Source of the DNA: Parcubacteria group bacterium
GTDB lineage: Bacteria > Patescibacteriota > Minisyncoccia > Phycocordibacterales > Phycocordibacteraceae
Length of the DNA: 64,000 nucleotides
Direction of reading: 5' to 3'
Assembly: GCA_028286825.1 (NCBI GenBank)
Contig: JAQBQV010000011.1
Location: forward strand, 12,920 to 76,919
Shown: one piece after another, positions 1-64,000 of the stretch
How the letters are laid out: every line of letters begins with the position of its first letter
How positions within the stretch are numbered: position 1 is the stretch's first letter
Program-made: the position numbers and the translations under genes
The notes under the pieces: generated by a model
Database searches by the model: none
What the model was told of the DNA's origin: nothing
The model's input: the letters and a program-made list of their open reading frames with translations, nothing else

Positions 1-331
1 CTTGCTCGGTTAGGAAGGTATAAAGGAAATAATAGCTGAAGAAATAGAAGAGTGGCGCAAAGAGGTCCGCGAGAGACCAGGTGAACATCATTGAATCCGA
101 TCCAAGAAAGGCAAACCATGATCCTAAGTCGAGAAAGCACCACGTCGCGAAACACAAGCAGACCATAAAGAATGTGACGTTAGCACGCTTACGGCTTTGA
201 AAAATGAGAAAAATTCCGAACATGAGCGCGGCAATGGCTGCCGGAATATGCGAATACAGCAATAGACCGATTGAGATCTGATTTACCAGATAATCGTAGC
301 AGTATTGAAGATGAATAAAGCTAGAGAGCAT
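1..331 (-). CDS. Partial polytopic membrane protein. The N-terminus lies in the window; the C-terminus runs off the edge.
   Basis: Reverse-strand translation from ATG at 331 gives MLSSFIHLQYCYDYLVNQISIGLLLYSHIPAAIAALMFGIFLIFQ..., hydrophobic and TM-rich. It is absent from the ORF track because it is truncated by the window edge. Confidence 0.35.
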   Translation of the reverse strand, partial: MLSSFIHLQYCYDYLVNQISIGLLLYSHIPAAIAALMFGIFLIFQSRKRANVTFFMVCLCFATWCFLDLGSWFAFLGSDSMMFTWSLADLFAPLFYFFSYYFLYTFLTEQ

Positions 332-336
332 AGAGG

Positions 337-687
337 TTATGGTGCACAGGATTCCCCGTCTTCAAGTACGGCGTCGCTACAATACGTTTCAGTACACAAA
401 CTGGTGTTATCACACGCAAAATGTTCACAGGAATGATTTTCAAGACAACGCGGTGCATCGCCTGAACGAATAACAATTTTCTTATAGGGACCCGGTGGGC
501 AACTAGGATCTTCTGCGGAAGAACAGCTTGGTAAAAAACACTTCTCAGTCGTCGGATCACACCCCGATACGACGTTCATAATAAAGTCACCTTGTATGAC
601 GTAGCGGTAATACGTAAAAACGATAACGATGACTATCAGGAGCGCAAATAGCGGTACTAGGACAGGAAAATGCGATTCGCCCTTCAT
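337..687 (-). CDS. Cysteine-rich, N-terminally membrane-anchored small protein.
   Basis: 116 aa. It has an N-terminal TM helix (LVPLFALLIVIVIVFTYY) followed by 15 Cys in CxxxxxC-like spacing. No family recognised. Confidence 0.4.
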   Translation of the reverse strand: MKGESHFPVLVPLFALLIVIVIVFTYYRYVIQGDFIMNVVSGCDPTTEKCFLPSCSSAEDPSCPPGPYKKIVIRSGDAPRCLENHSCEHFACDNTSLCTETYCSDAVLEDGESCAP

Positions 688-726
688 TCTCTGCAGTATA
701 CAAGAAGCTCCAAGGCTTCTGCCCTG

Positions 727-1548
727 CTATCCACGCATCTTTCCGTCCACAAACGTCTTTGCTTTATAGGGGTGAGAGAACCAGAAATCATTTGCTTCTT
801 CCTCCATCGGCAATAACGCAACTACAAGCGGTTTTACACCAGACTCTTTCTCTACTTCTAGAAATGCTGGAAGGATGACCTCCTTGGTAAACGCGAACTC
901 ATGCTCGTCGGCTCGAAAATTGTCGAAAAGAATGGCATCCTGCAAAAAAAGTGACATGAACGGTTTGTAATATTTTTTGCCAGTCTGACCGTATGAGTGC
1001 AGCCAGCTTGAAGCATCAAAAAAATTGTGTGCATACTGCGGAAAACGTTGAACGAATAGCTCGTGATGAAAATCAACGAGTTTTTGACCCCAGTGCGTAT
1101 CTAGAGACGACATGGGCTTACTATTGCTGTCATTAAAGTTGAGGATTGAGGCATTCTCGAATATAGATGCACCCTCTTTGGTTAAACTTTTCTGGAAACG
1201 AAGCTTTCCTAAAAAGTACTTCCATTGATTGCGATCATTAAACTGGTCGTCTGGGTATTCAAGCATCACCGGCTCAAGACCTAAGTGCGACAGCCCATCG
1301 CCACATCCAAAAAAGCGAGTAACCTCATGATTTGGCGTGGCCAGATGTCTAAAGAGAACAATACTTTTCTTGTCTGTCAGGATCTCTGGAATTCCATGCG
1401 ATAATACTGTTTTCGCGTATGCATCTATAGCAGCATTAGTGCGACGGGCCTCAAGCTGTTCGACTGCCTGTTCCCACGGCGTATAAATATAATCAGCGAG
1501 CGCTTGTTTATCGCTCATCAGTTTCTCAGAGAGTGCCGTGACGTCCAT
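727..1548 (-). CDS. Hypothetical protein.
   Basis: 273-aa ORF with protein-like composition. No motif recognised. Confidence 0.45.
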   Translation of the reverse strand: MDVTALSEKLMSDKQALADYIYTPWEQAVEQLEARRTNAAIDAYAKTVLSHGIPEILTDKKSIVLFRHLATPNHEVTRFFGCGDGLSHLGLEPVMLEYPDDQFNDRNQWKYFLGKLRFQKSLTKEGASIFENASILNFNDSNSKPMSSLDTHWGQKLVDFHHELFVQRFPQYAHNFFDASSWLHSYGQTGKKYYKPFMSLFLQDAILFDNFRADEHEFAFTKEVILPAFLEVEKESGVKPLVVALLPMEEEANDFWFSHPYKAKTFVDGKMRG

Positions 1549-1632
1549 GTCTGAATATATAGATGTAGTACTCTGTGTTGTACCACATTCTACGAAAATA
1601 AATACCCGCGCCTCGTAGCACTGAGGATAGTG

Positions 1633-2223
1633 CTACGCTCGCTTCGATCTCTGCCCCACATACGCAAAAACAAAGATCGCACCATTTGAGAGGAGCAAAT
1701 AAAGCGGAAATGCAATGTTCGGAGCATCGAGTTTGGTTGTGGAAAGGACGCCAAATAATGATGCGAGTGCGACTAAACCCCACGACGGTGCAGATTCTGA
1801 TTTCGGATCGTGATATGTTTTTATGAAAGTAGGAATGAACGCAAAGAGATCGCCTGCAATCGCACACAGAATTGCGACGAGTGGGTTTGATGTTATTTGC
1901 CAACCGATAATCGCGAGGATAGCAAGTACGACACAATAGAGTTCAATTTTACCGTAGTGTTTATATCCGTATCCAAATAAAGAGAGAATGACCACAGCAG
2001 TCATGTTGAGCGCGATAAAGAAGACAATAACTATTGAGAGAGACGCGCCCGAACTCAGTTGTGCAAAAAATGCGATCCATTGTAAAACTGCCCAGAGAGT
2101 GAATGAGACAGTGTTCGGCCTTGCACCTCCACCTTTGAGCACATCTTTGATGTAGACAAATCCAGAAATGAGCGAAAGAACGCCCGACAGAACGGCGAGT
2201 ACCAGGTACCAGTTGATATCCAC
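1633..2223 (-). CDS. Polytopic integral membrane protein of unknown family.
   Basis: 196 aa with at least 6 hydrophobic helices. Confidence 0.5.
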   Translation of the reverse strand: MDINWYLVLAVLSGVLSLISGFVYIKDVLKGGGARPNTVSFTLWAVLQWIAFFAQLSSGASLSIVIVFFIALNMTAVVILSLFGYGYKHYGKIELYCVVLAILAIIGWQITSNPLVAILCAIAGDLFAFIPTFIKTYHDPKSESAPSWGLVALASLFGVLSTTKLDAPNIAFPLYLLLSNGAIFVFAYVGQRSKRA

Positions 2224-2243
2224 ACTACAAGTGTAGCAAAGTT

Positions 2244-2717
2244 TTAGGCCACCTTCTCTATAGTGTAGGTCTGCTTGCCAGACGGAGTGTCAAAGGTAAA
2301 GGTATCTCCTTTTTTCTTGCCCATAATCGCAGCCCCGAGAGGTGAGACATGCGAAAGTTTGTGCACGCGCATATCAGCCTCTTCGCTCCCCACGATCGTA
2401 TACTCGTGGAGATCGCTACTACCGTCTTTCTTAATGGTGACAACTGAGTTGAAACTCACCTCGTTCTTCTTCTTTCCGTCAGTGAGAATCTTGGTGTTCT
2501 TTACCAAATCCTCAAGCTTCTTAATTCGCTCTTCAGTCGCAGCCTGCAAATCGCGAGCTTCCTGGTACTCAGCATTTTCTGAAAGGTCGCCAAGCGAACG
2601 AGCGTACTCGAGACTCTTCGCGATCTCGGTACGGCGGACAGTCTTCAAATTCTCGAGCTCCTTAATCATCTCATCAAATTTCTCCTGCGAAACGAACGTA
2701 TCTTGTGAATCAATCAT
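2244..2717 (-). CDS. greA: Transcription elongation factor GreA.
   Basis: An N-terminal coiled coil (EKFDEMIKELENLKTVRRTEIAKSLEYARSLGDLSENAEYQEARD) plus a C-terminal FKBP-like domain, typical of GreA. The start is probably the internal Met (MIDSQD). Confidence 0.85.
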   Translation of the reverse strand: MIDSQDTFVSQEKFDEMIKELENLKTVRRTEIAKSLEYARSLGDLSENAEYQEARDLQAATEERIKKLEDLVKNTKILTDGKKKNEVSFNSVVTIKKDGSSDLHEYTIVGSEEADMRVHKLSHVSPLGAAIMGKKKGDTFTFDTPSGKQTYTIEKVA

Positions 2718-2770
2718 GTAAATTAAAGTATGTGATGGCATTGTACGCGCACCACTGTATCTTGCAAGCT

Positions 2771-4462
2771 TTAAAACGAGGTTGAAGATGTCGCGGTCCC
2801 GCCCGTATAAATCGAGTTCTGGGAGTGGAGGGATTCAAACAGCTGCTTCATCGCATTTACCGACTGCTCCCCTGCTCCGGAGGGACCGCGCTCAAGCACA
2901 ACCGCAAAGGCGTACTGCGGGTGGTCATAGGGGAAGAACCCAACCACCCATGAGTTATCAAATTGATTATTGGTACCCGTCTGCGCGGTGCCGGTCTTAG
3001 CCGCTACCGACACATAGGGGAAATTAAGTGCGTTTGCGAGTGCGCTGGTAACACTTTGGCGCATACCGGCTCTGGAGATTGCAAGAGCGTTTTGATCAAC
3101 CGGCACGGTGGTAAATGCCGACGACTTGTTCGCAACCAATGTGGGAGTGTAGAGCTTGCCGCCATTAGCGACTGCAGCGGTCGCGCGCGCCATCTGGATC
3201 GGCGTCACTTGCATTGAGTACTGCCCGATCGCGGTGAAGTACGTATCCCCGGTATACCACTGTTCGTTAAATGTTTTCTTTTTCCAGGCCGGAGTAGGCA
3301 CGAGCCCGTTCGCTTCCCCGCCGAGATCAATACCTGTCGGCGACCCTAGACCAAACTGCGTATACCAGTACGCGAGTCGATCGATACCAAGCCCACGCTG
3401 TGATTTGAATCCGCCGCCGACAGTATAAAAGAAAATATCTGAAGACCAAGCGATCGCCTTCTTCACGTCCACAGGGCCAAGCGCTTTCCAACCGGTGTAA
3501 CGGAATTCCCTATCTTTATTGTATGGGTCTTGGACGGTAATCACCCCTGGATCATTAATAACCGTATCCTCCGTGATGATCCCATCGTTTAGAGCTCCCG
3601 CTGCTACAATCGGCTTCACGATCGATCCTGGAACATACACCCCCTGCACCGCATGATCAAGAAAGGGGTGACCCGGATCAGAGTTATAAGCGGCAATTGT
3701 TTCAGCTGGTGTTCCATTACTCATCACATTCGCGTCATAACTTGGGTAGGAAACAAGCGCGCGCACCGCACCAGTATCAACGTCCATAATCACGCCTGAA
3801 CCCGCGATAAAGTGGTGCGCTTGTGCAGTTTCGCCAATCGCTTTAGCAAACTGCGCTTGTAATGAAGCATCGATTGATAGCTCGAGCGTGCCGCCATCTA
3901 TTGGCGGCACGTAGCTGCCCTCGGAACGCACACGCCCTACCGCATCTGTTTCAGTGAGTAATTGCCCGTTCCTTCCGACGAGAAGAGAATCATACTTTGC
4001 CTCAAGCCCTGTAACCCCTGTCTCCTCAGTATCGTAATAGAAACCATTGCTGTCCTTCTTTGGGTACGACACGTAGCCGATCACCTGTGACAGCGACGGA
4101 TAGTAATACTGGCGAATCATTGTCCCACCCTCCTTGGCCACATTATCAGCGAGTATTGTCCCATACATGTCAGTGATGGTGCCACGCGGTGCAAAGACCG
4201 TCGTGACTTTAAGACTATTCTCAGCACTCTGCGCGGCAAACGCATAGCCCTTCATAACTTGAAGATTCCAGCTGCGCCCCACGAGCACGAGAATCAGGAG
4301 AGCGAGTGTACCAAAGAGATAGACGAATGTACGCGACGCAAGTGGTTTTTCAATACGACCTTCAAAACGTGAACGATCGAAGTCAGGAGTATTTGATGAG
4401 TCTAGGAAGATCTCATCGGGAGCGATTTCAGGATCTTTGTGTCGCTTACGTAACCACAGCAT
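2771..4462 (-). CDS. mrdA: Penicillin-binding protein 2, the elongasome transpeptidase.
   Basis: 563 aa with an N-terminal TM helix and a transpeptidase domain carrying SxxK, SxN and KTGT(A) motifs. It lies downstream of mreBCD. Confidence 0.85.
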   Translation of the reverse strand: MLWLRKRHKDPEIAPDEIFLDSSNTPDFDRSRFEGRIEKPLASRTFVYLFGTLALLILVLVGRSWNLQVMKGYAFAAQSAENSLKVTTVFAPRGTITDMYGTILADNVAKEGGTMIRQYYYPSLSQVIGYVSYPKKDSNGFYYDTEETGVTGLEAKYDSLLVGRNGQLLTETDAVGRVRSEGSYVPPIDGGTLELSIDASLQAQFAKAIGETAQAHHFIAGSGVIMDVDTGAVRALVSYPSYDANVMSNGTPAETIAAYNSDPGHPFLDHAVQGVYVPGSIVKPIVAAGALNDGIITEDTVINDPGVITVQDPYNKDREFRYTGWKALGPVDVKKAIAWSSDIFFYTVGGGFKSQRGLGIDRLAYWYTQFGLGSPTGIDLGGEANGLVPTPAWKKKTFNEQWYTGDTYFTAIGQYSMQVTPIQMARATAAVANGGKLYTPTLVANKSSAFTTVPVDQNALAISRAGMRQSVTSALANALNFPYVSVAAKTGTAQTGTNNQFDNSWVVGFFPYDHPQYAFAVVLERGPSGAGEQSVNAMKQLFESLHSQNSIYTGGTATSSTSF

Positions 4463-4464
4463 TG

Positions 4465-4713
4465 CTACATTGTACTGGCCCGGAGTTGATTACGCACTAA
4501 GAGGCCTATACCACCGAGAATCAGGCCCCCGAACGTAAAAAGGGGGAGTCCACCCGCGTGCACACTATAGTACAGAGTGTCAGCAAAAAGACCGAGCGCA
4601 ATCACCGCAACAGGCTCGATAAAGGCAAGCACAATCGCAAGTCCCGCGGTCAAGAGCCAGGGGAAGAAGATAACGGACACAAAGGCGCTGATAATAAGCA
4701 CCACGTTACTCAT
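4465..4713 (-). CDS. mreD: Rod shape-determining protein MreD.
   Basis: 82-aa multi-TM protein between mreC and mrdA. Order fits the canonical mreBCD-mrdA operon. Confidence 0.55.
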   Translation of the reverse strand: MSNVVLIISAFVSVIFFPWLLTAGLAIVLAFIEPVAVIALGLFADTLYYSVHAGGLPLFTFGGLILGGIGLLVRNQLRASTM

Positions 4714-5552
4714 GGCTTCGTAGTGGTTGCTGTCATGAGTGTGCCCTTAAGACTTTCTCCGGCATCGCGAATGGTCACAAAGTAAAGTGTGAATAAATTT
4801 ACTCTTGGTTGGATGCGCAGCGTCATGGAGGGCGACGTCGGATCACCGTCGATCCTGACGACTTTCCCGGCCGGGAGTGCGCCTGGGCCGGGTAAGAACA
4901 CGAGATCGCCAACAGCAACATCACTGGGCCGCGTGAGTGACGCGTTTAGTACGCCGCCTCCGCCTCCCATAACGGTAAGCGGAATATTCTTACTCCCAAC
5001 TGAGCCTATCGCACTCATCCCCGGAGCTGAGAAAAGAGTGATGCGAGAAAAGTCGGCGAGCGCTGTTGTAACCACGCCAAGGGGGACATTCCCTGGACCA
5101 AATGCTTCTTGGCCGACCACCACACCACTATGGGTACCCTTATCTACTATGAGTGTGTCATATGGACTCTCAGGTGGTCGAGCAATCACTCCAGCTAGCA
5201 CTGCAGGCGTTATGATTCTATTCGATTCGCTTGTACCAAGTAGCGCCTCGAGACTAGCCTCTTTTTGAATGAGAGCCTCGTTTTCATTTGCGAGTGCCGC
5301 GTTCTCTTGCAGGAGACGTTCGTTAGCTTTGGTTAACTCAGCGCTTGAATTAAAAAAGCCAAAGAACGAGTGGCTTGTGGAGGCAAGGGCGTCGGCACTC
5401 CTAAACACGGGAGCAAAAATATGAAAATAGACGTTCGGAACGATCAGCCGAACAGCGATAAGTAGAAGCACAATAATAAGTGCATAGCCGCCCCAGGAGA
5501 CTCCTCCTGATAAGAGGAACGCGTTACGCCTCGTTAAGAATGTCTTCTTCAT
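4710..5552 (-). CDS. mreC: Rod shape-determining protein MreC.
   Basis: An N-terminal TM helix, a coiled coil (ANERLLQENAALANENEALIQKEASLEALL) and a beta-rich C-terminus. It is immediately downstream of mreB. Confidence 0.75.
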   Translation of the reverse strand: MKKTFLTRRNAFLLSGGVSWGGYALIIVLLLIAVRLIVPNVYFHIFAPVFRSADALASTSHSFFGFFNSSAELTKANERLLQENAALANENEALIQKEASLEALLGTSESNRIITPAVLAGVIARPPESPYDTLIVDKGTHSGVVVGQEAFGPGNVPLGVVTTALADFSRITLFSAPGMSAIGSVGSKNIPLTVMGGGGGVLNASLTRPSDVAVGDLVFLPGPGALPAGKVVRIDGDPTSPSMTLRIQPRVNLFTLYFVTIRDAGESLKGTLMTATTTKP

Positions 5553-6576
5553 CGATAAAAAAATCTACGTACGGCTCTGGATTCTCCGTGACGATCCCGG
5601 CGCCGCGGACGACTGCCGTTAAGGGATCAGGCGCAACACGGACCGGCACCCCAAGCATTTTAGCGAGAATCTCAGGGAGGCCACGTAGCAGTGCCCCTCC
5701 GCCAAAGACAGTAACCCCTCGCTCGAGCACGTCCGCGAGGAGCTCAGGTGGCGTCGCCTCGATCACTTCTTTCATTGTGTCCATAAGTGAGTCAAGCGAG
5801 GGTGCCAGCGCCTCGCGCACATGTTCGTCGGTGAGAATTATTTCTCGCGGCAGTCCGGTGGCAAAATCGCGACCGCGCACGCTACGTGAAAGCTGCTCTT
5901 CAAGAGGGATCACGGCGCCGATATTAATCTTCACCTCTTCCGCAGTTCGCTCGCCAATGCCAAGCTTAAATTCGCTTCGCACATAGTCGATAATATTCTC
6001 GTTAAAGCGGTCCCCCGCTACCTGCGAGCTTTTAGCGCTTACCACACCGCGAAGCGCAATGACTGCAATGTCAGTAGTGCCTCCGCCAATATCGAGCACC
6101 ATACTCCCCACCGCTTCGTTGACTGGCAGCTTCGCACCTATCGCCCCCGCTACTGGCTCTTCCATAATGTACGCTTCGCGCGCCCCTGCATTTTTAGCAG
6201 CATCGCGCACTGCGCGACTTTGCACGTTGGTCACCCCCGTCGGTACGCCGATCACCACCCGTGGACCAAAAAGCCGCGCTCGGCCATTCTGGGCTTTGTT
6301 AATCATGTACGTCAGCATCTCTTCGGTAACCTCGAAGTCAGAGATCACACCATGAGAAAGAGGGCGAACCACCCGGATATGCGAAGGGGTCTTGCCGAGC
6401 ATCGTCTTCGCTTCGGCGCCAACCGCGACAACCTGATTGGTCTTGTCGTTCACGGCGACAACTGACGGCTCATTGATTACGACTCCCTTCCCGCGTACAT
6501 ATACGAGCGTGTTGGCGGTACCCAGGTCAATCGCGATGTCGTTACTAAAGAAGAGACTCTTCGAAAACTTTTTCAT
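5524..6576 (-). CDS. mreB: Actin-like rod-shape protein MreB.
   Basis: 350 aa, with IDLGTANTLVYV phosphate-1 and DIGGGTTD motifs. Canonical MreB. Confidence 0.9.
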   Translation of the reverse strand: MKKFSKSLFFSNDIAIDLGTANTLVYVRGKGVVINEPSVVAVNDKTNQVVAVGAEAKTMLGKTPSHIRVVRPLSHGVISDFEVTEEMLTYMINKAQNGRARLFGPRVVIGVPTGVTNVQSRAVRDAAKNAGAREAYIMEEPVAGAIGAKLPVNEAVGSMVLDIGGGTTDIAVIALRGVVSAKSSQVAGDRFNENIIDYVRSEFKLGIGERTAEEVKINIGAVIPLEEQLSRSVRGRDFATGLPREIILTDEHVREALAPSLDSLMDTMKEVIEATPPELLADVLERGVTVFGGGALLRGLPEILAKMLGVPVRVAPDPLTAVVRGAGIVTENPEPYVDFFIDEEDILNEA

Positions 6577-6578
6577 AG

Positions 6579-7823
6579 TTACAATGCCAAAATCTCAGCC
6601 CGCGATTTTTTAACTACGTCCCCGGTAGAACGATTCACTACTTCAAATTGGTCAGTAGCGACCCCGTCACGACCAACCACAATGCGGTACGGCATACCTA
6701 AGAGATCGCTCTCAGCGAATTTCTCTCCCGCTCGCAGATCGCGATCGTCATACAGCACTTCAACGCCTTTTCTCGTTAGTTCATCATAAAGCGCGTCTGC
6801 CGCCTTCGACACCTCATCCCCATTGTGCCCAAGCGAAACGAGGTGGTATGTAAATGGCGCGACTTGTATTGGCCACACAAGACCTTTATCGTCACCAAGC
6901 GCTTCAACGATTATGCCCATAAGACGCGTCGGCCCAATGCCGTAGGAACCCATGACTACAGGCTTCTTAGTGCCAGTCTCGTCGGTGTAGGTAAGGCCGA
7001 GCACATCAGAAAAGCGAGTGCCTAAGTTGAAGATATTCCCAGCTTCGATCGCCTTTTTTTCAATCAGGCTCTCTTTACTGAGACCAAGCTTATTAATAGT
7101 CTCGTCGTTATATACTTCTTTATTGATCGCAATTCCCTTCTCTTCGTCTATATAAATAGTATCCTCGCCTGCGTCAGAAACAGTCTGGAACTCTTCAGAG
7201 AATTCACTAAAAATGCCACCAGAAGCAAAGGTGACGTAAGTGCGACTACCAATACCCGCTCGTTCAAATACTTTTTTATAAGCTTCGCGCGCCTCTGCAT
7301 AAAACACAGCATGTTCTGTCTCATCTTTTGAAAATGAGTACAAGTCTTTCATCATAAACTCTTTGCCGCGCATGATTCCGCTCTTGGCGCGCAGCTCATT
7401 GCGAAACTTATTTTGGAATTGATATGCGTAGACTGGTAGATCGCGATACGAAGAAATGTGATCTGTCATGATGCGCGTGAGCGGCTCTTCATGGGTGATC
7501 CCAAGCCCCGTCTCGCCGCCACTTTTAAATGTGGTCTTGAACCAATTGTCGACCTTCGCGTCGTCCCACCTGTCGGTGCGGCTCCAGAGATCTTTGTCTT
7601 GGAGAGCTGTCATCACGAGCTCCTGGCCACCGATCGCATTCATCTCCTCGCGAATGATCTGAACAATCTTATTGAGAGTACGTAGACCGAGCGGCAAATA
7701 GGAGTACACACCGGCAATCTCTTTATGCACAAAGCCTGCACGCACCAGTAACTGAGCATTCTTCGCGACCTCATCGCTTGGTGCTTCGCGCCTCGTCTTA
7801 GTAAAAAGCTGTGTTTGTCGCAT
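6579..7823 (-). CDS. proS: Prolyl-tRNA synthetase, a short form lacking the INS editing domain.
   Basis: MRQTQLFTKTRREAPSDEVAKNAQLLVRAGF is a ProRS N-terminal signature. Class II motifs and an anticodon-binding domain follow. The start is taken at the internal Met. Confidence 0.88.
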   Translation of the reverse strand: MRQTQLFTKTRREAPSDEVAKNAQLLVRAGFVHKEIAGVYSYLPLGLRTLNKIVQIIREEMNAIGGQELVMTALQDKDLWSRTDRWDDAKVDNWFKTTFKSGGETGLGITHEEPLTRIMTDHISSYRDLPVYAYQFQNKFRNELRAKSGIMRGKEFMMKDLYSFSKDETEHAVFYAEAREAYKKVFERAGIGSRTYVTFASGGIFSEFSEEFQTVSDAGEDTIYIDEEKGIAINKEVYNDETINKLGLSKESLIEKKAIEAGNIFNLGTRFSDVLGLTYTDETGTKKPVVMGSYGIGPTRLMGIIVEALGDDKGLVWPIQVAPFTYHLVSLGHNGDEVSKAADALYDELTRKGVEVLYDDRDLRAGEKFAESDLLGMPYRIVVGRDGVATDQFEVVNRSTGDVVKKSRAEILAL

Positions 7824-7867
7824 TCCCTCCAGTATACGCCCCCGACCCAACCTCGGCAAAAGGAGAA

Positions 7868-8962
7868 CTATCCAACGATTTTGAAGATGTCGTGCGCAGT
7901 CACTACGAGCATGAGGAGGATGAGAGCCACAAATCCAACTGCGTTTACCGTCTGTGCTATGCGCGCATTGATTGGTCTACGAATGATGCTTTCTATTATT
8001 ACGAAAAGAAGTCGGCCGCCGTCCAAGGCTGGAATTGGAATCAGGTTAATAAGGGCGAGATTAATTGAAATGATCGCCATAATCGAGAAGAGATTACCAA
8101 ATCCTTGTTGTGAAGCGCTCCCTACAGCTCCCGCGATCCCAACAGGACCCGACACACTTGAGAGGTCTGCAGTGAATGTAAAGACGCCATAGAAGAAGTG
8201 TGCCAGCCCTTGGGCAGTAAGAACTGTAGCGCCCCAGGTGAGCTGTGCGCCTTCAACAATTGCTTTACCAAACGAGACGGGCACGACACCAACGGTCGCC
8301 ACTTCCACACCTATCACCGCCCGGTCAGGGTTATTCGCAATAAGGCCCTTAGCGGGTCGCGCAAAGAGCGTCTCCTCTTTGCCCTCACTCGTTCGCACGT
8401 TGAGCGCAATAGTCGTGTTACCGCCTCCGTTAGAAACGAACTTGGTGAACTCTGCGGGATCAACGCCTGAAAAGGTAAAGTGTCCGTCTTCCGCTGCGAG
8501 GATAGTGTCGCCTGGCTTAAGGCCTGCCTCAGCTGCTGGGCTACCTGGAATTACGTTGGCCACCATGAGCTGAGTGTCGCGTGCGATTGCTACTTCGCTC
8601 GCCTCAAGGGCTCGAGGAGTGCCAGCGACGAGCGCACTTGTGATCAGTAGGTATGCCAAAAGAAAATTCATTGCGACTCCCGCCACGAGCACAACGGCCT
8701 GAAGTATGCGCGGGCGAGAGCTAAATGAATGCGAACCCTTCTCTCCCCCGTCTTCGCCATAAATTTTTACGAAGCCGCCAAAGGGCAGCCAGTTGAGTGT
8801 GTACTCGGTCTCACCGATTTTCCTGATGAGGAGCGCACGGGGTGGGTACCCAAGCCCAAACTCGTCAACACGCATACCCGACCATTTTGCAGCGATAAAA
8901 TGCCCAAACTCGTGCACCACAATGAGTACGACAATAACGACGATAAAAATCAGTATGCTCAT
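7868..8962 (-). CDS. rseP: RseP-type site-2 zinc metalloprotease.
   Basis: A HEFGHFIAAK HExxH motif, a PDZ domain and four TM segments. Confidence 0.85.
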   Translation of the reverse strand: MSILIFIVVIVVLIVVHEFGHFIAAKWSGMRVDEFGLGYPPRALLIRKIGETEYTLNWLPFGGFVKIYGEDGGEKGSHSFSSRPRILQAVVLVAGVAMNFLLAYLLITSALVAGTPRALEASEVAIARDTQLMVANVIPGSPAAEAGLKPGDTILAAEDGHFTFSGVDPAEFTKFVSNGGGNTTIALNVRTSEGKEETLFARPAKGLIANNPDRAVIGVEVATVGVVPVSFGKAIVEGAQLTWGATVLTAQGLAHFFYGVFTFTADLSSVSGPVGIAGAVGSASQQGFGNLFSIMAIISINLALINLIPIPALDGGRLLFVIIESIIRRPINARIAQTVNAVGFVALILLMLVVTAHDIFKIVG

Positions 8963-9510
8963 TGGCTGATCTCGTCCTCCTTACGCTTAAGCACAGCTCC
9001 TAATGACTCATTAGCTGCATCGATCATCTTCTGCACTTCAGCTTTAAGGCGCTTCACTTCATCTTCGCCCATGCCACCATCCTTCTCTGTAGCATCAAGC
9101 GCTTTAATGGCATCGGTACGATGAGCTCGGAGCGTAACCTTCGCCTGCTCAGTTTTGTCGCCAGCGATCTTACTCAGTTGTTCACGGCGCTCACTCGTGA
9201 GCTGTGGAAAGGAGACACGTAGCCCTTGCTCGTCGGTAGAAACGCCAACTCCAAGGTCGGCTTCCGTGATTGCTTTCTCAATCGGCTTCATAAGCTCCTT
9301 GTCCCAGGGCACGACACGGATCGTTCGAGCGTCTTCAGTTGCGATAGATGCAATATCTTTGAGCGCGGTGCGGGAACCGTAGGCCTCAGGCTTAATCGCG
9401 TCGAGCAAGGTCGGAGTTGCCCTTCCCGTACGCACTCCTCCAAGCTCGCGTACGAGCCATTCCTCAGTCTCCGTAATCTGCGTCTTTAGTTTTGAAAAGT
9501 CATATGCCAT
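8959..9510 (-). CDS. frr: Ribosome recycling factor.
   Basis: 183 aa with the full-length RRF signature (VRTGRATPTLLD...LKDIASI). Confidence 0.9.
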   Translation of the reverse strand: MAYDFSKLKTQITETEEWLVRELGGVRTGRATPTLLDAIKPEAYGSRTALKDIASIATEDARTIRVVPWDKELMKPIEKAITEADLGVGVSTDEQGLRVSFPQLTSERREQLSKIAGDKTEQAKVTLRAHRTDAIKALDATEKDGGMGEDEVKRLKAEVQKMIDAANESLGAVLKRKEDEISQ

Positions 9511-9519
9511 ATGAATTGA

Positions 9520-10194
9520 TTATACCAAACCTCGCGGGATAACGAGAGAGATATGTTCGAGGATCATTTTAACGGGGGCGCTGCGGTCATATAGATGCGT
9601 TCGAAGAATTGCAATGTCTGAAAGAAGCGCGACAGCTGCGCTGTCGCGCTTCTTTGCCTTGTACGCTACTGCTTCGATGCCGTTTAGTAGCGCAATGGCT
9701 TCTTCGCGGTTCTCGCGACGAGCGTCTTCGTCTTTCCCGCTTGTGAGTTTCTTAATCAGTGCACTTCGCTTCTCTTTTGTTGCCTTAAGAAATTGCTCGG
9801 CGATTTCAGGAATACGTGGTCGCGATGACTCGCCATGTGAGAGCTCTTGAACGCGCGATCGAAGTGTTGGCAGTAACCCGCCCAAGGAAGGCATAACAAG
9901 AAAGAGGTACGTACCTTGTGGCGGTTCTTCGAAGAGTTTGAGAAGTGCGTTCTGCGCTTCGTGGTATGCGCGACTGGCTGAGACGATCACTACTTTTGTT
10001 TCCCCCGCAAAGGGCGCTCCGTTCGCAAGGTCACCCACCTTACGCGAGTCCTCAACCGACAAGAGTCCATGGCGGACCACCACCACATCAGGATTATTCT
10101 CGAGCTTTAAATCAAGTTCTTTTATTATCCACGCCTGAGCGATTTCAATTCCCTCTTCCGCTTCGGCCTCGATTACGAATGCGTGCTGCTGCAT
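9520..10194 (-). CDS. holB: DNA polymerase III delta-prime-like subunit, short form.
   Basis: ALLKLFEEPPQGTYLFLV followed by TLRSRVQ matches the clamp-loader box VII/sensor region. Confidence 0.65.
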   Translation of the reverse strand: MQQHAFVIEAEAEEGIEIAQAWIIKELDLKLENNPDVVVVRHGLLSVEDSRKVGDLANGAPFAGETKVVIVSASRAYHEAQNALLKLFEEPPQGTYLFLVMPSLGGLLPTLRSRVQELSHGESSRPRIPEIAEQFLKATKEKRSALIKKLTSGKDEDARRENREEAIALLNGIEAVAYKAKKRDSAAVALLSDIAILRTHLYDRSAPVKMILEHISLVIPRGLV

Positions 10195-10198
10195 AGAG

Positions 10199-10717
10199 TT
10201 AGTCGAAAATTTCAATACCGTCAGGTAAATCGCGTTTCAAGACCTTAATTTTTTTAATCGGCGCAACTGGTGTATAGCTTACAAACTCGACGCCAGGTTT
10301 ATCTGGGTGTGGTACAAACTTAGATCTATCAAGTACATAGATCCAACCTGAGGCTGAGTCTTTAAGGTTTTCAGCGGTGTCTCGACGTATGGCGAAATGC
10401 AACCGATCGGTAGTAGCTCCGTCGTCATGCATAGATGTACGGTTTCCAAAGCTCACAGTTGAAGACCCTCCAGTCACGTTACTCCCTTTCAGTAGTGCAG
10501 AGAATATAGCCATATCGGCTTTGCTCGATGCAAAAACGGCTGGCACGCCATCCGGCCCGGTTTCAGTATCCATTGCTTGCCGCGGCTCGAGTTCCGCAAC
10601 GTCCACATCAGTACCTGAAAAAAAGTATTTGTCTTCGGCTTCAAGGTCATACAGCTCCTGCTTTTCAGGCGAAAGTGGTTTTTTCTCAAATTCTGCAGAT
10701 GGCATTTGTTCGCCCAT
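10199..10717 (-). CDS. Hypothetical acidic protein.
   Basis: 172-aa ORF with no recognisable motif. Confidence 0.4.
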   Translation of the reverse strand: MGEQMPSAEFEKKPLSPEKQELYDLEAEDKYFFSGTDVDVAELEPRQAMDTETGPDGVPAVFASSKADMAIFSALLKGSNVTGGSSTVSFGNRTSMHDDGATTDRLHFAIRRDTAENLKDSASGWIYVLDRSKFVPHPDKPGVEFVSYTPVAPIKKIKVLKRDLPDGIEIFD

Positions 10718-10721
10718 AGAG

Positions 10722-11747
10722 TTATTGCTTCGCTAAAATGCTTTTTTGATACGTATCTAAATGCTTGAGCGCAATGCCGGTACCGCGTGCGACACAATAG
10801 TAAGGGTCAGTGGCGAGCTTTGCCTGGACGCCGGTGCGACGGTACACAAGCTCAGGCATTAACCTAAGTTGCGAAGAGCCGCCTGTGAGAATAATGCCGT
10901 TGTCGATGATGTCGGCAGCAAGCTCGGGTGGTGTGTCTTGAAGTACTTTGCGCACTGCCTGCGTCATTTCGCGGAGCTCCCGAGACATTGCCTGGACCAG
11001 ATCGTTCGTCGAGATCTCGACCGTGCGCGGCAAGCCGCTCATAAGGTCGCGACCTTTGACGCTCATGGTCAGCTCTTCGTTCATCGGTACGGCAGCCCCC
11101 ACTTTAATTTTTATATCTTCAGCGGTCTTGTCGCCTATCGCTAAGTTATGCTGCTTCTTTACGTGGTCGACTACAGCGCGATCAAGCCTGTCGCCCGCGC
11201 ACTTCACACTTGTCGAGGCGACGATACCGCCAAGAGAAATCACTGCAACGTCGATCGTACCGCCACCAATGTCAGCGATCATACGACCCATCGGTTCGTG
11301 AATCGGAATCCCAGCCCCAATCGCGGCAAGGATCGGCTCCTTCACGACGTACGCGTTCTTCGCGCCCGCCTTAAGCGCCGCCTCGATCACGGCGCGCTTC
11401 TCGGTAGAAGTAACGCCCGCCGGGACGGAGACAAGCACCGTTGGCTTAAATGGATTCCTTCCGAGCGCTTTACGAATAAAATAACGAAGCATCGCCTCAG
11501 TGACGCGATAATCAGCGATCACGCCATCTTTCATCGGGCGGTACGCCACGATGTCGTCAGGAGTGCGTCCGATCATTTGCTTGGCTTCCGTCCCGATCGC
11601 CATGATCTTGTTCCCGCGTTTGCCATCTCGATTCTTCCCTACTGCCACAACGGACGGTTCATTGATCACCACGCCTTTGCCGGGGACAAAAACGAGCACG
11701 TTGGTGGTACCGAGATCGATCCCAAGCTTTGGGGAAAAGAAGGACAT
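10722..11747 (-). CDS. Second MreB/Mbl-like actin homologue.
   Basis: MSFFSPKLGIDLGTTNVLVFV...DIGGGTIDVAV. The start is taken at the internal Met (11747); the longer track ORF carries a spurious N-terminal extension. Confidence 0.8.
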   Translation of the reverse strand: MSFFSPKLGIDLGTTNVLVFVPGKGVVINEPSVVAVGKNRDGKRGNKIMAIGTEAKQMIGRTPDDIVAYRPMKDGVIADYRVTEAMLRYFIRKALGRNPFKPTVLVSVPAGVTSTEKRAVIEAALKAGAKNAYVVKEPILAAIGAGIPIHEPMGRMIADIGGGTIDVAVISLGGIVASTSVKCAGDRLDRAVVDHVKKQHNLAIGDKTAEDIKIKVGAAVPMNEELTMSVKGRDLMSGLPRTVEISTNDLVQAMSRELREMTQAVRKVLQDTPPELAADIIDNGIILTGGSSQLRLMPELVYRRTGVQAKLATDPYYCVARGTGIALKHLDTYQKSILAKQ

Positions 11748-11772
11748 TAGGCCTAATGTTACACTACCTCCT

Positions 11773-13083
11773 ATGCAAGGCGAAATGAGCTTTATTATCG
11801 AGGGCGGCAAACCGCTTTCTGGGCGCGTCGAGACGAGCAGGTCTAAGAATGGCGCAGTCGCACTTCTTGCGGCTTCTCTCCTAAATAAAGGGACGACTAC
11901 TCTCAAGCGTGTACCGCAAATCGAAGAAGTGAATCGCCTCATTGAAGTTCTTGAATCGATCGGGATGAAGGTCGAGCGCGATGGCAGCACCATTACGCTT
12001 ACTCCGCCCACGAGTTACTCTCTCGAGACAATAAATAAAGCTGCCGCTACACGTACGCGCAGCATTCTAATGTTTATCGGACCACTCATCCACCACTTCA
12101 ATTCTTTTGACCTCCCTCAATCTGGGGGCTGCAATTTTGGGACGCGAACCGTCCGCCCTCACTTATGGGCATTACAACGTTTCGGTGTCGCGATTGATGC
12201 ACTGACTGACAGTTTCCATGTGAATCATAATGGACTCTCGCCTGCGACAATCATTCTCGAAGAGTCAAGCGATACTGCGACCGAAAATGCACTTTTCGCA
12301 GCGGCATTGATCCCGGGAACGTCAGTCATCAAATACGCGTCTGCTAATTACCAGGTACAGGAAATTTGCGGATTCCTGCGAGCCCTCGGTGTAAAAATTG
12401 ATGGCGTGGGGACAACTACGCTTGTCGTCACTGGTGCTCGTGACATAGCGATTGACGTCGAATACACCGTCGCACAAGACCCGACTGATGCAATGTTTTT
12501 CCTTGCGAGCGGTATTGTGACCAAGTCTGACCTCAGTATTTTGCATGCGCCTATCGAATTTCTTGAGATCGAACTCGCGGTGCTTGAGAAAATGAGACTA
12601 ACGTTTAGTGTCACGGACGCGGGCGTATCAGAAAATGGCATTACAAAACTTGCCGACATTCATATTGAACCGTCAGAGCTCATTGCCTTTCCAGAAAAGA
12701 TTCATGCGCGCCCTTACCCCGGCCTCAACATTGACAACCTTCCCTTCTTTGCCGTGATCGGCACAGTAGCCTCAGGCATGACGTTTATTCACGACTGGAC
12801 CTTTGAGAAACGCGCGATTTATTACACTGAGCTCGATCGCCTCGGGGCTGATACGCGCCTTATGGACCCGCACCGTATTCAAATAGTGGGACCGACGCAC
12901 TTGCGCGCAGCAGAAATCATTTGCCCTCCCGCACTGCGCCCGGCGACCATTATTCTCGTTGCCATGCTGGCTGCCAGTGGCCGCTCGACACTTCGCAACG
13001 TCTACTCGATCAATCGCGGTTACGAAGACATAGTCGCGCGCCTCCAAAAGCTCGGTGCCTCAATTGAAGCCCACACGACGTAG
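11773..13083 (+). CDS. murA: UDP-N-acetylglucosamine 1-carboxyvinyltransferase.
   Basis: MSFIIEGGKPLSGRVETSRSKNGAVALLAASLL is a MurA N-terminus. Full length with the EPSP-synthase fold. The start is ATG at 11773 or 11785. Confidence 0.9.
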   Translation: MQGEMSFIIEGGKPLSGRVETSRSKNGAVALLAASLLNKGTTTLKRVPQIEEVNRLIEVLESIGMKVERDGSTITLTPPTSYSLETINKAAATRTRSILMFIGPLIHHFNSFDLPQSGGCNFGTRTVRPHLWALQRFGVAIDALTDSFHVNHNGLSPATIILEESSDTATENALFAAALIPGTSVIKYASANYQVQEICGFLRALGVKIDGVGTTTLVVTGARDIAIDVEYTVAQDPTDAMFFLASGIVTKSDLSILHAPIEFLEIELAVLEKMRLTFSVTDAGVSENGITKLADIHIEPSELIAFPEKIHARPYPGLNIDNLPFFAVIGTVASGMTFIHDWTFEKRAIYYTELDRLGADTRLMDPHRIQIVGPTHLRAAEIICPPALRPATIILVAMLAASGRSTLRNVYSINRGYEDIVARLQKLGASIEAHTT

Positions 13084-13085
13084 GT

Positions 13086-13370
13086 ATGAAATCAATTGGC
13101 GACATTCTCCCTGAATACAACAAAAAAGCGGCAGAGGAGCCGAAAGGGCGAAAGCGTAAGACTGAGCGCGGCGAGATGATGCGCTTCTTTTTGCGACATT
13201 TAAATTACTCTCGCAAAACAGACGGCCTTCCGCCCATGACGATGGCCCACTTGGGCACCGTGCTTGAGCAGATCCCCACGCAAGATCTCTATTATTTAAA
13301 AAGTGTGTGCAGTCAGGCAAAGAGTTTTAGTAAAACGTTTTGGTGGGAGTTGGATCCGACGAAGCATTAA
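13086..13370 (+). CDS. Hypothetical small basic protein.
   Basis: 94-aa ORF starting 3 nt after the murA stop, consistent with translational coupling. Confidence 0.35.
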   Translation: MKSIGDILPEYNKKAAEEPKGRKRKTERGEMMRFFLRHLNYSRKTDGLPPMTMAHLGTVLEQIPTQDLYYLKSVCSQAKSFSKTFWWELDPTKH

Positions 13371-13401
13371 AAAAGCGGCCACCTTTCGGTGGCCTTGCGC
13401 T

Positions 13402-13992
13402 CTATCCCTGATTAATACTTCGAACACCGAGTAAGTATTCATTGGGGCTGAAAGTTGTGTTGGTGATTGGAAGAATTTTTAGCTTTCGCGTCCACTTCTT
13501 TCTGTCCTTGTCGTACTCGTAGACAAGAGCGGACGCGGCAAATTGACCATGCCGAAGTGTTTCCTGCCCAACCGCAAATATAATGCGGCGCTCAGTTCCT
13601 CCCTTAAAGTGCTGCTGCACGTACGCGAGCAACTGTTCAAAGTTTGCTGGGTTAAACTTCATGTCCCCAGCCTTCATTGCAGACGTTATCGTCAAACCAG
13701 GTGGGTGTCCCATTGCTGGAAACAATTTGTACTCAAGCACCTCGACACCCTTGATTTTGTACGCACTACTCATCAACCCGTCGCGAATCGGCTGTTCGAC
13801 CGCGTCAAAGTGTCCTCTATCGAGAAGCTGATCGAGACGGTGACTGTAGTTAACGGTAATTTTTGAGCCAGCATGTGTGGCGAGAGCCGGCCCCGTCGCC
13901 GCAGCTGACTCGTCTCCAAGAAGCGGAGTCGAGAACGCAATCAAACACAGTGCCAGTACTATTAAGAACGAGCGAAACATGAAGACCTCCAC
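13402..13992 (-). CDS. Secreted hypothetical protein.
   Basis: 196 aa with an N-terminal signal-peptide-like segment (FRSFLIVLALCLIAF). Confidence 0.5.
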   Translation of the reverse strand: MEVFMFRSFLIVLALCLIAFSTPLLGDESAAATGPALATHAGSKITVNYSHRLDQLLDRGHFDAVEQPIRDGLMSSAYKIKGVEVLEYKLFPAMGHPPGLTITSAMKAGDMKFNPANFEQLLAYVQQHFKGGTERRIIFAVGQETLRHGQFAASALVYEYDKDRKKWTRKLKILPITNTTFSPNEYLLGVRSINQG

Positions 13993-14083
13993 GAGAGTTG
14001 AAAGGTGTGAGCTTCTTTAACAGATCTGCGTCCCTCTCCCCATACTCTACGACAGAAAGGGCTGTTCTGCTATACTAGGCAAC

Positions 14084-14614
14084 ATGAAAGAAATCGTGCA
14101 AGACGGCGCTTCAATATTACGCGAAGTAGCAGAGTTAGTGCCTGAGTCAATGTTTGGCACCCCTGAGCTCAAGGCACTCATCGCGACTATGACTGATGCA
14201 CTCGACCAGGAGCTCGAGGGAGTTGCGCTTGCTGCGCCCCAGATTGGCGTACCCTACCGTGTGTTTATCGTCCGAAAGGATCGCACTCTCCCACCCGAGC
14301 CTGAAGGAACTGTAGCGACAATACCTCCAGTCCCGGTAATTGAAGTGTACGTGAACCCTGAAATCGTTAAAACGTCGAAGAAGCGCGCGCTCGCTGATGA
14401 AGGCTGTCTCTCAGTGCGAGGTGTCTACGGCACTACCAGTCGCCACGAGCGAGCGACCGTTCGAGCTCGCACCATCGACGGGTCGAAGTTTGAGCGCGGC
14501 CGCGGCGGGCTCATGGCACAAATTTTTGAACACGAGATCGATCACTTGAACGGTATTCTCTTTATTGATCACGCCGAGCACCTCGTCCACCTCCACCATG
14601 AACCAGTCGCATAA
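14084..14614 (+). CDS. def: Peptide deformylase.
   Basis: Carries the GLAAPQIG, EGCLSV and HEIDHLNG motifs. Confidence 0.9.
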   Translation: MKEIVQDGASILREVAELVPESMFGTPELKALIATMTDALDQELEGVALAAPQIGVPYRVFIVRKDRTLPPEPEGTVATIPPVPVIEVYVNPEIVKTSKKRALADEGCLSVRGVYGTTSRHERATVRARTIDGSKFERGRGGLMAQIFEHEIDHLNGILFIDHAEHLVHLHHEPVA

Positions 14615-15428
14615 CTTCGTTTTTTTTGGCACACCGACTGTCGCGAGTGAGACACTAGCCACACTCCTTAAATATGGGTTTGTTCCAAGCCTGGTCGTTA
14701 CTTCGCCTGACGCTCCGAAGGGCCGAGGGCTCACGCTCACTCCGTCTCCGACTAAAGTACTCGCGACCGAGCGAGGGATCGCCGTCATCACTCCCGAGAT
14801 CCTCGATCAAGCTACGATTGACGCCATCAAGGCATTCGACGCTGAATATGGAATCTGCGTCGCCTATGGCAAAATTTTTCCTGAAGAATTGATCGCCGCC
14901 TTCCCGCTGGGAGTACTCAACGTGCACTACTCACTCCTCCCGAAATACCGCGGGGCAACACCGCTTGAGGGTGCGCTACTTGCTGGTGAAAGCGAAACCG
15001 GCGTCACGATACAGAAGATGGTTAAGGCACTTGATGCGGGCGACATAGTCGCGCAAGAGTCAACACCGATCGAGCCCTTTGAGACTGCACGTGAGCTACG
15101 CCCGCGCCTCATTACGCTCGGCGCACGACTTCTCGCCGACTCGCTTCCTGCTTTTGTGGCCGGATCCATTACCACAACTCAGCAGGACGAATCGCTCGCA
15201 ACACGCTCCGGCAAGATAAATAAATCAGATGGTGAGCTTAATATCTCTTCAGACGCGGTAGCAAACTGGAATAAGTATCGAGCGTACACTGACTCGATCG
15301 GCACGTACTTCTTCGAGAACGGTAAGCGACTGAAAATCATTGCTGCCACTTTTAAAGACGGGACGTTTACTGTCGAGCGCGTAATCCCCGAGGGGAAAAA
15401 TGAGACCTCCTACCCTCTCCACACTTAA
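14598..15428 (+). CDS. fmt: Methionyl-tRNA formyltransferase.
   Basis: FFGTP...SLVVTSPDAPKGRG and HxSLLPxxRG motifs. It overlaps the def 3' end. Confidence 0.85.
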   Translation: MNQSHNFVFFGTPTVASETLATLLKYGFVPSLVVTSPDAPKGRGLTLTPSPTKVLATERGIAVITPEILDQATIDAIKAFDAEYGICVAYGKIFPEELIAAFPLGVLNVHYSLLPKYRGATPLEGALLAGESETGVTIQKMVKALDAGDIVAQESTPIEPFETARELRPRLITLGARLLADSLPAFVAGSITTTQQDESLATRSGKINKSDGELNISSDAVANWNKYRAYTDSIGTYFFENGKRLKIIAATFKDGTFTVERVIPEGKNETSYPLHT

Positions 15429-15459
15429 AATTCACCCACGCGTAGTAGTATAGAAGTCT

Positions 15460-16008
15460 ATGACATACCTAACTGAAGGAGCGAGAGTGCCTGACGTCGT
15501 ATTTAAAACCCGTGTGCGAGATGAATCGCTTGGCGGAGAAAACCCCTACCGTTGGCAGGATGTTACTACCGCAGAAGTGTTTAGCGGAAAGAAGATTATG
15601 GTGCTCGCCTTACCCGGAGCATTTACACCTATCTGCGACTCAGTGCACCTACCCGGATATGAGGCTCACTACGACGAATTTAAAGAGTTTGATATTGACG
15701 GGGTGTACTGTATTTCAGTTAACGATGCCTATGTGATGAAGCGGTGGGCTGACAGTCTTGGCGTTAAGAATGTAAAAATGCTCCCTGACGGTAATGCTTG
15801 GTTTACCCGCGCAATGGGTATGCTCGTAAAGAAGGAAAATCTCGGCTTCGGCGAGCGCAGTTGGCGATACTCAATGCTGGTAGAAGACGGCGTGATCAAG
15901 AAGCTTTTTGTAGAGCCAGGCTTTTCGGACAACAGTAATGACGATCCATTAGAAGTCTCAGACGCTGACACAATGCTCGCCTACTTAGGCGATTCAAAAA
16001 ATCAATAA
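15460..16008 (+). CDS. Peroxiredoxin of the Prx5/AhpC-TSA family.
   Basis: LPGAFTPICD peroxidatic-Cys motif in a Prx5-like fold. Confidence 0.85.
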   Translation: MTYLTEGARVPDVVFKTRVRDESLGGENPYRWQDVTTAEVFSGKKIMVLALPGAFTPICDSVHLPGYEAHYDEFKEFDIDGVYCISVNDAYVMKRWADSLGVKNVKMLPDGNAWFTRAMGMLVKKENLGFGERSWRYSMLVEDGVIKKLFVEPGFSDNSNDDPLEVSDADTMLAYLGDSKNQ

Positions 16009-16024
16009 AACAAGTTGAATTGGT

Positions 16025-16387
16025 CTAGCGACCGAACCTAAACATTTCTTTCATAGCTGCGCCACCACGACGGATGAAGCGTCGTGCTCGCCCGCGCGAT
16101 TTTCGGATCCCACTCTCAAGCTCGCCTCGAACGCGATCAGCCGCACTCGCTGCACTCGGCTTGACTGCCTCGGCATGAAAGACTTGGCCGTTGACTGAGA
16201 GGTTGGCGACGAGCCGTGTAGGAGTTGAAGATCTGCCTTCAGCTGGAGCATCTTCAAGCTCGACTTCTAGAAGTGCGGAATCGCCGAGCTCACCCAAAAG
16301 TCGTAGAGGTGCAGCAAGTTTCTCTTCGATAATAGCTTCAGTCTGTGGGGTTAGCTGATACTTAGTCGCTTTAATAGTGATATTCAT
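16025..16387 (-). CDS. hpf: Ribosome hibernation promoting factor (RaiA/HPF).
   Basis: MNITIKATKYQLTPQTEAIIEEKL is a canonical HPF N-terminus. The basic C-terminal tail is also present. Confidence 0.8.
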   Translation of the reverse strand: MNITIKATKYQLTPQTEAIIEEKLAAPLRLLGELGDSALLEVELEDAPAEGRSSTPTRLVANLSVNGQVFHAEAVKPSAASAADRVRGELESGIRKSRGRARRFIRRGGAAMKEMFRFGR

Positions 16388-16473
16388 TGTATATAGAATC
16401 AGCTGATAACACTTTATAAGTATAGTACGAATCTTCGCTTAATTATGAGTTGCCTATGCTAGGGCGTCCTTTT

Positions 16474-17043
16474 TTATTTTCGCGAATACCTACCAATCAA
16501 TTTGGTTTCAGCGATTACAGATGGCTTAAGGGAGTTGAGCACCTCTTGTTTTGTCGCACCCGGCTGGAGAGTAAGTGTATCGCGGAGCGCAAAGAGCTTG
16601 AAAATATATCGATGCTCATGCGGCTCATATTCTGGAGGAGGGCACGGACCTGTGTAGGACTGCTCCCCCGTGCTCGTCGCTCCTAGTGTTCCGACGTTCT
16701 TGCCTTCCGGTATCTCGCTCGTTTCAGGCGGAATATTAAAAAGAGTCCAATGGTCGAAGCTATCGATTCCAAACTCTTTTTTCTTTTCCTCAGGAATGTC
16801 AGGGTCGTCCATGATAAGCACGAGCGACTTTGCCGCTTCAGGTACGCCACTAATGGTAAGCGGGGGTGACAGGCTCCTGTCGCCGTCACAGGTGTATTTA
16901 GCCGGGATCATCCCACCCTCCTCAAACGCTGGGCTAGTCAGTTCAAGGTTTCCATCCATTCTGGCCATTTTAACATTGCGACATATGATTTTTCGGTTAG
17001 AATGCGATAACGCCCTCCGCTCAAGGCTGAGGGCAAAGAACAT
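16474..17043 (-). CDS. YbhB/YbcL-family PEBP (phosphatidylethanolamine-binding protein).
   Basis: DDPDIPEE...FDHWTLFNIP...GPCPPPE...HRYIFKLFAL are PEBP motifs. Confidence 0.8.
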   Translation of the reverse strand: MFFALSLERRALSHSNRKIICRNVKMARMDGNLELTSPAFEEGGMIPAKYTCDGDRSLSPPLTISGVPEAAKSLVLIMDDPDIPEEKKKEFGIDSFDHWTLFNIPPETSEIPEGKNVGTLGATSTGEQSYTGPCPPPEYEPHEHRYIFKLFALRDTLTLQPGATKQEVLNSLKPSVIAETKLIGRYSRK

Positions 17044-17190
17044 TCCGCGGTAGCTCAGTGGTAAGCCGTCCGAACGGCTTCCTCCCGGCGCTTGCCTCGG
17101 ATGACTGAAAGCAGACTTTCACTCATCACTCGGCGCGCTTGGTAGTAGAGCGGCTCGCAGAAAACGAGTGAGAGCATTTAGAATCGTAGT
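17044..17190 (+). pseudogene. Decayed tRNA copy. It has the tRNA-Asn 5' end plus degenerate D/anticodon-arm-like sequence and no matching 3' acceptor strand.
   Basis: The first 20 nt (TCCGCGGTAGCTCAGTGGTA) are identical to the 5' end of the downstream tRNA-Asn. Later GGTAGTAGAGCGGCTCGCAGAAAACGAG resembles its D/anticodon arms. No cloverleaf can be closed. Confidence 0.4.
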
Positions 17191-17195
17191 AACAT

Positions 17196-17267
17196 TCCGC
17201 GGTAGCTCAGTGGTAGAGCGGCTCGCTGTTAACGAGTTGGTCGTAGGTTCGAATCCTACCCGCGGAG
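17196..17267 (+). tRNA. tRNA-Asn(GTT).
   Basis: Manual cloverleaf fold. Acceptor TCCGCGG/CCGCGGA, D arm GCTC-AGTGGTA-GAGC, anticodon arm GCTCG-CTGTTAA-CGAGT with anticodon GTT, T arm GTAGG-TTCGAAT-CCTAC, discriminator G. No CCA is encoded. Confidence 0.85.
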
Positions 17268-18962
17268 CAAAGTTTGGAAATGAGGTGCAGAAGCCTGGAA
17301 AGACTCTTGATTATCAAGGGTCTTTTTAGGTTCTAACGACTTCAAGAGCGCCCGCTGTGAGGTAACTTCGTTTTCGATGAGTAAAAACGGATGAAGCTTG
17401 TGTATGCTGAGTTTTCTATCCTTTAGTGTCATGTTCGAGCCGATGGTAGAGAATATAGTCCTCTTCTTTCTCAAGTCTCCTGTATTGAAATGATGCAGGG
17501 CGAATGCGCAGAATTTGAATGTTCGTTCAGCCGCAGCTAGCGACTGATCAAGTGTGTCTCGCGTAGAAGCTAATTGCTTTTCAGCTTGATCGCGATCAGC
17601 GACTATTTCCGACTTTAGCTTCCTAAATTCCTCTGAGGTATATAACTCGTGATTAGTGTTTTGCGGTGAGGTATATTCGCGGTGAAGATTCTTAAGACGC
17701 GTTTGGCAAGACTCATACACGGACTCGAGAGACTTGCGGGCTACACCTTCTTCTTTTCCAAAATGCTTCTGCTTATCCGCTAGGTAATCGAGAGCCAATG
17801 CCAAATAGTCTTGGTCTATGTTGATCTTCATGAGTTCCTCGGCAAACTGAGTTTCGAGTTCCTCAAGGCGAATAGTCTTCTGGCTGCATGTGCGGTCCTT
17901 CTTCTTAGTACAGCGGTAGTACGTGTAATGAAGGACAGTCGGATTATGCATTGAAGATATGTCTACCGAACACTTTGGACAAGCGGTCTTGTTTTCGTAC
18001 GCGAATTTATGCTTACACACCGAGCAAATGAGCTGGTGTTTATCTTCAGCCGTGATCATTGAATCGCACTCTCCACAATGAATGAGGCCCGTATATGCAA
18101 AGGTACGAGTCTTCGGTTGCGGTTTACCTTTCTTGCCTAAGAGTGTCTGCGCTCGCCAATACTCTGCTTCAGTGATCATCGGGTCATGATTTCCCTTAAG
18201 AAGACGCTTCTCTCCTGTTTCCGGGTCTATCCATGGGAAGTAACCGTAGTAGAAAGGGTCGCTAAAGATTTTATACACATGGCTCATGGTAAGTGGATGA
18301 CCACCTATCCTGCGCCGCTGAAGCGTTCGAAGACCCCACTGCTCATTGGCCATACTTCGTATTGATGACACAGAATAAGTGCCGCTCAAGAACATATCCC
18401 ACATTCGCCGCACGAGGTCGAAACGATCAGGGTCACTCGCTATAGTTTTATTACCCTTTTCGATCCCTACGTTTAGGTATCCAATAGGGCCACCTGAAGG
18501 TCTCCATCCTCTTATAGCTTTACCGTTTAAACCGCGTTTAACATTCTTTGATAAGCGCATTACATAATCAGTTGCTCTGCCTCCCTCGATGCTCATGAGG
18601 AGACCTGCGTCTTCGGGATAGTAGGAGCGGCTCGGCGTTTTAATAACCTTGATAACTGCTTTTTGGAGCATCCATTGAAGTCGCCCGTTATCGATAGGGT
18701 TGCGAGACAAACGGTCAATGTCCCAACATAGAAGTGCGTCTGCCTCACCAGCTTCAATGCGGTCGAGCATAGCGCCAAATACGAGTCTACCAGGGTCTTT
18801 TGCGCTGCGTTCTTCAATGTAGGGTGGTCTCACCAACAATAGTCCTTCACGCTCAATAATTACGCCTAGAGCCTTAGTTTGGTCCCCTATCGAGGCAATC
18901 TGGCGCTGACTGTCCTCCGAGCTCTTACGAGCATATATGAAGTATTTTGGGGTCGTGTTCAT
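17256..18962 (-). CDS. Large serine recombinase (phage-integrase type).
   Basis: An N-terminal resolvase catalytic domain (YARKSSEDSQRQ), a recombinase domain, a Zn-ribbon (CGECDS...CSVC...CPKC) and a C-terminal coiled coil. 568 aa. Its 3' end overlaps tRNA-Asn by about 12 nt. Confidence 0.85.
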   Translation of the reverse strand: MNTTPKYFIYARKSSEDSQRQIASIGDQTKALGVIIEREGLLLVRPPYIEERSAKDPGRLVFGAMLDRIEAGEADALLCWDIDRLSRNPIDNGRLQWMLQKAVIKVIKTPSRSYYPEDAGLLMSIEGGRATDYVMRLSKNVKRGLNGKAIRGWRPSGGPIGYLNVGIEKGNKTIASDPDRFDLVRRMWDMFLSGTYSVSSIRSMANEQWGLRTLQRRRIGGHPLTMSHVYKIFSDPFYYGYFPWIDPETGEKRLLKGNHDPMITEAEYWRAQTLLGKKGKPQPKTRTFAYTGLIHCGECDSMITAEDKHQLICSVCKHKFAYENKTACPKCSVDISSMHNPTVLHYTYYRCTKKKDRTCSQKTIRLEELETQFAEELMKINIDQDYLALALDYLADKQKHFGKEEGVARKSLESVYESCQTRLKNLHREYTSPQNTNHELYTSEEFRKLKSEIVADRDQAEKQLASTRDTLDQSLAAAERTFKFCAFALHHFNTGDLRKKRTIFSTIGSNMTLKDRKLSIHKLHPFLLIENEVTSQRALLKSLEPKKTLDNQESFQASAPHFQTLLRG

Positions 18963-19090
18963 AGCAGGCTGTGACTTATCGTAACACCTGAAAGATGGCA
19001 GTTATTGCTAGGTAATATCATCTTGCCGAATTGCCATTCTTTATTTCCCAAAGGGAATGAATTGAATTTGGTAATTTGGCAAAACATATA

Positions 19091-20284
19091 TTAAGAAGGT
19101 TCAAATAAGCTTGCCAACTCCACTTGAGGGTAACTAATGTCTCCTTCGGGTAACGACTCCACAAGAAAATATTCATCGGTCCTCCCCTTCTTTCTCCTGT
19201 CTATTAGCTTGCTGACCAAGAGGTCCCTCAGGGCCTCTCTTACATTCCTTTGCCCGATTTTCTTCTGTGCATAAACTATTTGGATAATGTCAGGCGTCAC
19301 TTTGGACTCTTCCTTAAGTATCTCGAGTATCAACTCCATCGCCTCTTCTTTTTTAGACTCTCGATCATCAACCTCACCAGCGAAGCGTATCAACGTAAGT
19401 ATCTCACCGGACTCGGCTATTGTGTCCGTCATCTCTACACAAAACGCATCAATCTCTTTACCGAGACGGTTCTTACGCTGGTATACCGATATTTTCTCTC
19501 CCTCTTTCTGCATCATGAGTAAGACTTCGACGCTCGCAGTCTTATCCTGGCTACCAAAGAGGTGCTCTTTTTTCGGTATTTTGCCCTCAAAGTTACTTGG
19601 TTTTCGGAAATGGTCGAGCCAAATTATACATACATCACGTTCCTTCAGCGCCTTGAATCGGCTGAATAGAGCTCTGACCTCTTCGGCTTTTTCTTCCTTT
19701 AATCCACCGGCAACAGATCGAAAGGTATCGATGATTACAACATCAAATCGGTTCTCGATGATATCGTCAACAAGATTCTGTGCAACGTCCTCCTTAGTCA
19801 AATTCAGTTCATCAACGGGCCAAATTGTAAGGTTATCGCTGTCCACGAAGCCAAGTTGACGTCCACGGCGCTGCAGCTCGCTTTTCGCATTCTCAGCATC
19901 GATATAAAGCACCTTACCCTGCAATGTAATAAACCTCTCATCATCAAGAAAGTTTGTTCCCATAGCAATACTACGCGCAAGTTCAAGTGCAACCCATGTT
20001 TTCCCTTCACCAGATATCGCAGCCAGAATGACCGAGCCTGCTCGCGGGATTAAGTTCGCGACTCGCCATCTATCTGTAGGGAATGTCATCGCATCGAGCT
20101 CGCTCCACCGAAGATATTTCTTCTCAGGTTCAATTTCAATGGCACTAATGCTTTTGCCAACATTCTTTGGCACGAGACGCTCTCGGCCTTCAAAGGTCGC
20201 TAAGTCTCCCCAATACGCGTCTTCATCCCTTGATTCCGGATCCATATATAATTCGGTACTTGCCGCCGCAGGATCGACATGCAA
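19091..20284 (-). CDS. RecA-fold AAA_25/RepA-like ATPase with a C-terminal winged-helix-like domain.
   Basis: Walker A (AISGEGKT) and Walker B (VLYIDAE, VVIIDTF) motifs with plasmid RepA/DnaB-like architecture. Confidence 0.6.
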   Translation of the reverse strand: MHVDPAAASTELYMDPESRDEDAYWGDLATFEGRERLVPKNVGKSISAIEIEPEKKYLRWSELDAMTFPTDRWRVANLIPRAGSVILAAISGEGKTWVALELARSIAMGTNFLDDERFITLQGKVLYIDAENAKSELQRRGRQLGFVDSDNLTIWPVDELNLTKEDVAQNLVDDIIENRFDVVIIDTFRSVAGGLKEEKAEEVRALFSRFKALKERDVCIIWLDHFRKPSNFEGKIPKKEHLFGSQDKTASVEVLLMMQKEGEKISVYQRKNRLGKEIDAFCVEMTDTIAESGEILTLIRFAGEVDDRESKKEEAMELILEILKEESKVTPDIIQIVYAQKKIGQRNVREALRDLLVSKLIDRRKKGRTDEYFLVESLPEGDISYPQVELASLFEPS

Positions 20285-20373
20285 ATTCGCCTGTGAGTAT
20301 CTGCTCCATAAGGCGGCTTATTTCTAGATACTGTGCCAACTCTTCATCTGACAGGCTACTGCCCCTGAGCGCC

Positions 20374-20631
20374 TTACTTACTGTCTGCAACTGTTCTGGT
20401 TTTAATCCTACTGATGTGTATCCCTTCATATATTGAATGTACTAATGCTATTAAGTGTTCGAAGTATTCGAGAGCAAGGTCATCTGATAGGTCCTCCCCC
20501 GTCTTCAGGCGGTGCATTTGTTTATATCGCTGTAGATAGAGTTGTTTATCGACCATAAAAGTAAAACCCACTATTTCCCTGACAGGCCACCGAATGTCAT
20601 CGGGTCTGTCGGGAAAGCAGGGGGCTTTCAC
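20374..20631 (-). CDS. Hypothetical small protein.
   Basis: 85-aa ORF inside the element. It overlaps a 68-aa ORF (20223-20429); only one of the two is likely real. Confidence 0.3.
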   Translation of the reverse strand: MKAPCFPDRPDDIRWPVREIVGFTFMVDKQLYLQRYKQMHRLKTGEDLSDDLALEYFEHLIALVHSIYEGIHISRIKTRTVADSK

Positions 20632-20792
20632 GAAGTGACATTCGGTATCCTCAACGAAAACGGCGGACTTATCGGAGTAATAGCCGTAGCATTACTCAAA
20701 TAAGTCCACCGTTATTCATCAGGGACTACTTAACTGTACCTGGTGCAAATAATTTGTATCTCCCCAGGTCGAAAAAAGGCGGTAGCTAGGGT

Positions 20793-21080
20793 CTAAGTTG
20801 CACCTATTAACGCTACATCAATTATGGGCGGCGGAAGAGGCTGTATCGGAGTGCCGAAAGAGCCACTGATTTCTGTAGCTTGTATTGCCTTCCCCCACGA
20901 ACGGTCAAAAAGCTCTCTGGCGGCAGCTACATCGCCGTTTTTTGCCTTTACGATGAGCGCCTCTGCAATGGGCTGTATATCTTTCATGAGCAGCTCTGAG
21001 AAGAGCTTACGAGCCTCCTCCGCGTTCTTTGCCGCGAAGCCTGGCTTACGCCCAGATCCTAATCTAAAGCCGCCTCTCAT
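20793..21080 (-). CDS. Hypothetical small basic protein, possibly DNA-binding.
   Basis: 95 aa with an N-terminal MRGGFRLGSGRKPG Gly/Arg-rich segment. Confidence 0.35.
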   Translation of the reverse strand: MRGGFRLGSGRKPGFAAKNAEEARKLFSELLMKDIQPIAEALIVKAKNGDVAAARELFDRSWGKAIQATEISGSFGTPIQPLPPPIIDVALIGAT

Positions 21081-21305
21081 AGATGATATGAATCATTAAA
21101 ATCAATATAATTAAGTCTACTCCTCTCGACCTATTTTGCCTCCCCCCTGTGGAGACCGTATGCTATCGTTCGAGATAGAAGGACCTAAACCTGTCGGCGT
21201 TGGCCGGCTTGCATGGTTCGAAATCGCAGAACACAGAAACCCCGTCATCAGGGGCGTGTTCTGCGTTATAGGGGGAAACTCCTATAGGGCCGAAAGGCCC
21301 ACCTG

Positions 21306-21653
21306 GTGGCGGGATTTGTGTTTGCCTCAACCCTCCACCGGTATTACCTATCATCCAAAACCATGTCGATCACGAGCCTGCTCAAGAGAACATTTGGACC
21401 GAAAGAACCTACCTATATCGACTGGGATAGAGTTACAGAGCTTCTTCCCGATATAAACGACAAGTGGCTTACTGCATACGAAAATTTACTGAAGCAGTTC
21501 AGGGAATATGAATATATTGACCCAAAAACGATGCCCATGGCATTTAAAGACAATATGGAATTTATGCTAGGCATATCTCTGTCAGAAAAACAGACACAGA
21601 AGTTTATTTGGACTTGGCTTGCGGGTCCGAAACAGTCTATTAATCGACCATAA
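21306..21653 (+). CDS. Hypothetical protein.
   Basis: 115-aa ORF. The start may be the internal Met (MSITSLL). Confidence 0.35.
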   Translation: MAGFVFASTLHRYYLSSKTMSITSLLKRTFGPKEPTYIDWDRVTELLPDINDKWLTAYENLLKQFREYEYIDPKTMPMAFKDNMEFMLGISLSEKQTQKFIWTWLAGPKQSINRP

Positions 21654-21662
21654 CCTTCAGAT

Positions 21663-21884
21663 ATGATTAGCCGAACAAGAATCCTTGTACTGGTTACTGT
21701 CAGTTTTCTCCTCGTACCAGCTATCATGTGGTTACTTCTAGAAGTACTCTTCAATCCCTGGTTTATCCACTTTATATTCTTCGGGTCAGTAGTTACGTCA
21801 GTGGTTGTTGCCTGTGTTTTGTCAGCCCTACCATTGCTGCTGTCTGTGTGGTACACAGCGACGCAACTCAAGCGCAAAATGTAA
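21663..21884 (+). CDS. Small membrane protein.
   Basis: 73 aa with two TM helices. Confidence 0.3.
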   Translation: MISRTRILVLVTVSFLLVPAIMWLLLEVLFNPWFIHFIFFGSVVTSVVVACVLSALPLLLSVWYTATQLKRKM

Positions 21885-22273
21885 CTGTGACCCCCTCAAT
21901 TTTTTCAAAGAATCTCAAAGAAATAGTCAAACTTTGCTTTTTTTGTGGTGTGGTCTGGCTAATGATTCAGGGCGGCCTCAATAATGGCAGTGCCGGAATT
22001 TATTTCATCTCACTCTTGATTGGGTTACTACTTTACGCTGCTTATGGTGAAGGTATTGCCAAAAAATAGTCTTCAACAGAGTCGACACAGTGTTGATTCG
22101 TCAACGTCAACGTAAAAATTTTGCGAGTCTAGGCGCCCGTCGGTTCACGCGGTTAAGCTGACTCGCATGATAGGTAGGACGAGGTGAGGGTACCACTTTC
22201 GATTATTAAGCGGACGCTGTGAGAGCTGTCTTCAGGGCAAGATTAGGCGTATTATGGCGGCACAGCGCTATTT

Positions 22274-22468
22274 ATGGATACTTTGCTCGTATTTATTCTC
22301 ACGCCTTTATATTGGGTCTGGAAGATTATCTGCTTTGTCATTGGAAGTGCATGGAAGCTAGTCCATGACATAGCAAAAGGTGTATATGGCAAGTTCATTA
22401 GCTGGATTAGTGCCATTATTTTCTTCGGAATGCTTACCTGGATCGTCCAACTGATTGCGAGTAAATAA
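22274..22468 (+). CDS. Small membrane protein.
   Basis: 64 aa with two TM helices. It lies directly upstream of the 433-aa ORF. Confidence 0.35.
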   Translation: MDTLLVFILTPLYWVWKIICFVIGSAWKLVHDIAKGVYGKFISWISAIIFFGMLTWIVQLIASK

Positions 22469-22473
22469 TAGGT

Positions 22474-23775
22474 ATGGGTCCAGTGATTATCTTCGATAAG
22501 TCGACACTCGAGAGCTTAAATCCTGATGAGGCTGTCTGGCTCGATCAGTTCTATTTGTCGAACATCACTCCTCTTTTTTTCGTCGAAACACTCGCAGACC
22601 TTGAAAAAGACATGCGCTCAGGCCGATCACCGGAAGAGGTCGTAGGTAGTCTTGCCTATAAAACACCGGATTACAGTTCTAAACCGAACGCGCACCATCG
22701 AGATCTTATGTCTGGTGAATTATTTGGGGGCGCTAAGCTTGATCTCACATATGGGCGACCTCATATCACCGGCGGAAAGTCGGTAGCATTAGGAAGCGGA
22801 ACAGGCGTTTTATTTGAACCCTCGCCAGAAGAAGAGGCTTTCCAGAGGTGGCAGGACCATCGTTTTCTAGAACTTGAACGATATCAAGCTAAGCAGTGGA
22901 GAGCTGCTCTATTGGGTGTGAACATGGAGCTTCAATACAAAGTCTTTCAGGCTTTCTTCCCACTCGGAAAGCCAAAATCTCTACATGATGTAAAGAGATT
23001 TTTGAACTTTTACATTGAGAGTCCAGATCAAGAAAATTTACTTACTTTTGGCTTGGGGATGGAAGGCGTGACGGAAGCAGGGCGAAAAGAGGTGCTATCT
23101 CGCTGGAGTGCCGAGGGTAAGCCGCGAATCCAGGAGTTTGCACCTTATTTCACTTACATCTTCTCTATCGATTTCTTTTTTGGTCTCGCTATAGCTGCGG
23201 ACCTCATCGGACGCGGACGCCCGTCTCATAAGGTTGACCTCGCGTACTTATACTATTTGCCGTTCTGTATGGTATTTACCTCGAATGACAAGCTACATGC
23301 CGAGCTTGCCCCATTCTTTTTGCGCGCCGATCAAACCTTTGTGCCAGGACGTGAACTGAAGACAGACTTGGCAAAGTTAGATCAGCACTACAGCACTTCA
23401 ATCACACCTGAACAGAAGGAAGAGGGGGTTGTAAGTTTCGCGTCACGACCGCCGAAAAGCGATGAGTTTATTACGACCCGCCTCTGGGATAAACATATGG
23501 GTACTAAGTGGCGCGAATATGAATACAAAATGCGCCCCCAACCTGACAGTGAACTTCTCAAGAAATTCCGTGATGAGATTCGCAAAATGGAGAAAGCTCC
23601 GGAGATAAAGCCTCTGTCTGGATCAACATTAGATGAGGCGGCGGCCATGGTCATGCGTCGCATGGTGAAGGGCCATAAAGGTAAATGGCGGCGTTTCCCT
23701 CCAGAGGTCATGAATCGTCGAAAGAACTCGGAGGGAGAATGGGAAGACATCCCTCCGGAAGAGCTCATTCACTAA
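22474..23775 (+). CDS. Hypothetical 433-aa protein, first gene of a coupled pair.
   Basis: Long ORF with no recognised motif. Its stop lies 3 nt before the next start. Confidence 0.55.
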   Translation: MGPVIIFDKSTLESLNPDEAVWLDQFYLSNITPLFFVETLADLEKDMRSGRSPEEVVGSLAYKTPDYSSKPNAHHRDLMSGELFGGAKLDLTYGRPHITGGKSVALGSGTGVLFEPSPEEEAFQRWQDHRFLELERYQAKQWRAALLGVNMELQYKVFQAFFPLGKPKSLHDVKRFLNFYIESPDQENLLTFGLGMEGVTEAGRKEVLSRWSAEGKPRIQEFAPYFTYIFSIDFFFGLAIAADLIGRGRPSHKVDLAYLYYLPFCMVFTSNDKLHAELAPFFLRADQTFVPGRELKTDLAKLDQHYSTSITPEQKEEGVVSFASRPPKSDEFITTRLWDKHMGTKWREYEYKMRPQPDSELLKKFRDEIRKMEKAPEIKPLSGSTLDEAAAMVMRRMVKGHKGKWRRFPPEVMNRRKNSEGEWEDIPPEELIH

Positions 23776-23778
23776 AAT

Positions 23779-24522
23779 ATGGCCACTTGCCGTCTGTGTC
23801 TCGCAGAGAAAGATCTTTGCAAAAAGTCACACATCATACCGAATTTCATGTATAGGGAGCTTTTTGACGAAAAACATCGCCTGGTAAAGGGAACACCGAT
23901 CGTTCCTGGCTCGAGACAAGACATGCAAAGTGGTGAGTATGAAAGCGATATCCTATGCGCTGACTGCGATAATCGAATCATAGGAGGCTATGAAGCATAC
24001 GCCAGTAAGGTGCTTTACGGGGGCAAAGTACCCGTGTCTACGCAGCACATCAAACGAGCTGAAGATGGTCTCGAGATCACAATTGTGACTGGTCTCGACT
24101 ATGTACGGTTCAAACTTTTTCTCCAATCTCTACTTTGGAGGTCGAGTATATCAAGCAAGGACTTTTTCTCGGCAGTTAATCTGGGCCCGTATGAAGAGAA
24201 GTTACGGATAGCGCTCGTTACCGGTGACCCTGGTCCAAGTGACAGTTTTCCGTGCATAGTAAATAACTATATTAGGACTGGTCTCCCTCATGGAGTAATA
24301 GCCGCCCCCCGTGAATCCCGCTTTATAGATGGGAAACGCATTTATACATATGTTATAGCTGGAATGATTTATATTTTTCATATTACCGAAAGAGAGACCT
24401 TTGACTGGATCTTGGAGGCTGCCGTCAATGAAAACGGCGAGATGCGGATCCCTCACATGTCGCAAGGGACGACGGGGGCATTGTTTAATAAACTTCTTGG
24501 CGCAGACATTTTCGAGACCTAA
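23779..24522 (+). CDS. HNH-like nuclease-motif protein, second gene of the coupled pair.
   Basis: CRLC...KSHIIP...CADCDNRI resembles a CxxC...H...CxxC-N HNH zinc-finger layout. Confidence 0.45.
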   Translation: MATCRLCLAEKDLCKKSHIIPNFMYRELFDEKHRLVKGTPIVPGSRQDMQSGEYESDILCADCDNRIIGGYEAYASKVLYGGKVPVSTQHIKRAEDGLEITIVTGLDYVRFKLFLQSLLWRSSISSKDFFSAVNLGPYEEKLRIALVTGDPGPSDSFPCIVNNYIRTGLPHGVIAAPRESRFIDGKRIYTYVIAGMIYIFHITERETFDWILEAAVNENGEMRIPHMSQGTTGALFNKLLGADIFET

Positions 24523-24641
24523 AACAGCAGCTATAACGAAAAAATTTTGTGCGTACGCACGCTCGGTGGTTTGATGGCGTCGGCTGACTGGCATGGTGGT
24601 GGTTGGTCAAACTAATTCTGGTACATGAAATGTACTCTTCT

Positions 24642-24672
24642 CGGCGCTAATCCAAGTTCTAATAGCCTCAGC
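24642..24672 (+). repeat. Junction box, variant class (CCAAGTTCTAATAGCCTCAGCAGTGCGGAGC).
   Basis: Near-identical to the copy at 31997. It resembles the tRNA-Asn 3' end. A small hairpin follows, then TTGACA (24773) -N16- TATACT. Confidence 0.6.
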
Positions 24673-24840
24673 AGTGCGGAGCCGATTGAGCAAACAAATA
24701 AGCCCTCTGGGGCTTTTTTGTATTCGAGCGAGGCTCCGATGGGAAGGCTTTGTTTACCCGCAGAGCAGCTAGTTGACATAATCCTGACTTTGTTATACTA
24801 TTAATAGTGGCAATCATGCCACTCACCTTTGGAGATATGT

Positions 24841-25029
24841 ATGGTCCTTTTAATGATCTGGACTCTGTTCTCATATCAGGGATATGGAGTCAGCGTCACT
24901 CAAACTTCAACGCCGCTTAACAATATGGCGGCATGTGTGACGGCCAAAACAGCAGCTGAGTCAGTGCGGATCAAGCCACCACGTGACATGCAGTCAGTCA
25001 CGATCACTGCTGTGTGCGTACCGCTCTAG
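24841..25029 (+). CDS. Small secreted or membrane peptide (cassette 1).
   Basis: GGAGAT RBS 6 nt upstream. A hydrophobic N-terminus (MVLLMIWTLFSYQGYG). 62 aa. Confidence 0.4.
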   Translation: MVLLMIWTLFSYQGYGVSVTQTSTPLNNMAACVTAKTAAESVRIKPPRDMQSVTITAVCVPL

Positions 25030-25229
25030 TTTCGTCGCAACGACGAGGGAAAGGACAACCGTCCCAACTTCCCTCCTCGGCGCGGCGATTCTTTCTTTTC
25101 ATAAACAGTTCCCGGCATTTTTTATGATTTATATCGATCCCATACCTCCACCCACCCGGCTATAAATCCCTACCCTAGAGGGGTCTCAAATCAGCTCGGG
25201 CACACAGTAACTTCCCTCTCTACTTCTTT

Positions 25230-25260
25230 CCAAACTCTAATAACCTCAGCAGTGCGGAAC
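25230..25260 (+). repeat. Junction box, variant class (CCAAACTCTAATAACCTCAGCAGTGCGGAAC).
   Basis: 25/31 identity to the 24642 box. A degenerate canonical box lies upstream at 25141-25162. Confidence 0.5.
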
Positions 25261-25494
25261 TTACCTCGACTTTTCATCGAAGAATGTATCGTCTTTGCAA
25301 AAGCTCGAGATATTCTCTTGCGAGTCTATCGAGCAAACCGATCGATGAACTATCACTTCCCTCACCCGCATTGTCCAATGTCTCGCGACGAGTATTACTC
25401 ATACCGAATCCTGATCCAAGCACGAATGGTTAAACGATACGACGCAACCGCCTTGAGTGCTGGGCTTACTCTCAAAAAACGCTGGGCAGAATAG
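25252..25494 (+). CDS. Doubtful 80-aa ORF following box 2.
   Basis: It starts with GTG inside the box, is His/Arg/Tyr-rich, and is followed by a type-A terminator. Confidence 0.2.
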   Translation: MRNLPRLFIEECIVFAKARDILLRVYRANRSMNYHFPHPHCPMSRDEYYSYRILIQARMVKRYDATALSAGLTLKKRWAE

Positions 25495-25508
25495 ACTCGA
25501 CTCATAGT

Positions 25509-25550
25509 CGCCCGACAGAGCCCCGGCTCCTGTCGGGCGACTCTTTTATG
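25509..25550 (+). terminator. Type-A intrinsic terminator (CGCCCGACAGAGCCCCGGCTCCTGTCGGGCG plus T tract).
   Basis: Perfect 8-bp stem with a palindromic loop, followed by CTCTTTTAT. Confidence 0.7.
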
Positions 25551-25561
25551 CGAACGAACCA

Positions 25562-25588
25562 GTTTGAACATCCTCCACCCAGCGGAGC
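25562..25588 (+). repeat. Junction box (GTTTGAACATCCTCCACCCAGCGGAGC).
   Basis: Canonical box class. The downstream promoter is weak (TAAAAG-N17-TATACT). Confidence 0.65.
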
Positions 25589-25628
25589 ACAAAATAAAAG
25601 AAGTACTGACTCTGTTATACTTTTACCA

Positions 25629-26066
25629 ATGGTTGATAAGGAGACATTAGAAATAAAAGTACCTCCCCTACCACATGGCGTTTTGGATAAATTGGAGGAT
25701 AAAGACTTGAACGAATTATACCTTGGTTTAGATAGCGAGCTCGATAAAGCGGCAGAGCATCGAAGAAGAACTGTTAAAAAATTAATGGCTGGTTTTCTTT
25801 GGTTCATTAATTCACTTTTGTTTTTCAGCATAGGTCCTACTGATGCGCTGATGCAAATTTGGTCACTGGCAACGATGGGTTTGTTGCTTGTACTTTTCGG
25901 TAACACTCAGATCTCTTCGTATCTGGGGCCTCTCTGGCCAATAGCTGGAAGATTTGGTCAGCGTATCGATAGGCCGACTCCGCCAGTAGTGTTAGTAATC
26001 TTTGGCTGGTTATTATTATTTCTCGTATTATCAATTTTTAGCATCATTTTATATCAGAAGGGCTAA
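25629..26066 (+). CDS. Membrane protein with 3-4 TM helices (cassette 3).
   Basis: About 146 aa with hydrophobic helices (FLWFINSLLFFSIG, LATMGLLLVLFG, VVLVIFGWLLLFLVLSIFSII). Confidence 0.5.
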   Translation: MVDKETLEIKVPPLPHGVLDKLEDKDLNELYLGLDSELDKAAEHRRRTVKKLMAGFLWFINSLLFFSIGPTDALMQIWSLATMGLLLVLFGNTQISSYLGPLWPIAGRFGQRIDRPTPPVVLVIFGWLLLFLVLSIFSIILYQKG

Positions 26067-26111
26067 GTTGAAGCAGTTCGAAAATCATCCAGCCACCTGA
26101 GCCAGATAAAT

Positions 26112-26345
26112 TTACTTCCCAGAAGACAATGACTTCCCTTTAGGTTTATATTCGACCTTCCACGTCAGACCCGGTTTTACCCCAGCTATAGCTGGCAATA
26201 GATGGTTAAGCAGTTGTTCCGCTGTCATCTGAAATTTATTACCTTTCGCAGAAACCTTGACCCATCCATCTTTATCTCGAACGTATTTTTCTGTAAAGTT
26301 TTTTGTACCCATCGATATTATATAACTGTCATTTGTTAGCTTCAT
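26112..26345 (-). CDS. Hypothetical Lys-rich 77-aa protein, in opposite orientation within the array.
   Basis: Protein-like composition. It is flanked by a degenerate box (26075-26102) and box 4. Confidence 0.3.
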   Translation of the reverse strand: MKLTNDSYIISMGTKNFTEKYVRDKDGWVKVSAKGNKFQMTAEQLLNHLLPAIAGVKPGLTWKVEYKPKGKSLSSGK

Positions 26346-26401
26346 ACCGCAACATTACATCATAAATACCTAATAATTACGGACGAATTATTCTGAAAAC
26401 A

Positions 26402-26429
26402 GGTTCGAACGTCCTATAGCCAATGGAGC
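26402..26429 (+). repeat. Junction box (GGTTCGAACGTCCTATAGCCAATGGAGC) plus promoter.
   Basis: TTGACT (26434) -N17- TATAAA follows 4 nt downstream. Confidence 0.7.
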
Positions 26430-26511
26430 AAATTTGACTAATTAGACATTTTATAATATAAAGCAGTTCAGCTACTAGTTTTTCTGTTCACCATATCTGC
26501 GAGGAATCGAA

Positions 26512-26922
26512 ATGACCATTCCTGATTGTCTGTTACCGATTCATGACTACATAACAAGCGAGCTGAGGGAAAATCATGAACTTCTCTGCCTTTCGGATGC
26601 CCCTGATGTCAAACAACAGTTTGACGAAATGGAAGATGATTTCGACGATGTCGGAGGTGATCCTGATTTTGACGCTCGGGCTTTTATCAACTCGAGCTAC
26701 GAATACAAGATAGAATGTTGCCAACAAGCGCTGCGAGCGTTAACTGCAAGCGAGTATGATGTAGTCATAACCCACCTGAGTGTCGAACTAACTGCTCTAC
26801 GTGCGTACAGAGACGAGGTTACTAAATATGTCTCAAACATGAGCGGTCGTCAGCGCGAGCGGCTAGCAGCTAAAATTGGCCGACTCGAGCAATATTTACG
26901 AGTACTTGCAGAACAAAAATAG
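26512..26922 (+). CDS. Acidic hypothetical protein (cassette 4).
   Basis: 136 aa. GAGGAA RBS. An intrinsic terminator follows directly. Confidence 0.55.
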   Translation: MTIPDCLLPIHDYITSELRENHELLCLSDAPDVKQQFDEMEDDFDDVGGDPDFDARAFINSSYEYKIECCQQALRALTASEYDVVITHLSVELTALRAYRDEVTKYVSNMSGRQRERLAAKIGRLEQYLRVLAEQK

Positions 26923-26930
26923 AACGACAG

Positions 26931-26975
26931 CCGCCACGAGGAAGAATGCTTCTCTCGTGGCGGTCTTCTTATTTC
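26931..26975 (+). terminator. Intrinsic terminator (CCGCCACGAG-loop-CTCGTGGCGG plus T tract).
   Basis: 10-bp stem followed by TCTTCTTATTTCTT. Confidence 0.7.
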
Positions 26976-26985
26976 TTATACACCA

Positions 26986-27068
26986 GTTCGAACATCCACT
27001 ACCACAAAAGAGTACTTTCATTTCTCTAACCTCGAGTACGAGCAAGAGAAATTGGTCGCCAGCGGAGC
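26986..27068 (+). repeat. Split junction box. GTTCGAACATCCACTACCA, then a 54-nt hairpin insertion, then CCAGCGGAGC, plus promoter.
   Basis: Insertion 27005-27058 begins CAAAAGAGTACTTTCATTT and ends AAATTGGTCG, with an internal stem TTTCTCT/AGAGAAA. TTGACG (27075) -N17- TATATT follows. Confidence 0.7.
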
Positions 27069-27195
27069 TAAGGGTTGACGATCATTTTTTTAAGTGTTAT
27101 ATTTGTACTGGAACCTTAGTGCCATCCTATCTCTGGTAAGCGTAAAAGCTTCACCCGTTCCGCCCAACCCTGGGCGGCTTACCAAGGAGACAACG

Positions 27196-27450
27196 ATGGA
27201 CGAGATGTTCTTCATTACCGACCCCGAAGATCCGAGCAAGATTTATGCTGGTCCGCTCTCGAAAGAGGCGACTGGTGTAAAACTGACGGAACTTCTGCGA
27301 CCGCTTCTCACTGGCAGCGACTTCCACTTCATACGAAGTGCTGGAAGCTATCAGAGCATCGACGAGGTGCTTGAGGAGTGTCGTAAGGAACTGAGCGGCT
27401 GTCTGTATTTCGACGTCGTTCCAGCTTCTGTGGTTGGTAATCGAGCCTGA
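27196..27450 (+). CDS. Hypothetical 84-aa protein (cassette 5).
   Basis: AAGGAG RBS. Starts MDEMFFITDPEDPSK. A terminator follows. Confidence 0.5.
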   Translation: MDEMFFITDPEDPSKIYAGPLSKEATGVKLTELLRPLLTGSDFHFIRSAGSYQSIDEVLEECRKELSGCLYFDVVPASVVGNRA

Positions 27451-27460
27451 ATGTCAGGCA

Positions 27461-27497
27461 GTCCCCGCAAATCATCGCGGGGACTTTTGTTTTTATA
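27461..27497 (+). terminator. Intrinsic terminator (GTCCCCGC-loop-GCGGGGAC plus TTTTGTTTTT).
   Basis: 8-bp GC stem plus T tract. Confidence 0.75.
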
Positions 27498-27508
27498 CAT
27501 GAATGCAA

Positions 27509-27535
27509 GTTCGAACATCCTCTAGCCAGTGGAGC
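27509..27535 (+). repeat. Junction box (GTTCGAACATCCTCTAGCCAGTGGAGC) plus promoter.
   Basis: TTGACG (27540) -N17- TATTAA. Confidence 0.75.
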
Positions 27536-27624
27536 AAATTTGACGATACAGAAGACTTGTGTTATTAAATCTGTTGGCAGGTCTTACAGACCTTTTTGAC
27601 GTTGCACAATTGAGAGGAATCACG

Positions 27625-28206
27625 ATGACAGAAGAAACTTGGGAAATTATCGGAAAGGGTTCAAACACAATCGCAAGTAAGTGTGTGCGATACCTCTTGA
27701 GATACGCATGGCTTCGGGTCGCTCAAAGCAATGTGAGAAAGGAGTTCTTTGTCCTGCTAAAGAAAGTCATTACGCAGGAGACTATACAAAAGCTTTCACC
27801 AAAAAAAGACACGCAGGAGACTGAAGTGCCGCTCTATTTCGTCACTATGCTGTCTGGAAGTAAGGCGAAAATTCGTCTTGTCCTCGGCACGGATGAACTA
27901 GCACACAGCAACGTCGCTCTTATCAAGTGCGAGTGCGAAAAGACCGACGGTTGGGAGAACTTTTCGATTTCGAACTATAATTACGATGAGTGGTTCATCG
28001 ATACTGAGGCGATTAGCCTATCGCTTGATACCGAACGCATGGTATTTATCGACACAGAAGGAAAAGCAACGAGGGAACCAATTCTGGAGATCGCTGAAGA
28101 GGGCGAAAAAATTATCATCACTGCGCCAATAAAGGGAATCACGAACGCCGAGTTCGATCAGGCATTCGCAAAAAAGAAAAAGGAAAGGAAGGTCGCCGCT
28201 TCTTGA
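27625..28206 (+). CDS. Hypothetical 193-aa protein (cassette 6).
   Basis: GAGAGGAA RBS. Starts MTEETWEIIGKG. Lys-rich C-terminus. Confidence 0.55.
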   Translation: MTEETWEIIGKGSNTIASKCVRYLLRYAWLRVAQSNVRKEFFVLLKKVITQETIQKLSPKKDTQETEVPLYFVTMLSGSKAKIRLVLGTDELAHSNVALIKCECEKTDGWENFSISNYNYDEWFIDTEAISLSLDTERMVFIDTEGKATREPILEIAEEGEKIIITAPIKGITNAEFDQAFAKKKKERKVAAS

Positions 28207-28213
28207 ACTATTA

Positions 28214-28258
28214 ACCCCTTACAGAGGATGAATCCTCCGTAAGGGGTGATTCATTTCC
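28214..28258 (+). terminator. Hairpin (CCCCTTACAGAGG-loop-CCTCCGTAAGGGG) with a weak T tract.
   Basis: 12-bp stem. The downstream tract is TGATTCATTTCC. Confidence 0.45.
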
Positions 28259-28269
28259 ATACAAAACAA

Positions 28270-28296
28270 GTTCGAACAACCTCTATCCAGCGGAGC
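28270..28296 (+). repeat. Junction box (GTTCGAACAACCTCTATCCAGCGGAGC) plus promoter.
   Basis: TTGACA (28303) -N17- TATACA. Confidence 0.75.
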
Positions 28297-28395
28297 TAGG
28301 GGTTGACAGAGGTGGTGTTGTATGCTATACAAGAGTTAGGCCAAGCCGTATAGGCTTGATGATGAACGTTGTTAAACCACTTCGTGGGAGTTCCA

Positions 28396-28797
28396 ATGCG
28401 CGTTAAAATGAAAGTAAGGGTTTGCTTCGCTGACGCCGAGAAAATGTTTGCCGCTGGAGTTCGAGCGGCAGCGCTCGATTTGGTCACGCTGGCCATGACG
28501 TCAGCAAGCGCCTGGTGGTTTTTGTCCACCGACATGCCAGACTTTCTGGTGCTCGAGAAACTGGCGCTCGCAGTCGGCTGGTTTCTGGTGTTCGTTGCCT
28601 TATGCGGTGGCCTTCCGGAAGTTCTCAAACAGGTGTGGCCCTACTGGCAACTCGCACTTCAGATCTACTGGCGCGAAAGCAGAGTCGGACAACTTTCGCT
28701 CTTCCCTCACGGTGACCATGAAGTCCAAAGGCCGTATGGGCCGGTGGGACGGGAACCGAGCAAGAAAGCGGTGGCGCTAAAGCCCGCCATCAACTGA
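28396..28797 (+). CDS. Small membrane protein with two TM helices (cassette 7).
   Basis: GGGAG RBS. Starts MRVKMKVRV. The + orientation is preferred over the overlapping minus ORF 28296-28628 because it fits the promoter/terminator framing. Confidence 0.45.
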   Translation: MRVKMKVRVCFADAEKMFAAGVRAAALDLVTLAMTSASAWWFLSTDMPDFLVLEKLALAVGWFLVFVALCGGLPEVLKQVWPYWQLALQIYWRESRVGQLSLFPHGDHEVQRPYGPVGREPSKKAVALKPAIN

Positions 28798-28816
28798 CGC
28801 TGACATCAATCATACA

Positions 28817-28858
28817 CACCCGACAGAGCCCCGGCTCCTGTCGGGTGTTCTGTTTTTA
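28817..28858 (+). terminator. Type-A terminator (CACCCGACAGAGCCCCGGCTCCTGTCGGGTG plus T tract).
   Basis: Same hairpin as the copy at 25509. Confidence 0.7.
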
Positions 28859-28871
28859 ATGGACGACAGTG

Positions 28872-28898
28872 GTTCGAACATCCTCTACCCAGCGGAGC
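28872..28898 (+). repeat. Junction box matching the consensus exactly (GTTCGAACATCCTCTACCCAGCGGAGC) plus promoter.
   Basis: TTGACA (28903) -N17- TATGAT. Confidence 0.8.
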
Positions 28899-29023
28899 AA
28901 AATTGACATAGTATGTAGAATGTCATATGATATTTCTGATTCTTAGTCCGTACGGCTAAGTCGCCCCATGGGGTAAGGACGTTATCTGTGCGTCGTCTCA
29001 CGGAGATTAAAAGGAGAGCTCGA

Positions 29024-29458
29024 ATGAGCGATGGAAACGGTCAGTGTTATCAATTGGAATCTGGACCCTCACGAGAAGATTTCTTCGATAGTTTGCGTCT
29101 AGGAATGGAGGCCGAGTCATTACGGGTGCTGGAATTTTGGTGCACACATCAGCGCCCTACAGACTGCACAGGGCGAATCATGTACATCGAAATTCAAGGC
29201 ATTCATCGTTACGGCGAAGAAGAAGACAAGTGGTTCTTCTTCGGTCGTGAACGGGCCTTGATTCTTCTTCCAGATGGTCCCATGGAGGGTTGGAAAGCTC
29301 CCAGTATGGATTTCGCTTTCGGCACGTGGGACACCCAACATCGGAAAGGAGCGGTGATGATGCACAAAAACGGTTCTTTTTTCACTGCACCCATGACTGA
29401 GCGCGAAATTTTCGAACGCGCATACCCCACAGCTAAGAAGCGACCAAGAAGACGTTAA
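29024..29458 (+). CDS. Hypothetical 144-aa protein (cassette 8).
   Basis: AAAAGGAGAG RBS. Starts MSDGNGQCYQLESG. Confidence 0.55.
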   Translation: MSDGNGQCYQLESGPSREDFFDSLRLGMEAESLRVLEFWCTHQRPTDCTGRIMYIEIQGIHRYGEEEDKWFFFGRERALILLPDGPMEGWKAPSMDFAFGTWDTQHRKGAVMMHKNGSFFTAPMTEREIFERAYPTAKKRPRRR

Positions 29459-29461
29459 ACG

Positions 29462-29503
29462 CCGCTCGCCAGATACCGCGTCTGTTCGAGCGGTTTCTGT
29501 TTT
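29462..29503 (+). terminator. Type-B terminator (CCGCTCG-loop-CGAGCGG plus TTTCTGTTTTT).
   Basis: Same stem family as the copy at 33979. Confidence 0.65.
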
Positions 29504-29515
29504 TACTCAGAACAG

Positions 29516-29583
29516 GTTCGAACGTCATCCACCCATCGGAGCCCTCAATAGATTTAGTTCGAACTTCCTCGACCGATAGGAAA
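29516..29583 (+). repeat. Two tandem junction boxes (GTTCGAACGTCATCCACCCATCGGAGC, then a degenerate GTTCGAACTTCCTCGACCGATAGGAAATACC).
   Basis: Second copy 14 nt after the first, with no ORF between them. Confidence 0.6.
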
Positions 29584-29641
29584 TACCCCTTCATAAAAAC
29601 CTCATAGCATACACACGCGTTAGGGTGTACTGTTCCTGTAC

Positions 29642-30655
29642 ATGAACCTACCTAGTTATGGGTTAGATCCTCAGCTTTCAGAAGCAATTTTCGGTACTAT
29701 CCGTGAACCCATGGTCGTACTGAGCGAAGACTTACACGTCATTGTCGCAAGTCGCGCTTTTTATGAAAAATTCCAGACGCCTTTTGGTGATGCTGAAGGT
29801 AAACTGTTCTACGAACTGGGCAATGGGCAATGGAACGTCCCTCGCTTGCGTACCTTGCTTGAAGAGGTAATTCCAAAAAAGAGTGTCGTTCGCGACCATG
29901 AGGTTGAGCATGTGTTCGACCATCTAGGGAAACGAATCATGCTGATTAATGCCCGTGAGATTGTATATGAGAACGGACTAAAAAAAATGCTTCTCTCCAT
30001 CCTTGACGTAACAGAGCTGCGTGCTGGCGAGGAACACAAGCTTCAATTAATGGAGCAAAAGGATACTCTTCTGAAAGAAATGCGGCATCGCATTGCCAAC
30101 AGCCTTCAGCTTATCGCGAGCATTATTCTACTGAAAGCACATACAGTCCCTTCCGAAGAAAGCCGTATGCATCTTGAAGACGCTCACGACCGCATTCTCT
30201 CTATTGCTACCGTACAGAGAAATCTGGATCCAACTGACTCAGGTGCTGAAGTACCAATCACTGAATACTTAAGGACGCTCTGTTCGAGCCTCGCAAAATC
30301 AATGATTGGAGGGCGAAAGCCGATACAGCTTGTTGTGCAGGGAGATGCGAGTACGGTTACGCCCGATGAGGCAATCAGTCTGGGGCTCATGACAACCGAG
30401 CTCGTCATAAATTCACTAAAGCACGCATTCCCATCTGGCGAAGGCAACGTGACCGTGAGTTATCACACGCTAAAGACTGACTGGATTTTGGTGATCAAGG
30501 ACGATGGAGTTGGATATTCCTTAGCGGTAAACAATAAGGAAGACGGGCTCGGGACAAGCATAATCGAGTCCCTCGCAAATCAAATGAAGGCCACCATTAA
30601 GCGAGAAAGTTCACACCTGGGTACGACTGTTTCTGTTGGGAGCGCCGCGACCTAA
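29642..30655 (+). CDS. Cytoplasmic PAS-HisKA_2-HATPase sensor histidine kinase.
   Basis: An N-terminal PAS-like domain, an EMRHRIANSLQLIASIIL HisKA_2 H-box, and a C-terminal ATPase (ELVINSLKHAF ... GLGTSIIESL). Confidence 0.75.
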   Translation: MNLPSYGLDPQLSEAIFGTIREPMVVLSEDLHVIVASRAFYEKFQTPFGDAEGKLFYELGNGQWNVPRLRTLLEEVIPKKSVVRDHEVEHVFDHLGKRIMLINAREIVYENGLKKMLLSILDVTELRAGEEHKLQLMEQKDTLLKEMRHRIANSLQLIASIILLKAHTVPSEESRMHLEDAHDRILSIATVQRNLDPTDSGAEVPITEYLRTLCSSLAKSMIGGRKPIQLVVQGDASTVTPDEAISLGLMTTELVINSLKHAFPSGEGNVTVSYHTLKTDWILVIKDDGVGYSLAVNNKEDGLGTSIIESLANQMKATIKRESSHLGTTVSVGSAAT

Positions 30656-30670
30656 TCCTAAGATACGTAC

Positions 30671-30697
30671 GTTCGAACTTCCTCTAGCCAGTGGAGC
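30671..30697 (+). repeat. Junction box (GTTCGAACTTCCTCTAGCCAGTGGAGC) plus promoter.
   Basis: TTGATA (30705) -N17- TATATA. No terminator separates the kinase stop from this box. Confidence 0.75.
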
Positions 30698-30787
30698 ATG
30701 GGGGTTGATATGTAATAAGAATTGTTTTATATAAAGAAAGGCGAGTCTCTTCAGGCTCACAGTTCAAACTTCCATTAGGAGAAAGCT

Positions 30788-31192
30788 ATGGCAAAGGATG
30801 TCAGCGCTGCAGAGCAGTCAGGACTCTCGTTTAAGGAGCGTTGCACGCATGCGAAGGAATACGTCGAGGCGCAGTGGACCTTCATCCAGAACAACGCCAC
30901 AATTGCACTCATGGGTCAGCAGGCGAATGCCACCGACTCCGTGGAACACGAACGGCAACAGGAGCGCCGCCTCGCGGAAATCGCAGATGCAGACCTGCGA
31001 CAAGACCTTCGAGAGTCATTCGGCGAATTGTCCAGTCGCATGGAAAAGTTTTACAGCAAACTCAAAGAAGCCGATCGTGAGCTGATGCAAAAGCTCTGGT
31101 CGCTCACAATCGAGAGCTGCAAAAGCCTGTATGGCGAGGATGCCACCGCTGTGGCACTCAATCAGACAAATCGCGCCCGCCAAGGCAATTGA
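30788..31192 (+). CDS. Hypothetical 134-aa protein (cassette 10, gene 1).
   Basis: AGGAGAAAG RBS. Helical, charged composition. Confidence 0.55.
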   Translation: MAKDVSAAEQSGLSFKERCTHAKEYVEAQWTFIQNNATIALMGQQANATDSVEHERQQERRLAEIADADLRQDLRESFGELSSRMEKFYSKLKEADRELMQKLWSLTIESCKSLYGEDATAVALNQTNRARQGN

Positions 31193-31218
31193 CATCATCA
31201 GTCTGAAAGGAATCGACG

Positions 31219-31401
31219 ATGGTATCGGACGAGAGTATCGGAAAAGAGTTTGGACTGACCCAAGCTCAGACTGCCGCGCTTCTTCATGACGACCCTGCCT
31301 GGGCGCTACACATTGGCCTCGAGAACTTCCAATCAAATGGACCGATGGCCGACTTCCTAAGGAGGAAGATCGCTAATGCAGAAAGTGATATTACCGCTTA
31401 A
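31219..31401 (+). CDS. Hypothetical 60-aa protein (cassette 10, gene 2).
   Basis: AAAGGAATCG RBS. A type-A terminator follows. Confidence 0.4.
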   Translation: MVSDESIGKEFGLTQAQTAALLHDDPAWALHIGLENFQSNGPMADFLRRKIANAESDITA

Positions 31402-31411
31402 TTTTCATCAA

Positions 31412-31452
31412 CGCCCGACGGAGTCCCGGCTCCTGTCGGGTGTCTCTTTTAT
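31412..31452 (+). terminator. Type-A terminator variant (CGCCCGACGGAGTCCCGGCTCCTGTCGGGTG plus T tract).
   Basis: Hairpin plus CTCTTTTAT. Confidence 0.65.
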
Positions 31453-31464
31453 ACGAACGAATCA

Positions 31465-31491
31465 GTTCGAACATCCTCCGGCCAGCGGAGC
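31465..31491 (+). repeat. Junction box (GTTCGAACATCCTCCGGCCAGCGGAGC) plus promoter.
   Basis: TTGACG (31498) -N17- TATTCT. Confidence 0.75.
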
Positions 31492-31609
31492 CAGCTATTG
31501 ACGTAATCTATATAACGTGCTATTCTGTTCACAGGACTGAATGGCTGCATTGAAGCCATTTGGTGACCTGATCCGATATTTGATAAATTATATATGAGGA
31601 GTGCCGACT

Positions 31610-31891
31610 ATGAAATTTCGCTACAGTGTCATCATTGCAGCGCTGATCGGGCTCGCAGCATGCGAGAAAGCACCACTTCGCACCGAATCCAGCAATAACG
31701 CGCAGATCAACGTCCAACTGCTTTTCGAGCATGATGGATGCAAGATCTACCGTTTCGCGGACAATGGCTACAACCTCTACTTCACGAAGTGTGACCGCGG
31801 CCAAAGCCACGTAAGCTGGAACCAAACGATGATGGTCGGGAAAGCTGTACTCACAAGGCCTATGGAGGTACAGACCAATTACGACCAATGA
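31610..31891 (+). CDS. Small lipoprotein (cassette 11).
   Basis: GAGGAG RBS. Signal peptide plus lipobox (MKFRYSVIIAALIGLAAC). Confidence 0.6.
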   Translation: MKFRYSVIIAALIGLAACEKAPLRTESSNNAQINVQLLFEHDGCKIYRFADNGYNLYFTKCDRGQSHVSWNQTMMVGKAVLTRPMEVQTNYDQ

Positions 31892-31913
31892 CACTGGTCA
31901 ACGACCTCATTAA

Positions 31914-31956
31914 CGCCCGACAGAGCCCCGGCTCCTGTCGGGCGTCTCTTTTTATA
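31914..31956 (+). terminator. Type-A terminator.
   Basis: CGCCCGACAGAGCCCCGGCTCCTGTCGGGCG plus TCTCTTTTTAT. Confidence 0.7.
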
Positions 31957-31996
31957 CAAGATTTGGAATGTAATATGTCCCCTTCTCTCCTTGTAT

Positions 31997-32027
31997 CCAA
32001 GTTCTAATAGCCTCAGCAGTGCGGAGC
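31997..32027 (+). repeat. Junction box, variant class (CCAAGTTCTAATAGCCTCAGCAGTGCGGAGC) plus promoter.
   Basis: Identical to the box at 24642. TTGACA (32033) -N17- TATATA. Confidence 0.75.
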
Positions 32028-32107
32028 AAAATTTGACATTTATATTATAGTGTTTTATATATAAGTTGGGCAACCTAGTTCATCACTTACCTCGAAAGGA
32101 GGCGCAC

Positions 32108-32704
32108 GTGAAAGATTTCGCTTTCGCTCTTAATGTCTTCGGCGCTTGTCTCGGGTCCCTTACTGCTTGCTTATACGCCCTGCGTGTTTGGCAAAAAAAG
32201 GAGTGTGCCAATCTAGCGACCTGGTCCATCATCTTTATTTTGGATTTCGTCGGCCTTTATCTCACGTATGTCACCGGCAACCACGAGCCATATATCCAGA
32301 TCGGCTGGTGCATAGCGGTAACGCTCATCGTCGCCGCCGCTTGGATACGTAAAGGTGATTGGTTATGGAAAGGGACTGACACTGTCGTACTCGTCACTTG
32401 TGCCATGTCAGTACTCGTGTGGGTTACGAGCAAGGAAGTCTTCCTTTCCCTGTTTGGTTATCTCGCCGCGGTATACGGATCGTCCATACCGCAAGCAAGA
32501 GACTATACCAGTGATCCGCATGCCGCACATAAAAGTGCCTGGATGTGGCAGTTGAGTCTGATCGCAATTCTGTTTCCAATATCGGCAAAGCTGCTCGATG
32601 GTAAATACGGCATCGAACACACATTGGTGTACGTTGCGTTGTTTGTACTTAACATCATCATGGCAGCGCTCTGCATGCGGCGGACTACCCGCCACACTTT
32701 CTAA
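32108..32704 (+). CDS. Polytopic membrane protein with about 6 TM helices (cassette 12, gene 1).
   Basis: AAGGAGG RBS and a GTG start (MKDFAFALNVFGACLG...). Confidence 0.55.
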   Translation: MKDFAFALNVFGACLGSLTACLYALRVWQKKECANLATWSIIFILDFVGLYLTYVTGNHEPYIQIGWCIAVTLIVAAAWIRKGDWLWKGTDTVVLVTCAMSVLVWVTSKEVFLSLFGYLAAVYGSSIPQARDYTSDPHAAHKSAWMWQLSLIAILFPISAKLLDGKYGIEHTLVYVALFVLNIIMAALCMRRTTRHTF

Positions 32705-32716
32705 AAGGAACCTCAG

Positions 32717-32953
32717 ATGCAAACCCCGGAAGAAGTCAGCGTAGTAAGTCACGTGCCGTTAGTTCTCGTCTTGAGTCTACCGGACGGCTGCACATCAGGT
32801 AGATGGGAGGCGGCAGAATCATTCGCCGCTAGCATCACCCGGGCTCGTCAGTTGTATCCCGGCCGCCAGTTCCAATTCATACCCTTTTCCTACAAGACAG
32901 ACGGCGACGGAAAAGATCCCGCATTGGAAACGATGCTCGCAATCGCACAATAA
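32717..32953 (+). CDS. Hypothetical 78-aa protein (cassette 12, gene 2).
   Basis: AAAGGAAC RBS. A type-A terminator follows. Confidence 0.4.
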   Translation: MQTPEEVSVVSHVPLVLVLSLPDGCTSGRWEAAESFAASITRARQLYPGRQFQFIPFSYKTDGDGKDPALETMLAIAQ

Positions 32954-32957
32954 CAAC

Positions 32958-32998
32958 CACCCGACGGAGCCCCGGCTCCTGTCGGGTGTCTTCGTTTT
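32958..32998 (+). terminator. Type-A terminator.
   Basis: CACCCGACGGAGCCCCGGCTCCTGTCGGGTG plus TCTTCGTTTTCAT. Confidence 0.65.
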
Positions 32999-33006
32999 CA
33001 TACACG

Positions 33007-33034
33007 GATTCGAACATCCTCCAGCCAGCGGAGC
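33007..33034 (+). repeat. Junction box (GATTCGAACATCCTCCAGCCAGCGGAGC) plus promoter.
   Basis: TTGACA (33041) -N17- TATATA. Confidence 0.75.
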
Positions 33035-33127
33035 TAGAAATTGACAAACGCTATTAGTTATGCTATATAAACTGGGTGCTAAGTTCCTTAGCTAAGACAT
33101 ACTTCACTTAAGAACAGGAGGAAGCAG

Positions 33128-33697
33128 ATGAAAAAGGTACTGCCTTGCTTGATAATTGTCCTCATCGGGAGCGTCATTTCTGTAGTGTTCGAGAATCGGT
33201 CCGGCATGATGAATGCCTTACAGACCGCAGGAATTCAATGGACGACGTCGGTCGTCTTCGCTATCGGGGCAGGCACCGGCATGTTCGCCTATCGGCTCCT
33301 CAGGAAAGCGACGCTCGAAAGTATGAGTATGCTGTGGCAGCGCTTGTTCAAAGGGGTGCTTCTCGTTGGTCTGTGCTCCTTGTTCATCTTTGCGGCGGAT
33401 TACGAACATAAGAGACGCGAGTCAAAAAGCGTAGAGCATCTTTCATATCACAAATACTACAAAGCTGGTGATCTAGTGGAGATGCGGACGGACGGACGGA
33501 GAGGGGTCGTTCTTGAAGTGTCGGGGTGCCTGTCAACGCATATGGACAGTCATCGTTCATGCAATTACAGCGTGCGCTTCCCCAGCTCCGCTGTACGTAC
33601 TAATACTCACCTGCTCGATCCTGATGGACCGATTCGTGCAGTGCCGTATGAGGTGTTGATCGTTTACGACTACGAACTCACACGTGCCCAGACATGA
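33128..33697 (+). CDS. Membrane protein with 3 TM helices and a C-terminal soluble domain (cassette 13, gene 1).
   Basis: AGGAGGAAG RBS. 189 aa. Confidence 0.6.
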   Translation: MKKVLPCLIIVLIGSVISVVFENRSGMMNALQTAGIQWTTSVVFAIGAGTGMFAYRLLRKATLESMSMLWQRLFKGVLLVGLCSLFIFAADYEHKRRESKSVEHLSYHKYYKAGDLVEMRTDGRRGVVLEVSGCLSTHMDSHRSCNYSVRFPSSAVRTNTHLLDPDGPIRAVPYEVLIVYDYELTRAQT

Positions 33698-33751
33698 ACT
33701 CATAAAGTCGGTCGGGGTGCTTTGTTTCTAATCCACTTGAGGAGAATCAGC

Positions 33752-33961
33752 ATGGCAACAATCGGCATAGCATTCGACGCGTTCCCGGAACAAGGCATAT
33801 ACCTCGGTAAGAAAGTACGTGTCTGTTTTAGCTACGACAAGTCGCGAACAATTGACGGAACGGTTGTCCGGGACGACATTGAAGATCCGGGACATACCAT
33901 CATAAAGCTCGAAGATGGTCGCCACGTCCTGGCAACTGAGTGCCAATACCAGCCGCTGTAA
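33752..33961 (+). CDS. Hypothetical 69-aa protein (cassette 13, gene 2).
   Basis: GAGGAGAATC RBS. Starts MATIGIAF. Confidence 0.4.
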   Translation: MATIGIAFDAFPEQGIYLGKKVRVCFSYDKSRTIDGTVVRDDIEDPGHTIIKLEDGRHVLATECQYQPL

Positions 33962-33978
33962 AGTGCTTACGACGCAAT

Positions 33979-34020
33979 CCGCTCGACAGACACCGAGTCT
34001 GTTCGAGCGGTTCTGTTTTT
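33979..34020 (+). terminator. Type-B terminator.
   Basis: CCGCTCGACAGACACCGAGTCTGTTCGAGCGG plus TTCTGTTTTT. Confidence 0.65.
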
Positions 34021-34028
34021 AAACACAG

Positions 34029-34055
34029 GTTCGAACATCTTCTATCCAGCAGAGC
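34029..34055 (+). repeat. Junction box (GTTCGAACATCTTCTATCCAGCAGAGC) plus a weaker promoter.
   Basis: CTGACT-N16-TATAGT. Confidence 0.65.
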
Positions 34056-34139
34056 TGACTTTTTTAGTAATTGTGCTATAGTTAAGATAGAAGTTGCACT
34101 GGGTTAACCAAGCAGTCTTACCACCGTGAAGGAATTCTG

Positions 34140-34820
34140 ATGACCCTATTCAAAGCCGTTCTGTTCTTACTCTCTAGCGTTATTGCCTGTGCTCCGTGCG
34201 GAGCACAGCAACAACTGACTCAACAAACGTTGATACAGCAGGTGCTCAATCCCTTGCGTCAGCATATTGTTGCTTCGTATCCAATCTCAGATCTGAAAGT
34301 GAAGTTCGTTGATGCCCTCGGCGATTCCGCTGTTACGCTTGCAGTCGCGCAAAGATACTCGGTAGTTGGAGGGCATGGCATTGGCGGAGATACACCACTA
34401 GCTTTTAGCGGCCCTCGACCCGATGGGGCAGGGCCTGCCGTGATCATCGTTTTCGAGAACTTCGTCGAGCGAATGCAGTACGGAGTAAAGTTCGCGAAGA
34501 GCCAGAAAGAGTACGAAGAGTACCTTGAAGACTTGCTCATTGGTGTGTACTTGCACGAGTACTACCACATCAAGAAGCAAGGATTCTGGAAACTCAATAA
34601 TACTCGAGCCGAGATGATTGCATTCGAAGCTGATTGCTGGAAATACACTGTGGAGGAAATACTTCTGCCCATGCAGCGAGGTGGGCGAGGCAAATTGCTA
34701 CCAGGCACCTTTGATGACACTGTTCTTGCTCTTTACACAGAGCTTAAGGGTAAGACATCCGATCCTCGATGGAAGAAGTTGTTTGAGGATACGTACGGCA
34801 AGAGCAAGCCAAGTTCGTAG
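34140..34820 (+). CDS. Secreted protein with a HEYYH (HExxH) motif (cassette 14).
   Basis: AAGGAA RBS. Signal peptide (MTLFKAVLFLLSSVIACAPCGAQ). A GVYLHEYYHIKKQ motif. Confidence 0.55.
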   Translation: MTLFKAVLFLLSSVIACAPCGAQQQLTQQTLIQQVLNPLRQHIVASYPISDLKVKFVDALGDSAVTLAVAQRYSVVGGHGIGGDTPLAFSGPRPDGAGPAVIIVFENFVERMQYGVKFAKSQKEYEEYLEDLLIGVYLHEYYHIKKQGFWKLNNTRAEMIAFEADCWKYTVEEILLPMQRGGRGKLLPGTFDDTVLALYTELKGKTSDPRWKKLFEDTYGKSKPSS

Positions 34821-34837
34821 TCTGCAATGCACTATCA

Positions 34838-34872
34838 ACCACCAGACAGCGTAAGCTGCTTCGGTGGTTTAC
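34838..34872 (+). terminator. Hairpin terminator (AACCACC-loop-GGTGGTT plus TACGTTTTCAT).
   Basis: 7-bp stem, long loop, weak T tract. A TTGACA promoter at 34919 follows without a canonical box. Confidence 0.4.
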
Positions 34873-35024
34873 GTTTTCATGACATCAAATTATCCATGAT
34901 CCAATGTGGAGAGTTTAATTGACAATTATGTAAACACGTACAATAGTAAATATAGTTTCACTTCTGCTGTCTGCAGAGCATATCCTGTTCATTCTCTGTT
35001 TCTGTTATTCACGAGGAGGCTTCG

Positions 35025-35447
35025 ATGACGTCCGGACTCGTTTCGCCAATGTACCCTGTACTCCACTTCCCTATTCCGGGACAGCCCAGGGAGATATGCC
35101 TAATAGCGTCACAGCAACACTTTGGAATCCTTATTCCGATTGAAAGCTGGGACGAGGCAGTACTCAGGCCCCTCTTCAACTCGACGCTGGATACTTTTTC
35201 GTTGTGGTATCAGAAATATGTCGATTTTGTGAAAGGGCTAGAAAAACATACTCTCCCGCCGCCGCCGAAAGATGATATCGTGCTTTTTGCTGACGTCTTT
35301 TCGACCACTAAACCTACTGCGGCAGATCTGCCCGAACACAGGATTAGTACAGCGACAATGGAGGGCGGGGGCGATTTCCTCTTTGTGAGAGAAAGAGGCG
35401 TGCAAATTGGTGAGTTCTTCCATCAGTCATTGACGATTCGCCAGTAA
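35025..35447 (+). CDS. Hypothetical 140-aa protein (cassette 15).
   Basis: GAGGAGG RBS. A terminator follows. Confidence 0.5.
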   Translation: MTSGLVSPMYPVLHFPIPGQPREICLIASQQHFGILIPIESWDEAVLRPLFNSTLDTFSLWYQKYVDFVKGLEKHTLPPPPKDDIVLFADVFSTTKPTAADLPEHRISTATMEGGGDFLFVRERGVQIGEFFHQSLTIRQ

Positions 35448-35469
35448 CCGAGACTCCGTTTACGACTCA

Positions 35470-35512
35470 ACCGCCACCAACAGAACCGTTGGGAGGCGGT
35501 TCATCATTTCAT
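35470..35512 (+). terminator. Intrinsic terminator (AACCGCC-loop-GGCGGTT plus CATCATTTCATT).
   Basis: 7-bp GC-rich stem. Confidence 0.5.
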
Positions 35513-35522
35513 TAAGCAGTAG

Positions 35523-35606
35523 TTCGAACATCCTCTACCACCACAAAAGAGTACTTCCATTTTTATAGTCGCTCTGCTCCTTAAAAATTAGGTCGCCAGC
35601 GGAGCC
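35523..35606 (+). repeat. Split junction box. GTTCGAACATCCTCTACCA, then a 55-nt hairpin insertion, then CCAGCGGAGC.
   Basis: Insertion 35542-35596 starts CCACAAAAGAGTACTTCCATTT and ends AAATTAGGTCG, with an internal stem ATTTTTA/TAAAAAT. It is homologous to the 27005-27058 insert, and the stems differ in a compensatory way. TATAAT lies at 35633. Confidence 0.7.
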
Positions 35607-35644
35607 CTGAATGGACTTAGTTCGAAACTGGTATAATTTTTCCA

Positions 35645-35914
35645 ATGAACACGGGTCGATCCGACAATTCACTAGAGAGTTTCGACCGCACAAAATTCAT
35701 TGCGAAAATTTTGGCCGTTATCATAACTACCTTTGCGATATTTTTCGCAGCGTTATTTTTTCCTGACCATTGCTACGCTAATTGTCGCATTTCTGTTTAT
35801 TATATTGACCGTCCTCAGACGTGGTTTGAGCTGGGCGTTTGGTTTATCGCTAGTCTGGCCTTTTCCACCTATCTAGTCTTTTTTAGAAAAGGAAAAAAAC
35901 TTTCTCTGGTATAG
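35645..35914 (+). CDS. Small membrane protein with 2 TM helices (cassette 16).
   Basis: 89 aa (FIAKILAVIITTFAIFFAALFF ... WFIASLAFSTYLVFF). Confidence 0.45.
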   Translation: MNTGRSDNSLESFDRTKFIAKILAVIITTFAIFFAALFFPDHCYANCRISVYYIDRPQTWFELGVWFIASLAFSTYLVFFRKGKKLSLV

Positions 35915-35937
35915 CCTTTTATCGTTCTTTAATACAC

Positions 35938-35968
35938 CAAGTTCAAATATCCTCTACCTAGCGGTAGC
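35938..35968 (+). repeat. Degenerate junction box (CAAGTTCAAATATCCTCTACCTAGCGGTAGC).
   Basis: About 22/27 match to the consensus. The preceding ATACACCAA tract is as in other junctions. Confidence 0.55.
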
Positions 35969-36079
35969 AAAGTTTAGATGCAAACAAAAAAGCCATTTTC
36001 TGTAGGGGGCGTAACAGAAACCCCTTCGGTTACGTCATGGTGGTTAGCGCGGCGCGCATTAATCAGTAATTACAAGACC

Positions 36080-36589
36080 ATGGCAACAATCAGCGGAATC
36101 TTTCCCACTAAAGCAGAGGCAGAGATGGCAATAGATGAGCTAAAAAATATCGGCGTTCCTGACACAGATATTTCCTGTATCTATCCAGATATAGAAGGAG
36201 ATCTGCATGACGACCAAAAAGGAGAAAAAATAGGGAGTGGTGCTGCCTCAGGAGCTACGACTGGAGCTGTGCTTGGGACCATTGCTGGTCTTGCTGTAGC
36301 AAATGGTATCTTGCCCGGAGTTGGGACACTCTTTGTGGCTGGACCTCTCGCTGCAGCACTCGGCTTTACTGGAGCTGCGGCGACTACCGTAGCGGGAGCT
36401 GCCACTGGTGCAGCGGCAGGTGGTCTTATAGGTGCCCTAAGTCAGTACGGTATATCTGAAGCTGATGCACACCTCTACGAAGAGCGCATCAAAAAAGGAG
36501 AGGCCCTCGTTGTCTGTAAAACCGATTCTTCTGACGCCGCAACTGTGTTTACCTCCCACAATGCAGAAGAGGTACGACACACGGCTTAA
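36080..36589 (+). CDS. YflT/DUF1269-like general stress protein with a glycine-zipper membrane segment.
   Basis: N-terminus SGIFPTKAEAEMAIDELKNIGVPDTDISCIY, then a G/A-rich zipper (GAASGATTGAVLGTIAGLAVANG...). Confidence 0.55.
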   Translation: MATISGIFPTKAEAEMAIDELKNIGVPDTDISCIYPDIEGDLHDDQKGEKIGSGAASGATTGAVLGTIAGLAVANGILPGVGTLFVAGPLAAALGFTGAAATTVAGAATGAAAGGLIGALSQYGISEADAHLYEERIKKGEALVVCKTDSSDAATVFTSHNAEEVRHTA

Positions 36590-36614
36590 CCCCTAATAAC
36601 TAACTTTCACTCAT

Positions 36615-36875
36615 ATGGGAATAATCTTATGGATCATCTTCGGTGCACTCGTCGGCTGGATCGCGTCACTCATCATGAAGACCGACGCACAGCAAGGAGC
36701 ATTGCTGAATATTATTGTCGGCATTGTTGGTGCGGTCATTGGAGGCTGGATCATGAGTGCTTTCGGACAAACAGGCACAACTGGATTTAACCTGTACAGT
36801 TTCGTAGTTGCACTCCTGGGGGCTATCGTACTTATCTGGATTGTTAAAGCGGTTCGAGGTAATAAACTGGTCTAA
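36615..36875 (+). CDS. GlsB/YeaQ/YmgE-family transglycosylase-associated membrane protein.
   Basis: [21 protein letters not shown]...[13 protein letters not shown] is the family signature. Confidence 0.7.
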
Positions 36876-36916
36876 CAAACAAGTTGTAAAAACTTGATGG
36901 AGACACTGTGAATATG

Positions 36917-36950
36917 AAAACGCCCGCAAGGGCGTTTTCATTTATACGGT
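36917..36950 (+). terminator. Intrinsic terminator (AAAACGCCC-GCAA-GGGCGTTTT plus CATTTAT).
   Basis: 9-bp stem plus T tract. A degenerate box-like sequence follows at 36948-36985. Confidence 0.7.
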
Positions 36951-37047
36951 AAATCAAATATCCCCGAGCACTGCTAGAGCACTTCCCTTTTTTAGTCACT
37001 CTATGAACCATATAGATACCTCTATTAATTCGTTTATACTTTACACA

Positions 37048-37476
37048 ATGGCAACTAAGCGGCGATCAAAATATACCCCAGGCGATTTTAAATTTCGCGT
37101 CGGGCGCTCAGCGAGTGGTAAAGGGCTTTTTACTCTGGATATGATTTCTAAAGGCAGCTGTATTATCGAATACATTGGCAAACCCGTAAGTGAAGAAGTA
37201 GCGAAACGCGACTCAGGCAAATACTTATTTGAACTTTTTCCAGGCAAAACAATCGATGGCAACATCCCACAGAACCTTGCCCGCTACATCAATCACGCTT
37301 GCGCACCCAACTGTGAAGCGCTCGGGCCGCGTAACCGGGTGTTCATCTACTCCCTCAAGAACATCCCTGCCGGCAGTGAACTCACCTACGACTACGGGGA
37401 AGAGTTTTTCAATAAGCATATACAACCACACGGAGGATGTAAGTGCGATACGTGCAGACCTCAACGCCTAGGGTAG
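37048..37476 (+). CDS. SET-domain protein (putative lysine methyltransferase).
   Basis: GKGLFT, RYINHACAPNC, ELTYDYG and a C-terminal CKCDTC post-SET cysteine cluster. Confidence 0.75.
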   Translation: MATKRRSKYTPGDFKFRVGRSASGKGLFTLDMISKGSCIIEYIGKPVSEEVAKRDSGKYLFELFPGKTIDGNIPQNLARYINHACAPNCEALGPRNRVFIYSLKNIPAGSELTYDYGEEFFNKHIQPHGGCKCDTCRPQRLG

Positions 37477-37604
37477 GCTACCAAGGAAACCTTCGCGGCA
37501 GATCTATTTTCTATACTCCGTTCCAACAGTCTCTAACGCTGACACGCGATACAAGGCTTTTGCTATACTAAAGGACGTATTATTGGCATGTAAACTCAAC
37601 CACT

Positions 37605-38021
37605 ATGCAAAGCAAACTCAACCCATATATCAGTTTTAACGGGAATGCGAGAGAAGCTATGGAGTTTTATAAAAGTGTTTTAGGCGGAATGCTTACCACA
37701 AGCACGTTCAAAGAAGGCGGCATGCCCCATGACCCTGCAACTGCAGAGAAGCTCATGCATGCGATGTTAATCACCGAAAACGGTATTACTCTCATGGCAT
37801 CTGACACTCCCCCAGGCATGCCGTATACCCCAGGGACGAATATCGCCATATCGCTTAGCGGTAATAACGAAGATGAGCTGCGCGGATATTGGAACAGTCT
37901 GGCTGACAGCGCACAAATCAGCATGCCTCTCGACAAAGCTCCGTGGGGTGATACTTTCGGAATGTTGACTGACAAATTTGGGATCAGCTGGCTTGTAAAT
38001 ATCTCAGGACAGAAAGGATAG
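37605..38021 (+). CDS. VOC/glyoxalase-bleomycin-resistance family protein (PhnB/YjdN-like).
   Basis: 138 aa with the typical VOC beta-alpha-beta-beta-beta layout. Confidence 0.7.
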   Translation: MQSKLNPYISFNGNAREAMEFYKSVLGGMLTTSTFKEGGMPHDPATAEKLMHAMLITENGITLMASDTPPGMPYTPGTNIAISLSGNNEDELRGYWNSLADSAQISMPLDKAPWGDTFGMLTDKFGISWLVNISGQKG

Positions 38022-38170
38022 GCTTCATACCTTGTCGCTTAATAAACGGGGATACCTCGCTTGCCAGCGCTACTAACCGCTTCATACCCATTTCAAGGTA
38101 TATTTGACATACTTCATTTCGGATGTTCGAAATACAACTGTACCAATCCCCACCTTTCGAGGAGAAACGC

Positions 38171-38740
38171 ATGGCAGCGCAAACTGAAATCAAGACCACA
38201 GGCAAGCCAGTAAACATCATTTCGAAACTCCGCAGAGCCTCCGCGTGGATCGAGGAGTCATCAAAGGACTTGAAGGCCGCCGCTATTAATCGGCGAAGGA
38301 AGCAAGAACGAACTAGAGGGGAGCAGCTTGATAGCGATAAAATTGTTACGCTCGTCGATGAACTCGAAGAGATCCAGCGCAAGTTGAATCCCCTTGAAAA
38401 TCAGCGCGCGAGCTTGGTGGAACAACTTCTCGCTCATTGGGGCCATACAGGGGTTGAGGAGATTGAAGGTGCTCTCGGGAAGACACTTATCTCGACTAGC
38501 TTCGAGCTTGCTGTCGATCCAGATGTAATTGAAAAGAATATTTCAGTGCCCCTGTGGCGGAGACTAAGCGCGCGTACATTGCAGGCGGATCTTTTACTCA
38601 CTGAAAGCAATCGGACCCCAAAGATCCGTGATGCGATACTGAGCGCTCTAGTGATCAATAAGCTAAAGGTCTCAGTCACTTCGCCGAGTTCACGACGTGC
38701 GAAAAGCGGAGAAACTGATGGGGAAAGCGAGGACGAGTAG
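38171..38740 (+). CDS. Hypothetical coiled-coil protein.
   Basis: GAGGAGAAACGC RBS. Starts MAAQTEIK. Acidic C-terminus. Confidence 0.5.
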   Translation: MAAQTEIKTTGKPVNIISKLRRASAWIEESSKDLKAAAINRRRKQERTRGEQLDSDKIVTLVDELEEIQRKLNPLENQRASLVEQLLAHWGHTGVEEIEGALGKTLISTSFELAVDPDVIEKNISVPLWRRLSARTLQADLLLTESNRTPKIRDAILSALVINKLKVSVTSPSSRRAKSGETDGESEDE

Positions 38741-38958
38741 ATCATCCTTCGTATAAAAAGTACTCACAAAGCGCGGACAGGCCACTCTCGTATGCCTATA
38801 CCCCGCTCGACAGATTTACCGTCTTGTCGGGCGGCTTCATTTTTCTGCTAAACAGCTACACATATTCATCTTTGGCACATACCCATCTATATATACTTAC
38901 TCTTGGAAAGAGACGGTTACTAAGAGAGGTCCTCTCTACCGATCTTTAGGAGAATTAC

Positions 38959-39519
38959 ATGAATGCCGCTGTAACATGGAAAGCCTTGTTTGCTTGCATT
39001 ACAACAGTAGCCCTCGCTGGCTGTTGGAACGATACTATCGGAGAACGGATCGGCGTAGTCACCGACCTGCAACCGAGCAATCGTCTTTTTTGCAAGCACT
39101 GGGAAGTTCAAATATCCCAACCGGTGCCTTCAGGTCCTGCCTATCGATTCTATCTGGAGGACGACAGTCTAATTCCGCAACTACGGAAAGCGCTCGCTGA
39201 TCAGAAAACAGTGAAGATCGGCTATAACCGAGATCCGCTTGCGTGGTGCCACGCCGACAGCGACGGGTTGTATCTTCGAAACATCGATAGTGTGGCGGTA
39301 CCTACCACTCGTCCTGCTGAAACAAAAACGCTTGTTGTTACCCAGAGTTCGAAGTCCGATTCGCTTCAAGAGTTGGTCCGTCAGAACCGAGAACTCATCA
39401 CTGGCCAAAAAGAGATTCTGACAGAGTTACGGACTAAACGCGCCGCGACACACAACAAACCGAAACCAAATGAGCAATACCAACGCATTTCCTTAAAACG
39501 CGACAAAGAAAGATGTTGA
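38959..39519 (+). CDS. Lipoprotein.
   Basis: TAGGAGAAT RBS. Signal peptide plus lipobox (TTVALAGC). Confidence 0.6.
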   Translation: MNAAVTWKALFACITTVALAGCWNDTIGERIGVVTDLQPSNRLFCKHWEVQISQPVPSGPAYRFYLEDDSLIPQLRKALADQKTVKIGYNRDPLAWCHADSDGLYLRNIDSVAVPTTRPAETKTLVVTQSSKSDSLQELVRQNRELITGQKEILTELRTKRAATHNKPKPNEQYQRISLKRDKERC

Positions 39520-39527
39520 ACCGTCCG

Positions 39528-39575
39528 CCGCCAAAAGCCGTCGCCTCATGAGGTGCGCCTCTAGGGCGGCGGTTT
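39528..39575. terminator. Bidirectional hairpin (CCGCCGCC-loop-GGCGGCGG) between convergent genes.
   Basis: 8-bp GC stem flanked by T/A tracts. Confidence 0.5.
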
Positions 39576-40339
39576 TAATGTGTCTTAGAGTCTGCTTTGA
39601 GCAGATTAAACGCTTCTTGCACGGTGGTCATGAACTGGGCTGGGAAAATAATTGTTGAGTTCTTTTCTGTAGCGATCTCAGACATTGTCTGGAGCGTACG
39701 CAACTGAAGCGCGACGGGGTGTGCAGAGATGATGTCAGCTGCTTCACCGAGTTTTTGTGCGGCTTGCATCTCTCCTTCTGCGGCAACGATCTTGGCTCGG
39801 CGCTCACGCTCTGCCTCAGCCTCCTTCGCCATTGCGCGCTGCATATTATCGGGAAGTGTGATGTCCTTGATCTCAACGGCAGTCACCTCAGCGCCCCACG
39901 GTTCGGTGTGTGCATCGATCACATTTTTAATCTGCGTATTGATATCGACTGTCTGGGCGAGCAATTGGTCGAGCATGAACTGACCCACGACATTACGCAC
40001 AGTCGTTTGGCTGATCTGGTTGACCGCGCTATATACGTCTTCAATGGCGATAACAGACTTTAGGGGATCTGTGATGTGGTAGTAGGCGACCGCCGCGATA
40101 TCGATCGACACATTGTCTTTCGTGATAATTTTTTGAGATGGAATATTCATCGTGATCGTACGAAGAGTCGTACGCGTCATCTGCTCGAGAATCGGGATCA
40201 AAATGATAAGACCGGGACCCCGCACGCCCGTCACTTTGCCAAGAAAGAACACGACACCGCGGTCGTACTCCTTTACCACCCGGAGCGACAGAGCGAGAAA
40301 AAGGATCACTACGCCCACCGAAATATAGAATATTGTCAT
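39575..40339 (-). CDS. SPFH/band-7 (stomatin/prohibitin-like) membrane protein.
   Basis: An N-terminal TM helix, an SPFH domain and a C-terminal coiled coil ([17 protein letters not shown]). Confidence 0.85.
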
Positions 40340-40520
40340 ACCGGTATTATATCACTTGAGGAACTTGTGCCTGTGCCACCGCTCTCCTCCTTTACCTCCG
40401 CTACGTACTTTGCAGCAAGAAATACTCAAGAGGCATAGCCCATACACATCTCTGCTACATAGGGTACTGATCTGGCTGAGACTGTAATGCTTCCGCCATC
40501 CCTACGGCACGTAAGCCGAT

Positions 40521-41633
40521 ATGCGACTAGAGGATATAGCGCGGATGCCCGCGCAGACGCATATGCCGCATGAGATACAGCGCTTACAGCGTGAGGCACC
40601 GCGGTACGTGCGTGCCATTATCGAAAAAACAAAAACCTTCCCGAAAGTGAAATCAATAGACGAGCTTGAACCTGGCTCAATCGAGCTCCTTGAAGGTGGC
40701 GTCGCTTCTGCGCTTTATAGCGTGCGCAATTTAGACGAGCTCGTTGTAATCAAACTGCGCAAAGACGGGATTGAAGCCGAACGAGAATCCCTTGAGGCAT
40801 GGGCAAAAGAAGGAGTGCGAATCCCAACAATACGCCACCAAGGAGTGGTCCCAAAGTCACTAGAGAAAGCAAAGATTAAATACTTACTTCTCGACTTTAT
40901 TGTCAACAAAAAAGGCGAGCGCGCGTCTACCGGTGTCGCGTTTTTACGGAAGAATCCAAACCGCGCACGACAGATGGGCCAGGTGCTCGGACGAACACTC
41001 GCACGCATGCACCGAGCTAAATCGAAGCGCTCGTTTGGAGAATTTGCAGACACCGTTGGTAAAAGTAAGACACCAATCCGCACCTGGAATAAATACCTTC
41101 TCGGTTATGTGCGACTTCATCATACCTACCTTCAGCGGCTGGGTATTTCAAGACGACTGCTCAGACAGCTTATGCGCTCAATCGAGAAGATCCGTTTTTC
41201 TTCTCGCGGAATCTATGTTCACGGAGATTACAGCCTACGCAATGTTATGGTGGAGTCTTCAAAGCCTTTGAAAATTGTTGTCTTTGATCCGAATCCGCTC
41301 ATAGGTGATCCCTCGTGGGATATAGCGATCCTCTTTAACAATCGTGATTATCGTCGTAAACGGTATGAATGGGATCCGACGGTACCGCACTATCGGGAAG
41401 CGTATCGCATCGAGGAACGATTCTTTGATGGATTTTGGAAATCATACCGCCTCGCAACCAGGAAGAATATTAGTCTGGATAAAATTCGTATCGCCCAGCT
41501 AATCCAGACGATTATCCACTTACAGGCTGAGGAGCACAAAACGTATCAAAGTAAGGCTATGAACGAGCTTGAAGTACGTGTGCGGCGCGAAGTACTTTTC
41601 GAGCGGTTTGGCAGCTTAGACTTAGATCATTAA
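40521..41633 (+). CDS. Protein-kinase-like phosphotransferase (APH/choline-kinase family).
   Basis: YVHGDYSLRNVMV (HGD catalytic loop) and VFDPNP (DxD-like) motifs. Confidence 0.7.
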   Translation: MRLEDIARMPAQTHMPHEIQRLQREAPRYVRAIIEKTKTFPKVKSIDELEPGSIELLEGGVASALYSVRNLDELVVIKLRKDGIEAERESLEAWAKEGVRIPTIRHQGVVPKSLEKAKIKYLLLDFIVNKKGERASTGVAFLRKNPNRARQMGQVLGRTLARMHRAKSKRSFGEFADTVGKSKTPIRTWNKYLLGYVRLHHTYLQRLGISRRLLRQLMRSIEKIRFSSRGIYVHGDYSLRNVMVESSKPLKIVVFDPNPLIGDPSWDIAILFNNRDYRRKRYEWDPTVPHYREAYRIEERFFDGFWKSYRLATRKNISLDKIRIAQLIQTIIHLQAEEHKTYQSKAMNELEVRVRREVLFERFGSLDLDH

Positions 41634-41647
41634 TTACCCGGAGGTAT

Positions 41648-42184
41648 ATGATGCGCGTTTATTTAGTCAGGCATGCGGAGAGAGCGGATCAGTCTGATCC
41701 TTTGTTCGCAAGTGCAGACGTACCACTTACCGACTACGGCAGACGGCAAGCAGCGCTTCTTGCTGAACGCTTTGCGACGATTCCCATCCAGATCATCTAC
41801 TCAAGCGGCTACGTGCGCACAAGGGAGACAGCTGAGATCATCAACCGCGTGACGCACACCGATATTGAGTACGTGAAGAGCATCGAAGAACTTGGTCATG
41901 ACGAGAAGATGTCGGACGTCTTCAAACGGGCCAATGAGTTTGTACAGTTCCTTACCACCCTTAAAACAGACACGATCCTGGTTTCGGCACATGCAGGGAT
42001 TATCAAAATGATCGTCTTCGCAATGGTCTTCGGGGAGGTACACTTGGGGCCAGCGTTTGACGCATTCAATGAGTCCTTTCATATGGATTACACGGGGATC
42101 ACACTCTGTCGTTATGAAATCCGAGAGAATCGATGGTACACCGTTACCTGGAATGACCTTGGACACTTACCCCCACCAACCTAA
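41648..42184 (+). CDS. Histidine phosphatase superfamily protein (phosphoglycerate-mutase-like).
   Basis: LVRHAER RHG motif, and a downstream SAHAG segment carrying the second catalytic His. Confidence 0.75.
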   Translation: MMRVYLVRHAERADQSDPLFASADVPLTDYGRRQAALLAERFATIPIQIIYSSGYVRTRETAEIINRVTHTDIEYVKSIEELGHDEKMSDVFKRANEFVQFLTTLKTDTILVSAHAGIIKMIVFAMVFGEVHLGPAFDAFNESFHMDYTGITLCRYEIRENRWYTVTWNDLGHLPPPT

Positions 42185-42267
42185 TTTTCTGAACTGTCTT
42201 CAGTACCCGCTTCTCAGCATATCGAGAAGCGGTTTGATATACACCAGTACTTAGTAACTCATAGAAG

Positions 42268-43026
42268 CTACTTCCAGAATCCAAATGAAATAGTCCTTTT
42301 GATTCGTGACCAGCCACCCCGATCCTTTTCCGGTCGTTTTACGGAAGCCAGTTTCTCTTCCATTTCTCGCGACAGCGGCTTCGGCTTCGATAGTGCTTTG
42401 ATTGTTCCATCGGGGTTTCTGTTCGCAGGACGAGTGTCAAGATCGTCGAGATTAACCTCACTCCTGCGTATCGCCTCATCTCGACTAATCGAAGGCATTG
42501 AAACGGTGCCGTCTTTCAACTCGCGTTTATCGGGGTCAAAGTCGGTGCCTACTCCCGCAGTAAGATCTAATCCTGTACCGCCTGTGTTTTCCCTGCCGCG
42601 CGCATAATGCTCAATAACAAGAACGGCATTGGTATACAGTTTTTTGTTCAATAGTTTCCCCTCTTCGGCCTCTTGCGCATTGAGGTCCTTGGCCAACTGA
42701 ATTACATCAACAGTCCCCCGAGTAAGAAGTCGGTCTACTACGGCTAGTTTGTACTTGAGATCAGTAAGTTGCGCCTCTTCTGCATGCACTCCAATAGCTT
42801 TCTGAAAGCGTTTGAGATATTCCTCCTTTTTAAAGAAAAGTGCCCGTCTCAGTTCAAGACTCTCAGGTAATATGATCGTCGCATTCGACTCTGACGGTGT
42901 AGTTGTAGCAATTTCAGCAGCAACTGGTTCCATTTCTGGCTCCTCTGATGTAGCCGTCGTTTCAGAGAACCGCGAGTACTTTCCTGGTTCGTCTTGATCA
43001 ACGATGGGTATACGTTCTGAGCTCAT
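42268..43026 (-). CDS. Hypothetical acidic coiled-coil protein.
   Basis: 252-aa ORF with no motif recognised. Confidence 0.45.
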   Translation of the reverse strand: MSSERIPIVDQDEPGKYSRFSETTATSEEPEMEPVAAEIATTTPSESNATIILPESLELRRALFFKKEEYLKRFQKAIGVHAEEAQLTDLKYKLAVVDRLLTRGTVDVIQLAKDLNAQEAEEGKLLNKKLYTNAVLVIEHYARGRENTGGTGLDLTAGVGTDFDPDKRELKDGTVSMPSISRDEAIRRSEVNLDDLDTRPANRNPDGTIKALSKPKPLSREMEEKLASVKRPEKDRGGWSRIKRTISFGFWK

Positions 43027-43168
43027 GAGTAGTGATTAGTGCCTATAACGCTATAGCGATCAGTATACATGGGCTAACCAGCTTTCCCGGTAATTGACGT
43101 CACACTATTTATATGCTATTCTTTTTTCTTCATGCTGTACTTTCGCAGCATGATTTTTACGGGGAGTA

Positions 43169-43588
43169 GTGCGTATGAAATGTGGTGTAGTCGCGGCAAC
43201 TGCCGCATTGATCTTTTCAGGCGTAACCGCGGCTGAACAGTTTCTTCCAGATGACGTCGATTTGCGGGTTGTCAAAACGGCCCCAAAAGGTTCATTTGGA
43301 CTATCCTTTTGCGGAGAGTATGTGGCTCAAAGTCACGAGGATGGTCCAGGCGGTTCCCCACTTGTCGTGGTAACGATCCTCAAAACGGAGAATGTCGTAC
43401 GCAACAAGAAAAAAGAACTTGCGTACGAGTTCGTATCGATCGCCGTGGATCTGGGCCGCGCTAGTATCGAACCGAACGAGCATGCTGTCACACCTATTGC
43501 GCGCAGGCATGGGAAGTCGCTCATTCTCCAGATGAAGAAGTTCGACGCTGCCGCTGCGCAACCATGCCTCGTCGGCAAAATTACATAG
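43169..43588 (+). CDS. Secreted hypothetical protein.
   Basis: Signal peptide (MKCGVVAATAALIFSGVTAA). Confidence 0.45.
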   Translation: MRMKCGVVAATAALIFSGVTAAEQFLPDDVDLRVVKTAPKGSFGLSFCGEYVAQSHEDGPGGSPLVVVTILKTENVVRNKKKELAYEFVSIAVDLGRASIEPNEHAVTPIARRHGKSLILQMKKFDAAAAQPCLVGKIT

Positions 43589-43705
43589 AACACAACCGTC
43601 CTGAAGCGAACACCGTTCGCACAGGACGGTTTCGCTTTTCCTCAGAGAACCTTCACTATGGCACACAGTATACTGGAGCTAGTATTACTCTACTAAAATA
43701 GACCT

Positions 43706-44056
43706 ATGAAAAAATTTCTAGCTGTATTTCTGGGTTCTGCAGAGGCAATGGATGAGTGGAAGACGCTCGACGAGGCAGTGCGTAAAGAACGCGAGAGGGC
43801 CGGTATGATGGCCTGGGGGGAATGGATGACCGAAAACGCTGAATCAATTGTCGACCAAGGTGCTCCTTTAGGAAAAACGAAGCGTGTAAATAGTAGCGGT
43901 ATAGACGACATTCGTAACGAGCTGGGTGCATATGTGGTCGTGCAAGCCGAGTCACACGAAGAAGCTGCGAAGTTGTTTGTTGGTCATCCGCACTACACGA
44001 TCTTCCCCGGGGATCGCGTCGAGGTGATGGAATGTCTCCCAATGCCAGCAATGTAA
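43706..44056 (+). CDS. YciI-like (dimeric alpha+beta barrel) family protein.
   Basis: MKKFLAVFLG ... VVQAESHEEAAKLFVGHP resembles the YciI family. Confidence 0.45.
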   Translation: MKKFLAVFLGSAEAMDEWKTLDEAVRKERERAGMMAWGEWMTENAESIVDQGAPLGKTKRVNSSGIDDIRNELGAYVVVQAESHEEAAKLFVGHPHYTIFPGDRVEVMECLPMPAM

Positions 44057-44076
44057 TAACTTTTAACGCACACCTT

Positions 44077-44502
44077 ATGACAATGAATCCTGTAGTACAT
44101 TTTGAGATGCCGTACGAAGATCAAGCTCGAATGAAAAGATTTTATGAAACTGCCTTTGGTTGGAAAGCAAATGTGCTCGGCCCAGAGATGGGCGATTATG
44201 TCGTGGTCATGACTTCAGAGCATGGCGCGACGGGACCAAAGGAACCCGGTCGAATAGACGGCGGTTTCTTCAAAAAATCGAAGGATACTCAAACTCCTTC
44301 TATTGTGATCGCTGTTGATGATATCCATGAGGCCATGAAAAAAGTAACTGAGACGGGCGGAACCGTGCTTGACGGCAGCACTGGAAACGGCGAGCCCGAC
44401 GAGATTCCTGGCGTTGGTCTCTATGCGGGTATTATCGATACTGAAGGCAATCGCGTTTCGCTTCTCCAGCCCACACCTCGAATGTCGGCGCATCCTGAGT
44501 AA
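44077..44502 (+). CDS. VOC/glyoxalase family protein.
   Basis: VHFEMPYEDQARMKRFYETAFGW ... GTVLDG: two beta-alpha-beta-beta-beta modules. Confidence 0.7.
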   Translation: MTMNPVVHFEMPYEDQARMKRFYETAFGWKANVLGPEMGDYVVVMTSEHGATGPKEPGRIDGGFFKKSKDTQTPSIVIAVDDIHEAMKKVTETGGTVLDGSTGNGEPDEIPGVGLYAGIIDTEGNRVSLLQPTPRMSAHPE

Positions 44503-44626
44503 CCACAAAGGGATATAACGATGAATTCGGCTTTGCGGGCCGTTATTTATATAGAGAAAGTGCATTTTTTGACCGCTATTGACTCCGGTCTAGATTTGAG
44601 GCAATATCACTATATAACTCTTACCT

Positions 44627-46174
44627 ATGGTTTTAACCTCACTAACTACCAAGATTAAAAGCTGGTTCGGCTCGTTGCGCCACTACGTTCAGAGTACGTG
44701 GAATCGCTATCGCACACTCCCCCGCTGGCTTCAGATTGTCTTAGGACTTGTGGCACTGGCGGTACTTTTCTTTATATTCTCAAGCGCATCCAAGAGCGGT
44801 AATTCAACTAGCGAAGAGGCAACACTCCCAACGGTGGTCGTTTCGCGTATCGATGCACTCACTGGTGGAGGCGGCTCTGTATCAGTAGTGGGCTCGGTGC
44901 GCTCGATTGCTGAGGCTGAAGTCCTCGCTCAGAGCGGCGGTACCGTAACGGCGCTCCACGCACGGCTGGGTGGAGCGATCGGCGCGGGTTCTATCATTGC
45001 CGAGCTCGATAACGCAAGCCAGCGAGCCGCTGTGCTTCAAGCTGAAGGTTCCTATGATGCTGCGCTTGCCGCTCGATCAGGCACCTCAGCTACGGACATT
45101 GCCGCCTCCGCACGCAATACGTATACAACGGCGTACTCAACGAGCGATACCCTTCTCAAGCAGAACATTGATACATTCTTTGGAGCGCCAGGAGGGCTTG
45201 GGCCTCAACTACTAATTGCCCCGAGTCCGTTTGATTTTTCCTACTTCCCTAAGAAGCGCCAGGCTCTCACCGACGCTATGAATGTATGGCGTGAACATCA
45301 GGCAACCGCCTCTTCAAAAGATCCGCAGACTCTTCTAAATGAAGCTGAAACTATTATTCGCCTAGCAACTGCGCTCGGTAATGACCTGTCGCAAGCGGCT
45401 ACTAAAAATGGGACTGATGCTACCGCTGCTCAACTCACCGCCCTTTCGACCGCTCGCGCTGGCTTTACTAGTTTGCAGGCATCGATTACGGCAGCTAAGC
45501 TCGCATACCAAGGCCAAAATACCTCAGCTACAGCGGGGGCTGACGCTTCGGTAAAAATTGCGCTGGGAAGCCTTCGTGCTGCACAGGCTCAGCTCGAAAA
45601 AACGCTCGTGCGTGCGCCGATTTCTGGAACCGTTAACTTCCTCCCGATTCATGTGGGCGATTATGTCGCTCAACTTACCCACGTCGCGACAGTCGCTCAA
45701 AACGGCACACTCGAGATCGTCGCCTATATTTCAGAGGCAACTCGCGCCGCACTAACGGTAGGAGGAAAGGTGACGGTAGAAGACGCTTATCCAGGAATCA
45801 TCACTTCAATCGCCCCTGCCCTTGATCCCATCACGAAGCAGATTGAAATGCATGTCGCACTTACCGGAAAGACGCCACTCGTTAACGGACAGTCTGTTCG
45901 CATTGCACTCCCAAGCGAGACAGCAACACCACTGGTATCAACTACCGGTCCAACCCTACTTCCGCTCACAGCCCTTAAGCTCACCCCATCCTCACGGGTC
46001 GTGTTCTCGGTCGGGAACGACGATCGGCTCGTTTCCCATACAGTAGAGATTAATGATGTGCACGGAGATCGCATTGAAATTAAGACGGCTCTTCCGGCCG
46101 ATCTCGAAATCGTCATAGACGCCCGTGGGCTCTCAGATGGCCAAAAAGTGTCAGTAGCAACATCAACGCCGTAA
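44627..46174 (+). CDS. Periplasmic adaptor (membrane fusion protein) of an RND efflux system.
   Basis: An N-terminal TM helix, biotinyl/lipoyl-like and coiled-coil segments, and a C-terminal beta-barrel. It is immediately upstream of the RND pump. Confidence 0.75.
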   Translation: MVLTSLTTKIKSWFGSLRHYVQSTWNRYRTLPRWLQIVLGLVALAVLFFIFSSASKSGNSTSEEATLPTVVVSRIDALTGGGGSVSVVGSVRSIAEAEVLAQSGGTVTALHARLGGAIGAGSIIAELDNASQRAAVLQAEGSYDAALAARSGTSATDIAASARNTYTTAYSTSDTLLKQNIDTFFGAPGGLGPQLLIAPSPFDFSYFPKKRQALTDAMNVWREHQATASSKDPQTLLNEAETIIRLATALGNDLSQAATKNGTDATAAQLTALSTARAGFTSLQASITAAKLAYQGQNTSATAGADASVKIALGSLRAAQAQLEKTLVRAPISGTVNFLPIHVGDYVAQLTHVATVAQNGTLEIVAYISEATRAALTVGGKVTVEDAYPGIITSIAPALDPITKQIEMHVALTGKTPLVNGQSVRIALPSETATPLVSTTGPTLLPLTALKLTPSSRVVFSVGNDDRLVSHTVEINDVHGDRIEIKTALPADLEIVIDARGLSDGQKVSVATSTP

Positions 46175-46201
46175 TCATTTAGAGGAATTAACCATCCGTC
46201 T

Positions 46202-49200
46202 ATGACAGCCTTCTGGAGCTTCTTTATCACCAAACGCAATTTCACGATCTTCCTCATGATCGTGCTCTTTATTGCTGGCACCTACGCTGCGCTTTCCATG
46301 CCTAAAGAAGCAACGCCTGATATCCAGATTCCGCTCGGCGTGATCACCACAATCTTGCCAGGAGCTTCAGCTCCTGACATCGAGCGTCTCGTCACCAATA
46401 AGATTGAAAACGGTGTGCTTGGCCTCGAACATGTTTCAAAAGTGACTTCAACCTCAGGAGAAGGTATATCAAATATATCTGTCGAATTCGATGCCTCTGC
46501 TAATATCGATAAATCAATACAACAGCTCAAGGACGCTGTCGACAAGGTTCGTTCTGACCTTCCTACCGAGGCGCTTGCGCCAACCGTGAGTGACGTCAAT
46601 TTTGCCGATCAGCCTGTACTTATTGTCGCTGTATCGGGCAATTTAGCTCCTGCAGAACTCACCGCACTAGGTGAATCAGTCTCTGATGAGATCAAGCGCG
46701 TCAGCGGCGTCTCGAGAGTGACTGTTTCAGGCGTACGAGCACGCCAAGTAAGCGTCATTGTGAAGCAAGAACGCTTACGCCAATATAATCTTTCGCTCAC
46801 GGACGTCACAAACGCGATCCGAGCAGCTGGCGTTACCTCCCCTGCCGGCTCCCTGACAATCGACAACGTGAACTACGCTGTACGCTTTGAAGCTGGCGTC
46901 GTATCGACTGACCAGGTTGCCGGGCTTTCACTCACTGGTCCTACTGGCGCAACGCTCCACATAGCTGATGTTGCAGATGTTGTCGATGGACTTGAAGATC
47001 CTTCGACCTATTCAAGAGTGTCGGTGAACGGCGCGCCTGCAAACCCCTCACTCACGCTGACTGTCTTCAAGAGTCGGGGCGGCAACATAGCAGCCACTGG
47101 ATCTGCAGTGCAGAACAAACTCGAGGAGCTTCAGTCGGGTATCCTCGCGGGTACCGACATTGTCGTTTCGTTCAATGGAGCGGACGACGTGAGTAAGAGT
47201 CTCACTGAGCTCACGCGTGCAGGTATCGAAACGGTGATCCTCGTGATGATCGTGCTTATTGTCACACTCGGCTGGAGAGAGTCGTTGGTCGCGGCTGCGT
47301 CGATCCCGCTCTCGTTCCTTGTCGCGTTTATTGGTCTTCTCGCATCAGGGAACACGCTCAATAACGTCTCACTTTTCGCTCTTGTTCTCGCGATCGGTAT
47401 CTTGGTTGACTCCGGCATTGTGGTTGTCGAAGCATTCCATACACGGCTTCTCAAATACGGGGATAAGCAAGCGGCGGCTGTTGCGGCAATCCGCGAATAT
47501 GCGTGGCCGCTTATTGCCGGGACCTTCACCACGATTGTCGTCTTTATCCCACTCTTTTTTATCTCTGGCATTGTTGGTAAGTTCCTCGCGTCCATCCCGT
47601 TCACGGTTATTTTCGTTCTTCTTGCCAGCATTTTTGTCGCGCTTGGATTCGTTCCCTTACTTGCGATTATGTATGTGAAGCCTTCGCACTCTGCTACAGT
47701 GTCGCGCCAAGAAATATACAACACCAAAATTCGCACGTGGTACCAAGGGTTCCTCCATCGAATGCTCCATAATACTAGAAACCAGAACCGTTTTATTTGG
47801 GCGATGATAGGACTCTTTGTACTCGCAATCGCACTTCCCGCCACGGGACTCTTGAAGTCGATCTTCTTCCCGGGTGATGATTTTGATTATTTGTACATTC
47901 AGATTGAAAAGCCTCAAGGTACAGCGCTTGGCGCTACTGATCTCGCGATGCGCGAGGTAGAAGAGGTGCTCTACAACAACAGCGACATTATTTCTTTTGT
48001 AAGCCAGACCGGCGCTGGCAGTGCCTTTGCCACAAGCGACTTCTCGGGCCCAGGCTCAGGAGGTGCTGTCGGTAACATTACGGTCAACCTACCTAAAGGT
48101 CACAAAAAAACGAGCACCGAAATGGTTACTGAGCTGCGCAAAGAGCTAGCAAGCATTGCCTCAGCTACCATTACAGTTGGCGAGCCTGCGGGAGGCCCTC
48201 CTGCCTCAGCGCCGGTCTCCCTTACCTTCAGTGGCTCAGACCTGAACGCGCTAACCGTGACGTCGGAAAATGCGAGCCATATACTCTCCGACATCCCAGG
48301 TGTGCTAAATATTCAGTCGAGTACAAAAAGCTCAGGCGGCGAGTTTGTTGTGTCTCTCGACAGCGCGAAAGCGACTGAATTAGGTGTCTCCCCTTTGGTT
48401 GTTGCTGAGACGCTTCGCACTGCACTCTTCAGCCAGAAGGCAACCTCAATCCGAAGCGGTAAAGACGACATTGAAGTTCGCACGCGGCTTGACCTCAACC
48501 CCTCATACCAGGATCCTTCAGAAACAACGCATACCTCAATTGACGCAGTTCGCGCGCTTACCGTTCGCGGTACTCACGGACCCGTCCCGCTCTCGACGAT
48601 CGCACGGATTACGTACGAGCCGACTCAAACGTCGATTCGCCATGAGGCAGGAAATCGTATCAGCACCGTTACCGCGGATGTCGGTCCGCAATCAAATGCG
48701 GTCGAGGTTACCAATCAATTCAAGAAACTCTTTACCGCCGAAAATATTGGCTCCGGCGTCACCTTGAAGCTTGGTGGTACCTCTGAAGATATCAACAAAT
48801 CATTTACCGAACTCTTCCTCGCGCTTATTGCTGGAGCAGCACTGATGCTTTCAATCCTTATTCTCGAGTTCAACTCATTCCGCCATTCGCTCTACCTGCT
48901 CGCAATCATTCCGCTGTCACTCGTAGGTGTCTTTGGTGGTCTCGCCCTGGTCGGTTCCCCACTCTCGCTCCCGTCTATGCTTGGAGTGATCGCACTCGCC
49001 GGAGTGATCATTAATCATGCCATTATTCTCATGGACTCTATTGCGCGCATTCACCGCGAACACCCGGAGATGTCACTCGAGGGAGTAGTGGTCGAGGCGG
49101 GCTCAACAAGGCTTCGCCCCATACTTCTCACGACAATCGTAACCGTCATCGGTATGCTGCCCTTGGCCTTTGCCTCTCCGTTCTGGGCGCCTCTCGCCTT

Positions 49201-49360
49201 CGCCATTATGTTCGGTTTAGCCTTCTCACTTCTTCTTACGCTCGTGCTTATTCCTACGCTGTACTACCGCTGGCCTGGAAAAGACATACGGGCGCATTAC
49301 GCTCGCATAGCTTCTGCCGCAGAACCACCGAGTGCTCCTCCCGTTACTACCCATTACTAA
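46202..49360 (+). CDS. RND efflux transporter permease (AcrB/HAE1-like).
   Basis: 1052 aa with 12 TM helices and two large periplasmic loops. AcrB-family architecture. Confidence 0.9.
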   Translation: MTAFWSFFITKRNFTIFLMIVLFIAGTYAALSMPKEATPDIQIPLGVITTILPGASAPDIERLVTNKIENGVLGLEHVSKVTSTSGEGISNISVEFDASANIDKSIQQLKDAVDKVRSDLPTEALAPTVSDVNFADQPVLIVAVSGNLAPAELTALGESVSDEIKRVSGVSRVTVSGVRARQVSVIVKQERLRQYNLSLTDVTNAIRAAGVTSPAGSLTIDNVNYAVRFEAGVVSTDQVAGLSLTGPTGATLHIADVADVVDGLEDPSTYSRVSVNGAPANPSLTLTVFKSRGGNIAATGSAVQNKLEELQSGILAGTDIVVSFNGADDVSKSLTELTRAGIETVILVMIVLIVTLGWRESLVAAASIPLSFLVAFIGLLASGNTLNNVSLFALVLAIGILVDSGIVVVEAFHTRLLKYGDKQAAAVAAIREYAWPLIAGTFTTIVVFIPLFFISGIVGKFLASIPFTVIFVLLASIFVALGFVPLLAIMYVKPSHSATVSRQEIYNTKIRTWYQGFLHRMLHNTRNQNRFIWAMIGLFVLAIALPATGLLKSIFFPGDDFDYLYIQIEKPQGTALGATDLAMREVEEVLYNNSDIISFVSQTGAGSAFATSDFSGPGSGGAVGNITVNLPKGHKKTSTEMVTELRKELASIASATITVGEPAGGPPASAPVSLTFSGSDLNALTVTSENASHILSDIPGVLNIQSSTKSSGGEFVVSLDSAKATELGVSPLVVAETLRTALFSQKATSIRSGKDDIEVRTRLDLNPSYQDPSETTHTSIDAVRALTVRGTHGPVPLSTIARITYEPTQTSIRHEAGNRISTVTADVGPQSNAVEVTNQFKKLFTAENIGSGVTLKLGGTSEDINKSFTELFLALIAGAALMLSILILEFNSFRHSLYLLAIIPLSLVGVFGGLALVGSPLSLPSMLGVIALAGVIINHAIILMDSIARIHREHPEMSLEGVVVEAGSTRLRPILLTTIVTVIGMLPLAFASPFWAPLAFAIMFGLAFSLLLTLVLIPTLYYRWPGKDIRAHYARIASAAEPPSAPPVTTHY

Positions 49361-49417
49361 CAAAACGGCCGCGTGCGCGGCCGTTTTGTTATCCCGAGAG
49401 TTGGAGTTGATAACGTT

Positions 49418-50287
49418 TTATTGAATAAGATGGATCGGTACTGATAGCACATCGCCGCTGTTTTCACCTCGGAAGATATAGAGATATTCGCCAATCGTTC
49501 CAGGTAAGGTCATAGAGCCTGTTGAGAAGTTTCCGCCTCCGTCAGCGTGCGCTGTGCGGACAGTTTGACCGTTGAGCGTAATCGTAACCGTTTCTTCATG
49601 ACCGAAATTGCGACCATTGAAGTCAATGGTGCCTCCCGCCCGGTAGGTATGACCGCTCTGATCAACCCAAGCTCCTGTTCGATTCGTCGTTACAGGTGGC
49701 GTTGTCGTTCCAGAGCCGCCGGGCGTGGTAGTCCCCATTCCTAGATTATCAATCAGCCATTGAATCTGAACCGCATCACCTGGATACATCATTTTAAGCC
49801 ACATAAGATGCATGACGAGCCCATCGCGACCACACCAGTCAGTAGTTGAGGCAGTTGTTGAACCGAAACCGAAAGGCATGGAGTGCCAATCTGACCACAT
49901 AGTCGACGTCGCATTCATGGGAGTATTTGTCGCATTCCCTCCCCACATCCCCATTCCATTACAAAGTCCAATCGGGTGTGACTCTGGAGTAGTGGTGCCC
50001 ATACCACCTGTTGTAGTTGCTATCGTACCGGTACTGGTTGCAGTAGTGGTGCCCATATTACCTGTTGTAGTTGCTATCGTACCGGTACTGGTTGCAGTAG
50101 TGGTGCCTACCGCCATAAATTGGAACAGCGGTGTAGTGGTTCCGGTAGTAAGGCCTTCCGCTGTATTTGAGACTTCTTGAGTAGTAGTCGACGTCGTTTG
50201 GGCGTAGGTATGCGGCGTGCTAAGCGTTGCTACCAAAAGCAAAGCCATCAGTCCCCAAAGCCTATATCTGAGCATATGTCTAATCAT
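49418..50287 (-). CDS. Secreted Thr/Gly-rich repeat protein.
   Basis: Signal peptide. Tandem repeats TTTATSTGTIATTTGxMGTTT, matching a duplicated ~60-nt DNA repeat at about 49990-50110. Confidence 0.6.
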   Translation of the reverse strand: MIRHMLRYRLWGLMALLLVATLSTPHTYAQTTSTTTQEVSNTAEGLTTGTTTPLFQFMAVGTTTATSTGTIATTTGNMGTTTATSTGTIATTTGGMGTTTPESHPIGLCNGMGMWGGNATNTPMNATSTMWSDWHSMPFGFGSTTASTTDWCGRDGLVMHLMWLKMMYPGDAVQIQWLIDNLGMGTTTPGGSGTTTPPVTTNRTGAWVDQSGHTYRAGGTIDFNGRNFGHEETVTITLNGQTVRTAHADGGGNFSTGSMTLPGTIGEYLYIFRGENSGDVLSVPIHLIQ

Positions 50288-50432
50288 AGATGGATTTTAT
50301 TATGTGTTTATAATGTTTATAATTTATAAATGGTGTCGTGCAGTAAGGTCTGAGTACCAACGGTTCTCTGGTTTTCTCTGGTTATCGTGCATCCACAAAA
50401 CTATAAGTGTCTAGCTGTTAAAAAGAAGTGAA

Positions 50433-51104
50433 TCAATACCCTTGAGTTAGCGTGTTAAGTTGGGATAGCAAATTGGAAAGTTGTTGTTGGAGTTGAGAAA
50501 TCTTAATACGCAATGCCGTGATCTCTGCAGTGCGAGCCTGAGATGTGTACGATGGCTTTGCGTTTATCACCGTCGCGGTATACGTATTGCCATAGCTTGG
50601 AGCGGTCACATACCCCGAGTTCCCCCAGTACGTTTGTGTTTGTTGCGCTGGCGCATTTACAAGAAATGTCGGTGGGTTGTACGGATCTATACCGGTCGCT
50701 GTTACCGTCACGAGACCAGCTGAGACATTTGGTACGCGAATTACCGTTGAGAACGATCCGTTACTGTCGGAGACGACTCTCCCGACTGCTATACCGGCGA
50801 AGTAAATAACAATTGCCGAGTTGCGGTTGAATGCGCTTCCAGAAACGACTACCTGTTCCCCAGGGACGCCGTCGTGTGGACTCGTACTGACTGAACCTGT
50901 TGGTACGCCTGGGTCGTATGAGTGAACTGGAGGCAGGGACGGAATATAGGTATTAACGTATCCACCAGTACCAGTATTCGGGTAATAAGATCCGCCATTA
51001 GAGGTATAGGTCGAGCTATACGTCTGGGCCTCTGCCTTTGCACTAAGACCAGTAACAATGAGTAGCGCAAGTAGGCTGTAGTTTAGGATTTTCATTTTCT
51101 TCAT
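50433..51104 (-). CDS. Secreted protein with a C-terminal coiled coil.
   Basis: Signal peptide (MKKMKILNYSLLALLIVTGLSAKA). C-terminus ITALRIKISQLQQQLSNLLSQLNTL. Confidence 0.55.
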   Translation of the reverse strand: MKKMKILNYSLLALLIVTGLSAKAEAQTYSSTYTSNGGSYYPNTGTGGYVNTYIPSLPPVHSYDPGVPTGSVSTSPHDGVPGEQVVVSGSAFNRNSAIVIYFAGIAVGRVVSDSNGSFSTVIRVPNVSAGLVTVTATGIDPYNPPTFLVNAPAQQTQTYWGNSGYVTAPSYGNTYTATVINAKPSYTSQARTAEITALRIKISQLQQQLSNLLSQLNTLTQGY

Positions 51105-51198
51105 TAACGTAGCCTACGCCAGTGCGGGTTAATGCTGAGTGAAGTAGTATGCTCTAGCTTAACTTTCTCTTCACTCGAGACACGGTATCACTACCTGC

Positions 51199-51702
51199 AT
51201 GATTAATGCCATTACGATCATTAAGCGAGACCACCGCGCTATAAAGACTGACTATCTTCAATTCAAAACGTTGAGCGGGAACGAGCAAAGGCGCATTGCT
51301 GAAAAAATCTTTAGTGCGCTCGATGCCCACGCGAAGATGGAGGAGGAATTTTTTTATCCGACAGTAGTCAAAGAGGCAAGCACTGACGCACGCATCCTAA
51401 TCGAGAGTGCGCTCGCCGAGCATGCGGAGACAAAACAACTAATTCAACGATTTCGCAGAGAGCAAGATTGGCTTGGCTTTGAAATGAAGATTGAGGAGCT
51501 TCTAGCAGGTGTTATGCATCACGTGCATGACGAGGAGAAGCAACTTTTACCACTTGTAAAAGACTCCCTCTCACAACAACGGCTTGAAGCCCTGGGTGCA
51601 GAAATGGATCTCCATTCTCCGAGTCGAGGTCAGACCGTGAGTGACCAAATCGGCGAACAACTCAAATCCAATGCAGCATTTCTTACCAAGAAAAAGAAAT
51701 AA
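51199..51702 (+). CDS. Hemerythrin-like HHE cation-binding domain protein.
   Basis: IIKRDHRAIK ... EEEFFYP ... HHVHDEE are His/Glu metal-ligand motifs. Confidence 0.7.
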   Translation: MINAITIIKRDHRAIKTDYLQFKTLSGNEQRRIAEKIFSALDAHAKMEEEFFYPTVVKEASTDARILIESALAEHAETKQLIQRFRREQDWLGFEMKIEELLAGVMHHVHDEEKQLLPLVKDSLSQQRLEALGAEMDLHSPSRGQTVSDQIGEQLKSNAAFLTKKKK

Positions 51703-51799
51703 CGGCAACAGTCGTGCTCTTAACTAAGTCTTAACGCATGAACCCCTATACTCGCGCTACAGGTCGATACCATTAATAAAAAAGCTAATACTACTCATT

Positions 51800-52072
51800 A
51801 TGACTAACGACACAAATCGCGACAACGATAACTCGGGCGCTCGCGGCACTAGTTCGATGGAAGGGTCAGGAGACACGTCACAGACAAGTGGCAAGGCAGC
51901 TCATGAAAAGGATTCGGAAATGGAAGCAAACGAAGAGCAGCGCGAAAGCGGAGCAGGTGAAGGCAGAAAAGCTTCGCATAGCTCAGAGTCAAACAACATG
52001 AATACTGCCGATTCAGACACGACCTCGGGCAGGAACGCAGGTTGGTCCTCAGACTTTGAAAGCGGCACATAG
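51800..52072 (+). CDS. Small acidic, low-complexity protein.
   Basis: 90-aa S/E/D-rich ORF. Confidence 0.3.
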   Translation: MTNDTNRDNDNSGARGTSSMEGSGDTSQTSGKAAHEKDSEMEANEEQRESGAGEGRKASHSSESNNMNTADSDTTSGRNAGWSSDFESGT

Positions 52073-52154
52073 TGTTGCCGATAGTCCATAAGAAAAACCG
52101 AGAGTCCGAACTCTCGGTTTTTCTTATGCCGCACAGGGGAATCGCTTTTTAAAA

Positions 52155-52814
52155 CTAGCGGAGCGGAGCGAGAGTCCAATCGCGCAGAGCAAGCGCTGTT
52201 ATCAGTGACGGTTCAGTCGAAGAAACAATACCCGAAACACCCACAAAGTCCCCTATATGAATTGTGCTTGCTAGAGCCGTACCAACACCTGGAGGAATAA
52301 ACGCGGTGTCGCTTGTAATGCGCACCGTCCATTCCCCACCCCAGGTAACGAGCGTGAGCGCCGTTGAGGAAGCCGCCGTCACTACTCCTCGCAACAAAAT
52401 GTTTCCGTTCGCATCAATCTGTACCACTGCTGGTACTGGCGAGTGCTTAAGAGCGATAAGTGTCGGGAGTGCGTAGCCGGGATGAATCGCTACCGTAGTT
52501 GAGGCAGCTGTGGCTGCGGACGTCGTTGTAGTGGACGTAGTTGCTGTTGAGATATTGGCACTTGTCGAAGATAACTCTTGAGCTGCCGCTGAAGTTGAGC
52601 TTCCCGTCAACGTAGGGCCGCGGTAAGAGGTAGTACTTGATAAAGAGTTGACGTCATCAGTTGTCGAGGTAGGGGAAGACGAGGCCATCGTTGCACAAGA
52701 AGCTGCAATGCAGGTCGACGGCGTTATCTGGGCGTTTACCAAAACAGATCCTGACAAAAAGACTGCTGCAGCAGCCACAACAACGCTCGAAACACGCATT
52801 GACTGTTTGTTCAT
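52155..52814 (-). CDS. Secreted Ser/Thr/Ala-rich protein.
   Basis: Signal peptide, an S/T/A-rich linker and a C-terminal beta-rich domain. Confidence 0.45.
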   Translation of the reverse strand: MNKQSMRVSSVVVAAAAVFLSGSVLVNAQITPSTCIAASCATMASSSPTSTTDDVNSLSSTTSYRGPTLTGSSTSAAAQELSSTSANISTATTSTTTTSAATAASTTVAIHPGYALPTLIALKHSPVPAVVQIDANGNILLRGVVTAASSTALTLVTWGGEWTVRITSDTAFIPPGVGTALASTIHIGDFVGVSGIVSSTEPSLITALALRDWTLAPLR

Positions 52815-52895
52815 ACGTAAAGCGATTAACTAGTAACTACCTACTGTAGTTAGACCACTGTACCCGCAACTATATGAATCATGAGTGAAAGCCCG

Positions 52896-53702
52896 TCAGT
52901 AGCTTTTATACCAAAAACCAAAGGGTCCGAGTGGAAGATATTTCCCGATGCGCGTACGATGGATCGATAGCGCGAGCGCCGAAGTGCCCAGGTTTGCCCC
53001 AATCCGCTCAGAAAGACTGCGCATATAAGTGCCTGAGCCACATACCACTCGTAGCCGAATTACCCAAAAAGATTTTACTCCCGCTAATGCTACGGCGCCC
53101 CAACAGAGTTTCACCTCTTCAATACGAAAATCTCTTCCTAATTTTTTTGATGACGCCATACTGTGCGGTACTTTCTGTAAGAGTAAATCAACTCGATCAA
53201 AAAGCTGATTCGCTTTGAGCTCATAGAAATCGCGATATCGAATTTGATAGAGGTGCTCGGTGTGCGTCGGAATAGTAATTGTGTCGAGTCCTGCCTCCAA
53301 TGCGTGAAGGAAGAGCGGCTTACCACCCACTGTTTTTGAAGAAAAAACTGGGTAGGCATGCACCTGAGCGCCTTCTTCCTTTTTGAGCGCCTTCTTCAGC
53401 TGCGTTGTACGTACCACAGGCAGCCGTGGGGCGGCTTCTACGAGACCCAGCACGTCCCCCGTATCACTACCCACTCCAAGCAGTATCTCGATTTCATACT
53501 CTTTGTCGAGCTTAGTGTATGCCGTTTGTCGTTTACATTCTTCCCCAAGGAGTATGAGGAGTTTTCCTGAAGCCATGGGATCCAACCGTCCGGCATATGA
53601 AGCGGATACCTTTCTATAGTTGGGGTGACCTCTTCTCCACGACTCTAGAGCGGCAAGAGGCGTCTCCCCCACCAGTTTGTCGAGTACCACAAAACGCTTC
53701 AT
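52896..53702 (-). CDS. truB: TruB-family tRNA pseudouridine synthase.
   Basis: YAGRLDPMASGKLLIL catalytic-Asp motif. The start is taken at the internal Met (MKRFVVLD). Confidence 0.75.
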   Translation of the reverse strand: MKRFVVLDKLVGETPLAALESWRRGHPNYRKVSASYAGRLDPMASGKLLILLGEECKRQTAYTKLDKEYEIEILLGVGSDTGDVLGLVEAAPRLPVVRTTQLKKALKKEEGAQVHAYPVFSSKTVGGKPLFLHALEAGLDTITIPTHTEHLYQIRYRDFYELKANQLFDRVDLLLQKVPHSMASSKKLGRDFRIEEVKLCWGAVALAGVKSFWVIRLRVVCGSGTYMRSLSERIGANLGTSALALSIHRTRIGKYLPLGPFGFWYKSY

Positions 53703-53730
53703 GTTTACCTTAGTATACTCCGTCGCTCGT

Positions 53731-55893
53731 TTAGTGACTGGGGGTATTGAAATCGACGGTAGCAAGGACTGATTCAATGTCGATACTACTTACTGGTTTA
53801 GTAAGGTGGTAGTTAAACCCAGCCTCTTCAGCCTTTTTCTTATCATCTTCTTGGCCGTAGCCCGTGAGTGCAACGAGAACAAGCGCCGTAGTATCAAATT
53901 GCTGTCGCAACAGCTTTGCAACAGTGTATCCGTCCATATCTGGCATACCAATATCGAGAAGCACCACCTGAGCTTGATTTGTTTGCATATGCACAAGAGC
54001 GTCTGAACCGTTGTAAACAGACGAAACAGTGTGGCCACCATGCGAAAGCAGTTTCTCTAGTCCACGCGCCGCCGCAACATTATCATCGACGATTAAAATA
54101 CGGTATGCGGCTTTCGATCCTACCTTTCCCCCTCTGGACACTTCGTTTCGCGCCCGATGAGCGGGGACCGCTAGTGCTATCTGTACATTTGCAGCGCCGG
54201 GTAGCACCACCGTGAACGTACTACCCTTCCCAAGACCTGGACTTTCGACCGAGATTGTACCTCCATGAAGCTCGACAAGGCGCTTTGTGAGCGAGAGACC
54301 AATGCCAAGCCCTGCGCTATGAGTACTTGTCTGAACAAATGGTTCAAATATCTTAGCCAGCATTTCTTGCTCAATACCAATACCAGTATCTCGCACTTCA
54401 ATACGTAAATTACGCTCTTCACGCCGGGTGGTGAGAGTAATGGTGCCGCCCGGTTCAGTATATTTACCTGCATTATTGAGCAGATTAACCAATATCTGTT
54501 CGAGCCGAAGTGGATCTGCTTCTACCCACACATCAGGTTCTGTAAGAACTATAAAGAGCGTATGACCCTTGATAGAATACAAAGCCTCTACCGTACGTCT
54601 GGCTTGCTCAACGAGCGGCTCAACTTTTGTGCTAACTTTTTGAAGTTTGAATTTCTTCCGAGAAATGCGGGAAACATCAAGAAGATCATCAAGTAAGTGC
54701 GTCAATGTTAGGTTGTGTGCGTCGGCGATCTGCACGAGCTCAAGAAGGTCAGGGCGATTAACTTCTGTAAGTCCTATTTTGAGTAGCTCGAGCGAGCTCA
54801 CAACTGGTGCAAGAGGGTTTCGCAATTCGTGAGCAAGAGTTGCAAGGAATTCATTTTTAGCTTGATCGTCGAGTGATAGTCGCTTATTTACCGCTTCGAC
54901 CTCGCGCGCCCGCGTTCGTGCCACCTCAGCGTTTATTCTTCCCTCTTCGACAAGCGCTCCGAGAATATAAAAAATCGGTGCAATAAGAATAATAAATAGC
55001 TCATCGCTCAGTAACTGTTCAGTTATCGGAATAATGCCGGTCGGCGAAACAATACTGCCAGCCGTTCCAAATATTGACACAAGCGCTATTGCCGCTGCAA
55101 CAAATCGCGGCTGTAATTTGAGTCCAATCCAAAAAAGCACAGCGAACAACAGGTAGATGACAATAAACATGTTGTACGTAGGGAGAGCTGTCCAATAGGT
55201 CAGATACGTCACAAGAGTGAGACATGCAAGGGCCGTAAAGCTTTGTAAGCGTTCGCGGGGACTAATATCGACGGATTGAGTGCTCCATGCAGTAATGAGA
55301 GGAGTAAATACTAAAATATTAAGCACACCACCTGCCCACGCGCGACTAAAGGTAACCCATGCTGATGTCGTCAGTGAATTACCGAGCCATTGCGCAATGG
55401 TCGTTAGCGTCGGCCCAACAATAGGAAGCAGCAGCGCCACACCGACAATAAGCAGCGCGTCTTTCGTCCGTCCAAGAGTACCAGAGTAACCGAAACGATT
55501 TAGCATATATCGACCAATTACTGCCTGAAGGGTGTAGCCGATGGTCGATAGAAGCGTAAAAAGAACTGTTGGGTGGCCGGGGCTCGTTATGGTGGCCAGA
55601 AACCAAGCAACAGCTATCGGCGTAGCTAGGCGATAGCCACCAAGAAGTATGGCAGCAAGTGCAATGCCAGTGGGTATAAAGAGAACGGCCGGACTTGTAT
55701 CGTAGTGAAAAAAAAGAAACTGATTCGCCTTCAAACACAGGAATAGTACAGCGAAAACCGCAACATACGCCGCGGCCTTGCGTTTAAACAATAGTTCAAG
55801 CCGTGGAAGAGAGTAACGAATGCCCATTGGCAAAAAGTTCACGCCCTGCGAGAGGTCAGGTGAAGAAGACATGGCATACTCGTTAGCAGGCAC
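53731..55893 (-). CDS. Hybrid sensor histidine kinase: polytopic N-terminal sensor, HisKA, HATPase_c and a C-terminal receiver.
   Basis: H-box LAHELRNPLAPV, an ATPase G-box, and a receiver domain (ILIVDDNVAAARGLEKLL...DIGMPDMDG). Confidence 0.85.
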   Translation of the reverse strand: MPANEYAMSSSPDLSQGVNFLPMGIRYSLPRLELLFKRKAAAYVAVFAVLFLCLKANQFLFFHYDTSPAVLFIPTGIALAAILLGGYRLATPIAVAWFLATITSPGHPTVLFTLLSTIGYTLQAVIGRYMLNRFGYSGTLGRTKDALLIVGVALLLPIVGPTLTTIAQWLGNSLTTSAWVTFSRAWAGGVLNILVFTPLITAWSTQSVDISPRERLQSFTALACLTLVTYLTYWTALPTYNMFIVIYLLFAVLFWIGLKLQPRFVAAAIALVSIFGTAGSIVSPTGIIPITEQLLSDELFIILIAPIFYILGALVEEGRINAEVARTRAREVEAVNKRLSLDDQAKNEFLATLAHELRNPLAPVVSSLELLKIGLTEVNRPDLLELVQIADAHNLTLTHLLDDLLDVSRISRKKFKLQKVSTKVEPLVEQARRTVEALYSIKGHTLFIVLTEPDVWVEADPLRLEQILVNLLNNAGKYTEPGGTITLTTRREERNLRIEVRDTGIGIEQEMLAKIFEPFVQTSTHSAGLGIGLSLTKRLVELHGGTISVESPGLGKGSTFTVVLPGAANVQIALAVPAHRARNEVSRGGKVGSKAAYRILIVDDNVAAARGLEKLLSHGGHTVSSVYNGSDALVHMQTNQAQVVLLDIGMPDMDGYTVAKLLRQQFDTTALVLVALTGYGQEDDKKKAEEAGFNYHLTKPVSSIDIESVLATVDFNTPSH

Positions 55894-55958
55894 TCAGCAA
55901 TTTTAACCTTTCTCGTAATGAAGGACAGATGAAGCTTAGGCTTGCGCTTTTTGCCAAC

Positions 55959-56192
55959 CTACGGACGAGAACCGAAAGGATATTCACCGTATATGACACG
56001 GATGAGGATTGAGACGATAGCAAGAACGAGCAATAGGTGAATAAACCACCCGATCGTATACACTCCGATAACACCGAGAAGCCAGAGAACAATAAGTACT
56101 ACGGCAATAGTTACAAGCATAAAATGATGGGTGCTTAATGAATAATATTTCCCTCCTCTGGCACGTTTCTTCGGCGACATAATGGGCGCCAT
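55959..56192 (-). CDS. Small membrane protein.
   Basis: 77 aa with two TM helices (LVTIAVVLIVLWLLGVIGVYTIGWFIHLLLVLAIVSILI). Confidence 0.45.
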   Translation of the reverse strand: MAPIMSPKKRARGGKYYSLSTHHFMLVTIAVVLIVLWLLGVIGVYTIGWFIHLLLVLAIVSILIRVIYGEYPFGSRP

Positions 56193-56466
56193 GCATTCCG
56201 CCTTTCCGAGAGCCCGATTGAAATTGCCTGTTCGCGCCTCTAAATTTTTCGATACGTTCCTCTGCCACGCTTCAGATGTCCCTACTTACATCCACTCATG
56301 ACTTTTGCCATTTCGCGTGGAGCTGTTGTACGCGGAGCTCGGGTAAGGCGGCTCGATAGCATACGAAAACTATTGTGCCCGCTAGCGCGTGAGTACTGAA
56401 TGAAAAATGCTGAGCCAATTAATGAGTTCAGTCTTCGTTCATCACCTAAGGTAGATACTTGAGCAT

Positions 56467-58242
56467 ATGACTTACGGACGATCAGCTCTGCGGACATCGC
56501 CCTTCATCCTACGTATCGTCGCGATAGTGTGCACGACTGCGCTTTGTTCTATCAGTGTACCCGTACCCGCATCAGCTGCCGTGAGCTCGTGGCATAAAGG
56601 CGCCAGCTTTATTCCCTTCTCGTCGACTGAATTCGCGGGCGGTAATTTCCAGCAGTCAGTTCGCAATTTTAAAGCAGCAGGCGGAAACTACGTCAATTTT
56701 ATCATTCCGTATTATCAATCCAATACAGGATCAACCGATATAAACCCTGGATATAACACTCCTACGGATGCATCACTTATAAGCGGTATTCAGTTCGTCC
56801 ATTCTCTTGGGATGAAAGCACAGGTGGGTATCTACCTTGAAACATATGACGGTACATGGCGTGCGCTTATCAATCCCGGTAATCGCGCAGATTGGTTCGC
56901 CAAATATCAAGCTATTCTTGTTAAATACGGACAGATTGGGCAACAGCAGGGGGTAGAACAGATGGTACTTGGAGCTGAGCTAGTCAATATGGCGTCCGCT
57001 GCTGCAAATCCGGACAACACGACACGCTGGAATCAAATGATTGCGGCTGTTCGCGGAGTGTATTCTGGAAAGCTCACCTATAGTGCAAACCGCGGCGGCC
57101 AAGGGGCCTATAGTGAACTGCCAAACATCCAGTTTTGGAATAATCTCGATTACATAGGTGTCTCAGGATATTACGAACTTTCGACCGACGGATCAGTATC
57201 CTCACTTAAAAATGCTTGGGCAAACATCCAATCATGGGACATTGGGCCGGCGGCGCAGAAGTGGAACAAGCCCGTGCTATTTACCGAAATCGGGTACCGA
57301 AGCCTAAGTGGCGCGCACTACCAGCCTTGGAACTCAAGTATGGGCGGATCCTATGATCCTCAGGAGCAAGTAAATGACTATACTGCGCTCTTTGATTTCT
57401 GGAACAACTATTCGTATCTTCAAGGAGTCGATTTGTGGTGGTGGAGTCCAGATCCAAACTATGGTGGCTCGGGAAACACCGACTACACCCCTCAAGGCAA
57501 ACCTGCTGAACAAACGCTCAAGCAATGGTGGGGAACAACAATAAGTCCACCTCCCCCACCACCTCCAAGTGGCACCCCAGCCTTCCAGACGACAAGTACA
57601 ATCAGCCCTTCGCAGCCCGCTACTGGACAATCGACTACGCTTACGGCAAATGTAAAGAACACTGGAACCGGTCCGCTTCAAAATGGCATCGTCGACTTGG
57701 AAATTTATGACCAATCGAACAACCGGGTATTGCAGAAGTTTTTTGAAACGCAAAATATAACGCAGGGATCTACTCAGCCGTACTCACTACCATGGACACC
57801 TCAAGCGAATGGAACATATCGACTCGCTGTCGGCATCTTCAGCAGTGGATGGGCGCAAACTCTTGATTGGAATAACAGCACTATCAGCTTTTCAGTTGGT
57901 ACCGGCCAAAATCAACCTCCCCCACCGCCACCTCCTACGAGTCCGGCGATCACGAACATTTGGTGGCCAACAGACGGCAGTCACATAAATGGACTCCAAC
58001 CATTTAAGGCAATGCTTGAGGGAGTGGACGTGTCGCAATACTCAATGTATTGGCAGGTTGATGGCGGGCCACTGGTACAAATGAATACAAACACCACCGA
58101 CTATCCGCATAAAGAAGCTCTCGTGGATCTCTCGGGATGGAACTGGCAAGGAGGCAACGCCTACACGATCACGTTTGCAAGCAAGAAGACTGACAGTACG
58201 ACAGCTATAGCGCAGAAATCGATTAAGATTTTTACTCCATAG
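56467..58242 (+). CDS. Secreted glycoside hydrolase with a clan GH-A-like TIM-barrel catalytic domain, poly-Pro linkers and C-terminal beta-sandwich modules.
   Basis: Signal peptide. Candidate catalytic Glu residues at GAELVN and FTEIGY. PPPPPPPSGTP and PPPPPPPTSP linkers. Confidence 0.65.
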   Translation: MTYGRSALRTSPFILRIVAIVCTTALCSISVPVPASAAVSSWHKGASFIPFSSTEFAGGNFQQSVRNFKAAGGNYVNFIIPYYQSNTGSTDINPGYNTPTDASLISGIQFVHSLGMKAQVGIYLETYDGTWRALINPGNRADWFAKYQAILVKYGQIGQQQGVEQMVLGAELVNMASAAANPDNTTRWNQMIAAVRGVYSGKLTYSANRGGQGAYSELPNIQFWNNLDYIGVSGYYELSTDGSVSSLKNAWANIQSWDIGPAAQKWNKPVLFTEIGYRSLSGAHYQPWNSSMGGSYDPQEQVNDYTALFDFWNNYSYLQGVDLWWWSPDPNYGGSGNTDYTPQGKPAEQTLKQWWGTTISPPPPPPPSGTPAFQTTSTISPSQPATGQSTTLTANVKNTGTGPLQNGIVDLEIYDQSNNRVLQKFFETQNITQGSTQPYSLPWTPQANGTYRLAVGIFSSGWAQTLDWNNSTISFSVGTGQNQPPPPPPPTSPAITNIWWPTDGSHINGLQPFKAMLEGVDVSQYSMYWQVDGGPLVQMNTNTTDYPHKEALVDLSGWNWQGGNAYTITFASKKTDSTTAIAQKSIKIFTP

Positions 58243-58484
58243 AGTACAATTTTTGAACAAGTCGAGCAGAACGCCCCAAAAATCTGGGGCGTTCTGCTCG
58301 ACTTTCGTCTTCGAGAATTGATCGCACCCTCCACTCAAGAGAGAAGTCTGACTACAAGCACAATGAGTGCTATCACCAAGAGTGCATGCACCAGATTACC
58401 TCCGATATTGAAGCTGAATCCGAGCAGCCACAAGATAACAAGCACTACGATAATGGTCCAGAGCATAGCGGTAAAATAGAAGGA

Positions 58485-58766
58485 TTAATGAAGAATGGTC
58501 GTCGTTGTCGTTGTGGTCGCCCCGGTATTGCCGACAGTCGTCGTACTCGTTGTGTTGGACTGGCTTCCGGGTATGCCGCCGTTGCCATTAGCGGTGTTGT
58601 CAGCCTGTCCCTCAGGAACAACGACTGTGGTTGACGATGTTCCCATTAGTCGTGGAAGGAACAAGAACCCAAGTATGACGAGAAGTATCAGCACAATAAT
58701 GCCGACGACCCATCCGCTTGAGTTGTCTCCCGTGGGCGATCCAGGATTATTTATTACAGTTGCCAT
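58485..58766 (-). CDS. Small membrane protein with a Thr-rich tail.
   Basis: 93 aa with one TM helix (WVVGIIVLILLVILGFLFL). Confidence 0.35.
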   Translation of the reverse strand: MATVINNPGSPTGDNSSGWVVGIIVLILLVILGFLFLPRLMGTSSTTVVVPEGQADNTANGNGGIPGSQSNTTSTTTVGNTGATTTTTTTILH

Positions 58767-58999
58767 ACGTTATGTAAGAGTTAGTAAGTACACCAGTAAC
58801 TATTCCCCGCCGGCTTTCTTCTCATGCTCCTCAGCTGCGCTGCGGTGAGCTTCTCCAGCCTCCTTGCTAGCATCATTCGCTCGCTCGTCTGCTTCCGCTG
58901 CGGCAGCATCCTTGTCTTTCATTGCATCGTCCATAGTAGGTATATATCTGGATAATCTCATGCGCACCTATATAGTAAGCCGAACCATTCGCGACTTCA

Positions 59000-59686
59000 T
59001 TACGGTGGACGGACCGTACGCAGCCGATACCCATATCCCGAAACTGACTCCAACATTGTGTGATGGTCGTCATAGTCAAGTTTGTGTCGCAGGCTCGTGA
59101 TTGAAAGATCGATGAGAGGACTGAGTGGCTCATACTGGTCGTCCCAGACATGCGCAATAAGTTCAGCGCGCGGCAGAACTTTATTAGGATTTGAGAGAAA
59201 ATACTCAAGCAGACCAAATTCCTTTTGGGTAAGTGAGAGCGGGACTCCATCGCGATTTGCGGTACGCTCTTTCCTGTTAAGCTCAACATCCAAAACTCGC
59301 AGCGTTTCAGACATGACCTGTCGGGGGCGCCTGAGCACAGATTCAATGCGCGCCACGAGTTCCATAAATACAAACGGTTTCTGCATGTATTCGTCAGCAC
59401 CTGCCGAGAGCAAAGCGGTCTTGTCTTCACCTTCCCCCACAGCAGTGAGGACAATGATGGGGATCATGATGTGCTCCGCACGCAGTTGCTGACAGAGATC
59501 GTACCCCCGCATGCCCGGCATAAGGAGATCCAAAATTAAAAGATCATAGCCATGGCCGGGTTTACTAAGAAGTGCAAGTCCCTCTCTTCCGTCAAACACC
59601 GTATCAACATCGTAGTCTTTTATTCGAAGACCTTCTGCTATCTTACAGGCCAGTTTAATCTCATCATCGATTATTAAAATGTTCAT
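59000..59686 (-). CDS. OmpR/PhoB-family response regulator.
   Basis: A receiver domain (MNILIIDDE ... LDLLMPGMRG) plus a winged-helix trans_reg_C domain (LSLTQKEFGLLEYF). Confidence 0.85.
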   Translation of the reverse strand: MNILIIDDEIKLACKIAEGLRIKDYDVDTVFDGREGLALLSKPGHGYDLLILDLLMPGMRGYDLCQQLRAEHIMIPIIVLTAVGEGEDKTALLSAGADEYMQKPFVFMELVARIESVLRRPRQVMSETLRVLDVELNRKERTANRDGVPLSLTQKEFGLLEYFLSNPNKVLPRAELIAHVWDDQYEPLSPLIDLSITSLRHKLDYDDHHTMLESVSGYGYRLRTVRPP

Positions 59687-59779
59687 AGCGATATAGTCGC
59701 TATGATGACCTTTTCTGCGTGAAGGCTCTGTGAATACTCATCGGTAACAGATGGGTGTACAAAACGTCTAAAGACATAC

Positions 59780-60145
59780 ATGCGGGAAATTCTATTTGGG
59801 CTGTTGATAGTGCTCGGTGTCATCTATGGCGCTGACGAACTTTACTATCTCTATGTAACAAGCCCGTCAGTAACGGTTGCGGCTCCTCGCGTCATAGCAA
59901 CACTACCGACCTCCTCAGAGTTTGTGCAGACGGGCACACTGATTTTCTACCCCAATAACGTAGGCCCTGTTCCGTATCTTATGTATGCGAATCAAAAAGG
60001 AGTAACTGTCTCAAAGGCCTTAGTCTTAGTAGGCGGAGATTCGCTCGACCTCTCACACTGGACTGGCGCGCGAGTATCCGTCACAGGGGTAGTGGTTGAT
60101 GAACACGTTGTGGTCAGCTCACTCCTGTACCTGAGCGGACCGTAG
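59780..60145 (+). CDS. Secreted hypothetical protein.
   Basis: Signal/TM N-terminus (MREILFGLLIVLGVIYGA). Confidence 0.4.
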   Translation: MREILFGLLIVLGVIYGADELYYLYVTSPSVTVAAPRVIATLPTSSEFVQTGTLIFYPNNVGPVPYLMYANQKGVTVSKALVLVGGDSLDLSHWTGARVSVTGVVVDEHVVVSSLLYLSGP

Positions 60146-60210
60146 AAACCAAAGCCCTAAAAAGCAAAACGCCGACCTCGAGGCCGGCATCTTCACTTCT
60201 TCTATTTTCT

Positions 60211-60426
60211 TTAATTCTCAGGAGTAGTCTCCCAATCGGCGTTGAACTTTTCGTTCCATGCAATCATCTTTGGGTCGTCATGGGGCATTGCCTTAATGTC
60301 AGCCGCCATTTCTGGATGCGCTGCATCCATATGGGCCATCCCATTGGCCATCATCTCTTCCTTGGTTGCTCCGACGACTTCTGCGGTACACGGTCCGCCC
60401 ATCTGAGCACAGGTCATTGTTTTCAT
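60211..60426 (-). CDS. DUF1059-family small protein.
   Basis: MKTMTCAQMGGPCTAEVVGATKEEMMANGMAHM is typical of DUF1059. Confidence 0.6.
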   Translation of the reverse strand: MKTMTCAQMGGPCTAEVVGATKEEMMANGMAHMDAAHPEMAADIKAMPHDDPKMIAWNEKFNADWETTPEN

Positions 60427-60477
60427 ATCGGTAATGTTTTAGGCGATTAGTAACGTATGCGCGGGCACAAGTGGCTA

Positions 60478-61008
60478 TCATACTACATTCGCGCTGCTAT
60501 GCGTATAAACCTCCTTTAATTTGGCTAAGCCTCGGTGTAGCTGTACGGCCGTTGTGTTTTTCGATTGCCCGGTTTTACTCGCCATTTCAGGTAGCGTCAA
60601 ATTATCGACATATCGCATGCGTAGCACTTTGCGGTACATAGGCGGAAGTGTGTCGATCGAGCGCATCGCCTCTCGACCGTCTAGCTCGTCAAATAAGCGA
60701 TCGCAGTGATTCATACCCGGCTCATACCCCTTCTCAAGAATTTGATCAAGGGAAAGCGTATGGTGTCGACGGTACTCATCGATAATGAGGTTATTTAATA
60801 TGTGATACAGAAACGCCTTCATGACGTCAATCTTCCCTCCCCGTAAGAGATACGCCCACGCTTTCATAAAGGTATCCTGCACTAAGTCTTCACTCATAGC
60901 TGCATCATGCACCTTGAAAAAGGCGTGCATTTTCAGGCGTTTCTCGAAGTCCTGATAGGCGCTCATGAGTAGCATCTGTGGTTCTACATTCGAGTGAGTG
61001 GTGATCAT
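60478..61008 (-). CDS. ECF-type RNA polymerase sigma factor (sigma-70 regions 2 and 4).
   Basis: Region 2 (DLVQDTFMKAWAYL ... YHILNNLIIDEYRR) and region 4 HTH (LTLPEMASKTGQSKNTTAVQLHRGLAKLKE). Confidence 0.8.
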   Translation of the reverse strand: MITTHSNVEPQMLLMSAYQDFEKRLKMHAFFKVHDAAMSEDLVQDTFMKAWAYLLRGGKIDVMKAFLYHILNNLIIDEYRRHHTLSLDQILEKGYEPGMNHCDRLFDELDGREAMRSIDTLPPMYRKVLRMRYVDNLTLPEMASKTGQSKNTTAVQLHRGLAKLKEVYTHSSANVV

Positions 61009-61103
61009 AGGGATATTGAAAGAGAAGGGCTCTCCCGTCTCGAATGCCTACCGTACCACCAGCCTCATGAATTACCTGTGAGGCGTTGTTGAGTCAGGAG
61101 CGA

Positions 61104-62420
61104 TTAACTCACTGTCGGATCGCTGCCTGGTTCGTAGAGTGTAAGATCGCCGCTCGACATTGCCCATGCTTCTTGAATAGGTGCGATAATGCGCCATGAT
61201 TCTAACACTTCATCGCTTGAGACAAAAAGGTCATGATCGCCGCTAATGGCATCGACGAGCACTTTTTCGTATGCTTCCGCGAGTACGGAGGTAGACGATG
61301 CGTACGAGAAATCAAACGTCCGCTCCTCTACAGCACTCGTATAACCTGGGCGCTTGAAGTAGAGCGAGAGCGAGACCCCTTCATTTGGCTGTAGCCGTAG
61401 CACAAGTGTATTGCTCCCCTTTTCCTCGAATGTCTTGTACACGACGCGGACTTCAGTCGCCTTTTTTCCCATTCGCTTCCCCGTCATGAGCGTGACCGGA
61501 ACGCCAATAAAAAACGGATCATCTGAGATCAGCGTAAACGCGACAAATGTTTCGACCGAGCTTGACGGATTTCGTACCTCATCTCGATACCCGATGTACT
61601 GACCTCGCCGGACCGGTTCGACGTCTGACAGCCGTAGTGACTGGAGGGCGCGAAGTCGCCGACCAGGGATCTCTCGCAGCTCCGCTTTCTGGGGAAGCGG
61701 CATCAGTATAAGCGCCGCGAGTTGCAACAGATGACTCTGTACTAGATCACGGAGTGCGCCCGTCTGCTCATAGAAATGTGATCTCCCTTCAATCCCAATC
61801 TCTTCGATGGCAGAAATCTCGATACGCTCAATACAGTCCTTATTCCAAGTTCCGCGGAAAAGCGGATTGCGCTCACGGAAGACGATCAAGTTTTGCGCCA
61901 TTTCTTTTGCTAAATAGTGATCGATACGATACACCTGGCTACTGGTGAAGTGTTTATCTATATGCGTGACGAGCTCGGCTGCAGAGGCTTGGTCAAAACC
62001 GAAAGGCTTCTCGATGAGGAGTTTCGTATCTGGCGCTGCTGCTAAACCAGAAGTGCCTAAATGCTCGATAATTGCTTCGGAGGCTAGGGGCGGCACCGAG
62101 AGATAGAAGAGGCGTTGAGCCGCTCCACCCCACCCCCGTTCGATCTCTGCGAGCTCAGACGTGAGTCGAATATAGTCAGAAGTATTCAGCACGTCCATCG
62201 TCAGCAGACTAAGGTGTTCTTTCATGTACGTAGAGTCAGTCAGCTCCGACAATAGGTCGTCAGTCGACACGTCACTCTGTCGCGTCACCCCGAGTACGCG
62301 AAATTTAGCGGGAAATAGGCCTGCCTTGTGAATCGCGGCGATGGCCGGAAGGAGCTTACGCTTAGCGAGGTCACCGGTAATACCTACGATTATGAGGATC
62401 AAGGGCGTCTCGGTAGCCAT
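61104..62420 (-). CDS. zwf: Glucose-6-phosphate 1-dehydrogenase.
   Basis: NADP site IVGITGDLAKRKLLP and active site RIDHYLAKE. Confidence 0.9.
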   Translation of the reverse strand: MATETPLILIIVGITGDLAKRKLLPAIAAIHKAGLFPAKFRVLGVTRQSDVSTDDLLSELTDSTYMKEHLSLLTMDVLNTSDYIRLTSELAEIERGWGGAAQRLFYLSVPPLASEAIIEHLGTSGLAAAPDTKLLIEKPFGFDQASAAELVTHIDKHFTSSQVYRIDHYLAKEMAQNLIVFRERNPLFRGTWNKDCIERIEISAIEEIGIEGRSHFYEQTGALRDLVQSHLLQLAALILMPLPQKAELREIPGRRLRALQSLRLSDVEPVRRGQYIGYRDEVRNPSSSVETFVAFTLISDDPFFIGVPVTLMTGKRMGKKATEVRVVYKTFEEKGSNTLVLRLQPNEGVSLSLYFKRPGYTSAVEERTFDFSYASSTSVLAEAYEKVLVDAISGDHDLFVSSDEVLESWRIIAPIQEAWAMSSGDLTLYEPGSDPTVS

Positions 62421-62444
62421 AGTGCTTTGCAGTATACTGTACCT

Positions 62445-62912
62445 ATGCGTTTGTATGCTAGAAGTTTGACCTTGATCGGTGGCGGCGTGTGGTTAGTGGT
62501 AATGGCCTACGGAGAGTTCTGGGGCGGAGCGCCAAACTCAGCCTGTTATCCTTACCTCGGATGCGACGAGGGCTTCTTCGGATACGACGCACTTGAACAC
62601 TTTCTATTTGGCCTTACGCTTGTCTGGCTCATCGTCTGGCTCTCAGATACATATCCGCGTCTCTCCTTACTTCACAGTGAATTTTGGAAAACAGTGCTAA
62701 CCATTCTGGCTGTTATCGCATTAGTGGCCGTGATCTGGGAGATTGGTGAATGGTTTCGCGATGCGTACCTTCTTGGTATCGCTCACCAACCGCTGCTAAA
62801 TATTAGACTCCACATCAATTACCTCGCTCAGCCAAGCAACTTCGACACGATGGGCGATCTCAGCTTTACTCTTACCGCAGCATGTATTTCACTGTTATTA
62901 CTACTTCTATGA
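62445..62912 (+). CDS. Membrane protein with 4-5 TM helices.
   Basis: The start is taken at the internal Met (MRLYARSLTLIGGGVWLVVMAY). The longer track ORF would overlap zwf. Confidence 0.4.
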   Translation: MRLYARSLTLIGGGVWLVVMAYGEFWGGAPNSACYPYLGCDEGFFGYDALEHFLFGLTLVWLIVWLSDTYPRLSLLHSEFWKTVLTILAVIALVAVIWEIGEWFRDAYLLGIAHQPLLNIRLHINYLAQPSNFDTMGDLSFTLTAACISLLLLLL

Positions 62913-63913
62913 CTCGACGCATTCTTATCGCTCTCGGCTCCCTTGTTGCGATTACATTGGTACTTTTCTCGTTCCCGGCGATCCTCGTACTTGAGATCAA
63001 TCATCAAGAGAAGAGTCTTTCCCCACTTACGACTGGGCAGTTCCCAGTAACGGTGAACCCACACACAAAAACGATTGTTGAGGACGAGAAGGTAAATGCC
63101 TTCTTTGAAAGCCGTAAATCGGTAATGACAGCAGCCGTTGGTACTATTGCAAACGTAGGATACAAAGTCTTTCAAACAATTGCCATCTCGATAGCCTCTG
63201 CACACTGGTATCAGAGCCTTGGCGCCGTCGGTGGGCGTTTCGTCGTGATCACTCCCGGCATGCGCAAGGAACAAGTCGCCAATGCATTTGGTAATGCGCT
63301 CAACTGGAATGCAACCCAGAAGAAAGAGTTTCTTACAAAAAGTCCATATGCTGCACTCCCCTTTGCTGAAGGTTCATTTTCGCCGGGAATATATACGATA
63401 GAACCTGGTATGACACCACTCATGGCTCAGGCCGAAGTAAACGATCGTTTTAGTGAGCAGGTGCTTGCTCACTATGGCACCACCACTGCACAAATTGTCC
63501 CACTGGACCATGCCCTCACGATCGCCTCTCTGATTGAGCGTGAAGCAGGTGGCGACATCGATATGCGCATCATCTCGGGAATTATGTGGAACCGGCTTTT
63601 TATTAATATGCCGCTACAAATCGACGCTACACTCCAATACATCAAGGCCACAGGTGCCGTAACGACCAACTGGTGGCCATTGGTCGTCCCCGCTGATCTA
63701 CGCCGCAAATCGGCATTTAATACGTACTTACATGTCGGCCTCCCGCCGACCCCGATTGCAAGCCCTTCGATTGCGTCAGTGCTTGCAGCCTTAAATCCGG
63801 TCAATACCTCGTGTCTCTTCTACTTCCATGATAATGCGCATCATTTCCACTGCTCAGACACCTATCAAGAGCATGTTGCGCTTTTGAAAAAGTATTTCGG
63901 TCGCGGCAAATAA
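62882..63913 (+). CDS. mltG: Endolytic murein transglycosylase MltG (YceG-like).
   Basis: An N-terminal TM helix, then ASLIEREAG and NTYLHVGLPPTPI motifs of the YceG family. The start may be the Met at 62909, giving an ATGA overlap with the upstream ORF. Confidence 0.8.
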   Translation: MYFTVITTSMTRRILIALGSLVAITLVLFSFPAILVLEINHQEKSLSPLTTGQFPVTVNPHTKTIVEDEKVNAFFESRKSVMTAAVGTIANVGYKVFQTIAISIASAHWYQSLGAVGGRFVVITPGMRKEQVANAFGNALNWNATQKKEFLTKSPYAALPFAEGSFSPGIYTIEPGMTPLMAQAEVNDRFSEQVLAHYGTTTAQIVPLDHALTIASLIEREAGGDIDMRIISGIMWNRLFINMPLQIDATLQYIKATGAVTTNWWPLVVPADLRRKSAFNTYLHVGLPPTPIASPSIASVLAALNPVNTSCLFYFHDNAHHFHCSDTYQEHVALLKKYFGRGK

Positions 63914-64000
63914 CTTAGGATGCCGAGGTAACTGACTTCTTAGCCTTTCGTGGGGCCTTGTGCACGGTCTTTGTGGCGCTCTTGACGCTCTTTCTTGTCT

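Follow-up and report, generated by a model that had tools for sequence, protein, structure and literature searches.

We interpret positions 17269-24682 as a 7.4-kb integrative element at the 3' end of a tRNA-Asn(GTT) gene, likely able to replicate as a circle and carrying a large serine recombinase (LSR) specialised on tRNA genes, an attP site within the recombinase gene and a swap of the recombinase's C-terminal tail. We put the probability of this reading at roughly 0.85. The element is the tRNA-proximal unit within a larger island of box-bounded units. Comparison with related loci shows its two ends, the intragenic attP and a circular form of one relative, as well as a clade-wide association with tRNAs and a tRNA-Asn without an LSR in a close relative.

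The window, the whole stretch of 64,000 nucleotides that was analysed, comes from a Parcubacteria/Paceibacteria (candidate phyla radiation) genome. Its single tRNA predicted by ARAGORN is tRNA-Asn(gtt). The G+C content is 0.50-0.55 upstream of the tRNA and falls to 0.43-0.48 over the element and the stretch of the island next to it. The features are as follows.

17196-17268, plus strand: tRNA-Asn(GTT), the integration target (ARAGORN), intact while the element is integrated
17243-17268, plus strand: attL B arm, the host half-site, comprising the T-arm and 3' acceptor strand, GTAGGTTCGAATCCTACCCGCGGAGC (sequence)
17256-18962, minus strand: LSR in its integrated, tail-less form, 568 aa (ORF, domains, homologues, fold)
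17262-17268, unstranded: shared block GCGGAGC, the sole sequence common to attL and attR (attL/attR pairs at 8 loci)
17269-17300, plus strand: attL P' arm, the element half-site (P' side of the natural attP of circle L046, related attL sites)
17289-17334, plus strand: strong hairpin and U-run inside the 3' end of the LSR gene (-26 kcal/mol, z = -4.3)
19091-20284, minus strand: AAA_25 / RepA-DnaB-like helicase, 397 aa (Pfam AAA_25, E 3e-30)
20374-21080, minus strand: small ORFs of 85 aa and 95 aa, the latter with a weak DUF5681 match (ORF and domain search)
22474-24522, plus strand: coupled two-gene cargo, 433 aa and 247 aa (ORFs; domain, PADLOC and PHROG searches)
24607-24681, minus strand: detached 3' end of the LSR gene, LRTAEAIRTWISAEKSTFHVPELV plus stop, in frame across the junction (conserved frame)
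24650-24682, plus strand: attR, consisting of the P arm (ATCCAAGTTCTAATAGCCTCAGCAGT) and GCGGAGC (conserved across related elements)
24683-24722, plus strand: B' side, the original tRNA trailer and intrinsic terminator (stem 24700-24715, T-run; layout of relatives)
25562-35967, plus strand: array of about 14 type-A boxes, GTTCGAACATCCTCTAGCCAGCGGAGC (box, promoter and ORF layout)
31995-32027, plus strand: second copy of the 33-nt P-arm box (repeat search)

As proposed in the initial annotation, the 568-aa recombinase has resolvase (PF00239, residues 8-152, E 3e-15), recombinase (PF07508, 180-276) and zinc-ribbon (Zn_ribbon_recom, PF13408, 313-377) domains in Pfam. The coiled coil that was also proposed appears in the model that AlphaFold gives for a homologue with 72% identity, in which the zinc-ribbon domain is predicted to hold a long inserted helical hairpin (384-491) flanked by strands 295-365 and 511-520. 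A Foldseek search with this model placed full-length SPbeta, phiC31, Bxb1 and A118/LI integrases on top (E down to 6e-20), with just 13-18% identity to the solved integrases. The catalytic Arg and the nucleophilic Ser (R12 and S14) are invariant across 25 homologues, and the window protein retains all family-invariant residues. Thus, the protein has what places an enzyme among the LSRs: a catalytic domain, recombinase and zinc-ribbon domains with a coiled coil, and the 5-bp motif offset described below. The gene ends in the 3' strand of tRNA-Asn, as first noted; because its stop codon (17256-17258) sits in the T-stem, the overlap measures 13 nt rather than about 12 nt. The LSR reading frame runs across the recombination junction, and the overlap with the tRNA is therefore not incidental.

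The distal att box had been placed at 24642-24672. Its role as an att site stands, but its position is 24650-24682, with the sequence ATCCAAGTTCTAATAGCCTCAGCAGTGCGGAGC. Versions of this box occur in the same orientation in 11 related loci, at the far end of the elements, and it is therefore not a chance match. In related loci that hold both ends, it lies about 6.8-11.6 kb from the tRNA end. The trailer and terminator layout that follows it in the window is also seen after the attR sites of relatives and at the unoccupied tRNA-Asn of a close relative (L135). On the other side, the P' arm agrees with the attP of circle L046 and with related attL sites, (C)AGTTAGGA..., and its antisense strand codes for the final element-derived residues of the LSR. 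The hairpin at 17289-17334 is probably a tRNA terminator supplied by the element; equivalent hairpins occur 3' of the tRNA in related attL sites.

A short core repeat at both ends had also been anticipated. A repeat common to attL and attR is indeed present, but it is just the 7-nt GCGGAGC with which the tRNA ends. Likewise, attL and attR have only 5-8 nt in common at the 8 loci compared, for example CCAGC (tRNA-Gln) and CCTCCGC(A) (tRNA-Ser). The left part of attR is conserved and its last 5-7 nt vary with the target tRNA (CGGAGC for Asn, CCTCCGC for Ser, CCAGC for Gln). From these alignments, the predicted 2-nt crossover must fall within GCGGAGC. The Asn, Gln and Ser sites have a single dinucleotide in common, GC, although GC alone would not fix orientation because it is palindromic. 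In the B arm of the tRNA, the T-loop motif GTTCGAA spans the positions 16-22 nt from the terminal C, and its counterpart GTTCTAA lies at 21-27 nt in the P arm of the window attR; the 21-27 nt placement also holds in the 11 relatives and in the natural attP. The P-arm motif is thus 5 bp farther from the crossover than that of the tRNA, which, judged from sequence, is the known attP/attB offset: the motif bound by the zinc-ribbon domain is 5 bp nearer the centre in attB (Rutherford et al., 2013, PMC3783163).

When attP is reconstructed by joining the two element arms, the LSR frame continues into a conserved tail of about 22-24 aa in 11 integrated elements, and the frame is also kept in the attP of the circle. 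Over the first 11 tail codons of these 11 elements and the circle's attP, minority bases number 13, 6 and 39 at codon positions 1, 2 and 3. This predominance of third-position variation supports coding across attP and hence an intragenic attP, although conservation of the P arm could stem in part from DNA-binding constraint. The tail is present on full-length database proteins (the full-length LSR P0007 ends ...NWLRTVEAVRTWIADYKGDYYVPELV), and in the model of the full-length form the crossover codons W565-L566-R567/T568 lie midway along the last helix (550-579). In the integrated LSR, R-G and a stop are instead certainly read off the antisense strand of the tRNA, as may be the L, or the two residues, ahead of R-G, depending on where the crossover falls. 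Because attP sits inside the reading frame, integration rewrites the LSR tail. The free circle would encode a recombinase of about 590 aa with the tail TVEAIRTWI, five variable residues and (D)FYVPxL. On integration, the tail codons stay behind at attR, and the LSR gene closes with two tRNA-antisense codons (R-G) before a stop that the T-stem supplies. The tRNA itself remains whole and gains a new trailer and terminator drawn from inside the recombinase gene. We infer that the tail swap alters the activity or direction of the recombinase.

A view of the excised state comes from a relative. Its LSR (P0007), 72% identical to that of the window, is encoded on two independent assemblies of 10,012 and 9,987 nt, each a circular permutation of the other, and their terminal overlaps of 55 and 30 nt resolve them to a 9,957-bp circle (L046) with an intact attP. 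This attP reads ATCCATGTTCGAACAGCCTCAACAGTCCGGAGC followed by CAGTTAGGA..., the P arm joined to the P' arm, and is exactly as predicted. For the window's own element, neither an attP nor an empty-attB junction was found, and the sole other copy is Logan contig L045. This contig corresponds to window positions 17246-24679 and ends at both att sites. We rejected it as evidence of a circle, as its right end is explained by the repeat of the 33-nt box at 31995.

The comparison with an empty site suggested in the initial annotation is provided by L135, in which the prolyl-tRNA synthetase (ProRS) is 89% identical and gene order is the same. There, tRNA-Asn is followed by a spacer and terminator without an LSR; this absence applies only to the tRNA-proximal position because the contig stops 76 nt past the tRNA. 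The L135 trailer shows weak similarity to the attR flank of the window, equalled by 0.55% of random windows. In another locus (L042), a tRNA identical to the window's tRNA-Asn abuts an 83%-identical LSR. The presence/absence variation looked for by Islander is therefore seen, as is its signature of an intact tRNA (17196-17268), a recombinase inside, and a displaced GCGGAGC with terminator (24676-24722). Because the displaced tRNA fragment is only 7 nt, repeat-based island finders would miss it. With a syntenic relative lacking the recombinase, and the recombinase intact here, the locus is neither fixed in all relatives nor built on a pseudogene, the findings named beforehand as grounds for abandoning the idea of an integrative element. 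The conserved box, the circle of the relative, L135 and the intact LSR all support an element that extends from tRNA-Asn to the first box. The retained invariant residues, the detached tail ORF without frameshift and the G+C drop suggest that the element is likely still functional, and the window copy may well have kept the ability to excise.

The other genes are those described initially: a RepA/AAA_25-like ATPase, small ORFs and a coupled two-gene cargo. The 397-aa AAA_25 protein matches the helicase part of phage primase/helicases in PHROG families, and its gene also adjoins the LSR in L043, L044, L045 and L047. It is a putative replication module, and we infer that its product replicates the circle. 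The small ORFs may encode regulators or a directionality factor, without which LSR recombination, conservative at a 2-bp crossover, runs in one direction only; no gene was identified as such a factor. The cargo ORFs (22474-23775 and 23779-24522) are separated by 3 nt. PADLOC returned no match for either, and the 247-aa protein matches phrog_19960, a family of unknown function.

The LSR belongs to a large clade, mostly of Patescibacteria. Of 41 genome loci sampled, 22 have a tRNA or tmRNA gene that converges on the LSR and is no more than about 110 nt from its stop codon. These cover 9 acceptor types, the targets being the 3' ends of genes for tRNA-Asn, Ser, Gln, Trp, Lys, Leu, Val and Arg and for tmRNA. 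About 100 of 120 homologues have C-termini coded by antisense tRNA, such as WLRG or ...RDQDSNL, in which DSN is the antisense T-loop. Thus, tRNA targeting is a trait of the entire clade, beyond this copy, and its enzymes specialise in tRNA and tmRNA 3' ends.

Downstream of attR, the units of the type-A array each consist of a terminator, a box, a TTGACA-N17-TATAAT promoter and a single unannotated ORF, all oriented like the tRNA. The type-A box is widespread in metagenomes, with varied partners on either side. Most array boxes represent a second kind of element arm, of another type (tail LRWLEDVRT) than the LSR's own. The second P-arm box at 31995-32027 has its own intact but different tail ORF (…IRTWIQGEKGTYYIPNLV) and is followed by a promoter; it is the junction of an older unit and possibly an alternative excision partner. 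The array would have been built as new arrivals at the tRNA pushed older units inward. It is tempting, though tentative, to see the LSR clade and P-arm boxes as a serine-recombinase gene-cassette system at CPR tRNA genes, with units moved in trans and the tail swap as a switch. Single-gene units with their own promoter and terminator and no recombinase would then be brought in and taken out in trans next to the tRNA. Just the unit closest to the tRNA could leave, older ones being stacked inward, and the tail swap would be a built-in switch of activity or direction that replaces, or works alongside, a separate directionality factor.

The second box also bears on the size of the mobile unit, which might extend to 32027, or over the island to about 36-39.5 kb, leaving 24650-24682 as an internal scar. 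The 33-nt box is identical at both positions, its distal copy has an intact tail ORF, recombination of attL with it would free a 14.8-kb circle, and same-strand unannotated genes continue to about 39.5 kb. We nevertheless regard a larger unit as unlikely: the first-box distances in relatives and the 9.96-kb free circle fit the shorter element, and after the first box come a tRNA-type trailer and terminator, as expected of the original host flank, whereas a cassette promoter follows the second and the downstream units have type-A boxes.

Two further readings deny the element mobility of its own. The LSR could be a fixed, domesticated chromosomal gene that serves the array, like an integron integrase at attI, in keeping with the array itself, the unusual conservation of its homologues (55-83% identity over more than 120 clusters) and their nearly constant position beside a tRNA. 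However, close kin of the LSR occur at different tRNAs with different cargo, one is on the 9,957-bp circle, and the syntenic relative has none at tRNA-Asn. The element itself also intervenes between the tRNA and an array whose boxes mostly differ from the LSR's own arm, and we find domestication very improbable. Decay of a prophage, or of a satellite-type prophage, to a remnant no longer self-mobile would account for the matches of the LSR (to an integrase family), the helicase and the 247-aa protein to PHROG phage families, for the mostly unknown small ORFs and for the fact that no excision product of the window copy was seen. Yet capsid, terminase and tail genes are absent from the element and from the relatives examined, and neither the LSR, nor either att arm, nor the detached tail ORF is damaged, so that this origin, too, seems quite improbable. 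We therefore retain the 7.4-kb mobile element as the preferred reading.

Among known systems, the phage serine integrases (A118/LI, phiC31, Bxb1, SPbeta) share the domain order, the fold, short att sites of two half-sites and an element-side arm with its distal motif 5 bp farther out than that of the host arm. Their targets, however, are protein-coding genes or intergenic sites, and a survey of thousands of LSRs makes no mention of tRNA. We know of no A118/LI, phiC31, Bxb1 or SPbeta integrase with attP inside its own reading frame. Such a site does lie within the integrase genes of myxophage Mx8 (IntP/IntX) and archaeal SSV-type elements, and integration alters (Mx8) or splits (SSV) the integrase. 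Mx8 targets a tRNA gene 3' end, as Tojo et al. 1996 reportedly found. The window LSR resembles these self-spanning integrases in mechanism, its reading frame crossing attP, but the enzyme family differs: Mx8 and SSV integrases are tyrosine recombinases of unrelated chemistry, and here integration takes away just some 22 codons at the end of the gene, leaving the catalytic domains intact. A review of archaeal elements describes self-disrupting recombinases as exclusive to archaea. New here are the intragenic attP of an LSR and the exchange of a conserved tail for an RG-stop coded by antisense tRNA, along with the T-loop motif repeated in the element arm at the 5-bp offset and the downstream array of single-gene units with type-A boxes.

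Tycheposons and related tRNA-proximal island elements of Prochlorococcus are alike in having tandem units split by partial tRNA copies and in the model of newcomers displacing older material inward (Hackl et al., bioRxiv 10.1101/2020.12.28.424599). The window shares the tRNA-proximal spot in a variable island, replication genes and partial-tRNA separators. The accessible text lists LSRs in 27 of 937 elements of Prochlorococcus, a likeness of enzyme class, and makes no mention there of an intragenic attP, a tail swap or +5-bp arm mimicry (bioRxiv 10.1101/2020.12.28.424599). Membership was rejected, as the defining deep-branching tyrosine recombinase is absent and the only recombinase of the element is a serine recombinase; the hosts also differ, marine cyanobacteria for tycheposons and Parcubacteria here. 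The element works like a tycheposon without being one. Actinomycete elements of the pSAM2/SLP1 type are likewise about 10 kb and tRNA-integrating, with a circular form and their own replication gene, but have tyrosine integrases and conjugative transfer genes, both absent here.

Integrons, too, have a recombinase by the primary site and a one-directional array of mostly single unannotated genes with a recurring site sequence between them. They differ in their tyrosine integrase, attC sites that are folded single-strand substrates, and usually promoterless cassettes, whereas the units here all come with a promoter and a terminator, their boxes are P arms of a serine integrase that retain coding remnants, and the recombinase travels with the mobile element. 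Membership was rejected given the serine recombinase, the TTGACA-N17-TATAAT promoters within units and boxes unlike attC hairpins. If the cassette system proposed above is real, it would be a functional analogue of integrons that works by different chemistry.

The element occupies positions 17269-24682 of the window (7.4 kb), at the 3' end of tRNA-Asn(GTT). The features on which the analysis rests are as follows.

17196-17268, + strand: tRNA-Asn(gtt), identified by ARAGORN, the only tRNA in the window
18962 to 17256, - strand: large serine recombinase (LSR) ORF, 568 aa, with Resolvase, Recombinase and Zn_ribbon_recom domains
24650-24682, + strand: attR box ATCCAAGTTCTAATAGCCTCAGCAGTGCGGAGC, with versions in relatives
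25229-25258: degenerate third copy of the element-arm (P-arm) box
31995-32027: second, identical 33-nt P-arm box, with a recombinase tail ORF that is intact but different

The LSR stop codon is the complement of 17256-17258, inside the tRNA T-stem, so gene and tRNA overlap by 13 nt. Next on the minus strand are a gene for an AAA_25 protein (E 3e-30), which resembles the helicase part of phage primase/helicases, and two small ORFs. On the plus strand are ORFs of 433 and 247 aa with a gap of just 3 nt; this cargo had no Pfam or PADLOC match, and its sole match is a PHROG family without assigned function. The initial annotation had described this anatomy (LSR domains, tRNA overlap, AAA_25 gene, small ORFs and coupled cargo) and was right wherever ARAGORN, the ORFs and domain matches could check it. 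Upstream of the tRNA the G+C content is 0.50-0.55; it falls to 0.43-0.48 in the element and the part of the island next to it. The prolyl-tRNA synthetase of the window has a 100%-identical counterpart in a 'Parcubacteria group bacterium' MAG, and its next hits are Paceibacterota and Kaiserbacteria; exact-sequence look-up of a flanking PBP-family protein gave no match.

Homologues of the LSR are numerous (more than 1,900 in the database at E <= 1e-10). The best 120 of these show 55-83% identity, and those with names are mostly from Patescibacteria. Using the LSR family alignment, we fetched 41 genome loci and scored them for a tRNA or tmRNA near the LSR stop. A convergent gene of this kind lies within about 110 nt of the stop in 22 of the 41.

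Genes adjacent to the LSR stop in the 22 loci
tRNA-Asn: 11 loci
tRNA-Ser: 2 loci
tRNA-Gln: 2 loci
tRNA-Arg: 2 loci
tRNA-Trp: 1 locus
tRNA-Lys: 1 locus
tRNA-Leu: 1 locus
tRNA-Val: 1 locus
tmRNA: 1 locus

Moreover, about 100 of the best 120 homologues have C-termini encoded by antisense tRNA (...WLRG, ...LLRG). Longer read-through ends also occur, for example ...WLRDQDSNLEPTP, in which D-S-N is read in antisense from the T-loop GTTCGAATC. Thus, the clade as a whole is characterised by its association with tRNA 3' ends. Many database LSR models (P0005, P0016, P0018, P0021, P0022 and others) read through the antisense tRNA as ...RDQDSNLEPTP; the annotated C-termini of such models are tRNA-derived and vary by host, not by enzyme.

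The first tRNA-3'-like box had been proposed as the distal attachment site, and this is borne out: the real attR lies at 24650-24682 and is conserved in 11 relatives. In these loci, versions with at most 7 mismatches are oriented like the tRNA, at a distance of about 6.8-11.6 kb from its end where both ends are contained. The left 20-26 nt of the box are conserved regardless of host, and the last 5-7 nt track the target tRNA (CGGAGC for Asn, CCTCCGC for a Ser site, CCAGC for a Gln site). To the right are an A-rich spacer and a terminator hairpin. Judged from sequence, the box has the structure expected of a serine-integrase attR, with the P arm joined to host sequence past the crossover (B'). 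The terminator after the window attR (stem 24700-24715 plus T-run) is taken to be the original tRNA terminator. A strong hairpin and U-run inside the 3' end of the LSR gene (17289-17334; -26 kcal/mol, z = -4.3), with equivalents in relatives, probably replaces it after integration.

A core repeat at both ends, which the initial annotation had suggested looking for, is present but just 7 nt long. Only GCGGAGC (17262-17268 and 24676-24682) is common to attL and attR, which places the crossover within the final nucleotides of the tRNA. Crossover in the T-loop was considered because a 19-nt tRNA-Ser tail recurs in locus L019 and because of the palindrome GTTCGAAC; it was rejected for the clade, as the conserved arm reaches the final 5-7 nt of the tRNA and only those follow tRNA identity. 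The idea that the element carries the whole tRNA arose from identity with locus L042 starting 5 nt before the tRNA and from upstream pseudo-tRNA copies, and is unsupported by the att mapping.

With the crossover at the tRNA 3' end, the reconstructed junctions of the window element are ...GCCTCAGCAGTGCGGAGCAAAGTTTGGAAATGAGG... for attP and ...TCCTACCCGCGGAGCCGATTGAGCAAAC... for attB. When half-site positions are numbered with the terminal C of GCGGAGC as the starting point, the tRNA arm has the T-loop motif GTTCGAA at 16-22, and every P arm has GTTCGAA or GTTCTAA at 21-27. In an A118-type integrase, the motif for the zinc-ribbon domain is 5 bp nearer the centre in attB than in attP (Rutherford et al., PMC3783163). 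The arm sequences suggest that the T-loop box is what the zinc-ribbon domain recognises, and that the tRNA is mimicked by the element arm with a 5-bp spacer. The result is a readable half-site code, in which the host arm is the near-universal T-loop plus acceptor end and the element arm has the motif shifted 5 bp outward. This offset is a natural test of the structural model for serine-integrase site choice, and the code may be a starting point for integrases directed at conserved tRNA sequences.

Independent confirmation of the att-site assignment comes from a circular relative. The LSR homologue P0007 is encoded on two independent assemblies, L046 (10,012 nt, ENA) and L047 (9,987 nt, Logan), which are circular permutations of each other at 100% identity with terminal overlaps of 55 and 30 nt, and hence represent a 9,957-bp circle. 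Its attP, ATCCATGTTCGAACAGCCTCAACAGTCCGGAGC joined to CAGTTAGGAATTGAGG, consists of a P arm like that of the relatives' attR and a P' arm like that following the tRNA in their attL; it is this joint that confirms the assignment. The circle also encodes a 639-aa AAA_25 protein, a 1,309-aa protein without family match and a small GIY-YIG protein. A circular form, which the initial annotation had suggested looking for, is thus found for the relative encoding P0007, and not for the window element. The only other copy of the latter, Logan contig L045, corresponds to 17246-24679 with ends matching the att sites. It has no terminal overlap, the host arm is included at its left end, and the right end coincides exactly with the start of a 33-nt in-genome repeat (the box copy at 31995-32027), so it was rejected as an excised circle. 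This box and the degenerate one at 25229-25258 are joints of earlier units with the element's own kind of box (type B), and are possible alternative excision partners.

Both occupied and unoccupied tRNA-Asn sites were found in relatives. L042, from a syntenic host, has an 83%-identical LSR and an identical tRNA-Asn that overlap by 13 nt. The LSR-free tRNA-Asn that had been proposed as a check was found in L135, over the 76 nt between the tRNA and the contig end; here ProRS is 89% identical to that of the window, gene order is the same, and the tRNA is followed by a 20-nt spacer and terminator. Sequence similarity between the L135 trailer and the window attR flank is weak.

The position of the LSR stop (17256-17258), to the left of the shared block, means that R-G, the two C-terminal residues, and the stop come from host tRNA sequence; an L or two before R-G may also be, depending on where in the block crossover occurs. 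Across the reconstructed attP, the LSR frame runs on into the P arm for about 24 codons, reading LRTAEAIRTWISAEKSTFHVPELV and then a stop in the window, LRTAEAIRTWIMAEKGSFYVPELV in L044 and LRTVEAVRTWIGSTEHMFYVPQLA in L010, and it continues similarly in eight other loci. Variation in the first 11 tail codons of 11 integrated elements and the circle's attP falls mostly on the third base (codon positions 1, 2 and 3 have 13, 6 and 39 minority bases). The tail is present in a minority of database homologues, such as P0007 (589 aa), which ends ...IPNWLRTVEAVRTWIADYKGDYYVPELV. The reconstructed LSR of about 590 aa consists of residues 1-566 plus RTAEAIRTWISAEKSTFHVPELV, the detached ORF minus its first L, which is residue 566 and falls within GCGGAGC. 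P0007 was modelled with AlphaFold (mean pLDDT 76); the model has the usual serine-integrase domains, places W565-L566-R567 and T568, between which the joint falls, at the middle of the final helix (550-579), and matches full-length SPbeta, phiC31, Bxb1 and A118 integrases in Foldseek. Given the mid-helix crossover codons and the conserved tail, integration swaps half of the last helix and a terminal motif for R-G-stop. With attP within the gene, the encoded enzyme differs between the free and integrated states, and the tail swap could be a self-contained switch of recombination direction.

Beyond the element, between 25562 and 35967, are about 14 boxes of a second kind (type A, GTTCGAACATCCTCTAGCCAGCGGAGC), all on the plus strand and each with a terminator hairpin ahead of it. 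Most units have a sigma-70 promoter (TTGACA-N17-TATAAT) that begins 0-7 nt after the box and is followed by a single ORF, nearly always without family matches. Read in the LSR frame, the type-A box gives LRWLEDVRT with a stop 5-8 codons later. Similar tails are found in a different branch of the LSR family (P0088, P0095, P0013), and we therefore infer that type-A boxes are P arms of a sister element type. Decay of full elements in place was rejected as the origin of the units, as tblastn with the LSR, helicase and other element proteins detected no remnant elsewhere in the window, array included. Exact look-up of one cassette protein led only to this arrangement again, within the same sample. 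In JGI metagenomes, a scan recovered the type-A box from 86 contigs, mostly attR-like with a terminator after the box; about a dozen have a promoter after it, as in the window, and one lies within an ORF of more than 580 codons, representing attP or a tandem joint. In a set of 98 joints, nine left-hand units each have two or three different right-hand flanks, and four right-hand flanks each have two or three different left-hand units. Thus, the type-A box is a junction with varied partners in natural populations. On the simplest reading, each new arrival at the tRNA would push earlier units inward, a model also proposed for tRNA-proximal islands of Prochlorococcus (bioRxiv 10.1101/2020.12.28.424599). 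The recombinase-less units may have moved in trans, or else may be trimmed remains.

Smaller repeats also occur in the array. Two type-A boxes (26986-27079 and 35522-35620) are split at the identical position, between ...CTACC and CAGCGGAGC, by related insertions of 56-59 nt (AC(C)ACAAAAGAGTACTT...GGTCGC), which may be a miniature insertion targeting the box. A 47-nt terminator-like hairpin, CGCCCGACAGAGCCCCGGCTCCTGTCGGGCG plus T-run, lies at the ends of four different units (25501-25547, 28809-28855, 31404-31450 and 31906-31952; 79-91% identical), which suggests a shared end module.

Several tRNA-like remnants surround the sites. Upstream of the tRNA are an exact 25-nt copy of its leader and 5' end (17039-17063, equal to 17191-17215), a degenerate tRNA-like stretch (17137-17169, 82% identical to 17205-17237) and, within 17039-17190, a possible degenerate box GTCCGAACGGCTTCCTCCCGGCGC; copies of this type are absent in L042 and L135. 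The same kind of feature occurs in L023 (11753-11960, minus strand), where the functional tRNA-Asn adjoining an LSR has two tandem 93-nt units upstream of it, each made up of a leader and the 5' two-thirds of tRNA-Asn in degenerate form. Crossover at the tRNA 3' end leaves these upstream copies unaccounted for. True tRNA-tail remnants are fused directly to a TTGACA-N17 promoter in the window (24738-24801, TTTACCCGCAGAGCA) and in L044 (3925-3965, minus strand, TCCTACCCGCGGAGCA), and each has the look of a joint through which a promoter-bearing unit once adjoined the tRNA. After attR in L044 (4070-4125), L004, L023, L073, L077, L091, L097, L104 and L106, the trailer is a long palindromic terminator, with inverted tRNA-tail-like sequence (TTTTGCTCCGCGGA or GCTCCGACGGA) beyond it. 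This may be a convergent tRNA or pseudo-tRNA with a common terminator.

In summary, a whole abundant LSR clade is found at tRNA 3' ends in mostly patescibacterial hosts, whose genomes are very small and in which few ways of exchanging genes are known. The array and its varied metagenome partners point to site-specific assembly of variable islands in these organisms. The LSR is a serine integrase in its domains and its fold. Targeting of tRNA genes is classically associated with tyrosine integrases and is unusual among serine integrases. A survey of thousands of LSRs leaves tRNA unmentioned, and the tycheposon preprint gives an LSR in 27 of 937 tRNA-island elements (bioRxiv 10.1101/2020.12.28.424599), the only precedent for LSRs at tRNA islands found in an incomplete literature search. 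That search also brought up no serine integrase described as having attP inside its own gene, and one review restricts self-disrupting recombinases to archaea. The integrase genes of Mx8 and SSV likewise span attP, but these encode tyrosine recombinases.

Follow-up and report, generated by a model that had tools for sequence, protein, structure and literature searches.

The island at 17269-39570 of the 64-kb window (the whole stretch of DNA that was analysed) was probably built by repeated site-specific recombination at a tRNA-Asn-type site, carried out by large serine recombinases (LSRs) of a family that spans the CPR. This reading draws on the anatomy of the sites, the link of the LSR family to tRNA 3' ends and to a 27-nt box, a +5-bp rule, box ends matched to LSR clades and cassette polymorphism, all of which are established by the comparisons below. 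A sequence-only reading had proposed that cassettes accumulate here, and it is supported, as the tRNA similarity, the variation at box edges and the LSR-element context are all in its favour. Such an island most likely serves as a natural platform for gene capture that recurs across the large and poorly known Patescibacteria/CPR, which are ultra-small bacteria, and no earlier description of such an array was found in the literature searched.

The repeated unit is the box GTTCGAACATCCTCCACCCAGCGGAGC, together with a variant of the same length, GTTCTAATAGCCTCAGCAGTGCGGAGC, which aligns with the canonical form without gaps at 19/27 identity; at least 18 copies of the two lie on a single strand within the island. 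A pattern search of the window for the consensus with up to three mismatches gave eight matches against none expected, a repeat finder returned 15 copies with all 15 on the plus strand, and a profile search of the 64-kb window confined the significant copies to 25560-35965. The proposed recurrence of a box in one orientation is thus real, and within the window the box is exclusive to the island. Canonical copies were located on the plus strand at 25562..25588 (26/27), 26076..26102 (22/27), 26403..26429 (21/27), 27509..27535 and 28270..28296 (both 24/27), 28872..28898 (26/27, followed by TTGACA-17-TATGAT in the promoter scan), 30671..30697 (23/27), 31465..31491 (25/27), 33008..33034 (25/27) and 34029..34055 (23/27). 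The variant occurs three times, at 24656-24682, 25234-25260 (23/27 to the variant) and 32001-32027 (27/27). A hairpin insert of ~55 nt interrupts two further boxes, one at 26986-27068 (GTTCGAACATCCACTACCAC, an insert of ~53 nt, then CCAGCGGAGC; repeat families D9 and D14) and one at 35522-35605; such inserts would disrupt a protein half-site and count against reading the boxes as LSR sites. Increasingly degenerate boxes, also on the plus strand, carry the array further, at 34884-34913 (with TTGACA at 34919 by promoter scan), 36953-36980 (preceded by a terminator and TTTATAC), 37520-37547, 38037-38073 and 38856-38883, the last being preceded by a terminator and AAACAG and forming the final junction before the last cassette. 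The array first placed at 24642-35968, with at least 16 cassettes, was therefore borne out but drawn too short; it occupies 24770..39570 on the plus strand and holds ~22 cassettes, which are 0.33-1.15 kb long and contain one gene or two apiece.

The box corresponds to the 3' end of tRNA-Asn with a single 5-nt insertion. The tRNA-Asn (GTT) gene of the window lies at 17196..17268 on the plus strand (ARAGORN; Rfam tRNA, 74 bits), and its alignment score with the box was reached by none of 20000 shuffles, whether the whole box or only the portion outside the T-loop motif was considered. The tRNA similarity claimed from sequence alone therefore stands, whereas its form as three small indels is better expressed as the single insertion. 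Across loci, the T-loop motif and the conserved element arm were 20-21 nt apart at the 21 loci with the short spacing of the tRNA type and 25-26 nt apart in 13 boxes. In serine integrases the motif bound by the zinc-ribbon domain shifts by 5 bp between attB and attP half-sites, and the attP half-site is 25 bp long (PMC3783163); the additional 5 bp of the box over the tRNA form match this published rule. The box is not an att core of the classic tyrosine-integrase type, as had been supposed, and is rather the longer, donor-type (attP-type) half-site of an LSR. Conservation over 93 boxes was 0.85-1.0 within the 27 nt and collapsed just outside both edges, and the AG of GGAGC was the sole segment common to all tRNA-Asn genes and all boxes. 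The outer motif is repeated on a right arm at 29516-29564 and 35522-35628, with the dyad midpoint at A25/G26 of GGAGC. At the former (plus strand; repeat family D11), what appeared as a pair of boxes 41 nt apart (29516/29557) is a single box (29516-29542) with the right arm CCCTCAATAGATTTAGTTCGAAC, in which GTTCGAAC occurs again at +16 to +24, giving a complete attP-like site whose right arm resembles the recombinase-element arms of loci L105 and L123. At the latter, the split box is followed by the right arm CCCTGAATGGACTTAGTTCGAAAC (plus strand; families D11 and D14), and the box at 35941..35967 (plus strand, 20/27) is followed by AAAGTTTAGATG, similar to the right arm AAAGTTTGGAAATG of the recombinase element in the window.

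That recombinase element adjoins the tRNA. The LSR (568 aa, 17256..18962, minus strand; Pfam Resolvase, Recombinase and Zn_ribbon_recom) has its stop codon within the tRNA-Asn 3' end, the two genes overlapping by 13 nt, and the same overlap was found in L047 and L049-L054. Among 1914 LSR homologues, the best 120 shared 55-83% identity, and their named sources were CPR. At ~75 further homologue loci the 3' end of the LSR gene borders on tRNA-Asn, -Gln, -Ser or -Trp or on a 27-nt box, and the last 11-12 nt of the adjoining box match the acceptor strand of the tRNA targeted by that LSR clade. The integrated element in the window spans 7.4 kb (17269..24682), as judged from elements bounded alike in L055, L056, L049 and L005, and contains a right arm (AAAGTTTGGAAATGAGG...), the recombinase, an AAA_25/DnaB-like protein, a LOOT RNA (21182-21300), two unknown proteins and a terminal variant box. 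This variant box, GTTCTAATAGCCTCAGCAGTGCGGAGC at 24656..24682 (plus strand), is the left (P) arm of the element, now within attR; the same box type ends the elements in L055, L056 and L049. The native downstream flank of the tRNA-Asn (B'), with a long terminator hairpin, follows at 24683..24742 (plus strand); its homologue lies directly 3' of tRNA-Asn in L036 and after the last box in L022. Next come a degenerate tRNA-3'-like end, TTTACCCGCAGAGCAGC (24753..24769, plus strand), and the first cassette promoter, with TTGACA at 24773 by promoter scan, in the same layout as in L036. The order in the window is thus tRNA, LSR element, variant box and native flank. L055 shows an equally clean insertion of a single LSR element, L049 and L056 carry tandem LSR elements with boxes between them, and the element ends in L005 and L035 carry canonical boxes. 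The boxes therefore do occur in a mobile context, bounding LSR elements. Against the reading of the array as LSR-built, the window LSR pairs with the variant box while most window cassettes bear the canonical one.

A genome scan showed that the box is nearly exclusive to Patescibacteria. At 22 of 45 loci the box is preceded by a tRNA-Asn in the same orientation (14 by ARAGORN and 8 with a group I intron in the tRNA), often with arrays, which again favours the tRNA resemblance. Single-strand arrays of 3-8 boxes were found in L003, L012, L015, L028, L030, L033, L037, L040 and L042. No copy of the box turned up in viral contigs, which counts against the LSR-array reading. Cassette-level variation with breakpoints at the boxes was seen both between distant genomes and between closely related strains. 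L021 contains a 77%-identical copy of the cassette at 26103-26429, whose breakpoints on either side fall at the sites; this cassette is fourth in the window array and first after the tRNA in L021. It carries the gene of a 77-aa protein (26112..26345, minus strand), the sole antisense gene of the array, which shares 74-90% identity across 815 protein clusters. Strain contigs that are 99.8-99.9% identical form two haplotypes, which split exactly at a box edge.

We propose the following mechanism. The attB-type left half-site in the chromosome is the final 22 nt of tRNA-Asn, GTTCGAATCCTACCCGCGGAGC (17247-17268, plus strand), composed of the T-loop motif GTTCGAA, 10 nt and GGAGC, and the 27-nt box is the attP-type left half-site, with the outer GTTCGAAC and the inner CC.GCGGAGC 5 bp farther apart. 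Strand exchange is inferred to occur at or beside the AG of GGAGC, the exact crossover position being an inference, so that each unit opens immediately 3' of GGAGC and is closed by a box of its own. The 7.4-kb unit adjoining the tRNA, which has the recombinase, would be autonomous, and the ~22 small units carry cargo alone, usually one or two genes behind a strong sigma-70 promoter, with a terminator and then the box after them. The array may grow by entry of new units at the tRNA-proximal site, with older units pushed outward, which fits the progressive decay of the boxes towards 39.5 kb. That the LSR moves the cassettes lacking an LSR is inferred, as there are no circle, excision-junction or activity data; they might move as mini-circles served in trans, or as passengers when an LSR element excises via a more distal box. 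Two further points weigh against this mechanism. The right-arm motif of recombinase elements, GC[CA]AGTnAGGA, is missing from most small cassettes, and their spacing from site to promoter varies between 0 and 8 nt; by canonical rules they would not be complete attP sites. Growth at the tRNA-proximal site requires something like an attP x attL event, a reaction that large serine integrases of the canonical kind do not perform. The tandem elements of L049 and L056 show that such an event occurs but not how.

These gaps leave some room for an explanation in which the boxes do act as LSR half-sites while the small cassettes have no mobility of their own, being leftover or reshuffled cargo of LSR elements or products of homologous exchange between 27-nt boxes, as might follow natural transformation. 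The missing right arm would be expected on this account, arm remnants remain at some cassette starts (29542-29564, 35605-35628 and 35969-35985), strain identity spans the entire box, as box-box recombination would also yield, and no recombinase lies inside the 8 kb examined for most arrays. Nevertheless, we consider it unlikely, since the left ends are precise, with the promoter 0-8 nt past GGAGC, and are not deletion points placed at random, the small cassettes of the window showed no pieces of recombinase genes, 27 nt is short for efficient homologous exchange, and the high conservation of the box over CPR classes implies selection on the cassette sites themselves.

Most array cassettes have their own promoter and terminator, all array genes except one lie on the plus strand, and the cargo is largely without family match. 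TTGAC or TTGAT starts 5-8 nt after 9 of 18 window boxes, against a chance expectation of 0.0076 per box, and T-run hairpins of -20 to -30 kcal/mol lie upstream of most window boxes, one hairpin family, CCCGACAGAGCCCCGGCTCCTGTCGGG, recurring five times. Where the first cassette directly follows the tRNA, its end ...GGAGC is succeeded by TTGACA as after the boxes. The junction module of terminator, box and promoter that had been described therefore holds within the window; across all loci, however, TTGAC occurs within 18 nt of only 24 of 93 boxes, and thus the promoter is not part of the conserved module. For the same reason we give very little weight to the alternative that the box serves a regulator of the whole island as an operator or as an upstream promoter element. 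The TTGAC -35 elements 4-7 nt beyond 9 of the 18 window boxes are in its favour, but elsewhere a terminator hairpin and not a promoter follows most boxes, the -35 spacing varies from 0 to 8 nt, conservation stops sharply at both box edges, the tRNA-Asn 3' end replaces the box ahead of first cassettes, the homology of cassette copies stops at the box 3' edge, and boxes bound recombinase elements. The suggestion of an activator-binding box is accordingly left without support.

It is equally improbable that the boxes are functionless, decaying tRNA 3' fragments displaced by classical tRNA-targeting islands. Displaced partial tRNAs do mark old integrations in known tRNA-seeded islands (bioRxiv 10.1101/2020.12.28.424599), and the distal boxes of the window are decayed; yet an identical 5-nt insertion separates box from tRNA in all lineages, the box does not track the acceptor sequence of the host tRNA-Asn, which differs between lineages, its conservation exceeds that expected of a neutral relic, and the +5 design is also present in boxes aimed at tRNA-Gln, -Trp and -Ser. 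An integron-like system, in which a tyrosine recombinase would work on single-stranded sites folded like attC, has only a superficial likeness in its support (a one-strand array of small cassettes with a conserved site between them, beside a fixed entry site) and is hardly credible, as the box and its flanks fold no better than shuffles (z of +0.5 to +1.1 in four of five cases and -2.0 in one), the box is no imperfect palindrome, a scan of 26 ORFs within and next to the island turned up no tyrosine recombinase, and the cassettes bear their own promoters.

With repeated LSR-mediated recombination retained as the preferred reading, the array is best regarded as akin in logic to SCC elements, integrons and tycheposons and a member of none. 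SCC/SCCmec elements use large serine recombinases, integrate at the 3' end of a conserved gene, have a direct repeat of the integration sequence at every junction and form tandem composite arrays in which some elements lack a recombinase and are served in trans. The present island shares with them the LSRs, the conserved-gene 3' end, the junction repeats and the tandem arrangement, with units that have no recombinase and would depend on one in trans. However, the target there is rlmH and here a tRNA 3' end, the units are 20-60 kb there and 0.3-1.2 kb with one or two genes here, and here the junction repeat is a distinct donor-type half-site, 5 bp longer and no copy of the target. The likeness to integrons lies in a fixed entry site with a one-strand array of small cassettes, each ended by a conserved recombination site, the older ones farther from entry; the differences are that a tyrosine IntI was not found near the island and the sites are no folded attC hairpins, that each cassette has its own promoter and terminator in place of the common Pc promoter, and that the entry site is the end of a tRNA gene.

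Tycheposons of Prochlorococcus integrate at tRNA genes, with later arrivals displacing earlier ones deeper into islands that hold scattered partial tRNA repeats and degraded remnants; they carry replication genes, and tyrosine recombinases were found in 910 of 937 elements, LSRs being in a minority, with repeats that are copies of tRNA segments (bioRxiv 10.1101/2020.12.28.424599). The tRNA integration, outward displacement, scattered partial tRNA-type repeats, degraded remnants, replication genes and some LSRs recur here, whereas the repeat is a specialised 27-nt half-site and most units are single-gene and recombinase-less, with a uniform build of promoter, gene, terminator and site. The phage integrase of the Listeria A118/LI model has the same set of Resolvase, Recombinase and zinc-ribbon domains, a donor half-site of ~25 bp and an outer motif 5 bp nearer the centre in the recipient site (PMC3783163). 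In the Patescibacteria, by contrast, the recipient is a tRNA end, clades of a single family are directed at different tRNAs by a change in the 11-12 innermost nt of the donor arm, and the sites form long arrays that canonical directionality rules do not predict.

The junction box that the sequence-only reading had described was recovered: the consensus, with three mismatches or fewer allowed, gave eight matches where none was expected, and a repeat finder returned 15 core copies, all on the + strand and spaced 0.3–1.5 kb apart. In a search of the 64-kb window with a profile built from these repeat copies, significant matches were confined to 25560–35965. A variant box, GTTCTAATAGCCTCAGCAGTGCGGAGC, is present three times (24656, 25234 and 32001); it equals the canonical box in length and matches it at 19 of 27 positions in an ungapped alignment. 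Strong hairpins with T runs were found 5′ of most window boxes, in agreement with the terminator placed there by the sequence-only reading. The promoter it placed after the box stood only in part: TTGAC or TTGAT occurred 5–8 nt past nine of the 18 window boxes, where chance alone would give 0.0076 per box, but across loci the promoter does not belong to the conserved module. A promoter and terminator scan of the window showed cassettes with their own TTGACA-N17-TAnnnT promoters and their own terminators. The count of at least 16 cassettes was borne out and is amended to approximately 22, with the array running past its flagged end; distal boxes become increasingly degenerate, and the array closes with a lipoprotein cassette near 39570.

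The cargo consists mostly of unknown small proteins that are membrane, secreted or acidic; those that could be identified were a PAS/HisKA_2 kinase, a DUF4884 lipoprotein, YflT and transglycosylase-associated stress proteins, a SET-domain protein and a glyoxalase-fold protein. No match to a defence system was found among the window cargo examined. The antisense cassette protein of 77 aa at 26112–26345 (−) belongs to no Pfam family and is 74–90% identical across 815 CPR protein clusters, an unusually high conservation for such a small size. It was found between boxes and also in ordinary operons away from arrays, and its predicted fold, a small β-sheet plus one helix (pLDDT 78), had no significant PDB match. 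It was considered as an accessory or directionality factor and was given no role. The split boxes at 26986–27068 and 35522–35605 each hold an insert of ~55 nt that forms a hairpin; the two inserts are related and break the box at one and the same point. The tRNA-like RNA found beside tRNA-Asn at other loci carries a hairpin at the corresponding place, on its complementary strand. At 44627–49360 (+), the window encodes an HlyD-type membrane-fusion protein and a full-length AcrB-type transporter (597 bits), in an otherwise reduced-looking CPR genome.

Across 93 boxes from the window and from retrieved loci (L handles), each of the 27 positions is conserved at 0.85–1.0. Conservation drops at once to background 3′ of C27 and is almost at background 5′ of G1, where only AAACAG and the T run persist. 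The alternative of a co-regulated island sharing one activator-binding box, that is, of an operator or promoter element, is disfavoured by these sharp edges, by the presence of TTGAC within 18 nt 3′ of only 24 of the 93 boxes, and by the tRNA end that stands in for the box before first cassettes. A promoter at fixed distance was also rejected as a component of the site, the spacing ranging from 0 to 8 nt and the promoter being missing after most boxes elsewhere. An attC-like hairpin was ruled out because single strands of the box do not fold: as DNA, five boxes with their flanks gave z values of +0.5 to +1.1 in four cases and −2.0 in one, and the box has no inverted-repeat structure except the 8-nt GTTCGAAC. 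The terminator that follows the box at other loci had raised the suspicion of the 3′ end of an RNA gene (tmRNA or tRNA); that terminator belongs to the native flank, the original sequence downstream of tRNA-Asn, and both ARAGORN and Rfam were empty at the box. A Xer/dif-type module, considered for the site length of 27–28 nt, was dismissed from the sequence alone for want of a two-arm palindrome.

The discrete box resembles the end of tRNA-Asn, as had been claimed, and none of 20000 shuffles reached the box–tRNA alignment score. Aligned with one insertion (CATCC), the box reads GTTCGAA-CATCC-TCCACCCAGCGGAGC and the tRNA end GTTCGAA-TCCTACCCGCGGAGC, with 19 of 22 positions identical. GGAGC is the sole segment always common to tRNA-Asn ends and boxes, and lineage-specific changes in the host acceptor stem are not tracked by the box. 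In 14 of the 40 loci analysed with ARAGORN, tRNA-Asn(GTT) precedes the box by a few hundred to 1500 nt and is oriented like it, with other tRNAs near boxes only sporadically. At eight more loci a group I intron splits the anticodon loop of tRNA-Asn. Such introns in tRNA-Asn occur in many CPR genomes (L002, L003, L015, L021, L022, L023, L026 and L042; also L080, L085, L086, L090, L099 and L150), and in some cases an HNH-like reading frame lies just 5′ of the 3′ exon. In L010, L016, L029, L032 and L046 a cassette follows the tRNA directly, with GGAGC, 0–5 nt, and then TTGACA and a −10 element, as after boxes. The terminator and structured element after the last box of an array are those found directly after the tRNA in cassette-free genomes. 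Thus the unit runs from just past one GGAGC up to the next.

This structured element, ~130–155 nt next to tRNA-Asn and absent from the window, was located in L021 (4955–5113, −), L032 (6550–6705, +), L003 (3264–3418, −) and L037 (4727–4873, +), and further in L006, L011, L020 (two copies), L026, L028 (three copies), L041 and L042. Its closing stem is a co-varying copy of the host tRNA-Asn acceptor stem, and a T-stem-like helix comes after it; of the 35 pairs in the consensus fold, 22 show compensatory changes, and Rfam gave no match. The element serves as a marker of the native flank at the integration site, and in L028 cassettes come after its own 3′ end.

Beside the tRNA-Asn of the window (17196–17268, +) lies the gene for the LSR (large serine recombinase; 17256–18962, −). 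The protein of 568 aa, in line with the 567–580 aa of most close homologues, has the N-terminal resolvase catalytic, recombinase and zinc-ribbon domains (PF00239, PF07508 and PF13408). Homologues numbered 1914 at E < 1e-20; the best 120 of these 1914 are 55–83% identical, and the named sources among them are CPR. In L047 and L049–L054, the LSR gene ends 13–15 nt inside tRNA-Asn, as in the window, and the PEBP/fmt/def neighbourhood is shared. LSR elements at tRNA-Asn carry a variant-type 27-nt box at the distal end: in the window this box (24656–24682) is followed by the flank that directly follows the tRNA in L036, L055 holds one clean insertion, with the tRNA side at one edge and the native flank at the other, and L049 and L056 each have two elements in tandem with boxes between. 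Canonical boxes stand at the distal ends in L005 and L035. In total, tRNA ends and boxes bound LSR elements in more than 40 loci. This evidence is associative only, and catalysis by the LSR of recombination between tRNA end and box is inferred.

Near 2190–2260, the box that separates the tandem elements is 8 nt longer in one of the near-identical strains L049 and L051 than in the other; 15 nt of the longer allele are identical to the host tRNA-Asn end. LOOT RNA (Rfam RF03000, 68–74 bits), a small RNA of unknown function, was detected in the window (21182–21300, +), L005 (2978–3094) and L041 (193–314); since it lies inside the LSR elements of the window and L005, it is apparently carried by mobile elements. 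The contig L083 (11434 nt) has a 63-nt terminal overlap, so that it is possibly a circular element. It encodes a member of the LSR family, and the recombinase-side arm is directly abutted by the 3′ end of a tRNA-Ser-type tRNA-like RNA with the short 22-nt spacing.

A metagenome scan with the LSR family alignment gave 80 loci at 40–72% identity. The 3′ end of the LSR gene abuts tRNA-Asn in 12 loci plus six intron-bearing ones, tRNA-Gln in five, tRNA-Ser in three, tRNA-Trp in one and a 27-nt box in ~38 (within L103–L149). In each such box the last 11–12 nt agree with the acceptor strand of the tRNA that related recombinases use, with 3′ ends ...GCGGAGC, ...AGTCTCCCAGC, ...CTCCCCGC and ...CATCCGC. 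In many of the ~38 loci a conserved element gene lies just 5′ of the box, the arrangement expected of a free donor site or of a tandem copy. The clades at tRNA-Gln, -Ser and -Trp ends (L071, L081, L082, L088 and L092–L097), with their matching 27-nt donor arms, present a natural retargeting series.

Spacing was measured in 34 loci from the conserved arm of the element, GC[CA]AGTnAGGA, to the T-loop-type motif. It was 20–21 nt in 21 short-spacing loci, nearly all of them tRNA ends, and 25–26 nt in 13 boxes; box and tRNA end, 27 and 22 nt long respectively, share both the outer motif GTTCGAA and the inner motif. In the Listeria integrase system the donor half-site measures 25 bp; a motif at positions 16–24 is recognised by the zinc-ribbon domain, and in the recipient site this motif lies 5 bp closer to the centre than in the donor (Rutherford et al., PMC3783163). 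The box and tRNA end fit this description as putative donor and recipient half-sites, and the geometry would place the exchanged dinucleotide, which the two partners of such a system have in common, at or beside the AG of GGAGC. At 29516–29564 and 35522–35628, GTTCGAA(A)C is also present on the right arm at +16 to +24; the dyad midpoint of both is the AG of GGAGC, as inferred from sequence, in which the cleavage position is not visible.

Variation in cassette presence and position with breakpoints at the box was supported by a cassette copy in L021 and by a split between strain haplotypes. The antisense cassette at 26103–26429 has a 77%-identical copy in L021, where similarity begins just past the upstream ...AGC and stops at GGAGCAAAT; it is fourth in the window, and in L021 is first after the tRNA and last before the native flank. 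Two other window cassette genes have homologues at other positions in other arrays (L028; L029 and L033). The SET-domain gene was not counted as evidence for mobility, because its homologues in L022, L036 and L004 lie outside arrays or antisense to them. One exact-protein look-up for window relatives found only a 6.4-kb contig with the same gene order and a second returned no record, so strain-level variation is described in another lineage. The diverged box of the low-GC lineage L057–L064 reads GTTCCAATCTTATCCCAGTCTCTGAGC, with its length of 27 nt and the TTGACA after it retained. Contigs of this lineage obtained from separate samples are 99.8–99.9% identical up to one box edge, past which they split into two unrelated sequences (four contigs against three).

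The right arm is missing from most small cassettes, with starts resembling it at 29542, 35605 and 35969. Such cassettes could reflect tolerance of the recombinase, be passengers on an element excising via a distal box, or owe something to box–box recombination. Canonical integrases avoid recombination with hybrid sites. Growth of the array at its tRNA-proximal end requires such recombination, and the tandem LSR elements show that it occurs. The evidence for mobility is comparative, and mobility itself is inferred; activity, circles and empty sites were not directly observed.

A degenerate-box scan of 185579 species genomes gave 45 loci, nearly all in Patescibacteria, the box-bearing groups including Saccharibacteria, Paceibacterota/Parcubacteria and Nomura-, Kaiser-, Adler-, Falkow-, Curtiss- and Nealsonbacteria; two GC-rich matches resemble chance occurrences in coding sequence. 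Several loci have arrays of 3–8 boxes on one strand. The nearest matches of the window itself point to a CPR genome, inferred to be probably saccharibacterial. In the viral contigs searched, the box had no match and a single-protein search for the recombinase found nothing; an alignment search for the recombinase gave one locus. Metagenome contigs recurrently terminate at tRNA-Asn or a box (L055, L056, L058–L061 and L010/L012), so the arrays break assemblies and the locus is probably under-represented in CPR genome bins.

We tentatively propose, while leaning slightly against the proposal as a whole, that Patescibacteria possess a phylum-wide gene-capture platform, integron-like in function and serine-recombinase-based. 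Within this reading, it is not excluded that mini-cassettes comprise little beyond a promoter, a gene, a terminator and one 27-nt donor-type half-site; that tRNA-targeting LSRs act in trans to insert, excise and exchange them between lineages; that the landing pads are the tRNA-Asn end and the 3′ end of the neighbouring tRNA-like structured RNA; and that LSR targets are reprogrammed by fitting the inner 11–12 nt of the donor arm to a tRNA acceptor strand. Much of bacterial diversity belongs to the Patescibacteria, whose genomes are tiny and whose genetic manipulation is very difficult. If real, a conserved natural landing site paired with a matching family of recombinases would explain how such reduced genomes maintain a flexible stock of small genes with surface, membrane and unknown products. 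The recombinase, a recipient site based on 22 nt and a donor site based on 27 nt form a testable kit that could allow gene insertion in CPR, and one serine-recombinase family keeping the 5-bp donor/recipient rule over different tRNA-end targets bears on the reprogramming of serine integrases. The interest of the arrays rests on their spread across CPR and on their direct experimental testability.

Our literature search for such box or cassette arrays found no description, the candidate papers being unrelated. The proposed analogy to integrons is valid for the logic of a one-strand cassette array, but the defining tests of an integron failed. No Phage_integrase-type match was obtained among 26 ORFs scanned in or beside the island (not all ORFs of the 64 kb), whereas integrons have the tyrosine recombinase IntI next to the entry site; the sole recombinase among the 26 is of the serine type. 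Integron attC sites are imperfect palindromes that fold as single strands, and the box is neither; integron cassettes are mostly promoterless and rely on a common promoter, whereas those of the island have their own promoter and terminator. Staphylococcal cassette chromosome (SCC) elements insert into the 3′ end of a conserved gene, repeat the integration sequence at each junction and form tandem arrays in which some units lack a recombinase; these features are matched here by the tRNA-Asn end, a box at every junction and ~22 recombinase-less units. The target clearly differs, however, being a tRNA rather than rlmH, the target of SCC, whose recombinases are CcrA/CcrB/CcrC orthologues. Tycheposons (bioRxiv 10.1101/2020.12.28.424599) and classical tRNA islands integrate serially at one tRNA, with older units outward, and the island does likewise, as indicated by the LSR element adjoining the tRNA, box decay rising distally and the tandem elements of L049 and L056. 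Their direct repeats, however, are copies of a tRNA segment, whereas the box has a constant 5-nt insertion and does not track the host acceptor stem. The domain set, the ~25-bp donor half-site and the 5-bp outward shift of the motif expected of an LSR attP/attB system are all present. Taken together, the island appears at the level of sequence to qualify as a serine-recombinase attP/attB system, the defining tests for an integron and a classical tRNA island failed, and the logic of the island is that of SCC composite islands, of integrons and of tRNA-seeded islands such as those of tycheposons.

Follow-up and report, generated by a model that had tools for sequence, protein, structure and literature searches.

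Results

A cassette array beside tRNA-Asn

The window, the whole stretch of 64,000 nucleotides that was analysed, comes from an uncultured ultra-small CPR bacterium (Patescibacteria/Paceibacteria), and its Fmt protein, identical to one from a 'Parcubacteria group' MAG, has relatives named Paceibacterota, Minisyncoccia, or Kaiserbacteria. The only tRNA gene of the window, tRNA-Asn (GTT), is located at 17196-17268 on the plus strand and anchors a cassette array. A gene for a 568-aa large serine recombinase (LSR; Resolvase, Recombinase, and Zn_ribbon_recom) occupies 17256-18962 on the minus strand, with its stop codon inside the 3' end of tRNA-Asn, and is adjoined by a helicase-type replication gene (AAA_25, 19091-20284). 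The LSR is the only recombinase found beside the array; no tyrosine (IntI-type) integrase is found among the 20 window ORFs scanned with Pfam.

The array contains 14 junction boxes of 27 nt, two of which are split at one identical point. The 12 unsplit boxes, all on the plus strand between 25562 and 35967, start at 25562, 26076, 26403, 27509, 28270, 28872, 29516, 30671, 31465, 33008, 34029, and 35941. A window box is usually preceded by a GC-rich hairpin, a T-run, and ATAC, and is followed after ~5 nt by a TTGAC-17-TATAAT promoter. Most units of the array consist of one small gene that has a promoter and a terminator of its own.

Two boxes are split by homologous inserts

The left half of split box 1 (26986-27002, plus strand, GTTCGAACATCCACTAC) corresponds to the T-loop and the 3' strand of the T-stem of tRNA-Asn, and the right half (27059-27068, plus strand, CCAGCGGAGC) corresponds to the 3' strand of the acceptor and the discriminator. 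Between the two halves lies a 56-nt insert on the plus strand (copy 1 or w1, 27003-27058, CACAAAAGAGTACTTTCATTTCTCTAACCTCGAGTACGAGCAAGAGAAATTGGTCG), which comprises a conserved 5' part (27003-27023), two stem arms (27020-27027 and 27045-27052), a palindromic loop (27028-27044, CTCG/CGAG), and a conserved 3' TGGTCG (27053-27058). Split box 2 is built in the same way on the plus strand, with a left half at 35522-35538 (GTTCGAACATCCTCTAC), a 57-nt insert at 35539-35595 (copy 2 or w2; stem arms 35559-35565 and 35582-35588, loop 35566-35581, 3' end TAGGTCG at 35589-35595), and a right half at 35596-35605 (CCAGCGGAGC). Both boxes are interrupted between ...TCTAC, which ends at box position 17, and CCAGCGGAGC.

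Although they reside in the same genome, w1 and w2 have near-identical ends and unrelated loops. Their 5' ends are the same but for one base and a CAC repeat, and their 3' ends read TTGGTCG in w1 and TTAGGTCG in w2. The stem arms, read directly from the sequence, are ATTTCTCT/AGAGAAAT in w1 and ATTTTTA/TAAAAAT in w2. The 18-mer AAAAGAGTACTTYCATTT, expected 0.09 times, is found at exactly two places in the window, one in each insert. The original prediction of two homologous split boxes, with central stems that differ yet stay complementary, is thereby confirmed; its coordinates were correct for split box 1 (26986-27068) and off by one for split box 2, which was given as 35523-35606 and spans 35522-35605.

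Both split boxes are also recovered in independent Logan contigs (L068 and L069, run SRR13312974). Because this is an independent assembly of the same sample, the split boxes are not an artefact of the MAG assembly. Downstream of split box 1 lies a sigma-70-type promoter (TTGACG-17-TATATT, with TG; 27075-27103, plus strand) of the next cassette gene (ATG at 27197), and the spacing between this promoter and the box equals that at the unsplit boxes.

The junction box resembles the 3' end of tRNA-Asn

The consensus of the 27-nt box is GTTCGAACATCC-TCTAN-CCAGCGGAGC. When the 3' 23 nt of tRNA-Asn, from the T-loop to the discriminator, are aligned with the box, all 23 tRNA bases are matched with three small gaps, and the alignment score is equalled by none of 5000 shuffles. 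The split point after box position 17 coincides with the T-stem/acceptor junction of the tRNA. A metagenome scan with the box pattern yields 90 loci (designated by L numbers) from many different metagenome studies, with ~150 unsplit boxes, strongly conserved at each of the 27 positions. Eighteen of the 90 loci carry tRNA-Asn, and in each of the 18 the boxes are downstream of the tRNA in the same orientation. True copies of the tRNA-Asn 3' end (TCCTACCCGCGGAGC) are present in the arrays of L105, L131, and L102 and probably in that of L081, and the L148 array contains a long partial tRNA-Asn that runs from the anticodon loop through the 3' end. Judged by alignment, the box is a look-alike of the tRNA-Asn 3' end, which separates cassettes in Paceibacteria arrays anchored at tRNA-Asn. 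This mimicry, and with it the likely role of the box as an attachment-type site, was not part of the original prediction and emerges from the tRNA alignment and the survey of loci.

Other identities of the box are rejected. TTGAC is found 3-8 nt after the box at only 22 of 149 boxes (at +4 to +6 in 21 of them), and in most lineages no promoter adjoins the box. Many boxes are instead followed by AAA and a terminator, as is the tRNA itself, indicating that the box is not primarily a promoter element. A conserved hairpin and a dif/Xer-type or attI-type site are rejected by inspection, since the arms of the box are not inverted repeats and its weak internal pairing shows no covariation. Other small hairpin inserts are present within boxes, at other positions, in L141 and L102.

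LSR genes adjoin the 3' end of the tRNA in the window, L160, and L132 and adjoin a box in L099; L101 has a flank like that of L132, with the contig cut just left of the flank. The gene content of the box loci has almost nothing in common between loci. L163, a relative with the same chromosomal synteny, has the tRNA-Asn and no box in the following 9 kb. Loci of Fmt homologues, followed as a route to neighbouring arrays, yield one more locus with tRNA-Asn and an LSR, one tRNA-Asn locus without a box, and no new copy of the insert. The array, as distinct from the insert, thus has the adjacent tRNA, the direct partial-tRNA repeats, the site-specific recombinase, and the variable cargo of a tRNA-seeded integrative island, and its mobility is predicted. 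On the basis of the tRNA-Asn mimicry, the distribution of the boxes downstream of the tRNA, the adjoining LSR, and the other tRNA-derived repeats, we read the array as a tRNA-seeded, recombinase-associated hypervariable island, in which the box is the putative attachment-type repeat. The idea that the insert is the remnant of an LSR element with split halves is rejected; the tRNA or box that LSR elements adjoin is intact, not split.

The insert forms a small family

Searches with nhmmer and a covariance model over 618 kb of array-rich DNA (the window and the loci) find five distinct full inserts: w1, w2, one in L105 (880-937, minus strand), one in L152 (5349-5405, minus strand), and one that is identical in L115 (284-343) and L146 (8202-8261). 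Two members are partial. One of them, at 36950-37002 on the plus strand of the window, is a truncated and degenerate copy with a weak nhmmer match, in which the 5' two-thirds of the insert (CACTGCTAGAGCACTTCCCTTTTTTAGTCACTCT) stand behind a degenerate box-left (..TCAAATATCCCCGAG); this copy forms the last array junction, ends at the ATG of a SET-domain gene, and has neither the A-rich arm nor a box-right. The element-like sequence is absent upstream of the SET gene in L163, and a native origin with that gene is rejected. The other partial member, in L131, consists of the 3' arm only. The original prediction had called for a search for further copies, and these homologues are its outcome.

In 73 kb of the source genome, the two full copies and the partial copy are all at array junctions, and no insert is found outside them; the hairpin insert is present at 2-3 of the ~15 window junctions. 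Among 185,579 species genomes, a scan with the 18-mer, a pattern that fits only the AAAAGAG variant of the window, gives 63 single matches, all of which are attributed to chance, and none is accompanied by the 3' end of the insert or by a box.

Four of the five full copies (w1, w2, L105, and L152) share the split point and the orientation in the midst of unrelated flanking genes. In these split boxes, the insert invariably adjoins box position 17 (...TCTAN) at its start and CCAGCGGAGC at its end. The L115/L146 copy is the one distinct full copy found outside a box context; it is inverted relative to the local array and positioned 24 nt from a genuine tRNA-Asn 3' remnant, and in L146 it is antisense to both neighbour genes. 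The neighbours are unrelated at every copy, and the insert is accordingly rejected as the 5' leader of a particular gene family. The tetranucleotides that precede the five inserts vary as well (CTAC, CTAC, GTAC, CAGC, and TATC).

The ends of the insert are 81-100% identical between copies. In L105 and L152, 15-22 of 18-22 aligned positions of the 5' 22-mer are identical, whereas the left half-boxes are degenerate and keep 7-9 of 15-16 positions. L105 is a close relative of the source, as its tRNA-Asn is identical to that of the window. The terminator and spacer module before the long form in L105 is homologous to the module before the unsplit box 28270 (window 28195-28330), including a rare AACCTC variant, indicating that one module type occurs both with and without the insert. 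The alternative that the long form is ancestral and that the short boxes are deletion derivatives is disfavoured by this insert-free homologous module, by the numbers of ~150 unsplit and 4 split boxes, and by the degenerate half-boxes of L105 and L152.

The stem covaries

In a hand-made alignment of the five sequences, the AT-rich stem has changes on both sides at three pairs, plus one one-sided wobble change. The stem cells pair at 97-100%, versus 33-57% in slid controls, and the observed score is reached by none of 500 shuffles. Compensatory covariation, claimed at first for two inserts, therefore holds in this hand alignment of five with three homologues added. Two outcomes had been named as counting against the original prediction, the absence of further copies and a lack of covariation support for the stem, and the data give neither.

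RNAalifold keeps the AT-rich stem and adds an outer helix (GUACU/GGU-CGC) rich in U-G pairs, so that 61 of 61 cells pair in a single long hairpin; a first model with two hairpins (ACCA/TGGT plus AAG/CTT) is less consistent. All G-U/U-G cells (four in the first model, a higher number in the long hairpin) are on the plus strand of the insert, which mildly favours a folded plus strand. The loops are 16-20 nt long, and by eye the variable middle is of two unrelated types. Single-sequence folding energies are unremarkable compared with those of shuffles (z-scores -0.1 to -1.8), and the minimum-energy fold of w2 lacks the stem. The T-tract and the A-rich arm, which change in concert, could be kept complementary by folding of a single strand or by a protein that binds them as a symmetric site.

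The arms resemble tRNA-Asn and terminators

The 3' end of the L115/L146 insert together with its flank (TTAA-AAATTGGTCGCAGTTATCGA) aligns to tRNA-Asn over a stretch that begins in the anticodon loop and reaches into the T-loop (TTAATCAATTGGTCGCAGGT-TCGA). The alignment includes an exact run of 12 nt (AATTGGTCGCAG), and its score is equalled by 1 of 1000 shuffles; among the copies, only L115 with its flank shows a significant similarity of the 3' arm to the tRNA. Given this alignment, the conserved TTAAAAAyTrGGTCG looks like a decayed piece of tRNA-Asn that spans the anticodon loop through the variable loop. The 5' arm resembles the descending strand and T-tract of terminators beside boxes and partial tRNAs. 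By eye, it agrees with the tail of the L148 terminator at ~17 of 18 positions (nhmmer E 1) and with the L131 terminator over CACCACAAG..CTT..CATTTT (nhmmer E 0.45), and the similarity between the 5' arm and terminators alone has no statistical significance.

The two arms also occur separately. In L131, the 3' arm stands without a 5' arm: it is fused to box positions 8-27, and a genuine terminator supplies the T-tract with which it pairs (GTTTTTA/TAAAAAC), with one further both-sided change at the base pair. At 36950-37002 of the window, the 5' arm without a 3' arm is positioned behind the degenerate box-left. Altogether, three distinct right-hand partners follow ...GGTCG, namely box positions 18-27, box positions 8-27, and a T-arm-like sequence. 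The insert thus appears, from these comparisons, to be a composite of tRNA-Asn and terminator remnants.

Comparison of the insert with known classes

No Rfam family, tRNA included, overlaps the insert at the gathering threshold; there is no match at E<=10 for copy 1 and none at E<=1 for L115, L152, L105, L131, and L069. Promoter and terminator scans find no sigma-70-type promoter before the insert on either strand and no terminator after it. The insert is not an intrinsic terminator, as the stem is A/T-rich and is followed by TrGGTCGCC. Comparison of all copies reveals no conserved ORF. As for a structured RNA, one of the mechanisms suggested at first, there is no Rfam match and no promoter of its own, and one copy is antisense to its neighbours.

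An imperfect palindrome with a conserved base and a variable centre is present, as in attC. The integron core sites R'' (RYYYAAC) and R' (GTTRRRY) are lacking, however, and the ends read CACCAC... and ...TTrGGTCG in five of five copies; the suggestion of a canonical attC is therefore not sustained. By eye, neither TIR nor TSD is seen: the 5' CACCAC and the 3' GGTCG are not inverted repeats, and the flanks rebuild TCTAN-CCAGCGG without duplication. A classic MITE, also suggested at first, does not fit an insert with no TIR/TSD, five distinct full copies in 618 kb, and four of the five in one target. As to the idea of an IS end, no TIR/TSD of that kind is seen by eye; set beside the IS200/IS605 or REP type, the insert has a hairpin, no TIR/TSD, an orientation fixed in four of five copies, and preceding tetranucleotides that vary. 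A phage origin is rejected, as there is no megablast match in 50,697 phage records and the box has zero matches in IMG/VR; the matches of the insert pattern in IMG/VR are within coding sequence and are attributed to chance. In sum, the insert is, by its sequence, a rare small family that has not been described.

Discussion

Our preferred reading, which we hold tentatively, is that the insert is a hybrid junction or gene-less mini-insert of attachment-site arms, made by the site-specific recombination of the island. Quite possibly, then, it is not foreign DNA, a gene, or a classic transposon, but a compact composite of the array's own repeat system. It would consist of two separable arms and a variable middle. 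The right arm, TTAAAAAyTrGGTCG, would derive from the segment of tRNA-Asn between the anticodon loop and the variable loop and in a longer attachment site of the tRNA-Asn type it would form the left arm; as for the left arm of the insert, CACCACAAGAGTACTTCC-ATTTTT, its likeness is to the descending strand and the T-tract of the terminators beside boxes, from one of which it may come. A split box would then have the order box-left, arm, variable middle, arm, box-right, and would be a mini-insert or the scar of a deletion, produced when site-specific recombination acted on the box centre at the T-stem/acceptor junction. The scar would subsequently have been inherited and have spread with cassettes into several arrays. 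Once split, a box is probably inactive, judging by the decay of the half-boxes around the insert in L105 and L152.

A hybrid junction would account for why the split point and the orientation are fixed, why the arms can be separated and the 3' arm is tRNA-derived, why the middle varies, and why the half-boxes have decayed. Because 56 bp cannot circularise as duplex DNA, it also requires an internal deletion or a single ancestral rearrangement, and no full-size element flanked by box-left with the 5' arm and by the 3' arm with box-right is found in the window and the loci. We hold the reading tentatively because of this required event and because it explains the conservation of the 5' arm and the stem poorly. 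In particular, the 5' 22-mer is better kept than the half-boxes, unlike what a pure scar would leave, which suggests that the insert itself may be under selection. The confinement of the G-U cells to one strand likewise suits a folded single strand better than a relic.

Several alternatives bear on these points. The insert could be a miniature non-autonomous hairpin element that targets the box, REP-like or derived from IS200/IS605 and placed by a recombinase or transposase acting in trans, possibly on single-stranded DNA. Such an element would explain the precise boundaries without target duplication in the same orientation in four independent cassette contexts, the presence and absence of the insert at a homologous module (L105 versus 28270), the one inverted copy outside a box (L115/L146), an insert that is more conserved than its flanks, the covarying stem with a variable apex, and the other small hairpins at other positions in boxes (L141 and L102). 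We nevertheless consider it doubtful. The searched 618 kb of array-rich DNA contain only five distinct full copies, the 73 kb of the source genome have none elsewhere, no transposase is found in the source DNA that was read, no target bases are constant (CTAC, CTAC, GTAC, CAGC, and TATC), and neither separate arms nor a tRNA-like 3' arm is predicted by a unitary mobile element. Covariation and the variable apex, which recalls the variable terminal structure of attC, would equally suit a functional structured nucleic acid on the plus strand, either a cis-acting RNA made by terminator read-through or an attC-like single-stranded DNA recombination hairpin for cassette capture. The long RNAalifold hairpin, in which 61 of 61 cells pair, the G-U/U-G cells confined to the plus strand, and the conserved single-stranded 5' leader CACCACAAGA point the same way. 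This reading is unlikely, given that there is no Rfam match at E<=1-10, no upstream promoter on either strand, and no terminator after the insert, that the insert is upstream of the -35 of the next gene and antisense to both neighbours in L146, that the energies are no better than those of shuffles and the minimum-energy fold of w2 lacks the stem, and that neither R''/R' core sites nor, among the 20 window ORFs scanned, an IntI-type integrase is present.

A further possibility is a neutral relic of one old rearrangement (tandem modules collapsed by deletion, or a fold-back duplication that made a reverse-complement copy of the T-tract) that has been kept by descent, with covariation arising from the mutation mechanism or by chance. 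The A-rich 15-mer of L131, which pairs with the T-tract of a genuine terminator, the weak thermodynamics, the small sample of five sequences, and the low-complexity A/T stem are in line with it. A relic does not readily explain ends that are 81-100% identical across lineages in which the half-boxes have decayed, three stem pairs changed on both sides after divergence, or the near-identical ends and unrelated loops of w1 and w2 in one genome; we judge it improbable. An integron-like cassette capture of Paceibacteria at tRNA-Asn is likewise improbable; in it, the 27-nt mimic would be the recombination site, the hairpin its attC-like or arm-type partner, and the split boxes trapped intermediates that show the crossover point at the T-stem/acceptor junction. 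A small cysteine-rich peptide on the minus strand, starting in the insert and running through box-left (MKVLFCGSGCSNWC..., MEVLFCGGRGCSNYCLMK), is very improbable. Copy 1 has an ATG with GAGG 8 nt upstream, and the first 5-6 codons are alike in all copies, but this likeness follows from conservation of the DNA itself. Relative to the window copies, those of L115, L152, and L105 differ by a 2-nt indel that shifts the frame after codon 5, the ORFs are 41, 18, 38, 10, and 6 amino acids long, and the peptide is effectively refuted because its frame is inconsistent between copies.

The PeSL cassettes of T4-type phages, reportedly described by Arbiol et al. in 2010, are said to combine a repeated intergenic stem-loop with an early promoter, to flank small variable genes, and to appear to mediate shuffling. 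The array resembles them in its repeated intergenic modules of stem-loop and promoter beside small variable genes. It differs in being chromosomal rather than phage-borne, with zero box matches in IMG/VR, and in having a module centred on a tRNA-like box, which in most lineages has no adjacent promoter. With integrons, it shares mostly single-gene cassettes, a recurrent separating site, a hairpin whose base is conserved and whose apex varies, and a recombinase gene that heads the array. In contrast to integrons, R''/L''-L'/R' boxes (RYYYAAC...GTTRRRY) are lacking, the 27-nt box is not palindromic, the recombinase is a serine recombinase rather than the tyrosine recombinase IntI, the cassettes have their own promoters, and the hairpin is present at 2-3 of ~15 junctions only. 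As a short non-coding hairpin unit within intergenic repeats, the insert resembles REP/BIME sequences, palindromes derived from IS200/IS605, and MITEs, and it shares with IS200/IS605 the lack of TIR and TSD and a fixed orientation. Unlike these elements, it has a very low copy number, is almost always in one target, and is preceded by no constant 5' tetranucleotide; no RAYT or TnpA is found in 73 kb of the source genome, and its arms occur separately and look tRNA- and terminator-derived. It differs from MITEs in having no TIR/TSD.

No description of tRNA-Asn cassette arrays in CPR bacteria was found in the literature, and the nearest published concept found is the tycheposon island of Prochlorococcus. 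Tycheposons are tRNA-seeded genomic islands in which partial-tRNA attachment-site repeats are scattered among the cargo segments; a large serine recombinase can act as their integrase, and successive insertions push older ones inward, so that degenerate remnants stay (Hackl et al., bioRxiv 10.1101/2020.12.28.424599). The likeness covers an array at a tRNA gene, scattered partial-tRNA repeats, an LSR, an adjoining helicase-type gene, and degenerate remnants. Here, by contrast, the array belongs to a CPR bacterium and is anchored at tRNA-Asn. In addition, the repeat is a strongly conserved 27-nt consensus rather than a duplicate of the tRNA end at the locus, five of its bases have no counterpart in any local tRNA-Asn, and the units of the window are mostly single small genes with their own promoter and terminator. 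Split repeats that carry a hairpin are not described for tycheposons in the accessible part of the preprint (bioRxiv 10.1101/2020.12.28.424599).

The genomes of CPR/Patescibacteria are tiny, and little is understood of how these bacteria acquire genes. Starting from the split boxes, the analysis arrived at hypervariable arrays at tRNA-Asn, at a junction that mimics the 3' end of the tRNA across many metagenome studies, and at an LSR that heads the array. This surrounding system, in which cassette arrays of CPR bacteria are anchored at tRNA-Asn and share a conserved tRNA-mimic junction, is a more interesting discovery than the insert. Should the insert prove to be an RNA or a mini-element that targets the box, it would represent a small family, new and peculiar to the tRNA-Asn array system. 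If the split boxes are hybrid junctions, they would mark the probable point of strand exchange and provide a concrete substrate pair for the recombinase.

Recombinase at tRNA-Asn and a LOOT RNA motif before the first box

A large serine recombinase is encoded on the minus strand at window 17256-18962, and its stop codon falls within the 3' end of tRNA-Asn. The next gene, at 19091-20284 on the same strand, encodes an AAA_25/DnaB-like protein. The overlap of tRNA-Asn and recombinase is also found in two other loci, L160 (83% amino acid identity) and L132 (35%). In a third, L099, a recombinase adjoins a box, the 27-nt look-alike of the tRNA-Asn 3' end, rather than the tRNA. Within the recombinase/helicase segment, with tRNA-Asn on one side and the first box on the other, lies a full-length Rfam match to the LOOT RNA motif (RF03000; 21182-21300, plus strand; 72 bits against a gathering score of 46), inside which there is a T-loop-like stretch, GGTTCGAAAT.

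Sequences flanking and crossing the boxes

Near-identical terminator hairpins, CCCGACAGAGCCCCGGCTCCTGTCGGG, are present at window 25500-25545, 28810-28855, 31400-31445, and 32950-32990. Because these four terminators precede four different boxes, the arrangement suggests that terminator and box were duplicated as one unit. At two places (29516-29568 and 35596-35634), a second GTTCGAA(C/A) motif comes about 14-15 nt past a box and replaces the usual TTGAC; at the latter place it overlaps an extended -10 element (TGGTATAAT). Spurious ORFs that cross boxes, in the window (for example, 25548-26066) and in the metagenome loci L070-L159, contain FEHPPPSGA in translation, and gene callers may have built a false "protein family" from the box repeat.

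Inserts and tRNA-Asn-derived repeats in other loci

Small, GC-rich hairpin inserts different from the element, the hairpin insert of about 56 nt that splits two window boxes, are located in boxes of L141 (minus strand, 2382) and L102 (minus strand, 1092), both from contig Ga0196963_10000176. These inserts, CCCTGCCTGCCGGTAGGCAGGG and CCTGCCTGCGCAGACAGG, are placed elsewhere within the box than the split point of the element.

A module of about 100-190 nt recurs after tRNA-Asn or a box in L105 (reverse complement, about 2367-2610), L131, L102, and L081. In L105 and L131 it opens with AAAATGAA, a terminator, and CATTTTGCTCCGCGG. The module closes with a genuine repeat of the 3' end of tRNA-Asn (TCCTACCCGCGGAGC), in L081 only probably so, and in L105 a TTGACA promoter lies immediately past the module. 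L148 (reverse complement of about 1170-1230) carries a partial tRNA-Asn that covers the anticodon loop through the 3' end and of which about 41 nt are identical to the window's tRNA; ARAGORN makes no tRNA call here. This is a long attachment-type repeat.

The relative L163 (11487-20819) shares the def-fmt...tRNA-Asn synteny of the window. Between the SET-domain gene of L163 and the one at window 37003-37476, identity is 45%. The box is absent from the 9 kb following its tRNA-Asn. The tRNA-Asn site of L163 looks unoccupied or differently occupied.

Possible arm-type junction

At window 52143-52164 (plus strand), past a terminator, TTTTTAAAACTAGCGGAGC is similar to the element's A-rich 3' arm joined to the last 6 nt of a box. 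The likeness could be due to chance; if it is real, arm-type junctions would bracket 37.0-52.1 kb of the window.
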